Shown: piece after piece, positions 1 through 64,000 of the stretch | Position numbering within the stretch: the first letter of the stretch is position 1 | Layout of the letters: each line of letters starts with the position of its first letter | Source: a virus | Taxonomy: Duplodnaviria; Heunggongvirae; Uroviricota; Caudoviricetes | Strand: one strand, 5' to 3' | Length of the DNA stretch: 64,000 nucleotides | Virus record (IMG/VR): IMGVR_UViG_3300027808_002177 | Coordinates: 15,243 to 79,242 of that record | Position numbers and translations under genes: made by a program | Notes under the pieces: model-generated | What the model was told of the DNA's origin: nothing | Databases searched by the model: none | Seen by the model: only the letters and a program-made list of their open reading frames with translations

Positions 1-222
1 TTCTTGTTACTGTGGATGCGCTTTTCTTTGTCAAAGGCTGCGGCATTGCCCAGCATGACTCGGCTAACACGGTCACCAGCAATGTTAGCAAACTTGCCTT
101 GCTTGTCAGGATAGTACAGCACGTACTTGGCTGGATACTGCTTGAGTACTCTCTTGCCATCTACACGTTCTACAACGTGGATGAGCTCTTTCTTTTTGTC
201 GTGATATGCGTCAATGAACATG
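1..222 (-). CDS. hypothetical protein, N-terminal part (gene continues past left edge)
   Basis: Minus-strand ATG at 222-220 opens a frame (MFIDAYHDKKKELIHVVERVDGKRVLKQYPAKYVLYYPDKQGKF...) with no stop before position 1. It is co-oriented with its neighbours. The overlapping + ORF at 12..242 is its shadow. Confidence 0.4.
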
Positions 223-238
223 TATTATGTATTTCTCT

Positions 239-649
239 TTAGTAGAAGTGTTTAGCCAGTGCTTCAGACAATCGGTCGTCATCTACTTTGATTTCTAATT
301 CTTTAAGTGTTTCTTTGAACACATGCTCTAGGTCTTCGAATCGGTAAATGCTATTATGTAAGCCCAGGAAGCCAGCATGCTGAGCAGCCGCATAGGCCTC
401 TGGACCCCAACCAAAAGTTTCGTATAAGATACCTCGATAGCTACGGTTCTCATCAAGCTCACCTTGTGCCAGCTTTTCAACTACTGCACAAAATGCCCAT
501 AGTTGTTCTTCGGGTTCTAAATTTGAGTAGTACGAATTGGCCATGTCTTGGTATTCGTTTGCTGCTTTAAGGAATACATTGCCAGACTCGTGTAATGCAT
601 CCATTACTTCTTGTTTTTTAATTTCTTCGGTCATATACAAGTATAGCAC
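239..649 (-). CDS. hypothetical protein (136 aa)
   Basis: Long minus ORF, tightly packed and co-oriented with its neighbours. No recognisable motif. Confidence 0.5.
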   Translation of the reverse strand: MLYLYMTEEIKKQEVMDALHESGNVFLKAANEYQDMANSYYSNLEPEEQLWAFCAVVEKLAQGELDENRSYRGILYETFGWGPEAYAAAQHAGFLGLHNSIYRFEDLEHVFKETLKELEIKVDDDRLSEALAKHFY

Positions 650-870
650 TAATCTTTAAGTTTGTCAAGCAGTTCTGCTTCAGCATGTTCTCGCCATTCT
701 TTGAGCCAAGGTGAATGATCACATTCGCGCACATGAGCCATAACACGTTTACGACCAGCGCCTTCCATTGCTTCACCAATGAAGAAATGCATTATCACAC
801 GACCGTGATGTTTAACTTCAACTATCATTGGATCATGTTTTGCATTTGACCAAGTGAATTCTTCGTACAT
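649..870 (-). CDS. hypothetical protein (73 aa)
   Basis: ORF abutting its neighbours in the same operon-like block. Confidence 0.4.
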   Translation of the reverse strand: MYEEFTWSNAKHDPMIVEVKHHGRVIMHFFIGEAMEGAGRKRVMAHVRECDHSPWLKEWREHAEAELLDKLKD

Positions 871-879
871 ATTTTTCCT

Positions 880-1128
880 TTATTTTCCCCAGCGTAGTAT
901 AAAATATGCCAAGTCATTTTTTTCTCTAAACCAAAACTTTGCATTGTTAGCATACCATTTTGCACCTGGAGTAACTACATCAGTGGGTGTAGGGCCATAC
1001 TCTTCAACGCACCATGTTACTATATCATTCCAATACTGATTATACCATCCCGGAGCCCAACTCCAGACTGGCTCGGCAGTATAATATCGTGCGCCATATA
1101 TACGACCCTCGCCTTGTATCAACTCCAT
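880..1128 (-). CDS. small protein of C-terminal-motif family (ends ...NDLAYFILRWGK)
   Basis: Trp-rich 82-aa ORF. Its ATG overlaps the stop of the upstream gene (ATGGAGTTGA). Shares the C-terminal motif seen in about 11 consecutive genes. Confidence 0.5.
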   Translation of the reverse strand: MELIQGEGRIYGARYYTAEPVWSWAPGWYNQYWNDIVTWCVEEYGPTPTDVVTPGAKWYANNAKFWFREKNDLAYFILRWGK

Positions 1129-1412
1129 GTTAACTTAAACAGTGCCGCCTCATCTTTGTTTTCAAAAACCCAAGTCTTGCCGCGGTGTTTCCAATGATGC
1201 CGACATTCATTGTGCATCCAGTTGTTCATATCAAGTGTTGGCCCGTGTAATGAGAATCTCGGTAGTTCAACCTTGGTCCATCCAACTGAAACCATCATAT
1301 CAGAAATAAGTTCCCAGTCGATTTCATCTGACAGGATCTTTGCAGCTTTGTCAGCGTATTGTTCTTCCATTACTTGAGTTGCAGTTTTCTTCACAGTTAC
1401 TCCACACCCCAT
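1119..1412 (-). CDS. small protein of C-terminal-motif family (ends ...FENKDEAALFKLTWS)
   Basis: ORF with the conserved C-terminal tail. Overlaps both neighbours. Confidence 0.5.
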   Translation of the reverse strand: MGCGVTVKKTATQVMEEQYADKAAKILSDEIDWELISDMMVSVGWTKVELPRFSLHGPTLDMNNWMHNECRHHWKHRGKTWVFENKDEAALFKLTWS

Positions 1413-1744
1413 GATAGTTTAAGATACGCATACAGTTCGTGATGCATGTCAAATATACTATGATAATGTATCCACTGGCGATCAATGTGATTGTACCAAT
1501 GATGGTTAGGTTGTGCTCTAACCCAATCGCCTACTTCTTTTGTACATTTTACAGTGTACCAAATTTCATCATCCACTAAGGCTTTGGCGAGTATTTCGGC
1601 AGATTTAACTGGTATTTCGTCAGTATTCCATTGTTGGTGCCATTGTTGTTGCACCGCAGTTTTAATAATCATACAGTTACAAGTGCTACAAGGCCAACGT
1701 ATGTTATAGCATGTAGTAATTGATCTAAGCCTAACAACCACCAA
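1397..1744 (-). CDS. small protein of C-terminal-motif family. Paralog of the C-terminal half of 3034..3471.
   Basis: WYTVKCTKEVGDWVRAQPNHHWYNHIDRQWIHYHSIFDMHHELYAYLKLSWGVE aligns with PWYTVSCRKEVSIWIRENGVEDQEWYSHIDSRWALHRNVFDVSQEMFAMTKLRWGV. Confidence 0.5.
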   Translation of the reverse strand: MVVVRLRSITTCYNIRWPCSTCNCMIIKTAVQQQWHQQWNTDEIPVKSAEILAKALVDDEIWYTVKCTKEVGDWVRAQPNHHWYNHIDRQWIHYHSIFDMHHELYAYLKLSWGVE

Positions 1745-2034
1745 AACTGTTCATGTGTATTTGCACCCCAACCGTACTTTTTATTGATATTCATCTTAGC
1801 CCAATCAACGTGGTAGTGAACAATAATATCAATTAGTGCCAGGTAGATTGCGGCTATGGGTGCAAACCAGACAAAACAAACGTATGTGCCAATCCCATGT
1901 AGTCCGGAGTGCAAGATGCCTCCTGGATGTCCGTATGTTCCTTTGTTTAGGTACTGGTAAGGTTTTTGTAGCGGAAAGTCTACTACAAAATGCTTGGTAA
2001 AAAGCAATGCAATTAGAATTAGTGTTTCATTCAT
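1669..2034 (-). CDS. small integral membrane protein with His cluster (HYHVDW)
   Basis: 121 aa with three hydrophobic segments. The start region overlaps the neighbouring gene, so the true start may be internal. Confidence 0.4.
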   Translation of the reverse strand: MNETLILIALLFTKHFVVDFPLQKPYQYLNKGTYGHPGGILHSGLHGIGTYVCFVWFAPIAAIYLALIDIIVHYHVDWAKMNINKKYGWGANTHEQFWWLLGLDQLLHAITYVGLVALVTV

Positions 2035-2035
2035 G

Positions 2036-2419
2036 TTAACTCCACATTAGTTTTGCAATTATAGCATACTCATGCTGCTTTTGCCTAATCTTTATTGTAA
2101 GTCGATTATCCGAAGCATCATTATTTGCCATGCCCCAGTTCCAATCCCATCCTTGACGACCCACATGCTGTTCCATCCAAGGACGATAGTGATCATTTGG
2201 GTCTGCACTGTCAACGTATTCAAATTCTGGACCATACCCACTCCAGCCATCTCTATGGCCAGGCCCAACTTTAACTAGACCGTTGGGCCATGCAACATTG
2301 ATAACAACGCCGGGCATAAATCTCCACCATAGTTGGTCAATGATGTTTAGTCCACAAGGCATGTACCTGCCCGACGGGAAAAAGAATAGCTTTTTGATTT
2401 CTAACTTGCTCATGCCCAT
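2036..2419 (-). CDS. small protein of C-terminal-motif family (ends ...HEYAIIAKLMWS)
   Basis: 127-aa ORF, W/G-rich, with the shared C-terminal tail. Confidence 0.5.
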   Translation of the reverse strand: MGMSKLEIKKLFFFPSGRYMPCGLNIIDQLWWRFMPGVVINVAWPNGLVKVGPGHRDGWSGYGPEFEYVDSADPNDHYRPWMEQHVGRQGWDWNWGMANNDASDNRLTIKIRQKQHEYAIIAKLMWS

Positions 2420-2670
2420 GTCAGCGCAAACACTGCTGCCTCCTCATCGCATTCAAATTGTATAAACTTTTCTTTTAAGTATCCTGGACTATGGTAGTAT
2501 GGACTACGGCAGTTTGTCTTAAGCCATTCGTTAACCAAACGGTCTTTGTAGCTTACTTGATACTGTGCTTGCACATTATCTACAGTTTTGGCATACGTGA
2601 CTTTATGCAATCGAGGAAATTTAATTCCAGGCCATGCATCGTTTGTAGTATAAGTTATTGTCATGACCAA
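2410..2670 (-). CDS. small protein of C-terminal-motif family (ends ...CDEEAAVFALTWA)
   Basis: ORF overlapping its neighbours by 10 nt. Confidence 0.5.
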   Translation of the reverse strand: MVMTITYTTNDAWPGIKFPRLHKVTYAKTVDNVQAQYQVSYKDRLVNEWLKTNCRSPYYHSPGYLKEKFIQFECDEEAAVFALTWA

Positions 2671-2852
2671 GCAAGTTTGAATATGATTGCATCTTCTTCT
2701 TCGCCAAAGAAGTAGTCAATTTTAGCATTGTCGTATGTGTAGTACCCATCCTGATGAACATCGTTAGTAATGTAGCTGGGACAATTTTCTTTGGCCCAAT
2801 CAAGTGGCTCCCGGAATGGTCTAAATGGCAAAGTCACGTGAATCATGAACAA
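2661..2852 (-). CDS. small protein of C-terminal-motif family (ends ...EEEDAIIFKLAWS)
   Basis: 63-aa ORF with the shared tail. Confidence 0.45.
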   Translation of the reverse strand: MFMIHVTLPFRPFREPLDWAKENCPSYITNDVHQDGYYTYDNAKIDYFFGEEEDAIIFKLAWS

Positions 2853-3046
2853 GCAAGTTTAAACATCACAGCGTCATCTTTATTGGCAAAGCAATATGTA
2901 GAATTGTTTTCGTTAAAGCGCCAGTCATCTCGAAGTAAGTTATTCTTGAGCCAAATGATGCGATCATCGTTGGCTTCCATGTTCTCTACAGCCATTTGAA
3001 ACTGGTGTGGCCAAATCCGTTTGTTTAATACTCTCATACACCCCAC
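2843..3046 (-). CDS. small protein of C-terminal-motif family (ends ...FANKDDAVMFKLACS)
   Basis: 67-aa ORF with the shared tail. Confidence 0.45.
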   Translation of the reverse strand: MGCMRVLNKRIWPHQFQMAVENMEANDDRIIWLKNNLLRDDWRFNENNSTYCFANKDDAVMFKLACS

Positions 3047-3471
3047 CTTAATTTAGTCATAGCAAACATTTCTTGCGACACGTCAAACACATTGCGATGC
3101 AAGGCCCACCTGCTGTCGATATGACTGTACCATTCTTGATCTTCTACGCCGTTTTCACGAATCCAAATAGAAACTTCTTTGCGGCATGAAACAGTGTACC
3201 AAGGCACACCATCAACATCAGCAGTTGTTAGCACTTCAAACGGTGGTACCGGCGATAATGGCATGATGATTTCTTTGCAAAGGTTGTCAAGCATGACAGC
3301 AGTAAGCATACTCTTACCAGTGTTGCGACCAGATGCAAACGTCATCATTTCCCCACGTTTGATCCCACCATACATTTTGTTGAGCGTTTCTTTTTGCCAG
3401 CTCATTATTGGACCATTTACAAGTTCTGTAAATGTTTCAATGTCTAGGTCAAATTTTTCAGGTACAGCCAT
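3034..3471 (-). CDS. hypothetical protein with C-terminal domain paralogous to 1397..1744
   Basis: 145 aa. The C-terminal half aligns with the 1397..1744 product. The N-terminal 'SGRNTGKS' has the wrong spacing for a Walker A motif. Confidence 0.5.
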   Translation of the reverse strand: MAVPEKFDLDIETFTELVNGPIMSWQKETLNKMYGGIKRGEMMTFASGRNTGKSMLTAVMLDNLCKEIIMPLSPVPPFEVLTTADVDGVPWYTVSCRKEVSIWIRENGVEDQEWYSHIDSRWALHRNVFDVSQEMFAMTKLRWGV

Positions 3472-3472
3472 A

Positions 3473-3715
3473 TCAGGTCCATGTTAGCTTATACAGCATT
3501 ATAAACTGTTCTGCATCTTCACGCGACCTAAATTTCCAAGTATCGTAGCTGATCCTGGCGGCATTTGCGTTTTCTTCGGTCCATTTTAGGATAGCATCAA
3601 CTGCCTCAGTATCAACTATAGTACCGAACTCATAGTGATCCTGGTACGGATCTTTAAGAGCTACAACATGCCCCCAACCTTTTCGTAGTGAATAGTTTGG
3701 CTCAAGCCAGCTCAT
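3473..3715 (-). CDS. small protein of C-terminal-motif family (ends ...REDAEQFIMLYKLTWT)
   Basis: 80-aa ORF. Confidence 0.5.
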   Translation of the reverse strand: MSWLEPNYSLRKGWGHVVALKDPYQDHYEFGTIVDTEAVDAILKWTEENANAARISYDTWKFRSREDAEQFIMLYKLTWT

Positions 3716-3993
3716 TGGATGGCACCACCAAACCGTAACTTGGCTATAATAGCATCTTCTTTATTCTTAAAGCTGACTTGTGTTACTGTGTCCCATGAAC
3801 TACTGTTAACATCACTTACATCGCACGAGTGCATGATCCACAAGTCATGATCACCGTGGTACATTTTAAAGTAGTCGTACTCTGCTTGCGTAGTCATCAG
3901 TAGCGGGCCAATGTTTTCGCTGAGCCATTCGTACACATCTTCTTCAACTGCGTCGCCAATGAACAAATTATATTTTAACCACTTGTCAGACAT
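3712..3993 (-). CDS. small protein of C-terminal-motif family (ends ...FKNKEDAIIAKLRFGG...)
   Basis: The ORF-track start at 3996 is TTG. The ATG at 3993-3991 overlaps the upstream stop (ATGTCTGA). Confidence 0.5.
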   Translation of the reverse strand: MSDKWLKYNLFIGDAVEEDVYEWLSENIGPLLMTTQAEYDYFKMYHGDHDLWIMHSCDVSDVNSSSWDTVTQVSFKNKEDAIIAKLRFGGAIQ

Positions 3994-4285
3994 CAAAGTT
4001 CAGCATAAAATATGCTGCCTCATCTTTGCTTTTAATGGTCACAGTGACCATTGGATCACCAGAATTGAATCGAGGCGTGCAGTCAGCACCGGGGCAATGT
4101 TCTTCCATCCAGGAGATAAACTCATGATGGTCTTTGCTGTATACCCAGCAGTGCCAGCCTACAACTTCTTCTCGAAACTCTCGTTCTGGCTCTCCTTTTT
4201 TTAAAAGGATAGCAGGCACAGTGTGCCAACCATCTTCATATCGCCAATGATGTACACTGATTTTTTGTTTCATTACTGCATCCAC
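3986..4285 (-). CDS. small protein of C-terminal-motif family (ends ...IKSKDEAAYFMLNFDV)
   Basis: 99 aa. The C-terminal codons AAAGATGAGGCAGCA nearly match AAAGATGAGGCGGCA in gene 1119..1412. Confidence 0.5.
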   Translation of the reverse strand: MDAVMKQKISVHHWRYEDGWHTVPAILLKKGEPEREFREEVVGWHCWVYSKDHHEFISWMEEHCPGADCTPRFNSGDPMVTVTIKSKDEAAYFMLNFDV

Positions 4286-4563
4286 ATTTTTACCAAAGCA
4301 ATTGAATCAATTGTAACAAGAAGCAAATAGTTTGCCAGCATACCTACGCTACCGCGAGTCTTAGCAGCCCATGCAAAAATAGCACACTGAAATATAAACA
4401 GTGGGTACAGGATTAAGAAAGGTGGAGTTGGTACAGTCAGCATCATTGTAAATGCACAACCTATACTTAGGAACCAAGCAAGAATTTCAAGTACACAACG
4501 TACAGGATTTTCTTGCCAATCCGCTTGGATGTAATTGCCTACGCTTGCAAGTAGGCGAAGCAT
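4273..4563 (-). CDS. small integral membrane protein (2-3 TM)
   Basis: 96 aa, strongly hydrophobic (FLILYPLFIFQCAIFAWAA). Confidence 0.45.
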   Translation of the reverse strand: MLRLLASVGNYIQADWQENPVRCVLEILAWFLSIGCAFTMMLTVPTPPFLILYPLFIFQCAIFAWAAKTRGSVGMLANYLLLVTIDSIALVKMWMQ

Positions 4564-4814
4564 TACACTTTGTTGCCAGTTACTTCAAGGATCTCTTCCA
4601 TTGCTTCAAAGTCCGATTGGTCTTTGTCAAAGTCGCCTTTGAATGCTTTGGTAATGGCTTTGTTTAGTACTGCTGGTTTAATTTCCATTTCTTCAGCAAT
4701 AGCTGCAACTGTTTCTTTCAGGCCCACGCTAAGATCATCAATCTCACGCTTGACTTGAATCCCCTCTTGGATCACTCGTTTCAGTTTTGCAATTTGTTCT
4801 GGTGAAAAGCTCAT
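4563..4814 (-). CDS. hypothetical acidic protein (83 aa)
   Basis: Well-formed ORF, Lys/Glu-rich and helical-looking. Confidence 0.45.
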   Translation of the reverse strand: MSFSPEQIAKLKRVIQEGIQVKREIDDLSVGLKETVAAIAEEMEIKPAVLNKAITKAFKGDFDKDQSDFEAMEEILEVTGNKV

Positions 4815-4872
4815 ATAAATCTCCGTTAGTTAATGTCTTACCAAGTAAGTATACACGTTCCAACGCTGCTTG

Positions 4873-5640
4873 TCAAGAACTTTTTCGTTCGATATCTGAT
4901 TCTTCGCAACTAGTGCCAAATTGTATCTCAATGAGCCTGCACGGTTGATCAAAAGGATTAGACAACTGATGCCATGAGCCAGCAGGGATTGCTATATTGG
5001 CATGGGCCTCTAGTGTTAGTTGAGCCTCTTTATAGTTGATAACACACCTGCCTTCGCTTACGTGCCAATATTCAGACCTGTTTTCGTGACGTTGCATGCT
5101 CAAACTTTGTCCGGGCATGACAGTAAGTTCTTTTACTTTGGTGCCTGGCACTTCATGCAGTACTCTATAATAACCCCACAAGCGACGAGTCTTTGGGGCT
5201 TTCCATTCTTCGAGGATCCAAGAACTGGAATTGGCTTTGTTATCCCCACCTACGCCAAATTTAAACAAAATATTCTTAACACTCATTTCAGGAATATTCT
5301 CAGCAGTTCGGTCGCCACCATTAGCAAAGATGATTTCAGCATAAGAGTAACTTCGCTGTATAGTTTCTAATAGTTTAACTGCGCTACCGTCAGCATCATC
5401 AAATCCAACTACTTCGTCAACACACCGTAGTCCTTCAAGCACTGATTTGCGTTCTTCAAATGTCATAAACGGTCTGCCCTTTTTACGTTCAAGCCAAGCA
5501 TCAGAGTTCAAGCCAACTACTAACTTATCGCCATGCTCGCGAGCCGCTTGTAAATATTTTATGTGTCCCGAATGAACAGGATCAAACCCGCCAGTTGCAA
5601 TTACTATTTTCATATGATTATTTATTGGTGCATCCACCAT
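4873..5640 (-). CDS. bifunctional sugar-phosphate nucleotidyltransferase (cytidylyl/adenylyltransferase, HldE domain II-like) fused to a type II mannose-6-phosphate isomerase-like cupin
   Basis: N-terminus KIVIATGGFDPVHSGHIKYLQAAREHGDKLVVGLNSDAW carries the HxGH nucleotidyltransferase signature. C-terminus LSMQRHENRSEYWHVSEG carries the ManC/MPI type II cupin motif. The start may be the internal ATG at 5613. Confidence 0.75.
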   Translation of the reverse strand: MVDAPINNHMKIVIATGGFDPVHSGHIKYLQAAREHGDKLVVGLNSDAWLERKKGRPFMTFEERKSVLEGLRCVDEVVGFDDADGSAVKLLETIQRSYSYAEIIFANGGDRTAENIPEMSVKNILFKFGVGGDNKANSSSWILEEWKAPKTRRLWGYYRVLHEVPGTKVKELTVMPGQSLSMQRHENRSEYWHVSEGRCVINYKEAQLTLEAHANIAIPAGSWHQLSNPFDQPCRLIEIQFGTSCEESDIERKSS

Positions 5641-5663
5641 TGGTTTTTCAGAATAAATATCGT

Positions 5664-6590
5664 ATGCAAACTTTTACCAAAATCTTCAACACCAAATATC
5701 CTATTGCTTGTATGGCAATGAATCAGGTCTCAGATGTTCCACTGGCAATTGCTGTCCGAAACGCCGGCTGCTTGCCTAGCCTATCAATTTTTAATTATTA
5801 TGCCAAGACTGGAATTATTTCTCTTAGCTTGTTTGAAGCTGATCTCAAAAGATATTTAGATGCAGTCGGGGATACTTCAATTTTAATTAGCCTTAGCACC
5901 GAAAGCATATTAGACATACCAAACTTTTTAGAAATACTATTAACCTATCGCGTTGGGGCAGTTGAAATTATATTAGAAGATCAGCACATAGACTATGAAC
6001 GCCGCCGCAATGTGCTTTTGCCGCAGGCAATTTTTCGGCTGCGGTCAAATGGCATTATGGTGTTTACCAAGACATTACACGCAACTGATATAATTGATGA
6101 TACCGACGGCATTGTCCTTAAAGGTCCTGACGGCGCAGGGCGCGGCAATCTGACAGGCGAAACATTGTCACAATTATTTGATAAATTTACTGCTTGTTAC
6201 CCGGGCCAACATGTAATTACGTCAGGTGGTGTAGGTACAAGCGAGCAATTGAAATACTATGTAGATCGTGGAGCATTTGCTGTGGGCATTGGCACTATGT
6301 TTGCAGTTTCTACCGAAAGTAAAATTTCCACAGAATCAAAACTCAAATTGGTAGCTTCAAGTGCTTCTGATGTTAAGCGTTTAGATAACGGTAAGACACT
6401 GTCTGACAGTCAAAATGCCATTGTCTTTAACCAATACACAAATCAAGATAATCAGAATAATACCAGAAGCCTGGCAATGGGTGTACGTAGCCCAAGTCTT
6501 GGCCATGTGTTTATTGGCAAAGGGATTGAACACGCAAATGAAATCCTCACTTGCGAAGAAATTGTTCAACGATTGGTCAAAGACCTTTAA
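5664..6590 (+). CDS. nitronate monooxygenase / NPD (FabK-like) TIM-barrel FMN oxidoreductase family protein
   Basis: YPIACMAMNQVSDVPLAIAVRNAGCLPS and TSGGVGTSEQLKYYVDRGAFAVGIGTMF resemble the NMO/2-nitropropane dioxygenase signatures. The track ORF starts at TTG 5595. The first ATG is at 5664. Confidence 0.6.
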   Translation: MQTFTKIFNTKYPIACMAMNQVSDVPLAIAVRNAGCLPSLSIFNYYAKTGIISLSLFEADLKRYLDAVGDTSILISLSTESILDIPNFLEILLTYRVGAVEIILEDQHIDYERRRNVLLPQAIFRLRSNGIMVFTKTLHATDIIDDTDGIVLKGPDGAGRGNLTGETLSQLFDKFTACYPGQHVITSGGVGTSEQLKYYVDRGAFAVGIGTMFAVSTESKISTESKLKLVASSASDVKRLDNGKTLSDSQNAIVFNQYTNQDNQNNTRSLAMGVRSPSLGHVFIGKGIEHANEILTCEEIVQRLVKDL

Positions 6591-6736
6591 AGTCTACTCT
6601 GCGATAGAACACAATACTCTGGTGGACCACTAGAGGCAAACCTCAATGAATGCATAAATAATTCATAATACTATCTAACTACCTATACAGAAGTAGTAGT
6701 TATAGTGATTGATTAATTTAGGATTGGGGAAGCCGT

Positions 6737-7327
6737 ATGTTTAAGTTAATATCAGAGCCGCGCCCGCTACTGTATCAGCTGGAAATTGAAGTTCCTGATG
6801 GGTTGGAATTTGAACAGCTAGAATGGCAGGAAATACATATCACAGGCGCAATCAATAAAACAAAATTTAACCTTAGACAAACAGCCAGTGATATTGATCA
6901 TTTGCCTGTGATATCTAAATTTTGCCAGGATATACGAGAGTCTCAGAGCAAGCTCCTAGAGCACATGTGGGAAAATCCAAATTTTCAAACTGAGTGGGCT
7001 GGTTACACCTTGGAACAACTGAAATTAAACACAAGCCCATATTGTGAAGCATGTAAAGACTGGCCGGGATTTGACACTGGTATACATTTAGATAATCGTA
7101 AAACTGTTACCGCAGGTATGGTGTTCTTTAATCAAGGTGTAATAGAAGAAAAAAGTACAACATTTTACAGAGATGGTAATGGTAATTTTCCAATTATGAT
7201 GTCTTGTGCATTTGGGCAAGGATGGTACTCTGCTAACAATCCACACAGTTGGCATCAAGGTGCCAACAATTCTAATGATATTCGCTATAGTATAAAGTTT
7301 GGCCACCACTTAAACATGATTTATTGA
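6737..7327 (+). CDS. putative 2OG-Fe(II) oxygenase superfamily protein (PhyH-like)
   Basis: HxD (GIHLDN) followed by a distal His and Arg (HSWHQGANNSNDIRYSIKF). Preceded by GGGGAAG about 8 nt upstream. Confidence 0.4.
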   Translation: MFKLISEPRPLLYQLEIEVPDGLEFEQLEWQEIHITGAINKTKFNLRQTASDIDHLPVISKFCQDIRESQSKLLEHMWENPNFQTEWAGYTLEQLKLNTSPYCEACKDWPGFDTGIHLDNRKTVTAGMVFFNQGVIEEKSTTFYRDGNGNFPIMMSCAFGQGWYSANNPHSWHQGANNSNDIRYSIKFGHHLNMIY

Positions 7328-7344
7328 CACCTGTAAACAGCATA

Positions 7345-9696
7345 TTACTGCGCCAAGGACTTAACAAAAGTCCAAAATGTGCCGTTGTTGTATCCGGGTG
7401 TTGAATCAAACTTTTCTTTATTACGGTTTGCAATGTTCATTAGCTTATGAAACAAGTTAAATCGTTCGTTGTCTTCGAGTGAGTTGATACGTTGCAGTTC
7501 TTTGATAATTTTGTACATACGAGTGTTGGCATCATATTCTTGATCATAAGACTCATCAATGATGCCGTCAAATGTTTCAAATCCCATGCTTCGTAGAACA
7601 CGTAATGATTCTGCAGGACCTGCAATAATAAAAGGATGTCCGTGTGCAATAGCACGAAATGTTTTTTCGCTGATAAACACATCACCGTGTTCGTATGTAG
7701 TTTCTGCAATAACACTCAGCAATGCCTGTTCATAATGGTTGCTGACTTGTGGTCCATTTTGTGTTACATCATATTCGTCAATGGTCAACTGCTTGTCTAG
7801 TACTGGCAAGATTCTTGCCTTTACATCTGGGTGCAAGTACAGTGAGTTTTCTGCTACTTCTATTGCAGTTTTAATTACACCTGGGTACAGCTCTCCGCTT
7901 GGTACAAAGCTGACCATATTTCCGTCAACAAGATCGTGCAGGATCATTTCGCCTACCAAGTGGCAACGGTGTGCCTTGATAACACGATTATAACTTAAAA
8001 AGTTGGCTGTTTTGTTTTCATACGCATGATTGACTGCAATGTCTCTATCTACCCAATTATTGATTGAAACAAAATTTAACAGATTAATATCGTCTGTCGT
8101 TTTGTTAGCCAATGATAATGCTTGTCCTGTACTTTGTAATTCATTGGCATAGAAGTATTGGTCTTTTGTTAATTCAGGCCAAAATTTAGACAAACGTTCT
8201 TGCCACATAAATGCATGAGCAATCATACCTTCGTGTGGTGTGATAAACACAATCCGATCGTCAGGATTAAATTTACTGATACGAGCCCGCAATGAAACAA
8301 TGTAGTCTTGCGCCACCAAATCTTTGTTAACTGCTTCTACAGGTGCCAATGCAAAATATGTCATTGGTTTGGCCAAGTCAGAACTAAATTTAAACTGCGA
8401 ATACAACTCAACAAAGATGTTGCACTTGTTTACAGGATTTAAAATACGTCCATTGATAGTTGGCAAACTAAATTTGGGATTGCCATAGTGTACTACCTTG
8501 CAACCTGGAAACTCTTTAATTGTGCGCCACGGATCAACAAGAATACTACCGGGGGCAATGTCATAGTAAAATTCATCTGCCTTTACTTCAACTCCGGTCC
8601 CAGCATACGTGATAGCAGGATTGTGTGCCATTAGCACAACTGCTGGACCAGCAGGAACTGTATCATCGCCAGTGAGAGGATCTACGTAATACAACTCTAC
8701 ACCAGCATGTTCAACAAAGTGCCCTACCAACAAACTATAACTGCCAATTGTATAAGGAACATATGGCTTGTATGCTTTACCGTGAATCACAACCGGGAGG
8801 TTGTTTTCTTGTGCAAGTTTTACTAATTTACCTGCCATCGCCTGCGCTTGACTGTCGCGAGCACTCATGATAGCATGGAACATATCATAACCTAAATCCA
8901 ACTTGCCGCTTAACCAGCGTAGAGCAATGTTATCGCGTGGATGGCAAGCACCTGCGTCACCTAAGCCGGCTGTCAAATAGCGTGGCCCAGTAATACGCTG
9001 TGTGGCAGCTTTAAGCGCATCTGTTACCACATCTACGTTGATGTTGCCATTCTTTTCTGCTACGTCCTGAATCATGTTGACAAGACCAATCTTGGCTGAG
9101 ATGAATGTGTTGTAAAAAATCTTAATAGCTTCGGCTTCGTCCCATGTGCCTACGTTAACACGGGGTTCGTTCTGCATTAGCGGCTTGTAAAATTCAATTA
9201 GCTCTTGTGCATCGCCTGTTGTACTACCATCTTCTGTACCAATGATAAGACACTCTGGATTAACCATGTCCCACTTAACAGATCCCATAGCAATAAGATA
9301 TGGGTTGTAAATGAAACGTGCGTTAGTTAGGTAACCAATTAGTTGATCACGTACAGTACCGGGCAACACTGTTGAGATTAAAACAACTAGTTGATCTTGT
9401 GTCACATGCGGATTGATTTGTTGAAAAACTTTGATAACAGGTGTGTAATCAAAGTCACATGGCGTCATGTTGCTGATCGGAGTCTCTCCGCCGTATTGTG
9501 GATTGTGTGGAGTAGGTACTGCAACAAAAATAATGTCAGCACCTTTAACAGCTTCTTCAACGGAACCTTTGATGGCTACAGTCAGTGTTGGGTCTACAGT
9601 GTTGATATCATATCCGCACACATCGTAATGTTCAGCCATTACTTCGGCACATGGTAAGCCTAGCTTACCTAATCCAATCATTGCTACACGTTTCAT
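7345..9696 (-). CDS. UDP-sugar 6-dehydrogenase (UDP-glucose/GDP-mannose dehydrogenase family) fused to a C-terminal glycosyltransferase-like domain
   Basis: N-terminal Rossmann fold MIGLGKLGLP, followed by FVAVPTP and the catalytic-Cys box GDAGACHPRD. The roughly 350-aa C-terminal extension shares a domain with the 11143..12417 product (SEK...G.PFI.AGP..LRVLRSMGFETF..IIDESYD). Confidence 0.75.
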   Translation of the reverse strand: MKRVAMIGLGKLGLPCAEVMAEHYDVCGYDINTVDPTLTVAIKGSVEEAVKGADIIFVAVPTPHNPQYGGETPISNMTPCDFDYTPVIKVFQQINPHVTQDQLVVLISTVLPGTVRDQLIGYLTNARFIYNPYLIAMGSVKWDMVNPECLIIGTEDGSTTGDAQELIEFYKPLMQNEPRVNVGTWDEAEAIKIFYNTFISAKIGLVNMIQDVAEKNGNINVDVVTDALKAATQRITGPRYLTAGLGDAGACHPRDNIALRWLSGKLDLGYDMFHAIMSARDSQAQAMAGKLVKLAQENNLPVVIHGKAYKPYVPYTIGSYSLLVGHFVEHAGVELYYVDPLTGDDTVPAGPAVVLMAHNPAITYAGTGVEVKADEFYYDIAPGSILVDPWRTIKEFPGCKVVHYGNPKFSLPTINGRILNPVNKCNIFVELYSQFKFSSDLAKPMTYFALAPVEAVNKDLVAQDYIVSLRARISKFNPDDRIVFITPHEGMIAHAFMWQERLSKFWPELTKDQYFYANELQSTGQALSLANKTTDDINLLNFVSINNWVDRDIAVNHAYENKTANFLSYNRVIKAHRCHLVGEMILHDLVDGNMVSFVPSGELYPGVIKTAIEVAENSLYLHPDVKARILPVLDKQLTIDEYDVTQNGPQVSNHYEQALLSVIAETTYEHGDVFISEKTFRAIAHGHPFIIAGPAESLRVLRSMGFETFDGIIDESYDQEYDANTRMYKIIKELQRINSLEDNERFNLFHKLMNIANRNKEKFDSTPGYNNGTFWTFVKSLAQ

Positions 9697-11156
9697 GTTT
9701 CTTCTTTGTCTTTATTTGCTGCTTCTCGTGCAGCTTGCGACTCTTCGTATTCTCGCTTGCACTGGTCGTAGAAATATCCAATTTCTGAAAATACTGTTTT
9801 AAAGTCAGTTCCGTTACGACGATCGTGTTCTGTAATATACAAATAAAAGTCACGTCTACTTACCTTATTGGCCGTGCTGTCTTGCCATTCGGCTGAAGCA
9901 ATATTATACACACGTTGTAAATTGTCAACTTCGTGTGGATAAAATCCATCATGGTAATCAACATGTTGATATGTTGCAGTATTGTGTCGCATAAACTGAA
10001 TACAACGATCAAGTAATACCAGCATATAAGGATCTGCCAGTAACGAACTTAGGTAACGTGGATGACGTAGATACGGGAAGTCTAATCCAACCCCACGCAT
10101 GCCCGAATTATTGATACTAACACTTGGGGCTTGCCGCAGTGCCAACATATCACGTAGGAATGATTCAAAGCGTGGAATACTCAACAAGTTAAACGTCACC
10201 ATTACTGTAATGCTCAGCGCAGGATAACGTAGTGTAATGTCCCACAATGTACGATACCATTGTTTGTAATTTAGGCCAGTACGAATGTATTCGGCTTGCT
10301 TGCCCCAGGTGTCACATGAAGTAAAGATCTTTAAACTCTTTACCAAATTGTTTTCTTGGATGTAGTTGGCTTTTTCTAAAAACTCGTTTAGTAGTTTTTC
10401 ATCTACACCCAAATTGCTGTTGATGGCAAGATCGAGTTCGGGATTGGGGTTGGCAATAATCCAGTCTAATACCTTAAAGGTGTCTTTGGCCAGCAGCGGC
10501 TCCCCGCCAGTAATACGGAATACTTTTAGCTTGGGATATAGTGTAGGCCACCATTTCCAAAATGCTTCAATGTAAGGATTATGTTCCCTGTTGGGGATAG
10601 GCATGCGGCCTTGTTGCTCTAACTTAATAATGTCACGATCAACACGCCCACCATCAAGTAACACTGGGCCATAGCGTTTGGCCTCTTGCATGATTGTAGA
10701 ACTAATGTCTGGACTGCAATATGCACAACCAAAGTTGCATACGTTACTAAATGAAACTTCTACATAAGCAGGGGTAACATCTGCGTCCCAGGGCATCTGT
10801 GACGACGACTTTAAAAATGGTTGCCCCCAAACTAAGTCAGCACTTTTGAGAACACGATCGGAAAAGTGATGTCCGGGACTATCTTCAGCTTTCCAGCAGT
10901 AGTCGCATTCACTTGGACGTTCACCTTCCAGCATCTTTTTACGCTGTTCTTTTTTGAACTTGGTATTGTGCAGCGCACTTGGATTTGCAGTAATTTCCTC
11001 TACTGGAATATGATGTGTGGCTGGATGGTGGCACGAATGTGTCTGTCCTGTTGCAAGATGGATTGTAACTTGCTGCCATTTGGCAACGCAATAGCTACTG
11101 CTAACAGTGTCTAATTGTTGCTTTATCTTGTTCAAATGAATTTTAATTGGGTCCAC
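9693..11156 (-). CDS. radical SAM enzyme with His/Cys-rich N-terminal extension
   Basis: CNFGCAYC (CX3CX2C) plus the ITGGEPLL glycine-rich SAM motif. About 140 aa of N-terminal extension is rich in His and Cys (SCHHPATHH, ECDYCW). The start has an ATGA overlap with the upstream gene. Confidence 0.8.
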   Translation of the reverse strand: MDPIKIHLNKIKQQLDTVSSSYCVAKWQQVTIHLATGQTHSCHHPATHHIPVEEITANPSALHNTKFKKEQRKKMLEGERPSECDYCWKAEDSPGHHFSDRVLKSADLVWGQPFLKSSSQMPWDADVTPAYVEVSFSNVCNFGCAYCSPDISSTIMQEAKRYGPVLLDGGRVDRDIIKLEQQGRMPIPNREHNPYIEAFWKWWPTLYPKLKVFRITGGEPLLAKDTFKVLDWIIANPNPELDLAINSNLGVDEKLLNEFLEKANYIQENNLVKSLKIFTSCDTWGKQAEYIRTGLNYKQWYRTLWDITLRYPALSITVMVTFNLLSIPRFESFLRDMLALRQAPSVSINNSGMRGVGLDFPYLRHPRYLSSLLADPYMLVLLDRCIQFMRHNTATYQHVDYHDGFYPHEVDNLQRVYNIASAEWQDSTANKVSRRDFYLYITEHDRRNGTDFKTVFSEIGYFYDQCKREYEESQAAREAANKDKEET

Positions 11157-12417
11157 GTTTACCTTCTAATGTGCGTACTAAGTCACGAGCAACTGTTGCT
11201 TTTATCTTAGCCTGATCAATAACCAATTGTTGATTATATTTAAGTACTATTTGACATTGAGCCACTACTGCACCAAATTCCTCGTCAGTGATACTTATCA
11301 GTCGTTTCAATTCACGAGCTACCAGATTAGCACGAGCAATAGGCTCAAGCTCTTCATCGTATTCTTCGTTAATGTATGGAGCAAATGTACGAAACCCAAG
11401 TCGTCGTAAACCCCGTAAGTAATGTGGCCCACTTAGTACCAAAAATATTTGGCCAGCAGCCATTGGCTTCCAAATCTTCTCTGATGCAAATGCGCTGGTA
11501 GTGAAGCACAGTGTTTCTGTGACAAGATTTACAGGATGTTCGCTGTATAAGTCTGTATTAAAGTCCAGTGCATGATTGGTTTCAAAGTCTGTTCTGTCGG
11601 CTATTAGAGGTAGACGTTTATACAACGTCTGAAATGCATCTTCGTAACGATCTAAGAATCCTATTTGTAAATCTTTCAACTCGTCCCATAATCTACGTAA
11701 GTCCCATTGATCTTTAGCCCATCCTATGTCAGGCTCCACAAAGTCACGCGGCATACTGATTGTACCGTGCTCAATTAAATCTCTGCGTTCAAGTATAGTC
11801 ATCATCATAATACGATGATAGTGGGGCCTACGATTTAAACTCATATAACGCTTACGGGCAGTAGTCTGTGCAGTGGCCCTGAGTTGTCTACTTGCCCACA
11901 CTGCAAAGTATCCATAATATGCAGCAAGCATTGCTGGATGAATTCGATGTCGACTACACCATACTTGGTAGTTATCTTGTATGTTCAAATCGCCTGACAC
12001 ATATATTAATCTATCTTCTAATTTATGTTTGCAACTCCAGGTGTATAAGTCCCCAAACGCTTCTTCTCCAAAGCCTTCCATACTGTAATCAAGTACAATA
12101 CGACAAGTACTATCGCGCCAGGCTCGAAGTCTATTATGATCTGACTTAAACCATTCAGTAATCAGTTCAAGTTTTATCTTGTCCCATCCTCCGTGGAGTC
12201 CAATTACAACAACGCCATTAGAATTGTTTTTATAGTCAGGAAATGTTTTAACTACTACGTCTGACGCAAATTCAGGAAGTATGGTCAAATCAATTGCAGG
12301 CTGAACAGTAAAATGATCTATGTTGTCAGTGTCATTGGTAATAAACTGTTGTAGGTAGCTGTGCAATTCAAACGGATTGTCATTCTTGTGATCGCAGTAC
12401 CAAATCATTTCGCTCAT
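11143..12417 (-). CDS. hypothetical protein with C-terminal glycosyltransferase-like domain shared with 7345..9696
   Basis: The C-terminal roughly 200 aa (NRRPHYHRIMMMTILERRDL ... SEKIWKPMAAGQIFLVLSGPHYLRGLRRLGFRTFAPYINEEYDEE) aligns with the C-terminus of the dehydrogenase fusion. Confidence 0.5.
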   Translation of the reverse strand: MSEMIWYCDHKNDNPFELHSYLQQFITNDTDNIDHFTVQPAIDLTILPEFASDVVVKTFPDYKNNSNGVVVIGLHGGWDKIKLELITEWFKSDHNRLRAWRDSTCRIVLDYSMEGFGEEAFGDLYTWSCKHKLEDRLIYVSGDLNIQDNYQVWCSRHRIHPAMLAAYYGYFAVWASRQLRATAQTTARKRYMSLNRRPHYHRIMMMTILERRDLIEHGTISMPRDFVEPDIGWAKDQWDLRRLWDELKDLQIGFLDRYEDAFQTLYKRLPLIADRTDFETNHALDFNTDLYSEHPVNLVTETLCFTTSAFASEKIWKPMAAGQIFLVLSGPHYLRGLRRLGFRTFAPYINEEYDEELEPIARANLVARELKRLISITDEEFGAVVAQCQIVLKYNQQLVIDQAKIKATVARDLVRTLEGKRGPN

Positions 12418-12457
12418 ACTTTATTTATTATATGCGCTGTTAAAGAATTTGCGGCCA

Positions 12458-12482
12458 AGAAAAACCCCAACGTGCTTGGGTA
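12458..12482 (-). terminator. rho-independent terminator after endolysin gene
   Basis: The minus strand reads CCCAAGCACGTTGGG followed by GTTTTTCTT. Confidence 0.5.
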
Positions 12483-12518
12483 ATTAATCCGCAGAGGTTG
12501 GGGCCGTGTTAATATTAC

Positions 12519-13151
12519 TTAGTCTTCTAATGCGTGAAGTACTTCCAAAATGTGCTCGTAATGTTTTTTACGATCAGCAAGACCAATTGTACCACCGTTG
12601 ATTCGTTTAGTAACTGTGGTGATGTCACCTTTGTCAGCCCACTCGTTTAATCGACGTGTGTTCCAGAACCAACCTGCACTTAATACTGCAACTGGGTTTT
12701 CTGCTACCGAATCTGGATCAGTTAATAAGTCCATCTCTAATGCTTTACCGCATGCAGTATAGTTGTCCTTGCCAGTTAATTGAATAACACCGCGGCCGCG
12801 ATACTTGTAACCATCACCGGAACTTTCGGCTCCGTTGCCCATACGGCCACCATATACCTTATTAGCAATCTTTTCTGGCTTACGTGCATAAGGTACTGCT
12901 GAATCTTCAGTAGGGAAATACTTTTTAAATGTACCGTTCAAACCTTTGGCACTGTAGTTCAAGTTTTCTTGTGTGGCTGCAAAGTTGCCGGACTCGTGTG
13001 CAGTTTGTGCAATAAACATGGCCATGCGTTCTGGCGTGTCAATTTCAAAGTGTTCAAATGTTTCATTTAAACCTTCTACAAACTTTTCCAAGTTGCTGCG
13101 TTTAGCTTCTGGTAAACATTCAACTAAAATATCAATATTCAATTCAATCAT
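12519..13151 (-). CDS. glycoside hydrolase family 19 (chitinase-like) endolysin
   Basis: FIAQTAHESGNF ... YKYRGRGVIQLTGKDNY are the canonical GH19 catalytic motifs. 210 aa with no targeting leader. Confidence 0.85.
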   Translation of the reverse strand: MIELNIDILVECLPEAKRSNLEKFVEGLNETFEHFEIDTPERMAMFIAQTAHESGNFAATQENLNYSAKGLNGTFKKYFPTEDSAVPYARKPEKIANKVYGGRMGNGAESSGDGYKYRGRGVIQLTGKDNYTACGKALEMDLLTDPDSVAENPVAVLSAGWFWNTRRLNEWADKGDITTVTKRINGGTIGLADRKKHYEHILEVLHALED

Positions 13152-13163
13152 ACTAATCTCCTG

Positions 13164-14849
13164 TTATTCGCCTTTTTTGACTGCGCGAGCAATCTCATGT
13201 GCCTTGTTGATTGTGCTTTTCTTTAATGGTGGTTTATCACCTGTACTTTTCATAGCTTGGCTCATGCCGATCGCATATGGATTTTTATCAGCTTCTCGAA
13301 TGCCAACGTTGATTTTAGTTTTACGCTGGAAGTCTCTAAGGATTTCAAGTTCTTTCGGACTTATCTTTCCAGCATGATACATTTTGTTTACTAATGTTTG
13401 AATCTCATTTGGAATGCCTGCTGGATTTCTACCAGCTACAGCAGGACCGCGATTGACAGCAATTGAATCGTCAGGTTGATTAAAGAAGTCACGCATGGAT
13501 GCTAAACTGGCTTCCTCAATATCATCTTCCGACACACCTTGTCCCTTTAAGCCACGAGTTGCTGCATTTAAACTGCTTAAACTTGCACTGCGAGTTGCGT
13601 CGGGATTCATAACCAAGTCGACACTGAATGCTCGACCGTTTTTGTAAAAATGCAATTCGTTGCTGGTTGTTTTTAAATTTTCAGCACCATACTGACGTAA
13701 TAGCTTTAGCGCATCATTCAATGGTAAAGTTTCTGCTACACCCTCGTCTATGTCTTCTTCAGGTTTGCCATACAGGTATGTGATAGTTCCCATTGGGCTA
13801 ATTACACGGTCAACATCATAACCTTCATCGTCAAAACGGGCCAATAGCTTTTTAGCACCAACAACTTCATAACGGTCTGGTGTGTATTCTTGCACTAGGT
13901 CATCACCGTCCATGACTCTCCAGATGTTGTTGCGTTGATAGTAGAATTTATCTCTGCCATCATTGGAGCCTTCAACAACGCCTTGCTCGGGCAATTGGCC
14001 TTTAGGGCCTGGCATGGGTTTTGTTTTAATTCGTTTCTTAATAAGCTCTTGTTTGAATGCGTCGGGTCCATTAGCAGATAGTATATCATCAAAGTCTCGG
14101 GTAGCAACCCGCAACTTCTCCATGTCTTTGTTGGACCATTGTTGATTTTGACCTTGGTCCTCCGCTACACCTTGCTGTAATTCTTCTGCTGGCCAGCTAA
14201 TATAGCTCTTACCATGCTCGTCGCCTGCTTGCACCACAAATACGCCGCCGTTGTCATAGCCTTCATCTTGTCCAATTTCCCAACCTGCAGCCAACAATGT
14301 TTTTTCTGCTTTTGGATCTTCATCACCGTTCCACCACTGTGCTGCCAACTGCTTTAGCATGCGTTCATCGAAGCCATCGTCGCCGCTATCACCGCTGCCT
14401 GCTGGAGCAAATTCTACTAGACCTTGCTGTCTACGCTCTGTCAAACTTTCAGTTACTTTACGAACTTCAACTGCGGCAGCACGAGCCTGCTGTTGTGGTA
14501 CTTTAACGTTGTAAGTTTTACCACGATAATCAAATGTTGGCAAACCTTTAGCAGACGCAGTCAAGTGTGCCATTGCAAACTCTTCAGCATTATCATCACC
14601 GCCCAGCTTATCGCTAAAGAAGTCCCAAATGCCGTCGGCCATTTTCATGCCCAGCGTTGCGCCCTGATGTGCCATTGCAGCCGCCATTGCAATACTACCA
14701 ATGGGACCAAATACTGCTCCGAGAATGTGTCCACCAGCGCCACTGAGTGCGCCCATTGCTGCACCGGCTGCTAATTTAACACCTGCAGGTGCTGCTTCAA
14801 CTTTGATATTGAGTTGTGCGCCCGTGTCGCCTAAATCTGTGAATTTCAT
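13164..14849 (-). CDS. hypothetical large protein (561 aa), Gly/Ala-rich N-terminus, probable virion protein
   Basis: Long ORF. N-terminal GAAMGALSGAGGHILGAVFGPIGSIAMAAAMA is glycine-zipper-like. No enzymatic motif was recognised. Confidence 0.5.
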   Translation of the reverse strand: MKFTDLGDTGAQLNIKVEAAPAGVKLAAGAAMGALSGAGGHILGAVFGPIGSIAMAAAMAHQGATLGMKMADGIWDFFSDKLGGDDNAEEFAMAHLTASAKGLPTFDYRGKTYNVKVPQQQARAAAVEVRKVTESLTERRQQGLVEFAPAGSGDSGDDGFDERMLKQLAAQWWNGDEDPKAEKTLLAAGWEIGQDEGYDNGGVFVVQAGDEHGKSYISWPAEELQQGVAEDQGQNQQWSNKDMEKLRVATRDFDDILSANGPDAFKQELIKKRIKTKPMPGPKGQLPEQGVVEGSNDGRDKFYYQRNNIWRVMDGDDLVQEYTPDRYEVVGAKKLLARFDDEGYDVDRVISPMGTITYLYGKPEEDIDEGVAETLPLNDALKLLRQYGAENLKTTSNELHFYKNGRAFSVDLVMNPDATRSASLSSLNAATRGLKGQGVSEDDIEEASLASMRDFFNQPDDSIAVNRGPAVAGRNPAGIPNEIQTLVNKMYHAGKISPKELEILRDFQRKTKINVGIREADKNPYAIGMSQAMKSTGDKPPLKKSTINKAHEIARAVKKGE

Positions 14850-14878
14850 AAATTATGATTCCTTATTAAATGTATTTA

Positions 14879-16369
14879 TTACTGTGCCAGTAATTTGATT
14901 ACATATTGATCAATCAGTGATCGTCCTCGATTGTATTGTTCAGCAGTAGTCCACAAATTATTATTTTCTTTAAGAAAGTCTTCGTGGGTATAGCCAATTT
15001 GGCGCAACTGCATAATTTTCCAACTACCATGCTTTGCATTATATGGATCAGTCATTGCTGATAGAGTTGTGCTGGCAAATTCACCAGCAGTTAGGTTGGT
15101 CCAAAGATCATTTTTCCAGGAGAATTTGCCTGTAAAAGTGTAGCCATAATCCTTTGCATTGCGTTCAAATTCACTTGCATTTTTGACTCCGCTTGCACTT
15201 AAACCTAATGTGTGCCATGATATATTGTACAAGTCATTGTCATTAAACCAATTTGCAGTGTCTACAATGCTATCCGCAGTATCTCCGGGCAGTCCAACAA
15301 TGAAACTCAAAGTTTGAAATACTTGCTTATTCCAAATATCGTGATATAGTTTAGGGAGGAATTCGCGAGCCCCTTTTCCACTCCAGCCTTTTCCAATGAC
15401 ATTGGACGCATGCTCTCCCAACGTTTCAATCCCATGAAAGCATGAAAACAGTCCTGTTTCTGCCAACATGTACGGCACATCAGGAAACCTATGTAATAAG
15501 TCGGCTCGCAAATAGGAAGTCCAATTGATCTTAAAAGGTAACGATGTGACCATTTTGTGCCATTCCCTCATTTTGTATTCGGTATCGTTAAATGTATCAC
15601 AAATTACATAGTAATTAGTAGTGCCCCACTTTTCATAATTATGTACCATCTCCTGCCGTACTAACTCAAAATCTCTGAGATAGTCAAGTTTACCTCTTCC
15701 CAATAACAAGTGATTACAAAACTTGCATTTAAAAATACAACCTCTACTAATTTCAATTGGTAGTGTTTCATTGGGCATAATAGCATCATGTTCTGTAAAC
15801 TTAAAGGCATCAGTCTCAATGTTAAATCTAACGGTGAGCGGCGCTGCGTATTGTTTGATTATTGTTTTATATGGGCCAGTGGGTGCAACGCCTGCGATAG
15901 TCCAATTTGGTTCTTTACCAATTCCTTTTAAATGATTCAATACGTCAACAAACGTATCTTCCCCATATTGCTGTATAACAGCGTAGGGTCGTTTAACGTA
16001 TTCTACACCAGTTGCTAATGTAACAAGATTGGTTGCGTAGCCACCAAAAATTAATTTAACATTGGGAAACTGCTCGGATATTTCATTTAGCACTGTAATC
16101 AAGTGTGCTGGTAACATTTGTACATTGCGAGGCCGACTTGGATCTTGCATGAATGTAGTGCTAATTCCAATAACTAAAGTTTCATTTGTAACATACTTTA
16201 ACAAGCAAGCGCGAAGCTGTTCTTCGCTTAGAAACATTAGATGATCTATTATTTGAGTATCGTAACCAGCTGTTCTTGCATAGTGTGCAATTTTATATGC
16301 GCCCAATGTTCTATAAGGCGAGATTTTGCCAAAATCTGCTGGGCCGCTGTTTAAAAGTATAACATCCAT
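14879..16369 (-). CDS. class B radical SAM enzyme (B12-binding domain + radical SAM)
   Basis: The N-terminal B12-binding-like domain (VILLNSGP...LGAYKIAHYARTAGYDTQIIDH) precedes SRGCIFKCKFC (CX3CX2C). Confidence 0.8.
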   Translation of the reverse strand: MDVILLNSGPADFGKISPYRTLGAYKIAHYARTAGYDTQIIDHLMFLSEEQLRACLLKYVTNETLVIGISTTFMQDPSRPRNVQMLPAHLITVLNEISEQFPNVKLIFGGYATNLVTLATGVEYVKRPYAVIQQYGEDTFVDVLNHLKGIGKEPNWTIAGVAPTGPYKTIIKQYAAPLTVRFNIETDAFKFTEHDAIMPNETLPIEISRGCIFKCKFCNHLLLGRGKLDYLRDFELVRQEMVHNYEKWGTTNYYVICDTFNDTEYKMREWHKMVTSLPFKINWTSYLRADLLHRFPDVPYMLAETGLFSCFHGIETLGEHASNVIGKGWSGKGAREFLPKLYHDIWNKQVFQTLSFIVGLPGDTADSIVDTANWFNDNDLYNISWHTLGLSASGVKNASEFERNAKDYGYTFTGKFSWKNDLWTNLTAGEFASTTLSAMTDPYNAKHGSWKIMQLRQIGYTHEDFLKENNNLWTTAEQYNRGRSLIDQYVIKLLAQ

Positions 16370-16398
16370 AGATATACTTACCAGTAGTTTAAGTCAAA

Positions 16399-16425
16399 GA
16401 AATTGCCGCAATTTGCGGCAATTTC
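16399..16425 (-). terminator. strong palindromic terminator downstream of the 1493-aa gene
   Basis: GAAATTGCCGCAAtTTGCGGCAATTTC is a perfect 12-bp-arm hairpin. The minus strand then reads UCUUUGACUU. Confidence 0.55.
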
Positions 16426-16440
16426 GTTGCATAATATAGT

Positions 16441-19400
16441 TTATGCAGTAGGCTTGTCTTCGCCAGATACTGATAACAGAATGTTGCCCTGCTGAGCAGG
16501 ATTGTTTTTAATCATTGCAATCGCATAGGCATTTGCAGCCGCTTTGTTTGCAAAGCTCTTTGGAACACCTTTTTGCTTGTATACTTTACCCGAATCCTTG
16601 AAACGAACATAGTATGTTTCCTGCGGAGCTTGGTAAGAACGTTCTGGCTTGTCCCAACCTTCGTCATTGGCACCACCGTCTTGTTGATAAGCATAAGATT
16701 GACGCTTGCCCATATTTGCTACGCTTGAATCATAATCACGTTGACCAGCATCGCGACGATCATAACGACTTTCTTTTTGGGCAGTTGGCATAATTGGTTT
16801 AGACATCATTGCCAATGCTTTCTTAACGTTGGCAATACCTACATCCCATGCTTGTCCGGCTGCACTTTGTGCAGCACTTAGTGAATCAGCCCATATGTTT
16901 TTAAACGCCATCATAAATGCACTTTGAATTTTAATGTCGCTTGACTGCTGTTCAACATCAACTTCTTTTTGCATTACTTCGACTCTGGCTTTTGTCTCGG
17001 AATCAATGACTGCTAACTGTTTTGCTTTTTCAGCATTGAGTAACTCAAGTCTGCTTTTTCGTTCTTCAGCGTTGTCAATGTTGTCCAGCTGTTTAATATG
17101 AAGTTGATAGTCGGCTTCTAGTTTGGCTTTCTTATATTCACCTTCGGCTGTAGCATCAATAACAGCAAGTTCGTGCTTGTAACCAGCTTGTGCCATTTCT
17201 AAATCGTGCTTGCGAATATCTTCACGTTCTTTACGATCTTCAATTTCACGCTCAATTGCAACTAAACGTTCTTTGGCATCAAGTTCTAAATCTTGCTTCA
17301 TTTTAACAATAGCTAAACGTGCTTCCATATCAAGTTCCAACAACTCTTTCTGGTCCGCTTGATCTAATTCAACTTTGTTTAACAATGCCTGAATCGACAA
17401 TTCATGTTGCATTGGAACATTTTCTAAATCCAATTTATTTTGAATAGCAGTTATGTTTTGCTGATGAATTGTGTCAGGTTGTTGTGCTAATACTTTACGC
17501 ATTTCAGCCATACTTGGTGCCTGTGACACTAACTTTTCAATTTCGTAAGCCAAATACTGCGCACGTTCGTCACTGTCTGGTTCAGACGAATAGTCTTGTG
17601 CTAATTTTTGCAAACTGTTTCTGTCTCTGATGTTATTGGCTTTTGCAACCAATGCTACCTGCTTCTTCCAAATAATATTACGGTATGCATCGCTAAATTT
17701 TAAAGATTCTGGAGCTCCGTTGTTTTTGGCCAATGCTTTGTATGCTGGCAACCAATCTTCGGTATCTTCTTTCATAACAGCTACTTGAGAATTGGAAGCT
17801 GCTGGCTTTGTTGATAGTTCCTGGTATGGATTTTGAATCTCAAGAGATTTTAAAGGGCCAATGCTAATAACAGGACTGCCATTGTTGTCTTGAATCATGC
17901 GTTTGCTTGAGACGCTGACCATTGCAGTGCCATCACTCATTAGCTTTAGTACCTTGGCTTTGATAGGCATCATTTTTGAGCCGGGGAATCTATAACCAAT
18001 TATGTCGCCTGCTTTAACTTCAGCCTGCGCCACAGGTGCTTCATATGGTGGAACTGGAGGGCGCGGTGTAGTAGGCAGCGGAGTAGTAGGTGTAGCTGCT
18101 GGCTTTGCAGGCGGATTACGTCTTGCATCCATTCTTGCTCGCACATCATCTAATACACCAGCTTCAACCATTGCTGATTGCATGATGCGGGCCGCACGAC
18201 TTGCTGCTTGTTCGCGAACACCGCCACCAAAGTAATTTAAAATCTCTGTGAAACCTTCTTCAGTATTCAATGTCTTTTGCAACAATGCTTTGCTGTCTGG
18301 TTTCATCTTGTCAAACTTGGCCAGTAGTTGTTTTGCAATGTTTGGCGCAATTACTGATACTGAACCGTCGGCCAATTCAATACGAGTTGGTCTGTTGTTA
18401 TCACTGGCTTTGCGTATTTTCATTATGATATTTTGATCAGCGGCTGCTTGATCGCCGGGAGTAGCTTCATCTTCTTCTGCTTCGTCTAAGCCGTGGCCGC
18501 CTTTGATAATATCTTCTAATTCCACAGTTAATTCATGTTGAACATCTTCAAAATCTTCTTCTGGGTCAAGACCATGTTCCTGCGCAGTGGCCACAAACAT
18601 GTCATGCAGTCCCGGAATTCCTTCGTCAAACAGGTCAGTTAAAGTAACTGCACCGTTGCTGTTGTAAATTTGGTCTAGTACATACTTGGCCCAGTTAGGA
18701 GTCATTTGTTCTGCACCTTCGGCTAAATTTTCTATCACTGGCTGCATTCCTGCTTCTTGATCTAAACGTTGTGTAATCCACTCATAAGGGTCACCGTCGC
18801 GAGCTTTTTGTATACCGTAAGGCATTTCGCCTGAATCAGCATAGTGAGCATACAGTGCATCAAAGAAGTCTTGATTTTCATCAATGTCGCCGCCAGCTTT
18901 AAACTTGGCATAGTCTGCACTGTACTTGCTTAGGATACCTTCTAATGTATCGCTACCTTCAGTTAATCCTTGCGCTTTAGCAACATCAGCTTTAATTTGT
19001 TCTTTTGCTTTTTCAATGTGAGCTTGAGTAAGATTTTCACCTTGCTCTTTCCAGTATTGTAGTAAGATTCGTTGTGCAGTAGCAACATCGTTATTTGTGC
19101 GTTGCTGGCCAATGCCGCCGCCCTGAACAATGGCCTTGATCTTTTCTGGGTACGCAGTTTTGTAATTGTCTGCCCAGGAATTTGCGTCACCAGAGTCCCA
19201 ACCGTTCCACCAGGCTTCATTGAACGCTTCTGGTGGATTGCTTTGCAACATTTGTTCAACATGCTTTACCCAACCTGATACATCGCTACTACCAATTTCT
19301 TCTACGTCACCAACAAAGTCCGCAACTTCGTCAATGGCTTGACCTACCAATACTGGCCCGTAATCTTTAAGCAAGTCCACACGCTGAGTCATAATGCGTC

Positions 19401-20922
19401 GAGTGATAGCATAAGCCACTGGACTGTGCCCGTCTTCTTCTTTAATTTGTACTCCGGCTTGCTGTAATTGTTTTACTGCATCGGCATCTAAGTTAACACT
19501 ACCGTCTGCTTCTGGATCAGTGTCTAATTCAATTTGGCCGCTCTTGTTAAACTTAGCGTTAGTTGTTTTGCCTGTTGGCGCAAACTGTGTGCGTTGACTC
19601 ATGCCACCAGAAGTACCAACTGTGCCAGAACTTGGAATAGTACCAACTGTAGCATTTGGATCGCTTTCATCCATCTTGGCATAGTCTTCGTGGCCAATGT
19701 AAAAGTCAGTTTCGGGATCATAATACTTGCCTTCTTTTTTATCGTAGTAAACAACTTTACCGCTCTTGGTACTGAATGGGCCTTCTAAGCCCGGGCGCTC
19801 TTGATAGCGTTCTTTGTCGATTCCGCGAGTTACTGTATAACCTTCGCTAAAATGTCGCTTGTATGATTGTTGTCCTGCATTGTAAGCAGCAGCCGCTGGG
19901 CTACCTGGGTTATATGGGTTCTTAGATTTACCTTGGGAAGCATCACTATAACCTTTATCATGTTCTGCTTTGTTCTCGGCAGATTCTTTTACTGATTTTG
20001 TGCTCATGCCTGACGTAACAATTTTTATTGGCTGCTCGGCATATACTGTACCATCAGCACTTATTAAGGCAGCAACATCACCCATGCTTCTAATACCAAA
20101 TGCGGCAGCTGGCACTTGTATTCGTGTACCTGTAACTCCCGCTGGTACTTTAGTGAAAGGTGCCGACGGAGTAAACGTTTTACCATCAAATTGAATAGAA
20201 GCATTACCTGTAGTTTTGTCCCGTGTCATTGTTGCACGTGGTAGATTAGTACCAGCTGACTCTCTAATGCCATCTTTAACGTGCGGGTGACGTACATAAA
20301 ATACGCTGCCAGTGCTGCTGATATAGTGTGGCAGGCGTTGGCTATCAGCTGCCATGAATTCGGTTCCAGCCACAGGAATACGACGAACCTTGTTGTCCAT
20401 GCCATAGATAATGTATGACTTGCCATCTTGACTGATACGGCTTTGATCATACACTACATGTTGAGCACCAGTTGTGGTACGACCAGCGTCAGCACGAGCA
20501 CGAGCATCTGCTATTCGTTGCTTGCGTAATTGATCTTGTTCGGCGTTCCAAACTTGACGCTCTGTACTGCGTCCATATTCACGTTGACGCATCTTTTCTT
20601 TGTAGTTGGGACTAAAAATATCTGTCATGTGCTGGCCAACTGAATGATTTAAACCTGGATAGTTGGGGTTGGCGCCGCCTTGTGCTTGCGCAGAGCCCGC
20701 GCCACTCATTGCCATACCTGCTGCCAATGCAGCCGGAACAATTTTCTTGGCAACATGTTGCAACATGCTTTTGGCATCTTCGCTTAGTTCGCCTTCGATA
20801 ATCTGAACAGTATCGTAAGGACTATTGTACTTTTTAATTTGCTCAAGTACTACTCCTTCGTGTAAGCGGCTGGTAATTTGTTTAACAACTTTACCTTCAT
20901 TGATTAATCTAATGCGAATCAT
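16441..20922 (-). CDS. very large virion-associated protein (1493 aa; internal/ejection or tape-measure-like)
   Basis: Single ORF with a Pro-rich linker (PPAKPAATPTTPLPTTPRPPVPP) and a long Glu/Lys coiled-coil block (ELDAKERLVAIEREIEDRKEREDIRKH...). Many shadow ORFs lie on the other strand. Confidence 0.7.
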   Translation of the reverse strand: MIRIRLINEGKVVKQITSRLHEGVVLEQIKKYNSPYDTVQIIEGELSEDAKSMLQHVAKKIVPAALAAGMAMSGAGSAQAQGGANPNYPGLNHSVGQHMTDIFSPNYKEKMRQREYGRSTERQVWNAEQDQLRKQRIADARARADAGRTTTGAQHVVYDQSRISQDGKSYIIYGMDNKVRRIPVAGTEFMAADSQRLPHYISSTGSVFYVRHPHVKDGIRESAGTNLPRATMTRDKTTGNASIQFDGKTFTPSAPFTKVPAGVTGTRIQVPAAAFGIRSMGDVAALISADGTVYAEQPIKIVTSGMSTKSVKESAENKAEHDKGYSDASQGKSKNPYNPGSPAAAAYNAGQQSYKRHFSEGYTVTRGIDKERYQERPGLEGPFSTKSGKVVYYDKKEGKYYDPETDFYIGHEDYAKMDESDPNATVGTIPSSGTVGTSGGMSQRTQFAPTGKTTNAKFNKSGQIELDTDPEADGSVNLDADAVKQLQQAGVQIKEEDGHSPVAYAITRRIMTQRVDLLKDYGPVLVGQAIDEVADFVGDVEEIGSSDVSGWVKHVEQMLQSNPPEAFNEAWWNGWDSGDANSWADNYKTAYPEKIKAIVQGGGIGQQRTNNDVATAQRILLQYWKEQGENLTQAHIEKAKEQIKADVAKAQGLTEGSDTLEGILSKYSADYAKFKAGGDIDENQDFFDALYAHYADSGEMPYGIQKARDGDPYEWITQRLDQEAGMQPVIENLAEGAEQMTPNWAKYVLDQIYNSNGAVTLTDLFDEGIPGLHDMFVATAQEHGLDPEEDFEDVQHELTVELEDIIKGGHGLDEAEEDEATPGDQAAADQNIIMKIRKASDNNRPTRIELADGSVSVIAPNIAKQLLAKFDKMKPDSKALLQKTLNTEEGFTEILNYFGGGVREQAASRAARIMQSAMVEAGVLDDVRARMDARRNPPAKPAATPTTPLPTTPRPPVPPYEAPVAQAEVKAGDIIGYRFPGSKMMPIKAKVLKLMSDGTAMVSVSSKRMIQDNNGSPVISIGPLKSLEIQNPYQELSTKPAASNSQVAVMKEDTEDWLPAYKALAKNNGAPESLKFSDAYRNIIWKKQVALVAKANNIRDRNSLQKLAQDYSSEPDSDERAQYLAYEIEKLVSQAPSMAEMRKVLAQQPDTIHQQNITAIQNKLDLENVPMQHELSIQALLNKVELDQADQKELLELDMEARLAIVKMKQDLELDAKERLVAIEREIEDRKEREDIRKHDLEMAQAGYKHELAVIDATAEGEYKKAKLEADYQLHIKQLDNIDNAEERKSRLELLNAEKAKQLAVIDSETKARVEVMQKEVDVEQQSSDIKIQSAFMMAFKNIWADSLSAAQSAAGQAWDVGIANVKKALAMMSKPIMPTAQKESRYDRRDAGQRDYDSSVANMGKRQSYAYQQDGGANDEGWDKPERSYQAPQETYYVRFKDSGKVYKQKGVPKSFANKAAANAYAIAMIKNNPAQQGNILLSVSGEDKPTA

Positions 20923-22226
20923 TTGTATCCCTTTTTATTCTTTTCGTGAATTTCTGGCTGATCACTCGTGCCGCCAATTATCTTGTATGTCAGACCCATT
21001 CGTTTAATTTTGTCTAACATTTCTTTATATTCTTCTGCACCCTGTGCAACCAGTACAGTGTCACTGTCGTCTTGCCCAAATTCATGGGGATCAACTACTT
21101 TATTATTCCAATACGTGCCAATTTTGTACCAATCTAAGTCTCCGGGTGTATTTACTACAACTGTGTACTTGGGGTTATTCAATGTATTTTTAGCGTATCC
21201 TTTAGGGTCTGGTTCTTTTACTAAACCTTCCATCAAGCGATAATTCTGTGTGGCTTGCTCTACGACACGAATACATTCTCTAATAAAATTAGCATCTTCA
21301 TCAGTGATGCCTCGACTGCCGCGTCCGCCTTTGCGTCTTAATCTTGCTAGCTCATTGTATGCTGCCACGATAGTATTTATTGTGTTTGTTAGTTGTTTAA
21401 TGTTGTCGGCACTGCGACGGAATGCGCCACCGTGTTCTACACTTAGATCTTGTGCTAACTCTGCGGCTTCGCGACGAGCTTTGTCACGTAGAGCTTTTAA
21501 GCTATAACGGCCAGCACCACCCAACACTGCTACTTCAGTATCGCTCATTGGGTTTTCACGATCTAAACGATAGATGACATTTTGATTATCTAATACATGT
21601 GCTTCTGCCATTCCATGTTTTTTCATCAATCGACCAATTTGACTGTCTGGATTTGGTCGATTGCCAGATTTTAAAAACGCACGAATCATGCCTAGTTCTT
21701 GCTGCTTGCGTTGTGCAGACGTGTCAACAGCAGGTGCGGCTGTAGCACTAGCACTACCAGTTGATTCGGGCTCATAATACCAGCCCATACCCGGGTCATC
21801 GCTGCCTGTGCGCTTGGGGTTATCAAATTTGAAATAGGCAATTTGATCTTTATCCCAATAGCCTTTGAACTCGCCCTTGGCGTCATCCATGTCTTCACGA
21901 TCAAAATGATCTGCTTCGAATCGACCAAAGAAATCTATACTACGACTAAAATGCTCTGGCTTAGGATACTTGTATGGATCCTCGCCCCCGCCGTCATCTC
22001 CGGCACCAGGAGCAAATTCGTTTAAGGTGCCTTCAAATACACCAGTACCAATTCCATTAGGACCCGGAACGTACTTTTGTCCTACAGCGGCACGTGCGTT
22101 CTTGCGTTTTTCTTTATTGCTTCGACCACGTACAAATAGAGGATAAGCCACAGTAGCGATGTCGCTAGACGTGGTTGCTACACTGGCGTCACCATCCTCC
22201 ATCATTATTAATTCACGTAGTTTCAT
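20919..22226 (-). CDS. hypothetical protein with MKLREL N-terminal leader (435 aa)
   Basis: ATGA overlap with the upstream giant gene. N-terminal MKLRELIMMEDG resembles the leaders of 27871..28656 and 37722..38933. Confidence 0.55.
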   Translation of the reverse strand: MKLRELIMMEDGDASVATTSSDIATVAYPLFVRGRSNKEKRKNARAAVGQKYVPGPNGIGTGVFEGTLNEFAPGAGDDGGGEDPYKYPKPEHFSRSIDFFGRFEADHFDREDMDDAKGEFKGYWDKDQIAYFKFDNPKRTGSDDPGMGWYYEPESTGSASATAAPAVDTSAQRKQQELGMIRAFLKSGNRPNPDSQIGRLMKKHGMAEAHVLDNQNVIYRLDRENPMSDTEVAVLGGAGRYSLKALRDKARREAAELAQDLSVEHGGAFRRSADNIKQLTNTINTIVAAYNELARLRRKGGRGSRGITDEDANFIRECIRVVEQATQNYRLMEGLVKEPDPKGYAKNTLNNPKYTVVVNTPGDLDWYKIGTYWNNKVVDPHEFGQDDSDTVLVAQGAEEYKEMLDKIKRMGLTYKIIGGTSDQPEIHEKNKKGYK

Positions 22227-22276
22227 AGATATATTTATTGTTTTTGCACAATAACCTTCGCTCTATTTACCGTTTC

Positions 22277-22295
22277 AAAAACAGGTCCTGTTTTT
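22277..22295. promoter_or_regulatory. perfect palindrome AAAAACAGGTCCTGTTTTT in a divergent intergenic region
   Basis: Lies between the minus gene start at 22226 and the plus gene start at 22339. The related AAAAACAGGTCC core recurs at 51026. Could be a bidirectional terminator or an operator. Confidence 0.4.
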
Positions 22296-22338
22296 GATCT
22301 ATTTTAATAAATAGCAGCATAGATAAAGGATTGCCAAG

Positions 22339-22620
22339 ATGGGTGAGTTTTTCAAGTTAGTAGCAGAAGTAGGCTTCCCAATTGCAGCCGCTATTGCCGC
22401 TGGATACTTTGTGTTTTTGACACTGAAGTTCATTCTAGCTGGTGTTACTTCCAGTGTCAGTGGCTTAAAGAATATCATTGAAGCATTAGACAATCGTGTC
22501 AAAACAATGAACCATGATGTTATCCGAATCGACACCATTGTTAGCAATGCATTAGGTTTAAAGCCCGATGTATCACGTATTGCGCGAGCAGACGGTAAAA
22601 ACGATGCGAGACGCGATTAA
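22339..22620 (+). CDS. small single-pass membrane protein, paralog A
   Basis: N-terminal hydrophobic helix (FPIAAAIAAGYFVFLTLKFI). Paralogous to the 23022..23354 product: shared ...FPI.AA..GY..F...IALIDRV..L.ND.IR... Confidence 0.5.
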   Translation: MGEFFKLVAEVGFPIAAAIAAGYFVFLTLKFILAGVTSSVSGLKNIIEALDNRVKTMNHDVIRIDTIVSNALGLKPDVSRIARADGKNDARRD

Positions 22621-22814
22621 TGAAGCACTATGAATACGACTGGGATTTGTACCCAGACAGAATTATTCTAGACAAAGAATTAAACATTGATCGATTAGGC
22701 TGGCGGGCTGGCGACTACTTTAAAGTTGTCAATGTAAATGGCTGTGCGATGCTGGTTAAAGTAGATTCTCTTACTAGTCTGGTCCGCGACATTGGCGAAG
22801 ATATTAAAAAATGA
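22620..22814 (+). CDS. hypothetical small protein (64 aa)
   Basis: ATGA overlap with the upstream plus gene. Confidence 0.4.
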   Translation: MKHYEYDWDLYPDRIILDKELNIDRLGWRAGDYFKVVNVNGCAMLVKVDSLTSLVRDIGEDIKK

Positions 22815-23044
22815 TACAGTATTGTGTAATGACTCAGAACCCAGAGTTTATAAATGTGATTCGTTGGATTAAAGAACACAAAGTTAAATTTGAAGCACAT
22901 CTGAATCGCACACGCTTTTGGATTCCCGAAGGTGAAGCACACTCGGTATTTTTATTGACTTGGGGGCATGTATGCTTGCCAGTTTATGAAGATGAGGATT
23001 TATTAACAGGGCACAGAAATTATGGATTTAGCGAACTTAATTAA
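22811..23044 (+). CDS. hypothetical small protein (77 aa)
   Basis: ORF overlapping its neighbours by 4 nt. Confidence 0.4.
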   Translation: MIQYCVMTQNPEFINVIRWIKEHKVKFEAHLNRTRFWIPEGEAHSVFLLTWGHVCLPVYEDEDLLTGHRNYGFSELN

Positions 23045-23354
23045 CAAATACGGCTTCCCAATTGTGGCTGCTGGCGGCATGGGATACTTGATATTCTACG
23101 TATGGCAATGGGCAACACAGGACATTAAGCCAGTGCTAAGTGCTGCTAGTAATACGCTTATTGCGCTGATTGATCGTGTGCGTATGTTAGACAACGATTT
23201 AATACGATTAAATCAAAAGGTTGATGTTGTACTACACTTACGCGGCAAGATTATTGATGGTGAACGTGTAGTAGAACAGCAAAAAGTAGATCGCGAAGCT
23301 GATGAAAAGTTCCGCGACGCTGTTAACATTGATACTAAGCCAGTTAAGAAATAA
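23022..23354 (+). CDS. small single-pass membrane protein, paralog B
   Basis: FPIVAAGGMGYLIFYVWQW TM helix. Paralog of the 22339..22620 product. Confidence 0.5.
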   Translation: MDLANLINKYGFPIVAAGGMGYLIFYVWQWATQDIKPVLSAASNTLIALIDRVRMLDNDLIRLNQKVDVVLHLRGKIIDGERVVEQQKVDREADEKFRDAVNIDTKPVKK

Positions 23355-23727
23355 CTATCCCGTTTTGGGCGTACCCTTCAACCACTGAATCGTAATAATG
23401 CTGACTTGGCTTACAACCAGTCAGCTTTGTTCTATAGTGCGGTGTCATATAATATACCCAGGCCTGTGTTAGTTCTCCATTGTATTCTACTGACGACATA
23501 ACGCGATTGTAAAATGTTGGATACCCTTCTCGTATGTCTAGGTCTTGCAATTCATTTTCATCAATTTCCCATAATATGCCAATTGCTGTAACACCTGGCG
23601 TTTCAAATACATTGGCAAACTGTAACATTTCCCACTTGTAGTCTAATAGTACTGCTGGTCCTAATCTTTTGCTTGTCTTAGACATAGCATTGTTGTTGGT
23701 ATTCATACCATATGCAAAATATAACAC
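23344..23727 (-). CDS. gamma-glutamyl cyclotransferase / AIG2-like family protein
   Basis: N-terminal LYFAYGMNTN matches the YFAYGSNM signature. A conserved Glu lies in LDIREGYP. Size is 127 aa. Confidence 0.75.
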   Translation of the reverse strand: MLYFAYGMNTNNNAMSKTSKRLGPAVLLDYKWEMLQFANVFETPGVTAIGILWEIDENELQDLDIREGYPTFYNRVMSSVEYNGELTQAWVYYMTPHYRTKLTGCKPSQHYYDSVVEGYAQNGIVIS

Positions 23728-23728
23728 G

Positions 23729-24439
23729 TTAAACTCCTAATTTATGAATATTGTTTTGTATGTGTTCCCATACACCTTCTGGACTGCCGTCGGGAAATAC
23801 TAATTGACAACTAACTGTTACTCTCAATCCCGGACCTTGTATTACATGATGGAATCGATTGGTGCGTAAAATTGCACTTGGCGCAGACGATACTACACTG
23901 AAATCTGGGGCCGGTATATCTGCCCAATTTAGTTTATCGTCTTTGAGTTGTTCAGCACAATCGGCAAAGCAACTGATTCTCTCTTGTGTACCCAATTGTT
24001 CGTTTGCCGGAAAAATAGCAATGCCTTTATTTGGCAAATAGTTCCACCAACGTATTGCTCCGGGTTCTTCAGCCAGCTCGTAATAACTCAATCGTGCTTC
24101 AAGCATAGCAGGACCCGAAGGTGCGCGGACTCCATCGCAATGTATTACCCAACTGGTCTGACTCTTGGCACTTAAAAATAATGTCATTCGTCTTGTTTTA
24201 AGTCCAAGCGGTTTTAAGAACTCATTTGTGTTGGCAATAGTAACAGGGAAACTCTGATCGGCGTTGCCAACATTCGATAATCCGTATCCTGCACCTTCTA
24301 TTTTGTCTCTGTGCGGTACTAATGCTGTTTTAATAAAGTTCGCCTTCTCTACAGGATCTAAACGTAGAGTCAATGGAAAAAAGTAACCTGGATCGCGGGC
24401 CGGCTTTTGTGAAAAGTCAAAGTCTAATTGTTGTGTCAT
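23729..24439 (-). CDS. putative cupin/2OG-Fe(II) oxygenase-like protein (paralog 1)
   Basis: IHCDG (HxD) ... RTNRFHHVIQGPGLRVTVS (distal His plus Arg-x-Ser). Paralog of the next gene. Start re-placed at the ATG giving an ATGA overlap. Confidence 0.5.
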   Translation of the reverse strand: MTQQLDFDFSQKPARDPGYFFPLTLRLDPVEKANFIKTALVPHRDKIEGAGYGLSNVGNADQSFPVTIANTNEFLKPLGLKTRRMTLFLSAKSQTSWVIHCDGVRAPSGPAMLEARLSYYELAEEPGAIRWWNYLPNKGIAIFPANEQLGTQERISCFADCAEQLKDDKLNWADIPAPDFSVVSSAPSAILRTNRFHHVIQGPGLRVTVSCQLVFPDGSPEGVWEHIQNNIHKLGV

Positions 24440-25143
24440 TGTAGTTGATTGATATTGTTTTGAATATGTTGCCATACACCGTTTAATTCACCAGATTGGA
24501 ATGCAATACTCAAACTTAATGTAACACGCACCCCGTCTTGTTGAATAATGTGGTGTGGCAGATTGGTACGTACCACAGCACTTGGACTTGATATAGCAAT
24601 GCTAAAATTTGGAGTTGGAATTTGATCCCAAGTTATTTTTCCGCTTCGTAAGTCGCGTCTAAATGGTGGCAAACAAATAACAAACGGGTGTGCGCTTGCC
24701 TGATTTTTAAGCAGTCTGGGGGTTTTCCACCAAGGCGCATTTCCGTCGTCAACTGGAATAGTATTAGGTAACTGATCCCACCATTCGATAGAATTTTGTC
24801 CCAATGACATTTCATATAAGTTAATTCTTGCTTCTAACATTCCAATATTGCCTGCATGATCGATCATGCCATCACAGTGAATATTTTTGCCAATAATGTT
24901 ACCGCTGCTCATAAACATAGTGGGTTTGTAAACCATAAGCCCAATTGGATGTAGTACTGCGTTAACATTGTCAATGGTGCGAGCAAATTGCATTGCTAAA
25001 TTAGATCCAATGTGAGTTAGATCTGAATTAGATGTTGTAAACTGTTCAATAAGGTCATGTAATACAGTATTTGTAAAGTCGAGCTTTTCATCTGAATCAA
25101 TTTTTAAGTTTAAAGGAAAGAAGTAATTGGATTGCATCATCAT
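24436..25143 (-). CDS. putative cupin/2OG-Fe(II) oxygenase-like protein (paralog 2)
   Basis: IHCDGMIDHAG ... RTNLPHHIIQQDGVRVTLS. The shared tail is VWQHIQNNINQL versus VWEHIQNNIHKL. The track start at 25200 overlaps the cyclase gene. The internal ATG at 25143 is more plausible. Confidence 0.5.
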   Translation of the reverse strand: MMMQSNYFFPLNLKIDSDEKLDFTNTVLHDLIEQFTTSNSDLTHIGSNLAMQFARTIDNVNAVLHPIGLMVYKPTMFMSSGNIIGKNIHCDGMIDHAGNIGMLEARINLYEMSLGQNSIEWWDQLPNTIPVDDGNAPWWKTPRLLKNQASAHPFVICLPPFRRDLRSGKITWDQIPTPNFSIAISSPSAVVRTNLPHHIIQQDGVRVTLSLSIAFQSGELNGVWQHIQNNINQLQ

Positions 25144-25147
25144 GTAT

Positions 25148-34575: not shown

Positions 34576-35050
34576 ACGTACCGCTTGGTACCTTCATAAT
34601 AGTAACCTGAGAACTATCGGTTAGATTCTGGATAGTGATTACAATCATACCAGTGTCTGCACCTACGCCAAGTTTCCAAGTAATGTTATTGCCAGCAATA
34701 TCAGGAATCTCTCCGCACACTGCGCCAGCAGTTGCACTGGTGCAAGCTGGAGTACCAGCTGTTCCAAATAAGCTATCAGTTAATTGTTTTGCTAATTGCG
34801 AGTATATGCGGGCTTGTAGATTGGCAACGAACTGTGCCTGTGGATTTGTAGCAGCATCACGCTCGGCCTGCGCCTTCAATGAATCTGCTACATTTTTGTT
34901 ATTTTGCTTGCCTTGGTCTTCTAACTGTTTAATAGTTAATATGTGAGTACTGTAACCAATTCCGGAAAACGACGGGCTATTGAATCCATGTTGCAACTCG
35001 GCAGCATAGCCACAAATTGGGATTAATAGTAGTAATAGAAGTTTTTTCAT
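34565..35050 (-). CDS. csgF: curli assembly protein CsgF-like
   Basis: Signal peptide. Mature N-terminus AELQHGFNSPSFSGIGYSTH resembles CsgF GTMTFQFRNPNFGG. Lies immediately upstream of csgG and overlaps it by 11 nt. Confidence 0.7.
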   Translation of the reverse strand: MKKLLLLLLIPICGYAAELQHGFNSPSFSGIGYSTHILTIKQLEDQGKQNNKNVADSLKAQAERDAATNPQAQFVANLQARIYSQLAKQLTDSLFGTAGTPACTSATAGAVCGEIPDIAGNNITWKLGVGADTGMIVITIQNLTDSSQVTIMKVPSGTFAF

Positions 35051-35113
35051 GAATGTCCATATACAAAAGTAGAGTCATACTCAACTACTATTTATGGAAT
35101 TCACTGATTTTGG

Positions 35114-36637
35114 TTACTTCAACTCTCGATTGGTGCTAGTAACAGTCATTGCAGACTTGTCCTTAGGCACAATTTTCTTAGGCTGCGGTACTGCAACAGT
35201 AGCATCACCGTCATCTGCTATATCGGCTTCTTTGGCACCATTCTTGAGAATCTTGAAGGTAAAGTTGCCCTTACCCTGCGTACTCATATATGCTTTACTA
35301 GCATCAAGTAAAACGCCTGTAACAGTTTCGCTTGGGTATACCGCATTGAAGTTGTCAATGCTGATTGTGTCCTTGGTTTCGGATGTATTTGTGTACATCT
35401 GCACCAATGCACTGTGGTTTAAAATGTCAGACGCAGCATTGCCAAAGTTTGTATTGGCATTAACGTGAGCAGCAACTTTATAAGCAATAGCACTGATCAT
35501 GTGTTCCATTGGAATAATAACACGCATATCACGTGCCTTGCGTCCATTGTACAATGTTTCTAATGCAGTGTGGCCGGCCCAATCAATTTGATCATCGGGA
35601 CCATACTTCTTTAATGTCATTGCAAATGTAGCATCATCGGGACTGATCATTTTGTAGTCTACTGCTAGTTTTAACGGAGCACCAAAGTGGCCTTTAGCAT
35701 CAATGTCCTTTAGAATCTCAACGACTACTTTGTGCTTTTCAAGCAATACTGCGCCTTTGGGAGCAACCTTTAATTCGTTAATACTCTTTAGCAAGTTAAC
35801 AACACTTGCACTTGCACCGCTTGCACCCTTGCTTGACAACTTAATTTGCTTACCTTCGGGGCTAACCAACAAGCTGTCATATAAGCCACCTGTTACGCTA
35901 TTATTGAAACTGATAGTGCTACCTTTGTAGCCCCCGCTGCCAAAGAAGATGTCAGCAGCTTCCCCGGCATTACCTTTGATTGGCTTGTCCATTAGCAATG
36001 CCATTGGCTGTAGCATTTCGCAGAAGTAGTCGCGAAACGCTGTCATGTTTATGTTTCCCTTGGGGAATGTAATAGGAAATTTGCTGGCTTTTAAAAATGC
36101 GTTCAAAGCAACAACTTCATCGCTTCCTTGGCCAAACTTGGTAATAATTTGTCTAGAGATAGAATCAACTGTGTTGTCTTTGAACTGTGTTAATACTTCG
36201 CTGGGCTTATAGCCTGTATTTTCTTTTTGTCCTGCTTTGCTTTGGTACTTAAAGCCGCCGGGAATGTCTTTATGTTGCCAATCGTTTTGTACACGATTAG
36301 GACTGATTGTTCTGTAATAGCGTCCTAGGTAATACGCTTTCTTGTTCTCGTCAGTGAATGTAGCAATGGCAAAGGCCAACATACCAGAATTGGTATTGTT
36401 GCTCCAATGAATATTTTTACCCTTACCTTGTGCAGCAATCTCTGCTTGCATTTCTTCAGCAGAAGCAAATTGGCCGCGCTCCGGAAAGAAGTCCAAACTT
36501 TGGAATGTAATTACATCGCCTTGCGGATTCTTAAATTGCTCACCAGGAACTCGAGCCGCTAAACCACGACCCTCAATTAACACTTCAATTCTAGTTTCAA
36601 ATATATGACGTAATAACATTTTAAATCTCAACTCCAT
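35114..36637 (-). CDS. hypothetical protein (507 aa)
   Basis: Long ORF with no recognised motif. Confidence 0.5.
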   Translation of the reverse strand: MELRFKMLLRHIFETRIEVLIEGRGLAARVPGEQFKNPQGDVITFQSLDFFPERGQFASAEEMQAEIAAQGKGKNIHWSNNTNSGMLAFAIATFTDENKKAYYLGRYYRTISPNRVQNDWQHKDIPGGFKYQSKAGQKENTGYKPSEVLTQFKDNTVDSISRQIITKFGQGSDEVVALNAFLKASKFPITFPKGNINMTAFRDYFCEMLQPMALLMDKPIKGNAGEAADIFFGSGGYKGSTISFNNSVTGGLYDSLLVSPEGKQIKLSSKGASGASASVVNLLKSINELKVAPKGAVLLEKHKVVVEILKDIDAKGHFGAPLKLAVDYKMISPDDATFAMTLKKYGPDDQIDWAGHTALETLYNGRKARDMRVIIPMEHMISAIAYKVAAHVNANTNFGNAASDILNHSALVQMYTNTSETKDTISIDNFNAVYPSETVTGVLLDASKAYMSTQGKGNFTFKILKNGAKEADIADDGDATVAVPQPKKIVPKDKSAMTVTSTNRELK

Positions 36638-37436
36638 CGCGACCTAGTGTTTCTCTGGCATCTGCTAACAACGCTTCGCGTTCGGGATTATTTTCTAGTG
36701 CTGCAAGTACAGCTTCTACACTGGTTAAACTGGTACGATCCGCACCTGCTCCAAACAATAACTTGGCAATATGATCTGGATCGTCACCGTTGTCAACTAA
36801 CTTCTTAGTCGCACGATCAATTAAGCCAGTAGTTGGATTCCAAGTGAAGCCTAGTACTTTAGCAATGCTACTTAGTAGAATTTGTTTGTGGGCGCCGCGG
36901 TACTTGCTGTGCGGATCAGCAGCCATTGCAAACTTTGCAAACTCCAAATTGGGCACAAACATAAAGTCAGTTTGTACATAACCACGTTCAGGACTGCCAC
37001 CAATTGGTGTTTTAAAATGTACACTGATGCCAGACTTTCGAATGAATGCTTTTGAATCTTCACCGTGTTGTGATGTCCATTGGCTTAGCTTGGCAACCAA
37101 TTCTTCTTTGGTAACGCCTGCTGGCATACCAATATCCAAGTCGCCGCTTGTGGGAGTCTTGCCAGTAGTACCTAGCGCATGTTCAAAATGCGGGATTCCT
37201 GTAATCTTTTCAAGAAAGCGGATAGTTGGTTCTACATCAGCTTGATTGATGCGCTGTGTTAGTTCTTCGCCTTCTGCACTCTTGAAAACATTACCGCCTT
37301 CGACGATAATGGTATTGTCACCATGATAAAACTCCACGACTGTATTTGTTTCCGTATTGACACGGGCCCAACGTCCGTTTACTTGACGCAGGGATTCATA
37401 TACAGTGACTCGTGGAGTGATATCGGTTAAAAACAT
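36621..37436 (-). CDS. hypothetical protein (271 aa)
   Basis: Long ORF overlapping the downstream gene by 17 nt. Confidence 0.5.
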   Translation of the reverse strand: MFLTDITPRVTVYESLRQVNGRWARVNTETNTVVEFYHGDNTIIVEGGNVFKSAEGEELTQRINQADVEPTIRFLEKITGIPHFEHALGTTGKTPTSGDLDIGMPAGVTKEELVAKLSQWTSQHGEDSKAFIRKSGISVHFKTPIGGSPERGYVQTDFMFVPNLEFAKFAMAADPHSKYRGAHKQILLSSIAKVLGFTWNPTTGLIDRATKKLVDNGDDPDHIAKLLFGAGADRTSLTSVEAVLAALENNPEREALLADARETLGRDGVEI

Positions 37437-37438
37437 TA

Positions 37439-37630
37439 TTATGCCTTAGGAGCCTTCTTAGCACGTGGTGCTTTAGGAGCAGCCGGCTTTTTGGCACGTG
37501 GCTTCTTTTCAACTACAACTGGCGCAACTTCAGTAACTGTTTCGGCTACAACTTGCACTTCGACTTTATACGGAGCCTCGACTGCTGGTGTAGTACCAAA
37601 CCCAAATAGCTTCTTTAAAAATGATAACAT
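37439..37630 (-). CDS. small basic Lys/Ala/Pro-rich protein (histone H1/AlgP-like tail; putative DNA-binding)
   Basis: C-terminal KKPRAKKPAAPKAPRAKKAPKA repeats. 63 aa. Confidence 0.5.
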   Translation of the reverse strand: MLSFLKKLFGFGTTPAVEAPYKVEVQVVAETVTEVAPVVVEKKPRAKKPAAPKAPRAKKAPKA

Positions 37631-37721
37631 TTCTTTTCCTTTATTGATGGCTCAGAATCATCTAAAACCGTGTATTATATTTAGTTTTTTTGCTGAACTT
37701 GTAGCAGTTCAAAACGACCGC

Positions 37722-38933
37722 CTATCGCATTGCAACTTGCATGTAATCAGCAAAGTTATCTTTGCGCTGTTCTAAACCACGCATACCCGGGTTGACTTGT
37801 TTTGTAACACTAGTAGTATCTTTAAAGTTATCTACGTTTGGTTGTACACGATGCTTCCAAAACCAAACAGCAATTTTAGCCGCTGTAGCAGGATCTTCTG
37901 CTAACTCGGGATGCTTTTCCAATGGTAAGCCTAATTCTTCGCCAGCTTGCTTGTAATTCCAACGTCCTGTGATTTGAATAAATCCACGACCTTTATACTT
38001 TGCGCCGTCCCCGACTTGTTTATTACCCAGTGCTTTGGCCTTCTTTGGGGCGTATTTTGGATCATATTTGCGGAAGTCTAAGCTACCGCCAAATTCTGTT
38101 AGACGTTTAAAGTCTAGTGTTTCGTGAGCGCATTGCGCCATAAATGCAGCAAGCTCGGAACCTTGGAGTCCAGATGCTTTGGCAACTTTTAATAGTACCC
38201 CTTCGAGCGGATTGCTAGTAATTGTCTTGACATCAATTTTCTTTGGTTCTGCTTTTAATGCGGCCGGAGCCGCCGGGCTTGCTTTAGCTTGTGCAAACGT
38301 TTTTGGTGCTTCTGCTTTTTTAACTGCTGGCGCCTGTGCTACTACAGCAGTTGGCTCTTTGAAGTAATCCTGTGCCGACTGCTTGGCCATCATGCCACCC
38401 ATGCCGCCTGCGGCAATGCCACCTGCAATGGCTAAGTTAGCAACTGTATCTTTCCAGCCTTCTTCTAAGCCTTCCTCAAATAGTGGCCCAGCAACAATGT
38501 TGGTTGCTTTTTCAGCTTGTAGTCCACGTACCAATGCCGCACGAAATTCAGGAGTAATGTCACGGGCACGATAGCCACCGCGAGGGAAAATGTGTACTTC
38601 AATAGGAGCATCGCCTTCTAGCTTTTTAACGGCTGTCATACGATTGCGACCTTCGTGCCCTGCAACTTGTGCAGTCTTGGAATAGTCGCCGTCATCCCAT
38701 TCCTGCGGGATTTTAATTTCTAAGAATGGAGCACCAATGGCACCACCGTCGGCAATGTATTTTTCTAGTTCAGCACTGTGCTCTTGTCCAAGCGGAGCAG
38801 CCAGTCGTAGGAATGTGCTGGGCTTCATCATAACACGCAGACCAAAGTAGTCTACATCTTGGTTATAAGGAACTGCTCCAGCACCTTGTTGGTTGTCAAT
38901 TTTGACTTCAGATAATAGTTCACGTAAACGCAT
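37722..38933 (-). CDS. putative virion-associated lysin: N-terminal leader MRLRELL + unknown domain + Ala/Pro-rich linker + C-terminal GH19 lysozyme/chitinase domain
   Basis: The C-terminal FMAQCAHETLDF ... YKGRGFIQITGRWNY is a second GH19 catalytic domain. The linker reads AVVAQAPAVKKAEAPK... Confidence 0.75.
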   Translation of the reverse strand: MRLRELLSEVKIDNQQGAGAVPYNQDVDYFGLRVMMKPSTFLRLAAPLGQEHSAELEKYIADGGAIGAPFLEIKIPQEWDDGDYSKTAQVAGHEGRNRMTAVKKLEGDAPIEVHIFPRGGYRARDITPEFRAALVRGLQAEKATNIVAGPLFEEGLEEGWKDTVANLAIAGGIAAGGMGGMMAKQSAQDYFKEPTAVVAQAPAVKKAEAPKTFAQAKASPAAPAALKAEPKKIDVKTITSNPLEGVLLKVAKASGLQGSELAAFMAQCAHETLDFKRLTEFGGSLDFRKYDPKYAPKKAKALGNKQVGDGAKYKGRGFIQITGRWNYKQAGEELGLPLEKHPELAEDPATAAKIAVWFWKHRVQPNVDNFKDTTSVTKQVNPGMRGLEQRKDNFADYMQVAMR

Positions 38934-38969
38934 CAGATATTTACCTGATACGGTAACTACGTCCTTGGC

Positions 38970-39170
38970 TTACTTTCCGTTGATGGATTTCATCTTCTCA
39001 CGCTTTTCGTGGGAGTCCCTACAATCTACGCAACAGAACGTGAACTCTGTTGGTTCTTCACACTCGAGGCAAAAGCCAGTGCGAATTGGTACAAACTCTT
39101 TTGCTAATGCTCTGCGCATTTCTTCTTGCGCTTCCATTGCTTCTTGTGCGTCGTCAATAATATCTGCCAT
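38970..39170 (-). CDS. C4 zinc-ribbon protein (TraR/DksA-like)
   Basis: CLEC ... CCVDC four-Cys cluster, acidic N-terminus, 66 aa. Confidence 0.45.
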   Translation of the reverse strand: MADIIDDAQEAMEAQEEMRRALAKEFVPIRTGFCLECEEPTEFTFCCVDCRDSHEKREKMKSINGK

Positions 39171-39202
39171 GTGGTTTCCTTAAAACTATATGTAATTATG
39201 AG

Positions 39203-39454
39203 TTATGTTTTGATTTCAATGATATCGTATTCTTTTTCGTCGAAAAAAGTAACTGAGTATTCTAGTTCGCCGTACTGGTAGTGCTCAGTGATAAATCGTT
39301 GATTGTTAGTTGAGTGTGTGGGAGTAAGAAGAGTCAAGATAAGCATCATCTCTTCTTTCTCTCGTCCTTCTAAAGTGCGTTCATTGGGACGAATAATGCC
39401 TGCTCTTACTAAAAAATCATACGCTTCTTCTTTAGTTTTGGCCTTAAAGTCCAT
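39203..39454 (-). CDS. hypothetical protein (83 aa)
   Basis: ORF in the co-oriented block. Confidence 0.4.
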   Translation of the reverse strand: MDFKAKTKEEAYDFLVRAGIIRPNERTLEGREKEEMMLILTLLTPTHSTNNQRFITEHYQYGELEYSVTFFDEKEYDIIEIKT

Positions 39455-39710
39455 TGGTCAGTACCCACATAAACACATCGGGCCCGTCTAAGATAACCAT
39501 ATCGCTTGCATACTTTAGTCGGGTGCTTCGATACTTTGAGCCAACTTTTTCAACCTCAACCATCTTGGGAGTAAAACGTTTTACTTGAGCAATATAAAGT
39601 CCATTGTCGCTTACTGCAACATACTGACCTTCTTTGAACTCGCGCCCCATTAAGTCATGATGCAGTTCTGTGGGCTTTACACTTTTGATAGGCTTCTTGA
39701 CTATAGTCAT
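39444..39710 (-). CDS. hypothetical protein (88 aa)
   Basis: ORF overlapping its neighbours. Confidence 0.4.
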   Translation of the reverse strand: MTIVKKPIKSVKPTELHHDLMGREFKEGQYVAVSDNGLYIAQVKRFTPKMVEVEKVGSKYRSTRLKYASDMVILDGPDVFMWVLTNGL

Positions 39711-39970
39711 TGCATACCTCCGGGCACACTTGCTCGTTCACAACGAACACCCTTGCCAAACTCATCTAAGATTTGGCGGGAATTACCTTTTTGATCAATG
39801 ATGAACTTGTAACCTTCAATGCATCTGCTTTCAGTCATGCCATTGACCCCATAGCTAATATTATTAGTGCTGGATGTACCGACTATTGCTGGAATAGCAA
39901 TCATGATTACAATTGCAACCATTACACATACAACCATCACTTCAATAAGGGTAAATCCGCGCTGTTTCAT
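39707..39970 (-). CDS. type IV pilin / pseudopilin-like protein (prepilin-type N-terminal methylation motif)
   Basis: MKQRGFTLIEVMVVCVMVAIVIMIAIPAI is a class III signal: G|F cleavage site, Glu at +5 and a hydrophobic helix. Start placed at the internal ATG 39970. Confidence 0.65.
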   Translation of the reverse strand: MKQRGFTLIEVMVVCVMVAIVIMIAIPAIVGTSSTNNISYGVNGMTESRCIEGYKFIIDQKGNSRQILDEFGKGVRCERASVPGGMQ

Positions 39971-40124
39971 AATCAGATTTGCTTTCCAAATAAACAATAA
40001 ATCTCAAACCATTTAGCAGGAGGGTTCTCAAGGAAGTAAGGATTAACACGAAATGTTATTTCCCAGTCCCTCGAGAACTGAAAATGGCGCACACCGAATC
40101 TGATGTTGAACCAAAGATTGCTCA

Positions 40125-40919
40125 TTACTTGGGCATCATCAATGCGTTGAAGTTAGAGGGCACAACAATGGTTTGAACCTTGCCGTTCTTGATACCTTCA
40201 CTAACGTTCAACATGGCCTGGGCTTGCATGAATGCAATACTTGCACCTGAGTTGTTGGCCAGTGCTGCCATTCGACGCGATTCAGCTTCAGCAGTCTTAA
40301 CTTCAACTTCTTTCTGCTTGAGTTCGTTTTTACTACGAACCAATGCGTTGGCACTTTCGACTACTGTGTCGCTAGGCACAACATTACGAATCATAACTTG
40401 GCTGATTGTAATTGCACCGTCCAACTTTTCTTCAGTCATGTTTCGCACAATTTCTTCTTGAATGAACTTTTCCATGTCATTACGCTTGTCTGCCATGTCC
40501 AAGGCTTCGTACTTACGGGCGGCTTTGTAGATAGCGTTACGAGCATTTTGAACAATGTAGTTGTACATCACATAAGTGTCGCCTTTGAACTCGGCGTGGA
40601 AGCTCTTGTTCTTGGTGCTGTACAGTTCGGCCACTTGTGCAGGATTGATGTTGTAAACAACCACAGCATCAAAGTCTTTCATTGTGCTGTTGTCAGCAGC
40701 CACCGGAGTCATATTGTCCAAGGTCACGTTAACGTCCTTGATTGGGAATGTAAGGATGCTGCCAACAATACTTTGGTTGAAAGAACCAGGCAGCAATTCG
40801 CCGCTTTGGACCTGTTTGTCAAAGCCGACTCGGACTCCAACTTCACCAGTTTCAATACGAGTACAACCAGTAGCAAGAACTGCCGCAGCCAAAATAGAGA
40901 GAGTCAAAATACGTTTCAT
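40125..40919 (-). CDS. SPFH/Band-7 (HflC/stomatin-like) domain lipoprotein
   Basis: Lipobox LATGC. GEVGVRVGFDKQVQSGELLPG ... follows the SPFH pattern. C-terminal coiled coil. AAGGTG SD upstream. Confidence 0.75.
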   Translation of the reverse strand: MKRILTLSILAAAVLATGCTRIETGEVGVRVGFDKQVQSGELLPGSFNQSIVGSILTFPIKDVNVTLDNMTPVAADNSTMKDFDAVVVYNINPAQVAELYSTKNKSFHAEFKGDTYVMYNYIVQNARNAIYKAARKYEALDMADKRNDMEKFIQEEIVRNMTEEKLDGAITISQVMIRNVVPSDTVVESANALVRSKNELKQKEVEVKTAEAESRRMAALANNSGASIAFMQAQAMLNVSEGIKNGKVQTIVVPSNFNALMMPK

Positions 40920-40925
40920 GATACA

Positions 40926-41105
40926 CCTTTAAAAAAGAATTACAATAAGAACCAAAAATGCTGTTGTTAGCAGTGAACATAGTATAGCATAAGATGCTAG
41001 CTTTGTCAATGCCCAAGCCTCGCTTCCGGACAAACTTCTAAGAAATTTTATGCCAAAAAAGAACAAGGCAAAAAGGACCAACCAAAAGAAAATTATTCGT
41101 ATCAT
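40926..41105 (-). CDS. small hydrophobic membrane protein (59 aa, 2 TM; below the ORF-track cutoff)
   Basis: Minus-strand ORF MIRIIFFWLVLFALFFFGIKF...LVLIVILF. Its start overlaps the upstream stop (AATGA). It ends 7 nt before the SPFH start. Confidence 0.35.
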
Positions 41106-41395
41106 TGTTCAATTCCCACAGCATTTTTAATTTCGTAACGAGCAATCTTTTCATCAAAGTACATGTGAACGCCTTCATTGTAAGGACTTGCTACTACAAT
41201 CTCACCTAGCTCTACTGCAAGAGCTTGAGTAAATTTAAGCAGAATAGACTGGGTGTCTTCCATCTGATCCATTGGATCTCGATCCAAGATTGTTTGGTAA
41301 TCGTTGATAAGTTTTTGTATGTTCTGATTCATCATATCACATGCTCCAGTAAGATTCGGAAGCTGGGTTGCAACTCCAAGGAGTGTCACGATCAA
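41102..41395 (-). CDS. hypothetical protein (97 aa)
   Basis: ORF. Confidence 0.4.
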   Translation of the reverse strand: MIVTLLGVATQLPNLTGACDMMNQNIQKLINDYQTILDRDPMDQMEDTQSILLKFTQALAVELGEIVVASPYNEGVHMYFDEKIARYEIKNAVGIEQ

Positions 41396-41624
41396 TTTGA
41401 ATGTCTTTGCCAGTCATCAAATTCTTTACAGTTTTCATTGTAGGGAAGAATTCGATGCGGAAGCCTTTGCTAACGGGCCACAGTTCGTATTGCAGTTCGC
41501 GAACTTCACGCTTCATTTCAGCCGCATCACGATTGCGCCAAACAGTAGTGCTAACAAGTCGCTCGCCTGCTTTGGTGCGCTTGTCTGCTTTATAAATGTA
41601 CACAGTATGATCTTGTTTGCTCAT
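41337..41624 (-). CDS. hypothetical protein (95 aa)
   Basis: ORF. Confidence 0.4.
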   Translation of the reverse strand: MSKQDHTVYIYKADKRTKAGERLVSTTVWRNRDAAEMKREVRELQYELWPVSKGFRIEFFPTMKTVKNLMTGKDIQIDRDTPWSCNPASESYWSM

Positions 41625-41754
41625 TTAAACTCCTGTTTGTTGCTGTCTATGTGTTTATTATAGCGCATCTGGACCAGGACGTCAACCTTTTTCTGGCAAA
41701 AATCTTCAAAAAAGTGGTAAAAAAGTGTTGTATTTTTACAACAAAAAGGTAATA

Positions 41755-42429
41755 CTAAATGCTACTTTTTAAAAGTATATCAAAGGTCCACATATCCGAG
41801 AAATTTGCGTCTGCATACGCATACGGAACCCACATATGGCCACCTTCGCCCCAGTCGTCACCGAAACTATTTCGTAATAAAAATGCTTGTTGCACATTGT
41901 CATAGCCAACTATGCACATGGCATGACTGCCCATGGACTCTTCAGCAGATGGCGGCAGTTTCAGCGTTGTTGATTGATTGCTTATTCGATTAAATCCAGA
42001 ATAAACAGCAACACCGACCACCACAGGATATTGTTTATCCAGCATGTTGATAATCTGATCGTGTGAAGTTATTTCGTACACATTAGATATTGTGCGACGC
42101 CTAGCATCAAAATAACTTTTCCAGTTGGGTTCTACTCGAAATTTATCAGTGTCGTAAGGCCACAAATCTTCGCGGCACAACCCGTAAATCTTGACTGCTT
42201 CAATTGCAGTTGAAATATAAGCACCAATGTCCTCGTTTATGTCGCCAGAAAGCTTTCGAGCGTTGTAGTACAAAAACAATCTGCTTAGGTCAACTGCTTG
42301 GTCTGGGTAGTGCATCTTAGTCAATAGTTCATACGCACCAACTACTGCTTGTGCAGTGCAACTACCCAGTTGCCATTGTTCTTCAACAGGACTGGCCCAC
42401 TCTCTTAGATCAACTAGCTGTCCCGGCAT
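41755..42429 (-). CDS. papain-like (C1 family) cysteine peptidase
   Basis: QWQLGSCTAQAVVGA (Gln/Cys box), GSHAMCIVGYD (His), NSFGDDWGEGG (Asn/Trp). Confidence 0.8.
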   Translation of the reverse strand: MPGQLVDLREWASPVEEQWQLGSCTAQAVVGAYELLTKMHYPDQAVDLSRLFLYYNARKLSGDINEDIGAYISTAIEAVKIYGLCREDLWPYDTDKFRVEPNWKSYFDARRRTISNVYEITSHDQIINMLDKQYPVVVGVAVYSGFNRISNQSTTLKLPPSAEESMGSHAMCIVGYDNVQQAFLLRNSFGDDWGEGGHMWVPYAYADANFSDMWTFDILLKSSI

Positions 42430-43076
42430 TACGGAGTAAAAAACTCTGGATGATTTTGGATAGCACCAGTTGATATATAATTTGACAACTTTGATCCCGC
42501 AGCCGATAATCGATCCATTGCTGCTGTTTCATTTGCTTTATTCTTGGCAAATTTGGCATTGCCTAAATTTATAAGTTCCTGGAAGAAATCATCAAACAAT
42601 GTTCTTCCAATGTCTCTGTCCCAATAATTATTGTATTGGTTTAGCAACATTCCTGCTGCCCATCCAGAAGTTTTAATTCTATTCAAGGTATCTTTATTAT
42701 CAAATTTTCGAATAGTGTTTCTCCAATAGAACAGAAGTTGTAAGATTGCATTGTTTAACTGTTGGTTGAAACGTTCTTTAAATTCAACATCATAATACTT
42801 TTCAAGCATGTCTCCAAGTCCTTCGTACTCCATTGCTTTTGCTAATGCAGCTTGAAAGTCAAGCGATTCGTCAAATGTTGCGTTTGCCAAATCAATCAGG
42901 GCGTCTTCAGATTTAATGAAGTAATTGTCAACAAATGTTTTAAATTGTCCAGCTGGCATAATTTCAGCAAGTGAGTGACGCATGCTCTTTGGCATACCAA
43001 CGTTGGCTGCAATTCCAACGCCCATTGGGTGGTCGAAGTGCTCTTCGACGATTGTATGTGTAATTTTCTTATACAT
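42429..43076 (-). CDS. hypothetical protein (215 aa)
   Basis: ORF whose stop overlaps the protease start. Confidence 0.5.
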   Translation of the reverse strand: MYKKITHTIVEEHFDHPMGVGIAANVGMPKSMRHSLAEIMPAGQFKTFVDNYFIKSEDALIDLANATFDESLDFQAALAKAMEYEGLGDMLEKYYDVEFKERFNQQLNNAILQLLFYWRNTIRKFDNKDTLNRIKTSGWAAGMLLNQYNNYWDRDIGRTLFDDFFQELINLGNAKFAKNKANETAAMDRLSAAGSKLSNYISTGAIQNHPEFFTP

Positions 43077-43128
43077 TTTATTTTTCCTTATTCATTGACG
43101 TTACATCGTGTTCCGTCATTGTAAATCC

Positions 43129-43527
43129 TTAGATGATTTCCCACTTGGCGCCAGTGTACACCAATGTCAATGCACCGTAGTTGGTGTTGATAGTTGCAGT
43201 GGCAGCATCGTCGATCGTTTCAAGCAAGTTAGGAGTAATAGTAATAGGGTTGACAGCAGCGTCACCTGTGCCATCTTTGAGATAGTATACAGTGCCTGTG
43301 ATACCAGCTGGCAATGCTACTGCAACTGCGCCAGGTACTGTAAGTTGATAACTTACAATAGAGTCGGTTGCTAGTACAGTATCCGGCGATACTAGCGCAA
43401 TACGTACTGGCTCTAATGCAAGTCCGTTTGCAGTGATAGTTACTGAGTTTGCGCCTGTTCCTGTTGTAGGTGATACTGTGATACCTGTTCCTGCAATAAG
43501 AGAGCGGGGGTTATTTGTATATGACAT
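43129..43527 (-). CDS. small Gly/Thr-rich putative virion protein, 'NPITIT' paralog 1
   Basis: C-terminal YYLKDGTGDAAVNPITITPNLLETIDDAATATINTNYGALTLVYTGAKWEII. Confidence 0.5.
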   Translation of the reverse strand: MSYTNNPRSLIAGTGITVSPTTGTGANSVTITANGLALEPVRIALVSPDTVLATDSIVSYQLTVPGAVAVALPAGITGTVYYLKDGTGDAAVNPITITPNLLETIDDAATATINTNYGALTLVYTGAKWEII

Positions 43528-43568
43528 TTTAGTTTTTCCTTATATTGTTAACTAAGTTTACTTGGAGA

Positions 43569-43937
43569 TTAACTTATAATCTTCCAATTTGTGCCATCAT
43601 ATACTACCTGTATATGGGCATATCCTCCATTGATCAATGCAAAGGAGCCGCCGTCAATGGTCTTTCCTCCTGTTGATGTAATGGTGATTGGATTGGTTGC
43701 AGCAGTGCCGCTGAAATCTTTAATATAAAATGAACGCTTTAGTACTGTTGACTTACCAGCCTCGTATTTTTTGTCGTTGCTTTCATCGCCGCAGCAGTCT
43801 TCACCATTGGCGTTACCAGTTGATGGTAGTACCACCGAAGCAGCGCCAGATGTTATATTGATAAAAATTACTTGATCTGTATTCAGAACAGCATATGGGG
43901 TTGTGGTGACAATTTTTGTTGATAGATTCAATGACAT
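43569..43937 (-). CDS. small putative virion protein, 'NPITIT' paralog 2
   Basis: C-terminal FYIKDFSGTAATNPITITSTGGKTIDGGSFALINGGYAHIQVVYDGTNWKIIS. Confidence 0.5.
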   Translation of the reverse strand: MSLNLSTKIVTTTPYAVLNTDQVIFINITSGAASVVLPSTGNANGEDCCGDESNDKKYEAGKSTVLKRSFYIKDFSGTAATNPITITSTGGKTIDGGSFALINGGYAHIQVVYDGTNWKIIS

Positions 43938-44488
43938 TATGAGATCCTGGTTAGTGTTACTTTTGCGCTAGAGCCCGAAGGTCTAATGGGCGCTACTCTT
44001 GGTGGTAATGCTAGTAGTTGCATAGTAGTGTCTGCACTGCTCCAGCATAGTTCGACATTTCCGCCAGCTGGTATATCTAATGTAAAATTACCAGTGACAA
44101 AGATTGTATCTAATGCGCCAGTTAAGATTAAATCTTGGGTTGAACCCACAATGTCAACTCCATTCAGCCGCATCCAAATTGTAATGGTACTTGCTCCAGC
44201 GGATGTTTTGTTCACATTCATTGTAAACACAGTATTGTATGTGCCGGCATTGGCAACAGTGAGTTGAGTGCCTGCAACAATGCTAATTCCGTTTGCGGGC
44301 CCAGTGAGGTTAAATGTCACTAGATTAACAGCACTTGCTACTGGGTTAATTTGTGTGCCGTCAGTGAAGAAGCCATAGTTAAGTAAGCCAAGGGTTGCTG
44401 ATACTACTCCAGCAGTCACAGTTAAACCTGTGCCGGTCTTCATTACTCCCCATTCGGTAGTATTAGTAATAGGTAATTTATATGTCAT
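43937..44488 (-). CDS. beta-rich putative structural protein (183 aa)
   Basis: Gly/Thr/Val-rich (TGTGLTVTAGVVSATLG...). Confidence 0.45.
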   Translation of the reverse strand: MTYKLPITNTTEWGVMKTGTGLTVTAGVVSATLGLLNYGFFTDGTQINPVASAVNLVTFNLTGPANGISIVAGTQLTVANAGTYNTVFTMNVNKTSAGASTITIWMRLNGVDIVGSTQDLILTGALDTIFVTGNFTLDIPAGGNVELCWSSADTTMQLLALPPRVAPIRPSGSSAKVTLTRIS

Positions 44489-44736
44489 AGTTTAGTCGGC
44501 CAAAGAGTTGTCCACGCTGCACACCACCATTTGGGTTTTACAGGTGCGTCCCACTTTTCGCAGAAGCGTGTATTAGTTGTCAAGCTAAAATGGCTGCAGG
44601 TAAAGCAATTTTGTCCTGCTGGTGCGCCGTATGCAGCCGGCATGTAACTGTCGGGTAAATTTTTTGGAATTGTGTCACCATCGGGATAAACATCCATTCT
44701 TGTCATTCTTTTGGTTGCCATTAATCGATACTCCAT
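44485..44736 (-). CDS. hypothetical protein (83 aa)
   Basis: ORF. Confidence 0.4.
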   Translation of the reverse strand: MEYRLMATKRMTRMDVYPDGDTIPKNLPDSYMPAAYGAPAGQNCFTCSHFSLTTNTRFCEKWDAPVKPKWWCAAWTTLWPTKL

Positions 44737-45155
44737 TCTGATCCGTTAAACACAAAGCTCAGGCTTCCGTAGTCAACGTTAATTGTCGCAGAAGCCGCAC
44801 CATCTATGGTACTGCCTATTGCTGTGATTGTAATTGGGTTAGTGGCAGCGTCGCCATCACAATCTTTTACTTCGTATACTTTGCCCACCACGCTGGTTGG
44901 CAATCTAACAGTTGCTGGCCCGCCAACATCAACACATAAAAAGTATTCGGTTGGTCCCGGTGTGTACGGCGTTACAGTAACGTCAGTTACAGGTACAATT
45001 GACACGTTGGTAATAGTGCCCAAATTGATAATATCATTGCCATAGCCGCCAATGCTGCTGCTGATTTGTGTGACCGGAGCACGTCTTGCCACTCGTCCAG
45101 GTCGACGGCGTCGGTACTGCCAGTACGAGTATAAGCCTAAATTGTTAAACATCAT
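44721..45155 (-). CDS. small putative virion protein, 'NPITIT' paralog 3
   Basis: C-terminal YEVKDCDGDAATNPITITAIGSTIDGAASATINVDYGSLSFVFNGSEWSID. Arg-rich N-terminus. Confidence 0.5.
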   Translation of the reverse strand: MMFNNLGLYSYWQYRRRRPGRVARRAPVTQISSSIGGYGNDIINLGTITNVSIVPVTDVTVTPYTPGPTEYFLCVDVGGPATVRLPTSVVGKVYEVKDCDGDAATNPITITAIGSTIDGAASATINVDYGSLSFVFNGSEWSID

Positions 45156-45167
45156 AATTTGTTTTCC

Positions 45168-45692
45168 TTAATAATTTCCACGGCCGCCCCACTTGGTGAA
45201 TAGGCTTTTAAATTTGTTTTCTAATAACGAATCTGTCACAGTTGGCTCGGCCACTGGCTCGACTGCGGCAACTTCTTCTTTTGCTACCACATCTGTTATT
45301 AGATCAGCAGTCTCTTCTACGCATACTACTTCTTCTGGAATTTCAGCAAGTACAATATCACCCCCAGCTTGCAATATTTCAATTGCAGCAGGAGGAGCCA
45401 CGGCTACATCCATTGGTTTGCTTAATACTTCAGGTTTAGGTACCGCAGTATTTTGCGTTAGCGAGTTATAAATTGTAACACCACGGGCAACTACTTCTTC
45501 TTCTGTTGGGTAAACAAATTTTGTAGTAAACGGTATCAATGTACCAGCCGAAGTCCAGGCAGTTCTTGCTGTAGTGATCCAGGCAGTATGAGCAGCTGAA
45601 TGACTCTTCATGTATTCTTCATTGAGTTGCATTCGGGCCAACTTCAATATTTCACCAAGACGCTGTTGCTCGGCCAATTGTTGATTTGTCAT
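45168..45692 (-). CDS. hypothetical protein (174 aa)
   Basis: ORF. Confidence 0.45.
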   Translation of the reverse strand: MTNQQLAEQQRLGEILKLARMQLNEEYMKSHSAAHTAWITTARTAWTSAGTLIPFTTKFVYPTEEEVVARGVTIYNSLTQNTAVPKPEVLSKPMDVAVAPPAAIEILQAGGDIVLAEIPEEVVCVEETADLITDVVAKEEVAAVEPVAEPTVTDSLLENKFKSLFTKWGGRGNY

Positions 45693-45931
45693 TGAAGTAC
45701 CCCATGCTTAAACAGCACAGCAAATATTGTGCCTGCGATACCAGCCGCCAAGGAAATAAGCCCGCCCAGCATAATATTACGAATACGTTCACTTCGATCG
45801 TCTGCGGATTTGAGTTTGCTTTCTAAATGATCTATTCTAAGCTCAGTTGCAGTACGGCGCTGAGCACACAGCGCAACATGCGCTTCTAAGTCAGTCAATT
45901 CTACATCTTTACTTGAGCTTATTATTGCCAT
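45689..45931 (-). CDS. small tail-anchored membrane protein (coiled coil + C-terminal TM)
   Basis: C-terminal LGGLISLAAGIAGTIFAVLF. Confidence 0.45.
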   Translation of the reverse strand: MAIISSSKDVELTDLEAHVALCAQRRTATELRIDHLESKLKSADDRSERIRNIMLGGLISLAAGIAGTIFAVLFKHGVLQ

Positions 45932-45934
45932 AAT

Positions 45935-46591
45935 TTACACCGAAAATTCTAAAGGTGACTGTGCAATAATGCCGCGACTGATCAGATCAGCAATGCTGGT
46001 ATAACCTTTGTGAATATGATTTGGTATGCCCGACACAGCAATTTTGAGAATGTTGTCAAGCGAAACAGAATCAGTGGCAAAATCTTTTGCCAAGCGGGCT
46101 CGGAAGTTGTCGACCCACAATGCTGTCAAATTGATAAACATTTCGTCAAGTGTGTCTCGGGGCCAATAATTGGGATTAAGCTCGTTTAAGTAATTTGCAA
46201 GTTCATTGATTTGCTTGTCCCATATAGTTTCGTAAGCAGCAATATCTGCGCCAGTCTTTAGTGATTCTGCCACACGCTCGCCATTGGACACAATGACGCT
46301 TAACAAGCTGCCAATTTTTCTAGAAGCATTTAGACCATAATATGGTGTAAAGTAGTTGCCGCAAGCAAATGCTGCCCGCTTTAAATTTTCCGAAACATTT
46401 TCACTTTCCATTCCGCTGTATAGCGCAACTGAAAAATTAATCATGCCTAAACTATAACGTGTCCATAGAGTTCTATTGTCCATGCGAAAGTTCATAGTTC
46501 TTTCATTAATGACAACTGTTGGCAGCGGATCGCTTGCCAAGGGCTTTACCAGCCGGCCATTAACGTATTTTGTATGTGTTATTGTGTACAT
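45935..46591 (-). CDS. hypothetical protein (218 aa)
   Basis: ORF. Confidence 0.5.
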   Translation of the reverse strand: MYTITHTKYVNGRLVKPLASDPLPTVVINERTMNFRMDNRTLWTRYSLGMINFSVALYSGMESENVSENLKRAAFACGNYFTPYYGLNASRKIGSLLSVIVSNGERVAESLKTGADIAAYETIWDKQINELANYLNELNPNYWPRDTLDEMFINLTALWVDNFRARLAKDFATDSVSLDNILKIAVSGIPNHIHKGYTSIADLISRGIIAQSPLEFSV

Positions 46592-46595
46592 CTAA

Positions 46596-46769
46596 TCACC
46601 ATATAACTGTTGGAGTGGAAATCTGATTTACCCCCACGGCGGTGCCGGTGTTCACAAAGCCTTGATTAGACACTGCGCTACCAATGATGTTGTTGGCGTT
46701 ATAACTCCAAGGGTTAAATCCCGGATACGCAAAACTTCTGTAGAATGGATAATAATAACCTGAAAACAT
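46596..46769 (-). CDS. small Tyr/aromatic-rich protein (57 aa; below the ORF-track cutoff)
   Basis: MFSGYYYPFYRSFAYPGFNPWSYNAN... preceded by a perfect AAGGAG SD 5 nt upstream. Confidence 0.4.
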   Translation of the reverse strand: MFSGYYYPFYRSFAYPGFNPWSYNANNIIGSAVSNQGFVNTGTAVGVNQISTPTVIW

Positions 46770-46780
46770 TTTTACTCCTT

Positions 46781-46810
46781 AAAAAAGTGAGCCAACCTTG
46801 TGAGTCGGCC
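46781..46810 (-). terminator. candidate rho-independent terminator after the GY-rich gene
   Basis: Minus strand reads GCCGAC-ucacaag-GUUGGC followed by UCACUUUUUU. Confidence 0.35.
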
Positions 46811-46823
46811 CACTGTGCTCATT

Positions 46824-47042
46824 TTATAACAAGCCGCCTGAGATGCCACCGTAGTAGCCACCGTAGCCACAGCCTAAGCCATAACCACAACCTCCGTACC
46901 CTAGGCCATAACCATAGCCCGGGTAACCATAGCCATAGCCCAAGCCATAACCACCTAGCACGCCGTATGGATAACCAATACCTGCTGCCAAATAGCCACG
47001 ACGGCCATAACCACCAAGCCCAATAATTCCGGATCTATACAT
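46824..47042 (-). CDS. Gly/Tyr-rich low-complexity micro-protein (72 aa)
   Basis: GYGLGYGYGYPGYGYGLGYGGCGYGLGCGYGGYYGG. AAGGAG SD 8 nt upstream of the ATG. Co-oriented with its neighbours. Confidence 0.7.
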   Translation of the reverse strand: MYRSGIIGLGGYGRRGYLAAGIGYPYGVLGGYGLGYGYGYPGYGYGLGYGGCGYGLGCGYGGYYGGISGGLL

Positions 47043-47058
47043 AATAGTATCTCCTTAA

Positions 47059-47613
47059 TTAATTGATGCTAGTAGGTGTAGAAGTTTGTGTAGTACCTGT
47101 CATAGTACCAGTGTTTACTAGACCTTGGCTAGAAATTGCGCTTTGTAATGCGTTTACTGCGCTTACTTGATTGGCACTTTGGTAAGCACTTACTGCGCCA
47201 CCATAAGCAAGACCCAAGCCACCAAATTGAACGCCCAAACCAGTTAATGCTGTGTTTGTGTTGATCAATGCTGTGTTTAAGTTTTGTGTGTTCAAGTCCA
47301 CGATTAAGCGACGAGTAGCTTCTGCTTGCTCCATTGTCAAGCGTTGTGCGGCAGCACTTGTTGCACCAATTGCAGCGTCTGTGCGAGCTGCGGCCAACAT
47401 AGTTTGAAGTGTGCTGTTGGCAACTTCTTGCTTGATGCTAGCTAGTTCGCTGGAGTCGTGTAGCGCAACCTGCATAGCACGGTTGTTGATGTCGTTTGTT
47501 TGAGCGACCTGTAGTTTGTAGTTTTCAAAAATTGAATCAGAAACCTTTTCACGTACACCAGCTACCTGGTTTGTCAAAGCGAAGAAGGGATCAGTTGTTA
47601 GCATATCAGCCAT
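47059..47613 (-). CDS. hypothetical Ala/Thr/Gln-rich protein (184 aa)
   Basis: ORF. Confidence 0.5.
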   Translation of the reverse strand: MADMLTTDPFFALTNQVAGVREKVSDSIFENYKLQVAQTNDINNRAMQVALHDSSELASIKQEVANSTLQTMLAAARTDAAIGATSAAAQRLTMEQAEATRRLIVDLNTQNLNTALINTNTALTGLGVQFGGLGLAYGGAVSAYQSANQVSAVNALQSAISSQGLVNTGTMTGTTQTSTPTSIN

Positions 47614-47810
47614 TTTATTTTCCTTTAAAGTAAAATTCTAGGCTGTATGTTTGCCTAGGATCTGACTGCAACAAAATCAATTTTGCCACAGTACAATATT
47701 AGTTAAAGGCACAGGTGCTGATTATTCAAAGGCAAAAGTACTATACTGTGCGTCAGTACTACAGTCAAAAAAATATCCCCATGAAGGGGATATTTTAACC
47801 AGGTTGCAAA

Positions 47811-48500
47811 TTATGCGTGTAGCCCTTTGTTACCGGCCAGAGCCAGCTGAGTTCTGTTTCGGACTCCGTATGCTTTTAAAATAGAACTGATATGTACCTT
47901 GACAGTACTTTCACTGATGTTTAATACTTGAGCAATCTTTTTATTGCTGAGTCCTCGATTTGCTACCAGTGTCATAATTTCACGTTGTCGTGCAGTCAAC
48001 CGAATTCCGTATTCCACTGTGGATCTAGTAGATGATTTGATTCGTTGAACAATGTATGCGTCGGGCCAGTGTGTAGTACCCGACAATAAAGTGTTTAAGC
48101 CGTCAAAGAAATCGGCATCCCCAAACGTTTTAAAATTTGGTACAATGCCGCTTATGTTGCTTTTCTTTAAATGCTGAACAAACTTTTGTTCACATTTATC
48201 ATTTATTAAAATTCCTATTCTTACTTTCTTTGGTCCGGATATGGTAGAAATAGTGCGAATTGCGTCTACTATTTCGTTTAGTGTTGTTCCGGGAAATGCA
48301 AGTGAATCTTTGTTGAATATCACCAAAGTAATATCCTGATCAACACTGTCATTGTGGCAGAGTTCTTGACAAAGCAGGCTCATAAGACCTGGCCAAGAAT
48401 CTACTACATCAATGGTACTACTGGTAATGTCGCTGATTGCAATTTTAGCGTCTACGCTTAATTGCGTTTGTAATGTATCAAAATAAATTGTTCGTTTCAT
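47811..48500 (-). CDS. LuxR/FixJ-family transcriptional regulator (C-terminal GerE HTH)
   Basis: LTARQREIMTLVANRGLSNKKIAQVLNISESTVKVHISSILKAYGVRNRTQLA matches the LuxR-type HTH consensus. Receiver-sized N-terminal domain. Confidence 0.8.
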   Translation of the reverse strand: MKRTIYFDTLQTQLSVDAKIAISDITSSTIDVVDSWPGLMSLLCQELCHNDSVDQDITLVIFNKDSLAFPGTTLNEIVDAIRTISTISGPKKVRIGILINDKCEQKFVQHLKKSNISGIVPNFKTFGDADFFDGLNTLLSGTTHWPDAYIVQRIKSSTRSTVEYGIRLTARQREIMTLVANRGLSNKKIAQVLNISESTVKVHISSILKAYGVRNRTQLALAGNKGLHA

Positions 48501-49167
48501 AGTTTGTCTCCCGTTAATACTTACTGTGGTATTCTACATAATTGTTCCGGCTGTTGTATTACACTAAACTTCAGTTGTAAGTACGTGTCACGCTAGCAGT
48601 ACTTCAGCTAACGCTTACAACAATTATAACGTAAAATTAACCAATGAAGTTACGATGTAATTTACAAAGATTGTTAAATGTTATACAACTTAGTCCGAAA
48701 AATGAGTAGTAAGTAGCAGGAACATTCAAGTACTACAAAACTTGCACTTGTTTTAATTATAGTACTTGGGACAACTATCTGTCAAATGGAAACTGGCTAA
48801 CTTGGAAAGGTCCAAGTTATCGAACGAATGCTTGAAAGTAGTAAGTGGTAGGCTGGGTCAAATACTCGCGAATGATGGCAACTCCTCCCAAAGGTTGCCA
48901 TCCTGCTTTGATTAATAATGCAACTTGTAGATGGAACTCATCGTGCGTTGCATTGATTACTTTATATTCCTGGATCACATCATGCCTTGGTAGCATCCAT
49001 TAGATCTTTGATAAACTTGAACAGTTTACGTTGGGTGTCAAACACATAGTCCTTTTCACCCTCTTCTGACTCTACTGTCAGTACAAAGCCATTGGCCACT
49101 TTACGAATTTCCATACGTTCAAACATGATATTTCCTTTAAGTTAAAATTAAACTGTCAATGGGATTA

Positions 49168-49407
49168 TTAATCCCAATTCTTTTTGTCACCGCTGTGCTC
49201 ATTGTAATCGTAACCAGCATTGTATGCTTCGATTTCAAATTCAGACAACTGTTCAATTCGAGGACCACTGTCACCACCTACGCCGCCACGGTGCGGGGTA
49301 CGTCGACGACCATAGTAGCTGTCGGCTGAACCACGATCAAAAGCATTGCCGTGTTTCTGATTGTATGTCTTGCCGTTAAACTCAATTTTAGTAACTTGTT
49401 CAAGCAT
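49168..49407 (-). CDS. hypothetical protein (79 aa)
   Basis: ORF. Confidence 0.4.
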   Translation of the reverse strand: MLEQVTKIEFNGKTYNQKHGNAFDRGSADSYYGRRRTPHRGGVGGDSGPRIEQLSEFEIEAYNAGYDYNEHSGDKKNWD

Positions 49408-49416
49408 ATCAGTTCC

Positions 49417-49632
49417 TTAGATGTAAAAAGCTGATTTGAAACCACAAGCATCGTAAACCGATTCACGAACTGCGGTGTCTGTTGCTTCACCAAAGTCTTT
49501 GGGGAAACGTTCTGCCAAACTGCCAAGTTCATTATAAACTTGGGGCCAATCCAATTTGAGGATTCGAGCAGTACGGACGATTGCATCAACTGCCGCGTTA
49601 CCAGCTTCAGAGAACATAGCATAATCAGACAT
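49417..49632 (-). CDS. hypothetical protein (71 aa)
   Basis: ORF. Confidence 0.4.
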   Translation of the reverse strand: MSDYAMFSEAGNAAVDAIVRTARILKLDWPQVYNELGSLAERFPKDFGEATDTAVRESVYDACGFKSAFYI

Positions 49633-49643
49633 GGTGTTTCCTT

Positions 49644-49994
49644 TTAAAGAGTGTTAAGAGCAGGTTGCATAACTGCAATCAATTCGCGTTCACGAGCGTG
49701 AGCCGCTGTCTTGCCACGCACTACTTCCAGCAAGTAAGGAGTGAACCCTTCGCGTCCGTGTGTACGAAGTGCAGTACACAGGTTCCAGTTCTTGCTTTCA
49801 GTATTAGCACGGCTAAGGTGACGGTTAAAACGTCCACGCACAGAACCCAATGCAGTACCATCAACCACAGTGATACCAATGTAGCTTTCGCCAGTCACTT
49901 CGCAAAACAGTTCGTAAATCGCATGGTTACGATCTGTACGGCGCTTGCGTTGTGTTGGAGTGTTTTTGCAGTTCATGTGTTTATTATACTGCAA
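49644..49994 (-). CDS. stand-alone GIY-YIG nuclease domain protein
   Basis: AIYELFCEVTGESYIGIT ... R..RH ... RERELI..MQPALN follows the GIY-YIG pattern. Confidence 0.65.
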   Translation of the reverse strand: MQYNKHMNCKNTPTQRKRRTDRNHAIYELFCEVTGESYIGITVVDGTALGSVRGRFNRHLSRANTESKNWNLCTALRTHGREGFTPYLLEVVRGKTAAHARERELIAVMQPALNTL

Positions 49995-50077
49995 TCTGGT
50001 CCAGAAGTCAACCGTTTTTAGTGAGTTTGAGCCAGATTTCTGGACTATTTTCGTTGTATTTTAGCAACATTTAGGCC

Positions 50078-50126
50078 ATATTATTATATTATATTATATA
50101 TTATTTTAATATATTATATATTATTA
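50078..50126. repeat. AT-only microsatellite-like tract (ATTAT/ATATT units)
   Basis: ATATTATTATATTATATTATATATTATTTTAATATATTATATATTAT lies between the lipoprotein gene stop and the GIY-YIG start. Confidence 0.6.
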
Positions 50127-50429
50127 CCTGCCATAACCAGATCTATATGCTTCATTATCTCGACGCCGCTGTTCTTCATAATAACGTTGACGTGAACCAC
50201 GTTCACAAGCGGCACGTTGACTGTATAATGAATAATGGTTACACACGTCATTAACAATAATAACTTGTTCTTGGACTTCACGCACCACAACTGTTCTTGG
50301 TTGTGACATTGCTGTACCAATGACCATACCAGCAGTACCTGCCACAATAGCAGTACCTGTTCGAGTTGCACATCCACTTAATATCACGACCATTATGGCT
50401 GCAACGAGTAGTTTAATCTTTGTCATCAT
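50124..50429 (-). CDS. small lipoprotein with glycine-zipper segment
   Basis: MMTKIKLLVAAIMVVILSGC lipobox. AIVAGTAGMVIGTAMS follows. Start placed at the internal ATG. Confidence 0.55.
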   Translation of the reverse strand: MMTKIKLLVAAIMVVILSGCATRTGTAIVAGTAGMVIGTAMSQPRTVVVREVQEQVIIVNDVCNHYSLYSQRAACERGSRQRYYEEQRRRDNEAYRSGYGR

Positions 50430-50570
50430 ATTCCTCTGTTTCGATATCAATTCGTAAATCACCGTATATTATCAATAACTCTCGATTACTGATATTATTC
50501 CAATTTGTGTCAAGTTCTTCGCCTAATACGGCCGCTAAACGATGACATTCCTTGATTACCATGTCACGCA

Positions 50571-50960
50571 TTATCGACGCATCCTGGCAATATCTTCTGC
50601 ATCTTCAGTTCTAAACACAGGAACTGCGTTTGACTTATGAAGTTGTCCAATTCCAATCATTTTGTCGCCAGTATAAACTGGAACAGGCTTTAGTGTAGCA
50701 TTGCCATGTCCGCTGTCGCGACTGGGAATACGAGCCAGTTCAGCGCCACGATGAACTTGTTTTGGAGTAACGTATGGTTCGGCAGCAAGAGCACGAGTTC
50801 GCTTTTTATCTTCTGCAGCCACACCCCAACGCTTTTGTAGCTCTTTCCAATCTGCGTCCAACTCGCGGGCCTTTCGTGCCATCTCAGCAGATGCAAACTT
50901 TTTCTTGCCCTTACGTTTGCCCACGGTACTGAGCCATGGACCTTCCAAATGCATAGTCAT
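50571..50960 (-). CDS. hypothetical basic protein (129 aa)
   Basis: ORF. Confidence 0.45.
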   Translation of the reverse strand: MTMHLEGPWLSTVGKRKGKKKFASAEMARKARELDADWKELQKRWGVAAEDKKRTRALAAEPYVTPKQVHRGAELARIPSRDSGHGNATLKPVPVYTGDKMIGIGQLHKSNAVPVFRTEDAEDIARMRR

Positions 50961-51025
50961 CGTAATCCTTGAGTGCTAATTTAATATGTGTAGTATAACA
51001 CCTTTTAAAGTGTTTGTCAAGTCAT

Positions 51026-51051
51026 AAAAACAGGTCCAATGGACCTGTTTT
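51026..51051 (-). terminator. rho-independent terminator abutting the TauD gene stop
   Basis: AAAACAGGTCCAaTGGACCTGTTTT hairpin. The minus strand then reads UUUUUAU. The core matches the 22277 palindrome. Confidence 0.55.
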
Positions 51052-51052
51052 G

Positions 51053-51904
51053 TTAAGCTATTTCAATGCTGTCAAATATGTTAAACGACAATCGCTTTAG
51101 TAGACGATCTGGTTCACCAGGTTGAAATGTCACAAGATCACGACGATGTACGCTGTTCCAGTTGTCATAAATCAACATGTCGCCATTTTCCCATGTATGC
51201 TTGTATCGTGTATTGGGCTTGCTTTCACATAAGCGAAAGATTTTTTCCATAAACTCACGGAAGTAAACAACTTCTTCCCCGGCCTTGGTGGCATGATGAA
51301 TCCAAGTCTTACCTTTACCATAGCAGTTCATTCTAGGGCTAACTCTGCCAGAATACGGATTGGTCTTTAAGAAAGGAAATTCGGTAAGTTGTGTACCCGG
51401 AGAATACATAAAGTGTTGAAAAATCTTTACGTCACTGTAATATGCTTTTTCTTCTTCGGTAAACTGATCGTAAGCAGCTTCTAAGTTAAGCCACTCAGTC
51501 TGCCCACTGTTGTCATTGGCGGTGCGCACCATGTACAATGAACGGGCCGGAAAGCTCTTTTCTCCAATGTGCGCCATGTCCGCATGATAAAACATTTCTG
51601 TGTCTTTCCAATGGTTATTTGTTGTTTTAAAATAACTGGTTGGAGTTGCCAAATTTTCTTTGTTTAGTGTAACATCAAACTTGCCCGACCCTGCACGATA
51701 ATCCTCAACAGTCCATAGCGTACCAAATTTACTTGCAACATCGTGAAACTGTTTGTCTGTCAAATCGGGACCCAATCCCTTAACTATAAGCAGTCCACGG
51801 TCAACAAGTCTATTACGCCATACAGCCGAAGACTCTTCCATTAGTTCGTTGTATGTTGTGGTAATTTCAGTGCACCAACCATCGTGTATATTTTTTATGT
51901 TCAT
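51053..51904 (-). CDS. TauD/TfdA-family alpha-ketoglutarate-dependent dioxygenase
   Basis: FYHADMAH (HxD) ... WENGDMLIYDNWNSVHRR is the characteristic TauD C-terminal motif. Confidence 0.8.
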   Translation of the reverse strand: MNIKNIHDGWCTEITTTYNELMEESSAVWRNRLVDRGLLIVKGLGPDLTDKQFHDVASKFGTLWTVEDYRAGSGKFDVTLNKENLATPTSYFKTTNNHWKDTEMFYHADMAHIGEKSFPARSLYMVRTANDNSGQTEWLNLEAAYDQFTEEEKAYYSDVKIFQHFMYSPGTQLTEFPFLKTNPYSGRVSPRMNCYGKGKTWIHHATKAGEEVVYFREFMEKIFRLCESKPNTRYKHTWENGDMLIYDNWNSVHRRDLVTFQPGEPDRLLKRLSFNIFDSIEIA

Positions 51905-51950
51905 ATTGATATTTATGTCCTTGAAATCAAGAGTGTAACCTAAAATTATG

Positions 51951-51984
51951 TTCTCAAATATAAAGCCGGTTACTTTATCCGGCG
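51951..51984 (-). terminator. rho-independent terminator
   Basis: Minus strand reads GCCGG-auaaaguaa-CCGGC followed by UUUAUAUUUGAGAA. Confidence 0.5.
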
Positions 51985-52216
51985 CTGACTTTATTAAGGC
52001 TCAGCAGTGTAATTACGCCGGTTGCTTACGGCAACTACTCGGACGCCTGCCCGGTGGGCTAACCGTTACGACAACGGCCCTAAGGTGGGTTCTTAGTATA
52101 AAATTATTTAGTGCTGGCTGTAGGGATTTTTAGGAGTATCATAACCATCATCTGCAGGGTATACAAGATAGATATCTGGACTAGGCACAGGTTCTTCCAA
52201 TGGTTCTACTGTAGGT

Positions 52217-52477
52217 TCATTCATGGGGCTTCTCACCAGTCAGTGTTGGTCTACTGAACCATAATTTAAACCAAGCATCTGTTCCGGGGCGGATGTTATT
52301 ATCTGCTTGGTAACGACCCAAGTTAGGTAATTGTGGGCTATTGGCTACCACAGGTTGTGCAACTGTTGTGTAAACGCCAGCAGCCTTTAATACTGCTGGA
52401 TCAACATACGCATCAGGAACCCCGGGATTGTTCCCTTGTGGGTTAAACATGCTGGCAGTTACACGATGCTGTTTCAT
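52217..52477 (-). CDS. hypothetical protein (86 aa)
   Basis: ORF. Confidence 0.4.
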   Translation of the reverse strand: MKQHRVTASMFNPQGNNPGVPDAYVDPAVLKAAGVYTTVAQPVVANSPQLPNLGRYQADNNIRPGTDAWFKLWFSRPTLTGEKPHE

Positions 52478-52911
52478 AGTGTATCTTCGCTGCCTTCACT
52501 GTAGTCTATTAGATCTTCTACTAAACTATAAAGGCTTTTTGCCATACGGTTTTCAGCATATCCATGCCCGCCAAGTGCAGCCTTGATGTGTGCAAATGTG
52601 TACTGTTCCATTGAGCGGAATTCTCTTGGAAGTCGAGCACGGATCAAGTGTTCAATGTCTCCTAATGCAACGTCCAATGACCTTACAAGTGTTTCTAATT
52701 GTTTAGCCAGGTCAAGTGCTTCTTCGGGGCTGATGTCGTCATTGATGCTTTCGGCAACAGGAGTACCTGCCACTGTGGAACCATTGGCAAGTCCAGCCAA
52801 CTGTTGGATACGACTAACGTCATATTGTTCTTCTACGTTGACACTGCCCATGCCTTCATTTAATTGTTTATTGGTCATTCTATCGTTTCTCTTGTTGAAT
52901 CTAGCCGCCAC
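52474..52911 (-). CDS. hypothetical protein (145 aa)
   Basis: ORF with an ATGA overlap. Confidence 0.45.
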   Translation of the reverse strand: MAARFNKRNDRMTNKQLNEGMGSVNVEEQYDVSRIQQLAGLANGSTVAGTPVAESINDDISPEEALDLAKQLETLVRSLDVALGDIEHLIRARLPREFRSMEQYTFAHIKAALGGHGYAENRMAKSLYSLVEDLIDYSEGSEDTL

Positions 52912-52934
52912 ATTGTGGGCGGGTTTTACATTGT

Positions 52935-53543
52935 TTATTTATTCACAATCCAGAATCCCAAACGATCTCCGTCGGCGCTGGCATACCATGTGGTATTTAT
53001 TGGTTGCAGCCTGACATCTTCCTTCCACACTGGGTATATAACATCTGCGTTGTGATTGCTAAAATCGTCGTTCCATCTGAGATGAACTTCAATAATCTTG
53101 TTGTCAACATATTCTACATTGACCCACGGAGTTAGTTTCCACAGCTCGCCTAACACTTTGGGAAACTTATAGTGTTCTTCGATTCGTTCCCAGCGGCTGA
53201 AACGATTGAGCCTGTTAGGGTCGTCTCTAAATCCTTCTACGGCCAGATGTTGTATGCCATAATGGAAGTCTACACTGGTATGCCGCCCTGTAAATGTTTC
53301 ACTCCAAAACATACCATCTGGCACTGAATCAGTGTCTGTGGGAGTCAGCCATAGTTTCTGAGCTCCGCGACTCATTGAACGAATATTGGTTATAGGGCGT
53401 ATAATATACCAATCGGCTTGAGGCACTGCAATACCTGCTGGTGCTGCCAAATATCCTAACTTGCGGGACAGTATTAATTTATCGTAAACCCACAGGTAAT
53501 CTGCAGGGCATGTGGTCCAAACATCTTTGTCACTTATAAACAT
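52935..53543 (-). CDS. hypothetical protein (202 aa)
   Basis: ORF. A faint ATP-grasp-like C-terminal pattern (KIIEVHLRWND) is not reliable. Confidence 0.45.
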   Translation of the reverse strand: MFISDKDVWTTCPADYLWVYDKLILSRKLGYLAAPAGIAVPQADWYIIRPITNIRSMSRGAQKLWLTPTDTDSVPDGMFWSETFTGRHTSVDFHYGIQHLAVEGFRDDPNRLNRFSRWERIEEHYKFPKVLGELWKLTPWVNVEYVDNKIIEVHLRWNDDFSNHNADVIYPVWKEDVRLQPINTTWYASADGDRLGFWIVNK

Positions 53544-53582
53544 ATTAGAAAAAGCCCTCGCTATATTTAGTGAAGGCTCAGA

Positions 53583-54131
53583 TTACTTTTGTTTAAGTCT
53601 ATGCACAAACCGCTTGCCCATATAGTCCATAACTGCCAGATTTGAGTCTGCGGCTTCGGTAAAGTAAGTGGTAATGTCTGGATGATCTAGTTCAATTGAA
53701 GCCAGTGTTTCGCCATGATCGCTTACCATGTGTATACCGTATTTGGCACACAAGTGCCGCACAACCTTATTACTGCTTAAACAAACCATGTTGCCTTTGA
53801 GTTGGTTATGTGTTCTGCACCATTGTATAACACGTCGGAATAACTGATTTCCCAATCCTTGTCCTTGATACTCTTTAAGCACACTAAATGCCAATTCCAT
53901 TTCATCTTGCAGTGCAATATGTCCCACCGCTACAAAATCTAAATTGTCATTTTCTACGCAGAATAAAATATTCTTATCTGCGTCTGCTTCAAATTGATCG
54001 CATAATCGATCAAGCACTTCATCTTGGACATGATGACCAAAACGCAGATACTTACTGTCTGCGTCAAGTGATTTTAAGTGTGTACGATATTTGTGATATT
54101 CGCTTACTAACACTCTGCGAACAGCCGACAT
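53583..54131 (-). CDS. GNAT-family N-acetyltransferase
   Basis: Motif A EYQGQGLGNQLFRRVIQWCRTHN. Size is 182 aa. Confidence 0.7.
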   Translation of the reverse strand: MSAVRRVLVSEYHKYRTHLKSLDADSKYLRFGHHVQDEVLDRLCDQFEADADKNILFCVENDNLDFVAVGHIALQDEMELAFSVLKEYQGQGLGNQLFRRVIQWCRTHNQLKGNMVCLSSNKVVRHLCAKYGIHMVSDHGETLASIELDHPDITTYFTEAADSNLAVMDYMGKRFVHRLKQK

Positions 54132-54132
54132 A

Positions 54133-54354
54133 TTATTTGGCCAGCATCAATGCTTTGGCTTGCTCAACTTGCCCATTACGACTTAGATATGCTGCTGCTT
54201 TAGCACGACCCATGCTTTCTAATAGACTGCAAATTGTGTTGAAAAATGATTTCATTGGAATCCCTGTGTTCTTGCCAGTCCTTGTAAGAGCTGACGTTGA
54301 CGATGTTCTAAATCGCAAGCATTTTGTGCTGCGTTTAGATATTGTTCTTCCCAC
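54133..54354 (-). CDS. hypothetical protein (73 aa)
   Basis: ORF. Confidence 0.4.
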   Translation of the reverse strand: MGRTISKRSTKCLRFRTSSTSALTRTGKNTGIPMKSFFNTICSLLESMGRAKAAAYLSRNGQVEQAKALMLAK

Positions 54355-54418
54355 CAGCCCATGGAGGGCTGATGAAACATGTGAGCAAATACTGATTTAA
54401 TTTTTGCCCACATTGTGA

Positions 54419-54640
54419 TTACTTCTTACTTGTCTTAGTGTAAGCATCCATTACTGGAACTTTGAATGCTTCTAAGTTTTTGTAAGCTTCTGCGGCTTGT
54501 GCTTTGAAAGTTTCGGCTAACTGTGTGTTAACGTCTACGATTGTCTTGGCAAATGCAGTTGATGCACCTGTCAATTGTGCAACCAATTCTTTGGCCAATT
54601 TTTGGTTTGATTCGAAAGTTTTTGTGATTTCTGTGAACAT
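54419..54640 (-). CDS. small Ala/Lys-rich helical protein (phasin-like composition)
   Basis: FKAQAAEAYKNLEAFKVPVMDAYTKT. Confidence 0.35.
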   Translation of the reverse strand: MFTEITKTFESNQKLAKELVAQLTGASTAFAKTIVDVNTQLAETFKAQAAEAYKNLEAFKVPVMDAYTKTSKK

Positions 54641-54681
54641 TTTATTTTCCTTTATTAAGCAAATGTTTAGTAGCCTCTAAT

Positions 54682-54713
54682 GAGCACTACCACTAGTAGA
54701 AACACTATCAGTG
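54682..54713. promoter_or_regulatory. near-perfect 13-bp-arm palindrome in a divergent intergenic region
   Basis: ACTAGTAGAAACACtatcaGTGTTTTCACTAGT lies between the minus gene start at 54640 and the plus gene start at 54886. Confidence 0.3.
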
Positions 54714-54885
54714 TTTTCACTAGTATAACATTAATTATGCTGCACCGCAACATCATTGTAGCCCGTTTTAACGGTTTTTAAGGCGTTTAGTGACAGCTCA
54801 CTAAATCAGCCAAATTTACACCAAATTGAAACTGTTAGTATAAATAACTCAATACAGTGCTAGAGCACTTATAAAGGAAAATAAA

Positions 54886-55158
54886 ATGATAACTTTACAA
54901 ATCAGCCAGGCTGACGTCAGACAAGCAGGCCCAATGGCAGCAAGCCAGGAATTTATTCAGCATAGACTTGAAACATATGGTGATCGTGTTACTGTAACAG
55001 ATTCATTAGTTGGTAATGTTACTACAACTTCAATTACATTTGCAGACGACGCAACTAAAGCAGCTTATTATGCTGACCCAATTGTTGTTGCACATCGTGA
55101 AAGCATCATAGCTTACAATAAAGCCAATGGTATTGTAGTTACGTCGACTAACGAATAA
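54886..55158 (+). CDS. hypothetical protein (90 aa), plus-strand
   Basis: AAAGGAAAATAAAATG has a good SD. It is a lone plus-strand gene. Confidence 0.5.
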   Translation: MITLQISQADVRQAGPMAASQEFIQHRLETYGDRVTVTDSLVGNVTTTSITFADDATKAAYYADPIVVAHRESIIAYNKANGIVVTSTNE

Positions 55159-56166
55159 TTAAGCAAGTAATTTGCTAAAATCTAATGAGGCAAGATTTTT
55201 ACCCTTAGATTCGCATTGAATATCAAAATCTTTTGCAAAAGATAGAGCCCAGGTGTTTACAGCTGAATTCCAATAGAAATCACTGTGAGCCCTGAGCTTT
55301 TGTTTTTTATAACCCTGTGCCAACAATGCAGCCATATCGGGCAACACATCTGTGGCATGTCCTACTAGATAATCTTCCCTGCTGACACTGTAGTGCATAG
55401 CAGGGCGCACACCACGCCAGCTATCAATCACACGCGAACATCTATCGTCGGTGGGCTGAATGTACTCTCCAGTACGGATCCAGTGATGGTGTACGTCAAG
55501 TACCAAGGCGCAATGTTCGGCAAGTTCAAGGCTGCTGTCGATGCCCCAGCAGTTTTCGTCGTTCTCGATTGTGATGCAGTTACGGGCTTCTGGGCTAAGT
55601 CGTTGTAGTGCAGCAATGATACCGCTTGGACCTTGTTTACCTGAAATGTGTACATTGATCTTAAAGTCCTGAAATGTCTTACCATAGCCCATCCAACGAG
55701 CCAGGTCTGCATGATATTCAAATTCCAGCACACTGCGATCCACAATGCCAGGATTTTCACTTGCCAGCACACAGAACTGACCAGGGTGGAAACTTAGTCG
55801 CACATCTAAACGGCGAGCAGCTTCGCCAACTGGAGCAAAGATTTTTTCGCAGTGAGCTTGAACATCGGCCTGTTGCCAAAAAGGAATCCAGTCGTCATGT
55901 GTGTAGCCTTGTAGCATTTCTGAACCCAATCGCACCATGCGTCGATTAGGCGGCAAACTGGCCACACGTTCTACCAGGAGCAATGCTGCACGAGCATTGT
56001 GGTTCATAATGTCCCACTGTCGTTGTTCGGCTTCTGCTTTGTGTTCGCGCAACCAACGCATTGTGGTACTGCGACCGTTAAGATCTCGATCCACTGCTGA
56101 GGGTTTTAGTCCAGCTACTTCTGAGGGATTATTGATCCATTTGCAACAAAAACCTACACGACTCAT
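55159..56166 (-). CDS. UV-damage endonuclease (UvdE/UvsE family)
   Basis: MSRVGFCCK N-terminus, RLSFHPGQF, INVHISG, ITIENDEN and DVHHHW parallel the UvsE motifs RTSFHPNQF, INIHIGG, LENDDK and DFHHF. Confidence 0.75.
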   Translation of the reverse strand: MSRVGFCCKWINNPSEVAGLKPSAVDRDLNGRSTTMRWLREHKAEAEQRQWDIMNHNARAALLLVERVASLPPNRRMVRLGSEMLQGYTHDDWIPFWQQADVQAHCEKIFAPVGEAARRLDVRLSFHPGQFCVLASENPGIVDRSVLEFEYHADLARWMGYGKTFQDFKINVHISGKQGPSGIIAALQRLSPEARNCITIENDENCWGIDSSLELAEHCALVLDVHHHWIRTGEYIQPTDDRCSRVIDSWRGVRPAMHYSVSREDYLVGHATDVLPDMAALLAQGYKKQKLRAHSDFYWNSAVNTWALSFAKDFDIQCESKGKNLASLDFSKLLA

Positions 56167-56560
56167 AATTGGCTCCTACCAATGCCGGATCACTCCAGCC
56201 ACAATAAAACAGTTTGTAATAATGTATGTTAACACAATTATCGTACGAAAGCAAGCAATATGATCTGATTCTTTATCAGTATTGCCTGCTTTTTCACCTA
56301 GGGCCTTGGCCCAAAGTCTCCAGATTTTCTTCATAAAAAGTGCCACGAAGCCGGGACGAAACAGAAATAGTCAAACAGCAAATATCAAATAGCTAATATC
56401 AAACATGAGTCTTTTGCTTAGGTATCACATCAAATATCAATATAATTTTTTGATGCCTAAGCAAGACGTTGTAGATTAGTTTTTCAGACTAAGCCAGTAG
56501 TTTTCATCGAGTAATCGATGATGTATTTCTGCTCCCTACCCGGGACTAAGTGCGGCAGTC

Positions 56561-57136
56561 TTAGTCTAGCCCGAGCTCAGTTAGCACAAGTGCTACCTGT
56601 TCAGGTACTTCAAACTCTGTACGGACATTGATGGATACCATCTCGTCCTTGATCTTGCGTCGACGGCGTCGGATTGTTTCCAATTCCTTTTTGGATTCTG
56701 CTACTGCTTCCACAGGAACCACGTTTACGTCAACTGTGTATTCACGACCGTAAATGCTGGAACGATCACTACCAGGAGTCCGACGGCTTTCAATTTCTGC
56801 AACCAAGCTAGATAATGCTTGGCGAACATTAGCTTCGCTGAATGACTTCAAACGTGCTTCGGCAGCACCTAACATGGCTTCTTCGGCCAAGTAGTCAGTT
56901 ATGCCAACTTCTGCGTTCTTCCGGGCTACAATGGCCCGCAAGAATCGGTTCGCACTCATCAAACGACCTGCATGTGCATGGTTCTCACGAACCTTGGCCA
57001 ATTGCTCATTGAGACGAGCTTCAATGTCTGTTTCAAACAGACTTACTTTGAGAGTGTAGCTCTCTGTTCCCAGACGCTTGATCTCGTCTGTGATTGTTTG
57101 CTGGACCACACTGGCCTTGCGTAAATTAATTTTCAT
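56561..57136 (-). CDS. hypothetical protein (191 aa)
   Basis: ORF with an Arg-rich C-terminus (RRRRRK). Confidence 0.45.
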   Translation of the reverse strand: MKINLRKASVVQQTITDEIKRLGTESYTLKVSLFETDIEARLNEQLAKVRENHAHAGRLMSANRFLRAIVARKNAEVGITDYLAEEAMLGAAEARLKSFSEANVRQALSSLVAEIESRRTPGSDRSSIYGREYTVDVNVVPVEAVAESKKELETIRRRRRKIKDEMVSINVRTEFEVPEQVALVLTELGLD

Positions 57137-57184
57137 ATTAGTCCTTAGTTGCTGTTGTTAGCGTATGTGACTATTATAACACTG

Positions 57185-57643
57185 TTATTCGTCGTCGTCA
57201 ATGATTTTTAACGGTTTTGGCAAAGTAAAACGCCCAAAACTTTCCAGAATCAGCGCACCAGTTGGATCATTAGCTCGTACAGTTCCAGCAAGCTCAATTG
57301 AATCAGCTACCATAACGTGTCTAACTTCCCCAAAGAGCCAACGTGTGATACGTGCAGGCCGAATGAACCTGTTGTTCAGTTCCATTGTGTATGCAGCTTT
57401 ACCGCCACTCAAGTCCCATACATGTGCGCTCATGCAGTAGTCCATGTAGGTCATTAGTGCGCCACCATGTGTGGTACCTTGTGTGTTGCGATGGTGAGGA
57501 TTATTAACCCAAGCGAAGTGGCTAACGGAGTGATCGGGGCTGAATTTGTACCAAGTGGCCATGGTTTTGGTCACAAAGTCTTGCCAATGATTGCTCCGCC
57601 GAGTATAACCAAGCAGGCGAAGTGATCCAGGTGTGTACTTCAT
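57185..57643 (-). CDS. hotdog-fold acyl-CoA thioesterase (PaaI/4HBT family)
   Basis: NTQGTTHGGALMTYMDYCMSAHVW follows the PaaI pattern (HGG ... D). Confidence 0.65.
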   Translation of the reverse strand: MKYTPGSLRLLGYTRRSNHWQDFVTKTMATWYKFSPDHSVSHFAWVNNPHHRNTQGTTHGGALMTYMDYCMSAHVWDLSGGKAAYTMELNNRFIRPARITRWLFGEVRHVMVADSIELAGTVRANDPTGALILESFGRFTLPKPLKIIDDDE

Positions 57644-58008
57644 TATCCTTTGAGGATATTGCGAAAGTAATTGACCGCAGCTTCTTCTACTTGCTCAGGA
57701 GTAGCATCATCTGCAACATCTAATTCTAAATCAGAATGACTTGCTTCCAATTCCCACTGTAGAGATTCTGACCAGGCATTTGAAATTTCGTAACTGATGA
57801 TATCTCCATCAGTAACGTCCATGTCACGTACTAATCGAAACATATAGCAAATGGTATCGTCTGCACCCAGATGTTCGTATACTTCGTCTGATGCAACCAA
57901 GTCACCAATTTCTTCGTCAACAATTTCAGTCATGTCTTCGAATTCTTCGTCTGTCAATTCTCGCTCTACACAGAAGCGTATAAAGTGTTTTGGTTCTTGC
58001 GTTTCCAT
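57643..58008 (-). CDS. hypothetical acidic protein (121 aa)
   Basis: ORF, Glu/Asp-rich. Confidence 0.45.
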   Translation of the reverse strand: METQEPKHFIRFCVERELTDEEFEDMTEIVDEEIGDLVASDEVYEHLGADDTICYMFRLVRDMDVTDGDIISYEISNAWSESLQWELEASHSDLELDVADDATPEQVEEAAVNYFRNILKG

Positions 58009-58017
58009 TTTAATTCC

Positions 58018-58884
58018 TTATTTGAAGTCAAATCCCATATAGCGCAATGCTGTGCCAATTGATTCTTTACTATACGTTGGTTTCAATCTTTCAACTACTC
58101 TGGATTCAAAACTTGAAACATTTTTTGATATGTTTCGAGCATGTACTTTGTTATATTCTTGTAATTCATCAGTGGACTTCATTTTTGTGTAGGTACCACG
58201 GTGCAACACTATTTCGCTGGGCAACCGGGCCTTGACAAGTGGAGGCTGTTTTGATTCAGGATAACCATGTATAGTACCAAAGACTGGAAAAGTATGCTTT
58301 GGTAAATTAAAAGTAGTCTTAAAGAATTCCATAGGTAATTGTCGTATTGCTCCACAGTATGTACCTTCGATGCCCATGCTCTCTGCAGCCAAACAAAACG
58401 TTTGAGCAGCTATTGTAGCATCAACTATAGCCTTTAAATGATACTCGGCAAATGTGGGCTGTTCACGAATACGTTCATCGACATCAATGCTATTGAGAAT
58501 AAGTTTAAGTCTTGACAGATCAGCAAGCCAGATCATAACAACTGCTGACGACGCAATTGCGTTTACATTATGACTATCAATTCCACCTATTAGTTGTATA
58601 TTGTTTGGCGAAAAGAAAGTCTTTTTATAGATGCTTGCTTTTTCTTCGGGGGTAGTTAATGCAATGACACTCCAAGTTTGAAGCATACCGCTTGTTGGCG
58701 CACTTTGAGCCGCAGCAACCAATAATTCTAACGTCCCTGGTTTGAGTGGCTCACCATTGAATGTACGGCAAGAACCCCTGCGTAGTATATTGTTTACAAA
58801 CTCGTTTGGTACAGCTTCTGGGTCGGGAACAGGCCGCCCGTATCTTTTTTGATAAGGTGTCATTATTGTACTTACCAAAAACAA
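58018..58884 (-). CDS. nitroreductase-family flavoprotein
   Basis: ILRRGSCRTFNGEPL ... AAAQSAPTSGMLQTWSVIAL matches the nitroreductase N-terminal signature. Confidence 0.7.
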   Translation of the reverse strand: MFLVSTIMTPYQKRYGRPVPDPEAVPNEFVNNILRRGSCRTFNGEPLKPGTLELLVAAAQSAPTSGMLQTWSVIALTTPEEKASIYKKTFFSPNNIQLIGGIDSHNVNAIASSAVVMIWLADLSRLKLILNSIDVDERIREQPTFAEYHLKAIVDATIAAQTFCLAAESMGIEGTYCGAIRQLPMEFFKTTFNLPKHTFPVFGTIHGYPESKQPPLVKARLPSEIVLHRGTYTKMKSTDELQEYNKVHARNISKNVSSFESRVVERLKPTYSKESIGTALRYMGFDFK

Positions 58885-58887
58885 ACT

Positions 58888-60408
58888 TTAACTTGTTATG
58901 CTGCCACGACTTGGATTAGTGAACGGTGTGTATAGATAATTATTGGCTCCACCTTGTAAGCTATACAAGTTTGTCCAGCTTACTGCACCTTCGGCCAATT
59001 TGTTTTTGTTACTGTTTTCGGCAATAAACTTTTTAATATTGTTTACAGTTGAATTTGGTCGTAGTTGTAAAAAGCAAGCAACAACACCAGTCACTTGCGG
59101 CGTTGCTTGACTTGTACCTGAAATCTTATTAAGATAATATTCTGGGTTACGTGAATCAGCCACTGCTTGAGTCTGATATGGCGAATTAGCATAAGCACCC
59201 ATAATCATAGTGCCCGGAGCATACACGTCAACTCGCGGCCCTGTTTCGCTAAAATAAGCCTTGCGTTCAACAGGCGGGTTAGTTAACATAGTATCAGTTG
59301 CACCAACGTTAATCATACAAGGAGTAGCAGTTGGACTTGAACCTCTGTGATAGTAAGATTGCCCCCAGTAACCTGTCCAGTAGTTATTATAATCTTGGCC
59401 CCCTGGCACATCAATCTTGTGACGATAATTGCCGGCTGCACCAATAAGGATAACACCAGCAGCACCACAGTTTTCAACAGCGGTATCAACGTAGTACACT
59501 CTTGCGCCATGTACTGCTGCTACTTGCCCATACAATGAATTGTAAGAGCTAGCAGAATATGTTTGCCCGCGATAGGTTGTTGAAGTCATCCCTGAATAAT
59601 TTGAATAATATCCCCATGAGTTTGAACATACGGTTGGACGTGTATTACCTTCTGCCTGTTTCTTTAAGTGAAATGCACGTACCAAGTCAAATGCAACGTC
59701 AGAATTGATGGCGCTTAGGTATTGTCCAGTGCGAATACTAGTGCCAGCAAAAATTCTAATAGAATAAATTTTAGAACTGTGTGCCCAACCACATGTGTTG
59801 CCTGCGGCAATACTTGCACAGTTTGAACCATGCCCATCACTATCTCCCAAGTAGCCGCCGTACGATGCTGAAGATTGTACACCAGGAACACCAAGGCTAG
59901 CCCAGTCAAAATCAACTACACGACTACCACCAGAGCCATCAGCATTAACTGCGAACTCGGGATGATCAGCTTCAACTCCAGAATCCAACATAATGATGTC
60001 AACGCCTTCGCCATCTAAGTTGTAGTTAAAGTTGGTGTTGAGGCTTGTTTCTGTGCCGTAAGGATCATTCTGTTGCGTACAACGCATCAAGCCCCAGTTC
60101 TTCATTGAGGCAGTTGTTGAATAAGGATTGCGATCGTAGTTGCCGGCTCGTTGACCATAGAAGCGTTTTTCAACACCCGGCTGCTGGTCAGCTTGTAGTT
60201 CTACTGCGGCAACTCGCGGGTCATTTCTAAGTTCAACAGCTTCTTCATCTGTTAAATCAAAGTGAGCCGAGTAGTCATTGAACGGACGTTCATTAAGTAC
60301 AGGCACAGCATGATCGGGAATAAAGTTATCTCCAAGACCGTTTTCTGTTAGTTCACTCCAAAGTGTGTCCCATACTTTTGGGTCTGCAACCGTTACAATA
60401 TATTCCAT
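58888..60408 (-). CDS. subtilisin-like serine peptidase (S8 family) with N-terminal propeptide-like region
   Basis: Asp box IIMLDSGVEADHPEF, His box GHGSNCASIAAG and Ser box GTSQATPQVTGVVA. Confidence 0.85.
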   Translation of the reverse strand: MEYIVTVADPKVWDTLWSELTENGLGDNFIPDHAVPVLNERPFNDYSAHFDLTDEEAVELRNDPRVAAVELQADQQPGVEKRFYGQRAGNYDRNPYSTTASMKNWGLMRCTQQNDPYGTETSLNTNFNYNLDGEGVDIIMLDSGVEADHPEFAVNADGSGGSRVVDFDWASLGVPGVQSSASYGGYLGDSDGHGSNCASIAAGNTCGWAHSSKIYSIRIFAGTSIRTGQYLSAINSDVAFDLVRAFHLKKQAEGNTRPTVCSNSWGYYSNYSGMTSTTYRGQTYSASSYNSLYGQVAAVHGARVYYVDTAVENCGAAGVILIGAAGNYRHKIDVPGGQDYNNYWTGYWGQSYYHRGSSPTATPCMINVGATDTMLTNPPVERKAYFSETGPRVDVYAPGTMIMGAYANSPYQTQAVADSRNPEYYLNKISGTSQATPQVTGVVACFLQLRPNSTVNNIKKFIAENSNKNKLAEGAVSWTNLYSLQGGANNYLYTPFTNPSRGSITS

Positions 60409-60418
60409 TTGTTATTCC

Positions 60419-61990
60419 TTATAGTGCCGCAATGCGAGCTTTAAAATCAGCAAAATCAATGGACGATGCCACTATCAACTTCAGTTGCGTTTTAGTGATT
60501 ACAAATTCACCGTTAAATTTAATATCACCGGCAGCCGCAAAGTTCAAATCATTGTTGCTGTTGATTGTAACTGCACCAGTGCCAGTAAAGTTTACATTTT
60601 GAACGTTTAGGTCTGTGGCTGTTACACTATTGAATACAGGATCTGGACTCATAGCCCCACCGCCTGTTGGTGCTGGACCGTATGTTACTTCTTTGGACTC
60701 TGGATTGTAATATGCAACATGCGCTGTTACATCGTATCTAATTGGATCAACAAATAAACCTGCGGTAGTACCATTCAGTTCGTTTCCGCTTGCGTTGATT
60801 ACAATAGATCCGGCTGGTTGATTTGTTTTGCCTGCCAAGCTGCCAATTGCTATTGAGTTTACGCCCTGGTTAGTATTACCTGCGCTTGCGCCAATTGCAA
60901 CGGCAGCACTGCCCTGGTACTCATTGCCAGCTGTTAAGCCAATAGCAATTGCGCTTTCTCCTTGGTTGGTATAACCAGTTGCAACTCCAATACCAATTGC
61001 AGCGCCACCCTGATTTGTTTTACCTGAACTATTACCAATAGCAATAGCAAATGAGGAGCCACCGTATGCTCCATATCCGCCGTACCCACCATAACCATCA
61101 GCATCACTGGATCCGCCTGCATTGCGACCCAATGCGATTCGAGTCGGACCTAAGTTGTTACTAATATTAACTAAGCTATTCCATGATGGAGTAGGCATAG
61201 AACTTAATTTCCAATCAACATACGCTTTGGTTGTTGCATGACTTGGATTTGTTATAGCACCTGAAATAATAACTGAGTTGTATGTTGGATTTGTTGGCTT
61301 GTCTAATAGGTCATTATAATTGCCGCTGAACGCAACAAAATTCTGGCCGTTGATAGTAACATTGCCAGCCGCCGACAAGTTTAAATCATTGCCACTAAAA
61401 ATGTTTACAGCACCAGTGCCGGTAAACGTTACATTTTGAACATTTAACTGTGTTGTTGTTACTGAGTTGAATACCGGATTGTCTCCGATAACAGGAGAGA
61501 ACTGTTCTAGTAGAGGAGTTACAACATCAAGAACACGCTGTTCTGTAAAGTATAAATTGCTACCTTCTACTAAATGATATGTGTTCTTTGACGCAAATGC
61601 TGTATCAAATCTATCTTGTGTCCAATATAAGTTGCTACCTTCTTGAATGTGGTACGAGTTTACTGTTGCAAGCTGATTCCAAAATTCTAAACCAAAGTTG
61701 CCAGCTGGCAATTTTTCATTGATCAATGCAGTAACACTGGCACCAAAATTAGAGTCATCATTTAATGCCGCTGCTAATTCTCTTAGGGTATCTAATGTAC
61801 CTGGAGCAGAATCAACTACTGCATCAACATAAGATCGTGTTGCTAAGTTTGTCAGTGTTGCCAGGCTCTCAATTAAGGCTGCTCCATCAATTTTTACAGT
61901 TTCTTCATCCTGTACAATTACAAATTGATCTGTAGTACCAAAGCTAGCCGTTGCTTCTAGCTCGGAAATTTTAACGTATTCGTGTGCCAT
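60419..61990 (-). CDS. tail fibre protein with Gly-rich repeats and internal duplication
   Basis: The duplicated unit QEGSNLYWT / VEGSNLYFT recurs. (G)-x-AIGxxAGxTNQG repeats and a GYGGYGGYGAYGG tract are present. The segment PVFNSVTTTQLNVQNVTFTGTGAV... is repeated near the C-terminus. Confidence 0.75.
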   Translation of the reverse strand: MAHEYVKISELEATASFGTTDQFVIVQDEETVKIDGAALIESLATLTNLATRSYVDAVVDSAPGTLDTLRELAAALNDDSNFGASVTALINEKLPAGNFGLEFWNQLATVNSYHIQEGSNLYWTQDRFDTAFASKNTYHLVEGSNLYFTEQRVLDVVTPLLEQFSPVIGDNPVFNSVTTTQLNVQNVTFTGTGAVNIFSGNDLNLSAAGNVTINGQNFVAFSGNYNDLLDKPTNPTYNSVIISGAITNPSHATTKAYVDWKLSSMPTPSWNSLVNISNNLGPTRIALGRNAGGSSDADGYGGYGGYGAYGGSSFAIAIGNSSGKTNQGGAAIGIGVATGYTNQGESAIAIGLTAGNEYQGSAAVAIGASAGNTNQGVNSIAIGSLAGKTNQPAGSIVINASGNELNGTTAGLFVDPIRYDVTAHVAYYNPESKEVTYGPAPTGGGAMSPDPVFNSVTATDLNVQNVNFTGTGAVTINSNNDLNFAAAGDIKFNGEFVITKTQLKLIVASSIDFADFKARIAAL

Positions 61991-62367
61991 TATTCAGCTA
62001 CCCTTGTTAGTGTTATGTAAATTGTAAAGTTTCCGGTACCTGTACAATTTACGCTTAGTGTTGTGCCGTCGGATGTTACTGTAACATCTGCTGCAATGTC
62101 TTCTTGAAAAACATCCTCAATTCTAGTAACTGTTGTTCCATTAATAGTTCCGCGAAGTTGCTTGGCAACAATACCACCTGTGCTTTTAACAAGTACTTTG
62201 GCATCGTAAAATTCCACACTAGCGATTGCTATCTGGGCGCCAGTTCTATCTGTTGCAATACCAGTATCAGTACGACTCAGTGAGTACTGTCGAACTTCGT
62301 TACCAGTGCCTTGACCTAATGCAAAATTACTTGATGTAGTTCCTGCGGTGTTATTATATGTTTTCAT
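61990..62367 (-). CDS. hypothetical structural protein (125 aa)
   Basis: Thr/Gly-rich, with an ATGA overlap on both sides. Confidence 0.45.
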   Translation of the reverse strand: MKTYNNTAGTTSSNFALGQGTGNEVRQYSLSRTDTGIATDRTGAQIAIASVEFYDAKVLVKSTGGIVAKQLRGTINGTTVTRIEDVFQEDIAADVTVTSDGTTLSVNCTGTGNFTIYITLTRVAE

Positions 62368-64000
62368 TATATGTAAGATACCTCAACTCTGATATTACCA
62401 GTAGCAGTGTTGCTTGGTATGTTGACAACTACATCTTCACGAACTGTAGTCATCAAGTCAGAATCAACTGTGTATGTTCCTGTTTTACTTGAACCGTGTT
62501 GACTAAATTGCCAAACAGTATTACTACCAACATTGATAGCAAAGTCTGGTGCATTGACTAAATCTTGTAATACTGTTACGCTTACATTTAAGATTCGACG
62601 ATCTTCGCTGACAGTACCAATTGTGGTCGTGGCCCCTGGTAATGCGATTGCTTGTTCTATTGTTCTGGCATCAACTGCAACGCTGCGCTCTCCGCCAATC
62701 TTGATCCAGGCGGCGCCGTCAAACAAGAACAACGCCCACTCGCCGTTGCCATCATCCAGCACATGGGCCTGATCGCCTACTAATGCATACAGTGCTTCCC
62801 TGCCGCCTATTGTTGGAACCACAGTAGTTGTACTTGAACGCAGGCCTTGTTCAATGTTTAAGCCCAGTGCATAGCGACCAGTTTGTCCACTCATTACACC
62901 TACGCTACTCAGGAACGATCCCTGAATGTCTCGAATTGTAATTGGGCCACCATCTAAGCGTTCTAGTCTTAGTGTATGTGTTGTACCGCTTGCTACAGTT
63001 AACAATGGCAAACTTGATACTGATGCAGGACCTGCAAAGTTATTTCCATTAACATCGGCCGTTACGTTAACAATAACAATATCCTGGCCAGCAGTGTTTG
63101 TTAATTGCAAGTTACTGCCATTGGCAACGCTGGCAACAATGTCAGGAATAGCAGCTTGATTAATATCTATTACCATGTCATTTACGTCAGCAATTGCAGG
63201 ATCGCCGTAAGCAACGCTACCGCTTGTTGTTGTGGTAAATGTCACTAACTCGCCATTGATAGTGGCACTAAAAGGACTATAACCAGCAACAATGCCATAC
63301 GCACTGCCAATGCCTGCAACATCAGATTCCACAACAGTGGCTGCACCTACTTTGATTGCAGTTATGTAATGTAGATTTGTATTGGCATTGAACGTGGCAA
63401 CTGCATCATCTAAGTTGTAAGTACCTGCACCGCTGCCTAGGGTCATTTGCACACGATTAAATTCTACAACATCACCATCTGTGCCTGTTGGATCTACTGA
63501 GGTACCGGTTGTTGAACTGGTAATGGCTGCTGCCACCTTCATGTAGATAGGTCGACGGCTTGCGTCATTGGTTGTTAAATCACCCGAACCATCCATGCTG
63601 GGATAAATGTAGTCGCCTACTGAGCCTGGCAAGTTAGGAACAAAATCAATAACTCCGTTGGCAGGACGTAGAATAAATTGATTTGGGCCCGGCCCTGGAT
63701 GTACGACAGTTCCAATGAACTTGTTTACGTTATCGGCATCACTTAGTACAAACTGTTCATCTTCAATACAGATAGCATCACCTTGTTCAAAGCCGTTGTT
63801 TGGCTTTTCCAACAAGTAGTTGATAAGCGGATTCAAATACTGGAAACGACTCATCACGTTACTGGCAAAGTCAACTGCTGCTTCACCGGGAACTGGATCC
63901 AACATTGGATATCCAAGTTCGTTAATTTGGAAGAAGATAACTTGTCCCGGTGCTGTAAACAGGCCAAAGCCTGCTGGGTCGCGGAATGTGTTGTAGCGCA
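62367..64000 (-). CDS. tail fibre/structural protein, probably 5'-truncated by window edge
   Basis: Gly/Thr/Val-rich beta-type sequence. The frame stays open upstream of the annotated ATG 63905 (..RYNTFRDPAGFGLFTAPGQVIFFQINELGYP-M..) all the way to the window end. Confidence 0.5.
   Translation of the reverse strand, partial: RYNTFRDPAGFGLFTAPGQVIFFQINELGYPMLDPVPGEAAVDFASNVMSRFQYLNPLINYLLEKPNNGFEQGDAICIEDEQFVLSDADNVNKFIGTVVHPGPGPNQFILRPANGVIDFVPNLPGSVGDYIYPSMDGSGDLTTNDASRRPIYMKVAAAITSSTTGTSVDPTGTDGDVVEFNRVQMTLGSGAGTYNLDDAVATFNANTNLHYITAIKVGAATVVESDVAGIGSAYGIVAGYSPFSATINGELVTFTTTTSGSVAYGDPAIADVNDMVIDINQAAIPDIVASVANGSNLQLTNTAGQDIVIVNVTADVNGNNFAGPASVSSLPLLTVASGTTHTLRLERLDGGPITIRDIQGSFLSSVGVMSGQTGRYALGLNIEQGLRSSTTTVVPTIGGREALYALVGDQAHVLDDGNGEWALFLFDGAAWIKIGGERSVAVDARTIEQAIALPGATTTIGTVSEDRRILNVSVTVLQDLVNAPDFAINVGSNTVWQFSQHGSSKTGTYTVDSDLMTTVREDVVVNIPSNTATGNIRVEVSYI

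Follow-up and report, generated by a model that had tools for sequence, protein, structure and literature searches.

Clusters of genes for glycan chemistry are known from the hypervariable regions of pelagimyophages and T4-like cyanophages, where gp156-164 of HTVC008M and gp212-228 of Synechococcus phage Bellamy form LPS/glycan accessory clusters, and rfaE-like nucleotidyltransferases also occur in cyanophages. Cassettes of glycosyltransferase, UGDH, rfaE and radical SAM genes have already been described for pelagimyophages, with O-chain modification proposed as their role, and the hypervariable regions have been reported to vary by their radical SAM cassettes (PMC7029224). As many as 12 radical SAM genes have been recorded in one T4-like marine genome (PMC5332604), so that an earlier view of the locus considered here, according to which two radical SAM enzymes in one phage sugar module would be unusual, does not hold.

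The DNA analysed is a stretch of 64,000 nucleotides from a virus (the window), which carries a block of sugar-related genes on both strands. This block is a real cassette and an uncharacterised variant of the phage sugar cassettes already described. Its source is tentatively taken to be a large T4-like myophage from an aquatic habitat, akin to the pelagimyophages, and the block itself, equally tentatively, to be a cytoplasmic glycosylation cassette. A cyclase gene of the window shares 41% identity with those of Melnitz and HTVC008M, and the window has curli genes too, which places it in the same phage group. All nine ORFs of the block were found at the positions given in a preliminary description, which had interpreted the genes as sugar and glycan enzymes; this interpretation has been borne out, and the individual enzyme domains were recovered with the exception of a 2OG-Fe oxygenase, which stays at the level of a motif. 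The features are as follows.

4873..5640, minus strand: nucleotidyltransferase (HldE domain II / TagD-like) fused to a type II phosphomannose-isomerase cupin (NT-cupin), from Pfam CTP_transf_like and MannoseP_isomer
5595..6590 (ORF; probable start 5664), plus strand: NMO-like FMN TIM-barrel oxidoreductase, facultative, from Pfam NMO
6737..7327, plus strand: ORF196, possible 2OG-Fe(II) oxygenase, facultative, from an HxD..H..R motif only
7345..9696, minus strand: nucleotide-sugar 6-dehydrogenase (UGDH) fused to a GT-B domain, from Pfam, PHROG and paralogy
7345-8466, minus strand: GT-B part of the fusion, residues about 411-783, from paralogy to the 424-aa GT-B
8467-9696, minus strand: UGDH part of the fusion, residues 1-410, from Pfam, PHROG and the Bellamy UGDH
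9693..11156, minus strand: 'N-terminal twitch' radical SAM enzyme, 487 aa, from NF033640 N_Twi_rSAM
11143..12417, minus strand: GT-B fold glycosyltransferase of a Pfam-less family (GT424), 424 aa, from fold superposition
12422..12428, minus strand: ATAAATA box, 4 nt upstream of the GT424 ATG
12519..13151, minus strand: GH19 endolysin, from Pfam Glyco_hydro_19 (53 bits) and phrog_181 endolysin (282 bits)
13164..14849, minus strand: 561-aa low-complexity protein with an N-terminal Gly/Ala-rich hydrophobic stretch, clustering with ORF435
14879..16369, minus strand: class-B-like (B12-type) radical SAM enzyme, 496 aa, facultative mobile cassette, from Pfam Radical_SAM and CX3CX2C
16399..16425, minus strand: hairpin with a 12-bp stem followed by a T-run, between a 1493-aa gene and the B12-type gene

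The conserved core comprises GT424, the twitch enzyme, the UGDH-GT-B fusion and the NT-cupin, whose gene is the last of the block. Overlaps of 14 nt and 4 nt, the latter between the twitch stop and the UGDH-GT-B start, join the first three genes, which suggests that they may be translationally coupled. The window's gene order is repeated in at least 11 related contigs, so the clustering is not due to chance. Among the relatives L003-L005 and L013-L021, the conserved order is GH19 endolysin, GT-B, twitch enzyme, a variable middle and NT-cupin, and the order of the core genes is held down to 40% identity. The variable middle is either the UGDH-GT-B fusion, seen in 6 loci, or an SDR epimerase with MT21 and a GT-B paralogue, a nucleotide-sugar-modifying enzyme being always paired with a GT-B paralogue. 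The genes for the B12-type enzyme, the NMO-like protein and ORF196, in turn, are facultative cassettes, gained and lost among near-identical relatives. Linkage of the core genes in related phages, chosen beforehand as the test of the proposed module, therefore holds, and the notion of a single sugar pathway stands as far as the glycan enzymes and their linked core are concerned, but not as one fixed pathway, since these three genes are optional.

The NT-cupin was called as an ORF of 255 residues, although its start is more probably the ATG at 5613, giving 246 aa. Its N-terminal domain is PF01467 CTP_transf_like (57 bits), with the HxGH motif in GGFDPVHSGH, and residues 151-252 match the PF01050 MannoseP_isomer cupin with 79.8 bits against a cutoff of 23.6. 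For the nucleotidyltransferase domain only the superfamily model TIGR00125 passes (58 vs 27.7). Every equivalog cutoff is missed, with TIGR02199 (HldE domain II / RfaE) at 87.9 bits against 181.5, and the protein therefore fails as an HldE/RfaE heptose-1-phosphate adenylyltransferase at that level. ManC/AlgA, the bifunctional GDP-mannose pyrophosphorylase/PMI, resembles it in joining a C-terminal type II PMI cupin to a nucleotidyltransferase, but has an NTP_transferase fold where the window's protein has the HIGH-motif cytidylyl/adenylyl-transferase fold. The corresponding model TIGR01479 is 467 positions long and reaches 72.5 bits against a cutoff of 373, so that a true ManC-type bifunctional GMP/PMI was likewise rejected. 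Orthologues of the NT-cupin, 52-77% identical, close the module in 11 related loci.

In the fusion protein, which phrog_9148 matches with 301 bits, the N-terminal NAD-binding domain PF03721 (62 bits) and the central domain PF00984 (56 bits) of the UGDH part both exceed their cutoffs, and a Cys is present in the motif GACHPRD. No match to the C-terminal UDP-binding domain PF03720 was found in the UGDH part, and TIGR03026 scores 144 bits, under its cutoff of 189.8. Residues 1-410 are 59% identical to the Bellamy UGDH and 47% to that of HTVC008M. By sequence, the window's enzyme is a divergent viral subfamily of the UDP-glucose/GDP-mannose 6-dehydrogenases. In the remaining C-terminal region of about 370 aa, the last 90 or so residues are paralogous to GT424 (E 2e-13).

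GT424 itself has no match in Pfam, PHROG or NCBIfam, and none by sequence in the PDB at E<=10, but its two Rossmann-like domains superpose on known GT-B enzymes. The glycosyltransferases of the window are predicted to be soluble GT-B proteins. The family is so far confined to viruses and virus-like contigs, with structural relatives in uncultured Caudovirales and a mimivirus, and no homologue of GT424 occurs in 50,697 cultured-phage records. Its profile matches 81 proteins in total and is found in 45 of 88 viral or metagenomic loci with a twitch gene; after dereplication it is present in 13 of the 25 twitch groups that are fully flanked. Only 6 of 77 genome loci contain the family, and the three of these with gene maps inspected look phage-like. 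In viral loci the twitch gene usually lies immediately upstream of a gene of this family: the cluster used for the neighbour counts, which comprises the GT-B family together with free UGDH genes, is placed most often directly after the twitch gene (56 of its 175 members at +1) and shares its direction in 167 of 175 cases.

The twitch gene is the best-conserved member of the module and belongs to a large family, which numbers no fewer than 8000 protein clusters and occurs on 591 or more IMG/VR contigs. NF033640 matches residues 19-462 of the 487 with 301.3 bits against a curated NCBIfam cutoff of 170. The CX3CX2C motif (C140/C144/C147) and four further cysteines (C23, C42, C84 and C87) are invariant in 35 sequences, the latter four making up a putative auxiliary Fe-S cluster site. 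By sequence, the only match to a solved structure is a 20-residue stretch of MoaA. Structural comparison gave BlsE 12.8, SuiB 12.1, MoaA 12.1 and SkfB 11.8, neighbours which do not discriminate sugar-modifying from peptide-modifying or other functions. BlsE (cytosylglucuronate decarboxylase), BtrN, DesII and AprD4 share with the twitch enzyme a radical SAM core plus an extra Cys-rich element, but this element is C-terminal in enzymes of their type and N-terminal here; BlsE is moreover only 13% identical, with a small margin over SuiB, MoaA and SkfB, and most twitch loci lack UGDH. Since UGDH joins the twitch gene in just 6 of 25 dereplicated loci, uronic acid cannot be the general substrate of the enzyme. 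Bacterial relatives are found mainly in polysaccharide loci of Bdellovibrionota, and in GTDB genomes the gene has as neighbours those for GT2, GT4, carbamoyltransferase and ABC-2/ABC_tran exporters. Together with the viral GT-B adjacency, this setting supports a probable role of the twitch enzyme in glycan biosynthesis. The core pair of twitch enzyme and virus-specific GT family is common in aquatic viruses. Sugar cassettes of this sort are already known in such phages; the core pair of this one is uncharacterised.

The profiles proposed for the two radical SAM enzymes and their neighbours (UGDH, CTP_transf_like, MannoseP_isomer and Radical_SAM) were matched, with the exception of the B12-binding domain PF02310, which has no match in the window's 496-aa protein and is recorded for some of its homologues of about 50% identity. 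This protein passes PF04055 Radical_SAM (32.5 bits vs 29.5) and has an invariant CX3CX2C motif (C211/C215/C218). Several NCBIfam models of B12-radical SAM enzymes match it from residue 20 or so, all under cutoff, the PhpK-family model covering residues 27-466 (E 7e-21, 74 vs a cutoff of 600). It therefore resembles the cobalamin-dependent methylases PhpK, TokK, CysS and GenK in model alignment, in CX3CX2C and in the PF02310 of its homologues, but differs in scores that lie far under cutoff; profile comparison with the structures of TokK and CysS gave no significant match (E 0.4-0.95). From its sequence it may be described as a class-B-like radical SAM enzyme with putative cobalamin binding. 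No homologue of the gene occurs in the 50,697 cultured-phage records. The gene is present in L014 but missing from L013 and L015; the twitch genes of the latter two share 93-95% identity with that of the window.

The two plus-strand genes are also optional. The NMO-like gene probably starts at ATG 5664, giving 308 aa, the length also given by gene callers; Pfam NMO matches with 43.1 bits against 28, over residues 170-330 in the C-terminal half only. The gene is present in L003 and L013-L016 and missing from L004 and L017-L021, and no homologue was found in cultured phages. ORF196, found only in L015 among the relatives compared, has no Pfam match even at E<=1 and none in the PDB, and 2 of its 41 relatives match PF13640 weakly (E>=0.005). 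Alignment by hhalign with five HTVC008M genes annotated as 2OG-Fe(II) oxygenases gave a probability of 14%, with the motifs in register. Across the 41 sequences H117, H173 and R183 never vary and D119 is kept in at least 90%, so the HxD...H triad and Arg behind the earlier assignment are conserved, while a Pfam or PDB match to known members was not found; a putative 2OG oxygenase is a guess from this motif.

Two further ORFs of the block are not sugar enzymes. The GH19 endolysin is 70-92% identical in all lineage relatives and always lies directly upstream of GT424. The 561-aa protein, non-enzymatic and situated between the endolysin and the B12-type gene, was passed over in the preliminary description; it has no family match in Pfam, PHROG or NCBIfam, retains its C-terminal 38 residues in L003 and L012, and is part of the backbone rather than of the sugar chemistry. 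The hairpin beyond the B12-type gene is likely a transcription-unit boundary. ATAAATA also precedes ATGs at 5613(-), as ATAAATA-N5-ATG, 5664(+), 22226(-) and 51904(-). The genes with this element at their start include those for the NT-cupin, NMO, GT424 and ORF435. By analogy, it may be a box like the T4 late promoter, although the window has a single copy of the exact T4 box TATAAATA, which does not exceed chance expectation.

A working scheme can be proposed for the cassette. The NT-cupin would supply an activated manno-configured sugar, its PMI-type cupin performing an aldose-ketose isomerisation and its HldE/TagD-type domain the nucleotidylation of a sugar-1-phosphate, with mutase or kinase steps provided by the host. 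The UGDH half of the fusion would convert a UDP-hexose to a uronic acid, to be transferred by the fused GT-B half, and the free GT-B would attach a second residue. The twitch enzyme would take a hydrogen atom from a sugar carbon and, with its second Cys4 site, perform a redox-type tailoring; candidate steps are an oxidation, an epimerisation or, in the manner of BlsE, the decarboxylation of the uronic acid. The optional members, through which the product could vary between strains, would be the NMO-like reductase, ORF196 and the B12-type enzyme, perhaps a C-methylase.

No flippase, polymerase or exporter gene was found among the window genes scanned, and the acceptor must therefore be accessible from the cytoplasm. 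A phage-encoded virion or virion-associated protein is slightly favoured over a host lipid-linked glycan. This preference draws on the rarity of the GT-B family in genome loci (6 of 77) and its Caudovirales and mimivirus relatives, on the position of the twitch block, which in at least 42 of 88 loci, and likewise in the cultured Ralstonia phage RsoM2USA, comes after tail-fibre-like genes of the same strand, and on the late-promoter-like boxes. In this window no recognisable tail fibres adjoin the block, its neighbours being low-complexity proteins without an assigned family. A bolder reading, which we regard as improbable, is that the twitch enzyme works with the Pfam-less GT-B in a system of 'radical glycosylation' carried by viruses and decorating fibres or virion-associated proteins with a radical-altered sugar. 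If so, the sugar might be a uronic acid or heptose that has been epimerised, oxidised, decarboxylated or C-methylated, swappable supply and tailoring cassettes would create strain-level surface diversity, and predatory Bdellovibrionota would use the same radical SAM chemistry on their own surface polysaccharides.

It is possible, though somewhat unlikely, that the same chemistry acts at the cytoplasmic face on a lipid-linked glycan of the host envelope (LPS core, O-chain or capsule precursor), the remodelled surface blocking superinfection or the re-adsorption of progeny to debris. This is the reading already proposed for the pelagimyophage glycosyltransferase, UGDH and rfaE genes (PMC7029224). 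UGDH, HldE-like and PMI-like proteins are classic supply enzymes for O-antigen and core, bacterial proteins related to the twitch enzyme are encoded in polysaccharide loci of the ABC-transporter type, and a phage without an exporter of its own would depend on that of its host. However, it would be odd for enzymes that work on intermediates of bacterial glycans to be nearly absent from bacterial loci, as this GT-B family is, in many phages the block runs in the same direction as the fibre genes, and a late surface change has little value during a lytic cycle. The genes scanned include no Gtr-type or Wzx/Wzy-type membrane protein, and none of the GtrABC components (flippase GtrA, bactoprenol glucosyltransferase GtrB and serotype-specific membrane GT) was detected in the module or the other window proteins scanned.

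Less probable still is that no single pathway exists, and that a hypervariable island has gathered independent cassettes, with the radical SAM, NMO-like and ORF196 proteins acting on substrates that have nothing to do with one another, for instance lipids, small metabolites or proteins, the neighbouring low-complexity ones among them. The turnover of the facultative genes among close relatives fits this reading, as does the B12-type gene shifting to another slot in L003 and L012. The endolysin, the 561-aa protein and terminator-like hairpins stand between that gene and the GT genes, peptide-modifying enzymes are near the top of the twitch structural matches, RiPP C-methylase and lipid B12-radical SAM models weakly match the 496-aa protein, and the window otherwise carries a mixed accessory set (TauD, nitroreductase, papain-like protease, SPFH and LuxR). 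Against it stand the overlapping core genes with their deeply conserved order, the twitch/GT-B adjacency in dozens of unrelated viral contigs, and the B12-type homologues themselves, which adjoin SDR epimerase and methyltransferase genes in L011 and lie within 8 kb of a twitch gene in L010.

Hypermodification of DNA, with sugars including uronic acid placed on modified bases for restriction evasion as in Bacillus phage SP-15, is highly improbable: SP-15 DNA contains a uronic acid derivative, its UGDH-annotated gene is 25% identical to the window's UGDH part and a cytoplasmic acceptor agrees with the absence of an exporter, but no base-hydroxymethylase, DNA kinase or other DNA-modification partner occurs in the module or the roughly 40 window proteins scanned (64 kb of genome), the GT424 fold resembles GT4-type enzymes more than DNA glucosyltransferases (T4 AGT and BGT being mid-list matches), and the bacterial twitch relatives lie in exporter-linked polysaccharide loci.

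Virus-encoded glycosylation of virions is known for the chlorovirus capsid, the mimivirus fibrils and the capsid and tail of mycobacteriophages. These systems resemble the cassette favoured here, one acting on phage proteins, in combining soluble viral glycosyltransferases with nucleotide-sugar enzymes and no exporter; to our knowledge, they include no radical SAM enzyme, and no aquatic T4-like phage has been reported to have glycosylated virions. With respect to the closest relatives, the UGDH of HTVC008M and Bellamy is accompanied by NadE-like, carbamoyltransferase, methyltransferase and ordinary GT genes, whereas that of the window shares one polypeptide with a novel GT-B domain and is coupled with a twitch radical SAM enzyme.

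All open reading frames named in the preliminary description of the sugar gene block (window positions 4873-16369) lie where it had placed them, although it missed a 561-aa ORF between the endolysin and B12-type genes. By position, the genes of the block and the two upstream of it are:

4873-5640, minus strand: NT-cupin, nucleotidyltransferase with PMI cupin
5595-6590, plus strand: NMO-like protein
6737-7327, plus strand: ORF196, putative 2OG-Fe oxygenase
7345-9696, minus strand: UGDH-GT-B fusion, 783 aa
9693-11156, minus strand: twitch radical SAM enzyme, 487 aa
11143-12417, minus strand: GT424, GT-B glycosyltransferase, 424 aa
12519-13151, minus strand: GH19 endolysin, 210 aa
13164-14849, minus strand: ORF561, charged low-complexity protein without family matches, 561 aa
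14879-16369, minus strand: B12-type, class-B-like radical SAM enzyme, 496 aa
16441-20922, minus strand: charged low-complexity protein without family matches, 1493 aa
20919-22226, minus strand: ORF435, charged low-complexity protein without family matches, 435 aa

Matches in Pfam, PHROG or NCBIfam upheld the calls on the NT-cupin protein (a cytidylyl/adenylyl-transferase-like domain joined to a type II PMI cupin), the NMO-like protein, the GH19 endolysin, the two radical SAM proteins and the 783-aa protein, whose N-terminal half is UGDH-like, and membership of the GT-B fold was found for the GT-like calls. The 487-aa protein scores 301 bits (cutoff 170) and clearly belongs to the 'N-terminal twitch' radical SAM family NF033640. 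Several B12-radical SAM models align with the 496-aa protein, called B12-type, over the greater part of its length, all with scores under their cutoffs; a B12-binding Pfam match was recorded only in its homologues of about 50% identity. ORF196, described as a putative 2OG-Fe oxygenase, gave no profile match, but an HxD..H..R signature is invariant in its family and faint links to 2OG oxygenases have been detected. Equivalog-level cutoffs for the UGDH subfamily, HldE and ManC were not reached by the window proteins, and PDB sequence and profile searches with GT424, both radical SAM enzymes and ORF196 returned nothing usable. Against cultured phages, megablast of the whole 11.5-kb interval gave no match, nor did tblastn with the B12-type gene, ORF196, the NMO-like gene, GT424 or ORF435, while the sole tblastn match of the 1493-aa protein was 60 residues in Vibrio phages. 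A defence or anti-defence role was rejected, PADLOC having given mere generic radical SAM similarity, and the sulfatase-maturase or glycyl-radical-activase role in JGI automatic names was dropped because sulfatase and glycyl-radical enzyme genes are absent nearby.

GT424 overlaps the twitch gene by 14 nt, and the latter overlaps the UGDH-GT-B gene by 4 nt, which suggests that the three form a single translationally coupled unit. The plus-strand NMO-like gene and ORF196 separate the UGDH fusion from the NT-cupin gene. Between the 1493-aa and B12-type genes, a hairpin with a perfect 12-bp stem (GAAATTGCCGCA/AAT/TGCGGCAATTTC) and a T-run (16399-16425, minus strand) is probably an intrinsic terminator or RNA processing site; a smaller hairpin lies 3' of the endolysin gene. 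Five genes carry an ATAAATA box 4-5 nt before the ATG:

5619-5625, minus strand: upstream of the NT-cupin ATG at 5613
5653-5659, plus strand: upstream of the NMO-like ATG at 5664
12422-12428, minus strand: upstream of the GT424 ATG at 12417
22232-22238, minus strand: upstream of the ORF435 ATG at 22226
51910-51916, minus strand: upstream of the TauD-like ATG at 51904

In 200 Markov simulations, counting the motif with an ORF of at least 60 aa, the mean was 0.07 and the maximum 1. The element is kept in six related loci at ORF435 homologues, in L014 at the NT-cupin homologue, in L003 at the NMO gene, and in L013 and L015 at unassigned 252-aa ORFs that are probably NT-cupin. It resembles the T4 late promoter, and its position would give transcripts starting at or near the AUG, i.e., leaderless ones; the same position points to M10 as the genuine start of NT-cupin. 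The window has a single copy of the exact T4 late box TATAAATA, not above chance, and sigma-70-like sites show no enrichment. The top sigma-70-like match in the scanned region (4848-4876, minus strand; TTGACA-17-TATACT, 11/12) overlaps the NT-cupin stop codon and points toward small ORFs at 239-4814. This site may mark the end of the sugar block and the start of another transcription unit.

Eleven related contigs share a backbone order of ORF435, 1493-like, 561-like, GH19, GT-B, twitch, a variable middle and NT-cupin. The middle has three forms: the UGDH-GT-B fusion, an unfused UGDH, or a GT-B paralogue accompanied by an SDR epimerase and a Methyltransf_21 protein. Of the module enzymes, twitch is conserved best (63-95% identity), with GT424 orthologues ranging down to about 40%. 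The B12-type gene is present in L014, absent in L013 and L015, whose twitch enzymes are 93-95% identical to that of the window, and located in another slot in L003 and L012; among the compared relatives ORF196 occurs in L015 only, and the NMO-like gene is restricted to closer relatives. This pattern of presence and absence indicates that the interval consists of a conserved four-gene core with facultative cassettes. Of the single linked glycan module proposed in the preliminary description, the glycan chemistry and a non-random gene linkage stand, while its unity was overstated. Close pelagimyophages have been reported to differ by radical SAM cassettes (PMC7029224), in agreement with this arrangement, so that the rarity attributed to two radical SAM genes in such phages was also exaggerated.

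The 435-, 1493- and 561-aa proteins form a conserved backbone surrounding the endolysin. Gly/Ala-rich hydrophobic stretches occur close to the N-terminus of the two larger ones, a linker rich in Pro and Thr occurs in the 1493-aa protein, ORF561 falls in one cluster with ORF435, and the C-terminal 38 residues of ORF561 show 82% identity in L003 and L012. These proteins may be part of the virion, be injected or serve as glycan acceptors.

The twitch family is very large: at least 7989 clusters match at E<=0.001, many of them with some 48% identity (about 50% across the family), and it occurs in at least 591 contigs or stretches in IMG/VR. ORFs were called and clustered in 88 twitch-containing viral or metagenomic loci, 45 of which hold the GT-B family at about 1.8 copies per locus (counted with domain-specific queries; single-linkage clustering joins free UGDH genes to GT-B via the fusion protein). 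The commonest place of the GT-B-holding cluster is immediately downstream of the twitch gene, in the same direction. Of 25 dereplicated, fully flanked groups, 13 have GT-B, 6 have UGDH, 4 have NT-cupin and 3 have the B12-type gene. In many loci co-directional tail-fibre-like genes precede the twitch block, which is accompanied by further families with only DUF matches or none in Pfam.

In GTDB, about 59 of the 77 best twitch loci (L093-L169) are titled as Bdellovibrionota lineages, which are predatory. Several hold tandem twitch paralogues, with a maximum of seven (L145), and the neighbours include GT2 and GT4 genes, interleaved with the twitch genes, as well as carbamoyltransferase genes and adjacent ABC-2/ABC_tran exporter genes. 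These neighbourhoods constitute the strongest evidence that the twitch enzyme would act on glycans. A Pfam-less 312-aa family adjoins the twitch gene in 16 GTDB loci. The GT-B family occurs in just 6 of the 77, and the three mapped (L131, L139 and L151) look phage-like; its BFVD relatives belong to uncultured Caudovirales and a mimivirus. No functional study was found in the literature on NF033640, phage twitch radical SAM enzymes, Bdellovibrio radical SAM glycans or radical-SAM fibre glycosylation.

The B12-type family counts over 1000 homologues in environmental sequences, and none in cultured phages. Two paralogues, 43-50% identical to that of the window, lie at 7929-11491 of L011, a 187-kb ENA contig, and downstream of them come an SDR epimerase gene (2.6 kb away) and a multi-methyltransferase gene (about 4 kb away); this contig was judged to resemble a giant virus from its wide gene spacing and its SIR2, dual-specificity phosphatase and HNH genes. 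The sole cultured phage with a full-length twitch homologue (38% identical) is the Ralstonia jumbo phage RsoM2USA, where genes 347-358 lie at 208333-227733. Its genes 355 to 347 are a conserved block of, in this order, fibre-like, c6, c4, c4, x, c2, twitch, c2 and c7 (c-numbers being unnamed protein clusters from the present analysis), and gene 358 is GT-B-like; all are annotated as hypothetical. The gene arrangement of this related block differs from that of the window. RsoM2USA is a tractable model for the twitch system.

All but two of the large ORFs in the window lie on the minus strand. A CHASE2/guanylate-cyclase gene (25148-27199, minus strand) is 41% identical to its counterpart in Methylophilales phage Melnitz and 40% to the one in Pelagibacter phage HTVC008M, and the latter phage likewise has the following two genes:

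30688-31632, minus strand: curlin-repeat gene
33742-34575, minus strand: CsgG curli-secretion gene

From these matches, the window belongs to a large aquatic T4-like myophage related to pelagimyophages. Judged from sequence, the cyclase and curli genes put it in the variable region between the replication and structural modules of these phages. JGI metagenome contigs 28-53 kb long carry genes identical to those of the module. No tRNAs were found in the window, and an Rfam scan of its whole length gave no families, hence no cobalamin or SAM riboswitch. A 403-aa protein (37722-38933, minus strand), which may be a virion-associated lysin, ends in a second GH19 domain separate from the endolysin of the module. 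A single-strand run of mixed accessory genes (40125-63905, minus strand) encodes SPFH/Band 7, papain-like cysteine protease, LuxR-type regulator, TauD-family dioxygenase, nitroreductase and endonuclease proteins, together with:

60419-61990, minus strand: tail-fibre-like protein

In the proposed pathway, NT-cupin would provide an NDP-activated manno-type sugar and UGDH a uronic acid, which the fused GT-B would transfer; the free GT-B would attach a further residue, with the twitch enzyme performing a radical tailoring step. Since no exporter or flippase genes were found among the module and window genes scanned, the acceptor must be cytoplasmic. Phage proteins are tentatively favoured in this role, because the GT-B family is nearly confined to viruses and virus-like contigs, the blocks are often co-directional with fibre genes and late-promoter-like boxes are present. 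Modification of host envelope glycans, already proposed in print (PMC7029224), is an almost equally likely alternative, consistent with the O-antigen-like supply enzymes and the bacterial contexts of the twitch family. Unrelated substrates for the facultative genes, or even for the radical SAM enzymes, are rather unlikely, and DNA is a highly improbable acceptor.

Solving the twitch/GT-B chemistry would extend the known radical SAM reactions by a new one acting on carbohydrates and would decide whether these phages glycosylate themselves or their hosts, which matters for host range, for superinfection and for the arms races between viruses and hosts in ocean and lakes. For about twenty years sugar clusters have been known from the large myophages that infect aquatic bacterioplankton and, to our knowledge, not one product or target has been demonstrated. 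The problem is here reduced to a compact, recurring unit that lends itself to experiment, a strongly conserved radical SAM enzyme followed by a virus-specific GT-B. The module is an uncharacterised variant within an already known class of phage accessory clusters. The 'LPS gene' clusters of pelagimyophages and cyanomyophages are the closest described, sharing UGDH and rfaE-like genes with it, whereas the UGDH-GT-B fusion, the twitch radical SAM/GT-B pair and the NT-cupin fusion, ManC-like but differently built, set the module apart from them.

Follow-up and report, generated by a model that had tools for sequence, protein, structure and literature searches.

The shared N-terminus of four otherwise unrelated proteins encoded in the window (the whole stretch of 64,000 nucleotides that was analyzed) is probably a capsid-loading address of the type found in phage T4 (probability of about 0.6). 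The peptide is read as a variant form of the T4 capsid-targeting sequence (CTS), a signal for capsid loading and processing, that is paired with cleavable-looking QGVAEG linkers between protein modules. A tag for capsid targeting or protease processing like that of T4 had been proposed in an earlier note on this DNA. The proposal is supported by the EFIxE core of the tag, its conservation at the peptide level, the head-gene context of related genes, and the presence of the homologous protein gp196 in the virions of phage Atu_ph07.

The tagged genes and their features are collected in Table 1. The translations of proteins 1, 2, and 3 begin with nearly identical peptides, as the earlier note had stated, and pairwise BLASTP comparisons among proteins 1 to 4 provided nothing at E ≤ 0.01, in agreement with their description as otherwise unrelated. 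With the amino acid composition of the window, 3.7e-4 N-termini matching x[LI]REL[LI] are expected among 92, and the Poisson probability of at least three is 9e-12; the pattern was picked post hoc, and the margin over chance is still huge. A window-wide, six-frame search for more such starts with the expression M-x-[LIVM]-R-[ED]-[LIVMS] returned four matches, all of which are the ORF starts of proteins 1 to 4. The weaker version that had been ascribed to protein 4 was also found, and full tags are common in the family of this protein. The starts are considered reliable because an in-frame stop is located 1–12 codons upstream in three of the four genes and because public gene calls agree on the 403-, 664-, and 261-aa products. 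A longer GTG start at 30737 is possible for protein 4, but the orthologues and the promoter-like element both speak for the ATG at 30671.

Table 1. Positions of the tagged proteins, their predicted parts, and the nearby promoter-like elements in the window
Feature	Position	Strand	Remark
1493-aa protein	16441..20922	minus	ATG overlaps the protein 1 stop (ATGA); conserved N-terminus MIRIRLINE↓G
Protein 1, 435 aa, multi-module	20919..22226	minus	predicted cargo; start MKLRELIMMEDG
Protein 1 linker-like GMAE↓A, aa 205-209	21600-21614	minus	
Protein 1 linker-like GVFE↓G, aa 62-66	22029-22043	minus	precedes the LNEFAPG...DPYKYPKPE module
Protein 1 tag MKLRELIMME, codons 1-10	22197..22226	minus	predicted cleavage after E10
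TAAATA, within AATAAATA	22232..22237	minus	5 nt upstream of the protein 1 ATG; T4-late-promoter-like
Protein 2, 261 aa	27871..28656	minus	start MLIRELLEADIK
Protein 2 second module, SGVMFSKIMGHE..., aa 144-261	27874-28227	minus	
Protein 2 linker SVAE↓S, aa 139-142	28231-28242	minus	
Protein 2 GNAT-like module, about aa 30-130	28267-28569	minus	
Protein 2 tag MLIRELLE, codons 1-8	28633..28656	minus	predicted cleavage after E8 (L-L-E)
Protein 4, 664 aa, putative Amidoligase_2-family cargo	28677..30671	minus	begins MKLRDSNPQ; homologues RsoM2USA ORF26 and Atu_ph07 gp196
Protein 4 degenerate tag MKLRDS	30654..30671	minus	positions 1-6 kept; hydrophobic pair and Glu lost
TAAATA	30680..30685	minus	8 nt upstream of the protein 4 ATG
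Protein 3, 403 aa	37722..38933	minus	start MRLRELLSEVKI
Protein 3 GH19 peptidoglycan-hydrolase domain, aa 259-403	37725..38159	minus	PF00182
Protein 3 junction	38388..38468	minus	linker-like GLEE↓GWKD (aa 156-159), then Gly/Ala-rich segment
Protein 3 ParB/Srx-like module, aa 10-152	38478..38906	minus	GHEGRNR invariant
Protein 3 tag MRLRELLSE, codons 1-9	38907..38933	minus	predicted cleavage after E9 (L-S-E)
TAAATA	38938..38943	minus	4 nt upstream of the protein 3 ATG

The consensus of the tag is M-R/K-A/I/L-x-E/D-F/L/I-I/L-x-E across roughly 200 homologues and roughly 40 related viral contigs. It heads 56 distinct proteins from at least 13 unrelated BLAST groups. The Pfam families among the tagged proteins are Zeta_toxin/AAA_33, GNAT, GH19, cytidylyltransferase-like, DUF6267, DUF6321, DUF6934, and DUF7230, and the kinds of cargo include GH19, GNAT, amidoligase, ParB/Srx-like, zeta-toxin-type kinase, and nucleotidyltransferase proteins. 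The tag appears at 63 of 830 N-proximal Met residues in the related loci versus 4 of 2806 internal ones, and 0/1060 was obtained for 770 kb of T4-like (Melnitz-like) control contigs. A generic form of the tag starts 61/87, 101/120, and 56/120 members of the three cargo families that were surveyed; several of the other members have a T4-style 10-mer or a truncated gene call instead. Such 10-mers include MKTFVEYISE, MISFRQYLSE, and MQTFKQFLSE, the last from phage RsoM2USA. An ending of [LIVMF]-x-E at position 8 or 9 is present in 138 of 172 distinct tags, and M1 and E9 are at least 90% conserved in alignment A2. The endings in the window with a hydrophobic residue at P3 and Glu at P1 are LSE9, LLE8, and MME10; this ending is missing from the tag of protein 4.

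Profile and homology searches with protein 1 provided no family match and no cultured homologue. The tags of its orthologues end in IMME, IVME, IIVE, or MMSE. The protein 1 tag has Met rather than Leu or Ile at P3, which, like the loss of the hydrophobic pair and the Glu in protein 4, counts against reading the tag as a CTS. The modules of protein 1 recur in relatives, where they stand behind GVAE linkers. The 1493-aa protein (Table 1) has the L-I-x-E9 ending and lacks the acidic residue at position 5; from this N-terminus it is possibly related cargo, an uncertain assignment.

The gene for protein 2 is located 20 nt downstream of the amidoligase gene, with which it is probably co-transcribed, and TAAATA is not adjacent to its ATG. 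The GNAT fold that had been assigned to protein 2 is below threshold in the window protein itself (E = 0.02 and 15.7 bits versus a cut-off of 27, residues 77–125), and the assignment stands for close homologues of the module, with 38.5 bits for the same module in homologue P0155. In other proteins, the second module of protein 2 is found behind a canonical EGVAEG linker. Protein 4 has no match with PF12224.13; the precomputed annotation for PF12224.14 lists the identical protein and more than 100 homologues. Three homologues of protein 4 (P0239, Atu_ph07 gp196, and RsoM2USA ORF26) score 30–36 bits on PF12224, for which the cut-off is 22.

The C-terminal GH19 domain previously recognized in protein 3 was recovered with PF00182 (49.1 bits versus a cut-off of 25.5) and with the phrog_181 endolysin profile (E = 4e-39). 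This domain and the free endolysin at 12519..13151 are paralogues, with 36% identity over 163 aa, and we infer that the domain acts on peptidoglycan as a virion-delivered hydrolase. In most homologues, the ParB/Srx-like module of protein 3 stands alone as a tagged protein of about 155 aa. Residues 164–182 are Gly/Ala-rich and moderately hydrophobic (Kyte-Doolittle 1.36), and the relatives L036 and L038 consist of the tag, EGWKD, the Gly/Ala-rich segment, and GH19, with nothing else. The AlphaFold model has a pLDDT of 91.7, and residues 1–6 score below 50; in the tag of protein 3 they lie outside the predicted fold, which suggests that the tag is a detachable peptide. The cargo proteins are not basic, unlike the T4 internal proteins, and the amidoligase is strongly acidic, which also counts against a CTS.

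The motif G[VT]AE[GDS] was observed 25 times in the loci of the tagged lineage versus 1.6 expected, and once in the controls versus 2.6 expected. The QGVAEG-type linker sits exactly at module boundaries, internal module copies retain remnants of the tag (e.g., NEVIE↓SD), and Tat or hydrophobic segments follow internal linkers. Neither the window proteins nor 25 tagged or linked relatives gave a Pfam match to a zincin-like MPTase or MuF hub domain. The best conserved part of the tag is its hydrophobic-x-Glu ending, the P3–P1 shape of this ending recurs at the internal QGVAEG linkers, and the targeting and processing determinants of the T4 CTS are separable (PMC9026906). These observations would fit a tag that is only a propeptide or cleavage site, which holds potentially toxic enzymes (nuclease-like, kinase, or peptidoglycan hydrolase) inactive or marks them for a phage protease while packaging proceeds via other determinants. 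This explanation is unlikely. Positions 2–7 (basic, aliphatic, acidic, F/L/I, and I/L) are conserved beyond the needs of a Glu-specific site, and the equivalent residues 4 and 7 are targeting determinants in T4 (PMC9026906). The N-terminal peptide is also considered to carry extra information because the internal linkers differ from it in upstream context (Q-G-V-A-E).

No gp21-family protease, gp22, gp23, or gp55 was found in the 64-kb window or the examined loci of its lineage, which provide partial genome coverage. The curli/cyclase module alone is common to the window and the T4-like phage Melnitz, which is without tags. RsoM2USA and Atu_ph07, the cultured phages that carry homologous tagged cargo, both encode a gp21-family protease and gp23, and their cargo genes are located beside head genes. 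In RsoM2USA, ORF379 is a Peptidase_S77 (E = 5e-24), ORF383 is Gp23 (E = 2e-97), and ORF385, a tagged ParB-like module, is found two genes from the MCP gene and near the portal and protease genes. ORF26 and ORF385 were not reported from RsoM2USA virions by mass spectrometry, which covered ten abundant bands only. Homologues of gp20, gp21, gp23, and gp55 are present in Atu_ph07 (Table S3 of PMC6102473), where gp204 and gp215 are the S77 protease/head-shell counterparts. The amidoligase homologue gp196 of Atu_ph07 starts with MRWQDI and is encoded two genes from the portal gene; its identity agrees with molecular weights of 57.93 and 57.94 kDa. Mass spectrometry found it in virions, with 14 unique peptides and a coverage of 30% (PMC6102473); these virions were PEG-purified only, and the proteome includes some clearly non-structural proteins.

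The tag might be read by another machine than the prohead core, such as a phage AAA+ unfoldase/protease or a membrane or secretion route. For ClpX/ClpA, N-terminal degrons of comparable length are known. A gene for a ClpA-like ATP-dependent protease (phrog_4871, E = 3e-242) is found in the 92%-identical contig L132, just past the right edge of the window, and a CLP_protease (ClpP) gene is found in the related 294-kb contig L130. A suggestion has been made that jumbo-phage AAA+ chaperones may translocate proteins into heads (Iyer et al. 2021, PMC7824862). An AAA+ loader would add to capsid loading and not compete with it. Reading by such a machine instead of the core is very unlikely. The tag is charged and amphipathic and is neither a Sec nor a Tat signal; separate Tat or hydrophobic segments follow the internal linkers instead. 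The T4 CTS is its closest sequence match, and the head-gene neighborhood and virion detection in the cultured relatives fit capsid loading.

In three of the four tagged window genes, TAAATA or TATAAATA stands 4–8 nt upstream of the ATG, with no Shine-Dalgarno sequence, an arrangement that points to late expression; the T4 late promoter consensus is TATAAATA at −13 to −6 (PMC1524935). The orthologues of protein 4 have TATAAATA with a 7-nt spacer to the ATG, and the TAAATA of protein 3 is kept in all orthologues, even where the DNA further upstream diverges. For the protein 1 gene, which has no Shine-Dalgarno sequence upstream of the ATG, the position of TAAATA predicts a transcription start at the A of the ATG and a leaderless mRNA. 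There are 26 copies of TAAATA in the window, and 13 of them precede a same-strand start by no more than 40 nt. Among 52 tagged genes, TAAATA is 4–5 nt from the ATG in 22, an adjacent copy is absent in 30, and an SD-like motif is present in 12. The starts at 12417 and 51904 have the same promoter–ATG layout and N-termini unrelated to the tag. The late-promoter-like element is separable from the tag.

The tag codons vary between independent genes (Arg as CGA, AGA, CGT, or CGC; Ala as GCA, GCT, or GCG; Phe as TTC or TTT; and Ile as ATT, ATA, or ATC), and therefore selection acts on the peptide. Among close orthologues, codons 2–6 are frozen at synonymous sites, and later codons use 2–4 synonymous codons; a nucleotide-level function thus overlaps the tag in those genes. 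This freeze is confined to close orthologues whose ATG abuts the late-promoter-like element. The string TACGTGAAYTA is common to three tags, and T4 ipII and ipIII are likewise identical in nucleotides across the CTS and share upstream sequence. These features would suit a conservation that is mainly at the nucleotide level, as a late promoter, an initially transcribed region or leaderless start, or a recombination cassette boundary with the peptide as a by-product, but this is highly improbable given the tagged genes with SD-like motifs or lacking an adjacent TAAATA, the same layout before unrelated N-termini, and the several synonymous codons at every tag position across independent genes with the amino acid pattern held in 172 distinct tags. 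As the sole explanation, nucleotide-level conservation is largely refuted. The codon variation between independent genes identifies the tag as a peptide-level signal rather than the nucleotide element with synonymous constraint only that, according to the earlier note, would refute the proposal.

Loading by a CTS-type address would proceed in four steps. The genes would be transcribed late from T4-type late promoters, and leaderless or nearly leaderless mRNAs are predicted because TAAATA is so close to the start codon in three of the four. The first 8–10 residues (M-basic-aliphatic-x-acidic-F/L/I-I/L-x-E) would bind the prohead scaffolding core, and the cargo would be enclosed. A gp21-family prohead protease would then cut the tag off after Glu, with the hydrophobic residue at P3 and Glu at P1, and would probably also cut linkers of the type G-V-A-E↓G/S, which would release ParB/Srx-like, GH19, GNAT-like, amidoligase, and other modules. 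The processed modules would remain in the head and then enter the host with the DNA. In this scheme, the binding to the core, the cuts at the predicted sites, the packaging by this particular phage, the injection, and the leaderless mRNAs are inferred.

A broader proposal, held tentatively and at somewhat less than even odds, is that the tag and the QGVAEG-type linker form a cargo grammar of many uncultured freshwater and jumbo phages. The address would load a polyprotein and the prohead protease would split it into effectors, some of which would thereby gain a new Tat- or Sec-like N-terminus and be re-exported once injected. The address would often be dual-coded with an ATG-abutting T4-type late promoter and leaderless late mRNAs. 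If this is true, the injected effector repertoire of uncultured phages could be read directly from sequence.

The T4 CTS is MKTYQEFIAE (PMC8442874). Targeting depends on its residues 4 and 7 and processing on residues 8 and 10, with gp21 cleavage after Glu (PMC8442874, PMC9026906, PMC5694885). The tag resembles it in being a short peptide (about 10 residues) that opens otherwise unrelated proteins of one phage at their very N-terminus. The genes are predicted to be late, the cargo is diverse and fast-evolving, and paralogous genes have identical nucleotides across the tag, as in ipII/ipIII. The EFIxE core and the hydrophobic-x-Glu ending are common to MRAxEFIxE and MKTYQEFIAE, although nine residues cannot prove homology, and the ending fits the cleavage rule of T4 gp21. 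The consensus is one residue shorter than the T4 CTS, and the window variant is M-x-L/I-R-E-L-L/I. The tagged cargo proteins are large, often multi-module enzymes joined by QGVAEG-type linkers, with a promoter that often abuts the ATG, whereas the T4 cargo proteins are small and basic. The carriers, in which the tag is known from sequence alone, are uncultured freshwater phages and RsoM2USA/Atu_ph07-type jumbo phages rather than Tevenvirinae.

In the giant phages phiKZ, 201phi2-1, and SPN3US, propeptides of head and ejection proteins are processed by gp21-homologous proteases; many internal or ejection proteins are loaded and cut after Glu at short A/S/G-x-E motifs, with several cleavage sites per protein, and identical N-termini are possible, as in the SPN3US gp53/gp54 paralogues (PMC5694885, PMC10052503). 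Those propeptides are mostly 100–270 residues versus 8–10 for the tag, and P3 is small there and hydrophobic here, as in T4.

The polyvalent proteins of phages and conjugative elements (Iyer et al. 2017, PMC5512222) are mix-and-match combinations of ParB-like, GNAT, kinase, nucleotidyltransferase, NUDIX, and lysozyme modules; their genes accompany late or virion genes, and the proteins are predicted to be injected with the DNA. They include the head-packaged P1 DdrB and DdrB-ParB+lysozyme fusions, and the ParB-like plus lysozyme architecture is explicitly described (PMC5512222). The tagged proteins differ in that no MPTase (zincin) or MuF hub was detected in them, with the prohead protease predicted to act at QGVAEG linkers in place of a built-in peptidase, and the published account of polyvalent proteins does not include an N-terminal address tag (PMC5512222). 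The tagged cargo likewise joins several unrelated effector domains in one protein, in variable combinations, and has a late or virion gene context. T7 gp16 is an internal/ejection protein with a muralytic domain. Protein 3 would resemble it in having a capsid-internal peptidoglycan-degrading domain separate from the lysis endolysin, with a GH19 fold rather than a lytic transglycosylase, in another phage morphotype, and with another loading mechanism.

Translation of all four open reading frames gave exactly the N-terminal sequences described in an earlier note (see the table). The search for further starts suggested in that note was carried out with the motif M-x-[LIVM]-R-[ED]-[LIVMS], which matches four places in the six frames of the window, all of them ORF starts. 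For x[LI]REL[LI], 3.7e-4 matches are expected among the 92 window N-termini from the amino-acid composition of the window, and the probability of three or more is about 9e-12. The start codons are considered sound because an in-frame stop lies 1-12 codons upstream in three of the four tagged genes and independent public gene calls yield the same products.

The proteins had been described as otherwise unrelated, and no similarity among the four was detected by all-against-all BLASTP. Only one pair in that comparison is related, with 36% identity between the free endolysin at 12519..13151 and the GH19 domain of 37722..38933. For the GNAT fold proposed for 27871..28656, the protein's own match is sub-threshold (E = 0.02); homologues of the same module score above threshold. 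Precomputed annotation and homologues place the 664-aa protein in the Amidoligase_2 family; a direct scan gave no match. No Pfam or PHROG family was matched by the 435-aa protein, and no cultured homologue was found for it or for the GNAT-like protein. No deposited phage matched in a megablast search with 20 kb of sequence, and a PDB sequence-profile search with the ParB-like family returned nothing meaningful. The first tagged gene is translationally coupled through an ATGA overlap to the gene for a 1493-aa protein (16441-20922). This protein has almost no cultured homologues, contains several linker-like G-x-x-E-[GSA] sites, and begins with MIRI[RQ]L[IV]xEG in all orthologues.

Features of the window, with tagged proteins first
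Feature	Coordinates	Strand	Details
Tagged protein 1	20919..22226	minus	435 aa; N-terminus MKLRELIMMEDG
Tagged protein 2, GNAT-like	27871..28656	minus	261 aa; N-terminus MLIRELLEADIK
Tagged protein 3, ParB/Srx-like + GH19	37722..38933	minus	403 aa; N-terminus MRLRELLSEVKI
Tagged protein 4, amidoligase-family	28677..30671	minus	664 aa; N-terminus MKLRDSNPQ
CsgF	34565-35050	minus	curli-type module
CsgG	33742-34575	minus	curli-type module
Curlin-repeat protein	32893-33735	minus
Curlin-repeat protein	30688-31632	minus
FecR-domain protein	31781-32887	minus
CHASE2-adenylate/guanylate cyclase	25148-27199	minus
Sigma70_r4/GerE protein	47811-48500		public annotation, identical contig
Papain-like Peptidase_C1	41755-42429		public annotation, identical contig
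Band_7 protein	40125-40919		public annotation, identical contig
N_methyl (pilin-like) protein	39707-39997		public annotation, identical contig
Paralogue set	43129-45155		three genes
Paralogue set	23729-25200		two genes, 36% identity
Heptose-phosphate adenylyltransferase-like gene	4873-5640		sugar/cofactor cluster
783-aa protein	7345-9696		sugar/cofactor cluster; UDP-glucose dehydrogenase N-terminal part
Radical-SAM protein	9693-11156		sugar/cofactor cluster
424-aa protein			sugar/cofactor cluster; akin to C-terminus of the 783-aa protein

The minus-strand region 25148-35050 combines a curli-type module with the CHASE2 cyclase and has syntenic counterparts in Methylophilales phage Melnitz and Pelagibacter phage HTVC008M (41-47% identity). 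The two tagged genes at 27871-30671 lie between the cyclase and a curlin gene, which are adjacent in Melnitz. Assignment of the window to a Melnitz-like T4-like phage (Kyanoviridae) from this module was rejected, since beyond this module only some small genes are shared; Melnitz carries no tags. A sugar or cofactor-modification cluster occupies 4873-12417.

The tag, a short N-terminal peptide with the consensus MRAxEFIxE, is retained in IMG/VR relatives of two window proteins. In more distant relatives, other modules precede the same cargo modules, and the tag reappears at these new N-termini (MRLRQLFEAS, MRFRQIITTE, MKLSELHTII, MNLKELHSFK, and MRASEFIVEY). With a loose pattern, 63 of 830 N-proximal and 4 of 2806 internal Met residues matched in the tagged-lineage loci, versus 0 of 1060 and 2 of 3714 in 770 kb of control Melnitz-like T4-like contigs. 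The control is a marine set obtained from a viral-contig scan with Melnitz gp21, and none of it overlaps the tagged contigs. The distinct tagged proteins (n = 56) fall into at least 13 BLAST groups, with Zeta_toxin/AAA_33, GNAT, GH19, cytidylyltransferase-like, DUF6267, DUF6321, DUF6934, and DUF7230 among their Pfam families.

In the database-wide homologue sets, proteins opening with the generic tag number 61 of 87 in the ParB/Srx-like family, 101 of 120 in the GNAT-like family, and 56 of 120 in the amidoligase family. Among the other members, several begin with T4-style 10-mers or have truncated gene calls. The 172 distinct tags, which come from the related loci and from the families of ParB/Srx-like and GNAT-like proteins, have the profile M1; R/K/L2; A/I/L3; x4; E/D5; F/L/I6; I/L/F/V7; x8; E9. 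The element [LIVMF]-x-E finishes at position 8 or 9 in 138 of them. Cargo homologues occur on contigs of up to 250-380 kb, and many carriers are therefore jumbo phages. An amidoligase 79% identical to that of the window is encoded on a contig of 294,843 bp, and a contig of 79,242 bp encodes proteins identical to those of the window. The neighborhoods of two ParB-like homologues (contigs of 270-294 kb) contain further tag-like genes but no head genes. In the region 6568-9999 of L130, on the 294-kb ENA contig, the tagged ParB/Srx-like gene (MRARDFITE) is preceded by an NT5C gene (MRSIEF..., with TATAAATA 4 nt ahead of the ATG) and a GP88-family gene (MRFFEF...), both with tag-like starts. Between these two sits an Endonuclease_NS with a Sec signal, and a GNAT gene (MIITEF...) is found just upstream.

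The tag is interpreted, with a probability of about 0.6, as a signal of the T4 capsid targeting sequence (CTS) type, by which effector proteins bound for injection would be loaded into the capsid and processed. Among cultured phages, only two, both of them jumbo phages, had homologues of the window cargo: RsoM2USA (for the ParB/Srx-like module and the amidoligase) and Atu_ph07 (for the amidoligase). The tagged ParB/Srx-like ORF385 of RsoM2USA lies two genes away from ORF383, the major capsid protein (Gp23, E = 2e-97), with the protease ORF379 (Peptidase_S77, the gp21 family of prohead proteases, E = 5e-24) and portal ORF378 nearby; the amidoligase homologue ORF26 begins with MKLIQKLSE. Atu_ph07 possesses homologues of T4 gp20, gp21, gp23, and gp55 (Table S3, PMC6102473). 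Its amidoligase homologue AUZ94978.1 (N-terminus MRWQDISSKKLTE...; Amidoligase_2 at 30 bits) was identified as gp196 because gene order and mass agree (57.93 kDa computed versus 57.94 kDa listed). The gp196 gene is two genes from portal gp198, and virion proteomics recovered its product through 14 unique peptides at 30% coverage (Table S5, PMC6102473), in a PEG-purified sample whose protein list includes a few clearly non-structural proteins (PMC6102473). Near the portal and gp21 genes of Atu_ph07 (161865-166637 of the record), small proteins have tag-like or I-x-E N-termini: gp199 MKLTELFNPLTE, gp205 MDFRQIRALLEG, and gp206 MSIRKFLNIINE. Virions contained all three (one peptide in the case of gp199), and they may be core proteins similar to gp67/gp68.

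No head genes were found in the sequence available for the window lineage. A tblastn search of all compared loci with gp20, gp21, gp22, gp23, gp55, and gp33 of Melnitz and RsoM2USA recovered only TerL, on two distant contigs. Beyond the right edge of the window, tail-fibre, virion structural, ClpA-like, and deformylase genes were recovered, and no head module was found in this extension. The ClpA-like ATP-dependent protease (738 aa; phrog_4871, E = 3e-242) is encoded at 3980-6196 of L132, a locus on a contig with 92% identity to the window, some 4-6 kb past that edge; peptide deformylase is also there, and tail-fibre/virion structural genes adjoin.

A second element, G[VT]AE[GDS] (usually Q-G-V-A-E-G), was observed 25 times in the tagged-lineage loci versus 1.6 expected from composition, and once versus 2.6 expected in the control contigs. 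In related loci L002-L039 it is positioned at module boundaries of large multi-domain proteins. The boundary in the 261-aa window protein reads ...KAMAWETSVAE/SSGVMFSKIMGHE... (slash at the boundary), and in other proteins, whose first modules are unrelated, the second module comes after EGVAEG. GVFE/GTLNEFAPG in the 435-aa protein corresponds to QGVAES/RLNEFAPG in relatives, and internally fused modules keep tag remnants such as NEVIE/SD. The product of 13164-14849 contains QGVAED at aa 227 and QGVVEG at aa 290. The prohead protease would, we infer, also cleave QGVAEG-type linkers. In one tagged protein (L009:6445-8832), which also has a Zeta_toxin/AAA_33 kinase domain, a Tat signal (PF10518, aa 214-233, E = 1.4e-4) directly follows an internal GVAED linker; if the protein were cut there, the downstream module would expose an export signal. 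For the tag itself, a Sec or Tat signal peptide was ruled out by composition, which is charged and not hydrophobic.

Cleavage by gp21 occurs after Glu within a short motif (PMC9026906, PMC5694885), and related long propeptides are present in phiKZ-like giant phages (PMC5694885). That the tag is a cleavage site or propeptide with no targeting role is judged unlikely. In T4, exchange of the Glu for Asp blocks cleavage and leaves loading intact. Recognition of the tag by another machine, for example the phage ClpA-like protein, is considered quite improbable.

TAAATA is found 4, 5, or 8 nt ahead of the ATG, without a Shine-Dalgarno sequence, in three of the four tagged window genes, and of its 26 window copies 13 are followed by a same-strand start no more than 40 nt downstream. 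Judged from sequence, it is a promoter-like signal of this genome. The T4 late promoter TATAAATA spans -13 to -6 (PMC1524935); with a 5-nt spacer, transcription would therefore start on the A of the ATG, and a leaderless mRNA is predicted from this spacing. TAAATA-type elements also occur only 4-5 nt from the ATG of untagged genes that have no Shine-Dalgarno sequence: two window genes (elements at 12418-12428 and 51905-51916, starts at 12417 and 51904) and 35 of 433 untagged genes of related loci. The pattern suggests that leaderless late mRNAs may be a general habit of this phage group.

In close orthologues codons 2-6 are fixed even synonymously, while later conserved residues use 2-4 codons, so the tag of those genes is also under a constraint at the nucleotide level. 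The CTS codons and upstream sequence of T4 ipII and ipIII are identical as well; nucleotide identity across the tag thus also belongs to the known T4 system and perhaps reflects cassette exchange. A purely nucleotide-level element is very improbable and largely refuted, because the adjacent TAAATA element is absent from 30 of 52 tagged genes (an SD-like motif is present in 12 of 52), the starts at 12417 and 51904 share the promoter-ATG layout but not the N-termini, and independent genes use several synonymous codons at every tag position. For these reasons, and given the T4 identity, the promoter or ribosome-binding-site artefact against which the earlier note had cautioned does not explain the tag.

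The CTS principle has reportedly been known since Mullaney and Black (1996). Full-text literature searches for MRAxEF strings, or for a CTS outside T-even and phiKZ-like phages, returned no earlier description. The searchable literature yielded no description of the tag consensus, no account of how widely it occurs in uncultured freshwater and jumbo phages, and neither its pairing with QGVAEG linkers, replacing a built-in peptidase, nor late promoters abutting the ATG of tagged genes. Iyer et al. (PMC5512222) described injected 'polyvalent proteins' of mix-and-match construction, among them the head-packaged P1 DdrB and an architecture that combines a ParB-like domain with lysozyme; the present analysis suggests that such proteins are processable by the prohead protease at dedicated linkers.

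Injected phage proteins are the first actors in infection; their tasks are to counteract defences, seize control of the host, and open the cell wall. In uncultured phages such proteins are very difficult to spot, and a short address tag readable in sequence would mark them directly. The tag already singles out amidoligases, GNATs, ParB/Srx-like modules, zeta-toxin-type kinases, nucleotidyltransferases, and GH19 hydrolases as likely cargo of the head, spanning hundreds of metagenomic proteins. It would extend the CTS principle past T-even phages to jumbo and freshwater phages, and could provide a route to foreign-protein packaging in them, as the CTS does in T4.

The T4 CTS is MKTYQEFIAE (PMC8442874), and residues -10 to -1 of IpII are annotated as the removed peptide in GenBank X04567.1. 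Targeting is set mainly by residues 4 and 7 and processing by residues 8 and 10 (PMC9026906). The metagenomic consensus MRAxEFIxE has the same E-F-I-x-E and P3/P1 rule, and the window form M-x-L/I-R-E-L-L/I appears as a lineage variant of it. T4-length versions occur in the ParB/Srx-like family (MKTFVEYISE, MISFRQYLSE, and MQTFKQFLSE, the last in RsoM2USA ORF385), and P3-P1 of the linker (V-A-E) has the same shape as the end of the CTS (I-A-E).
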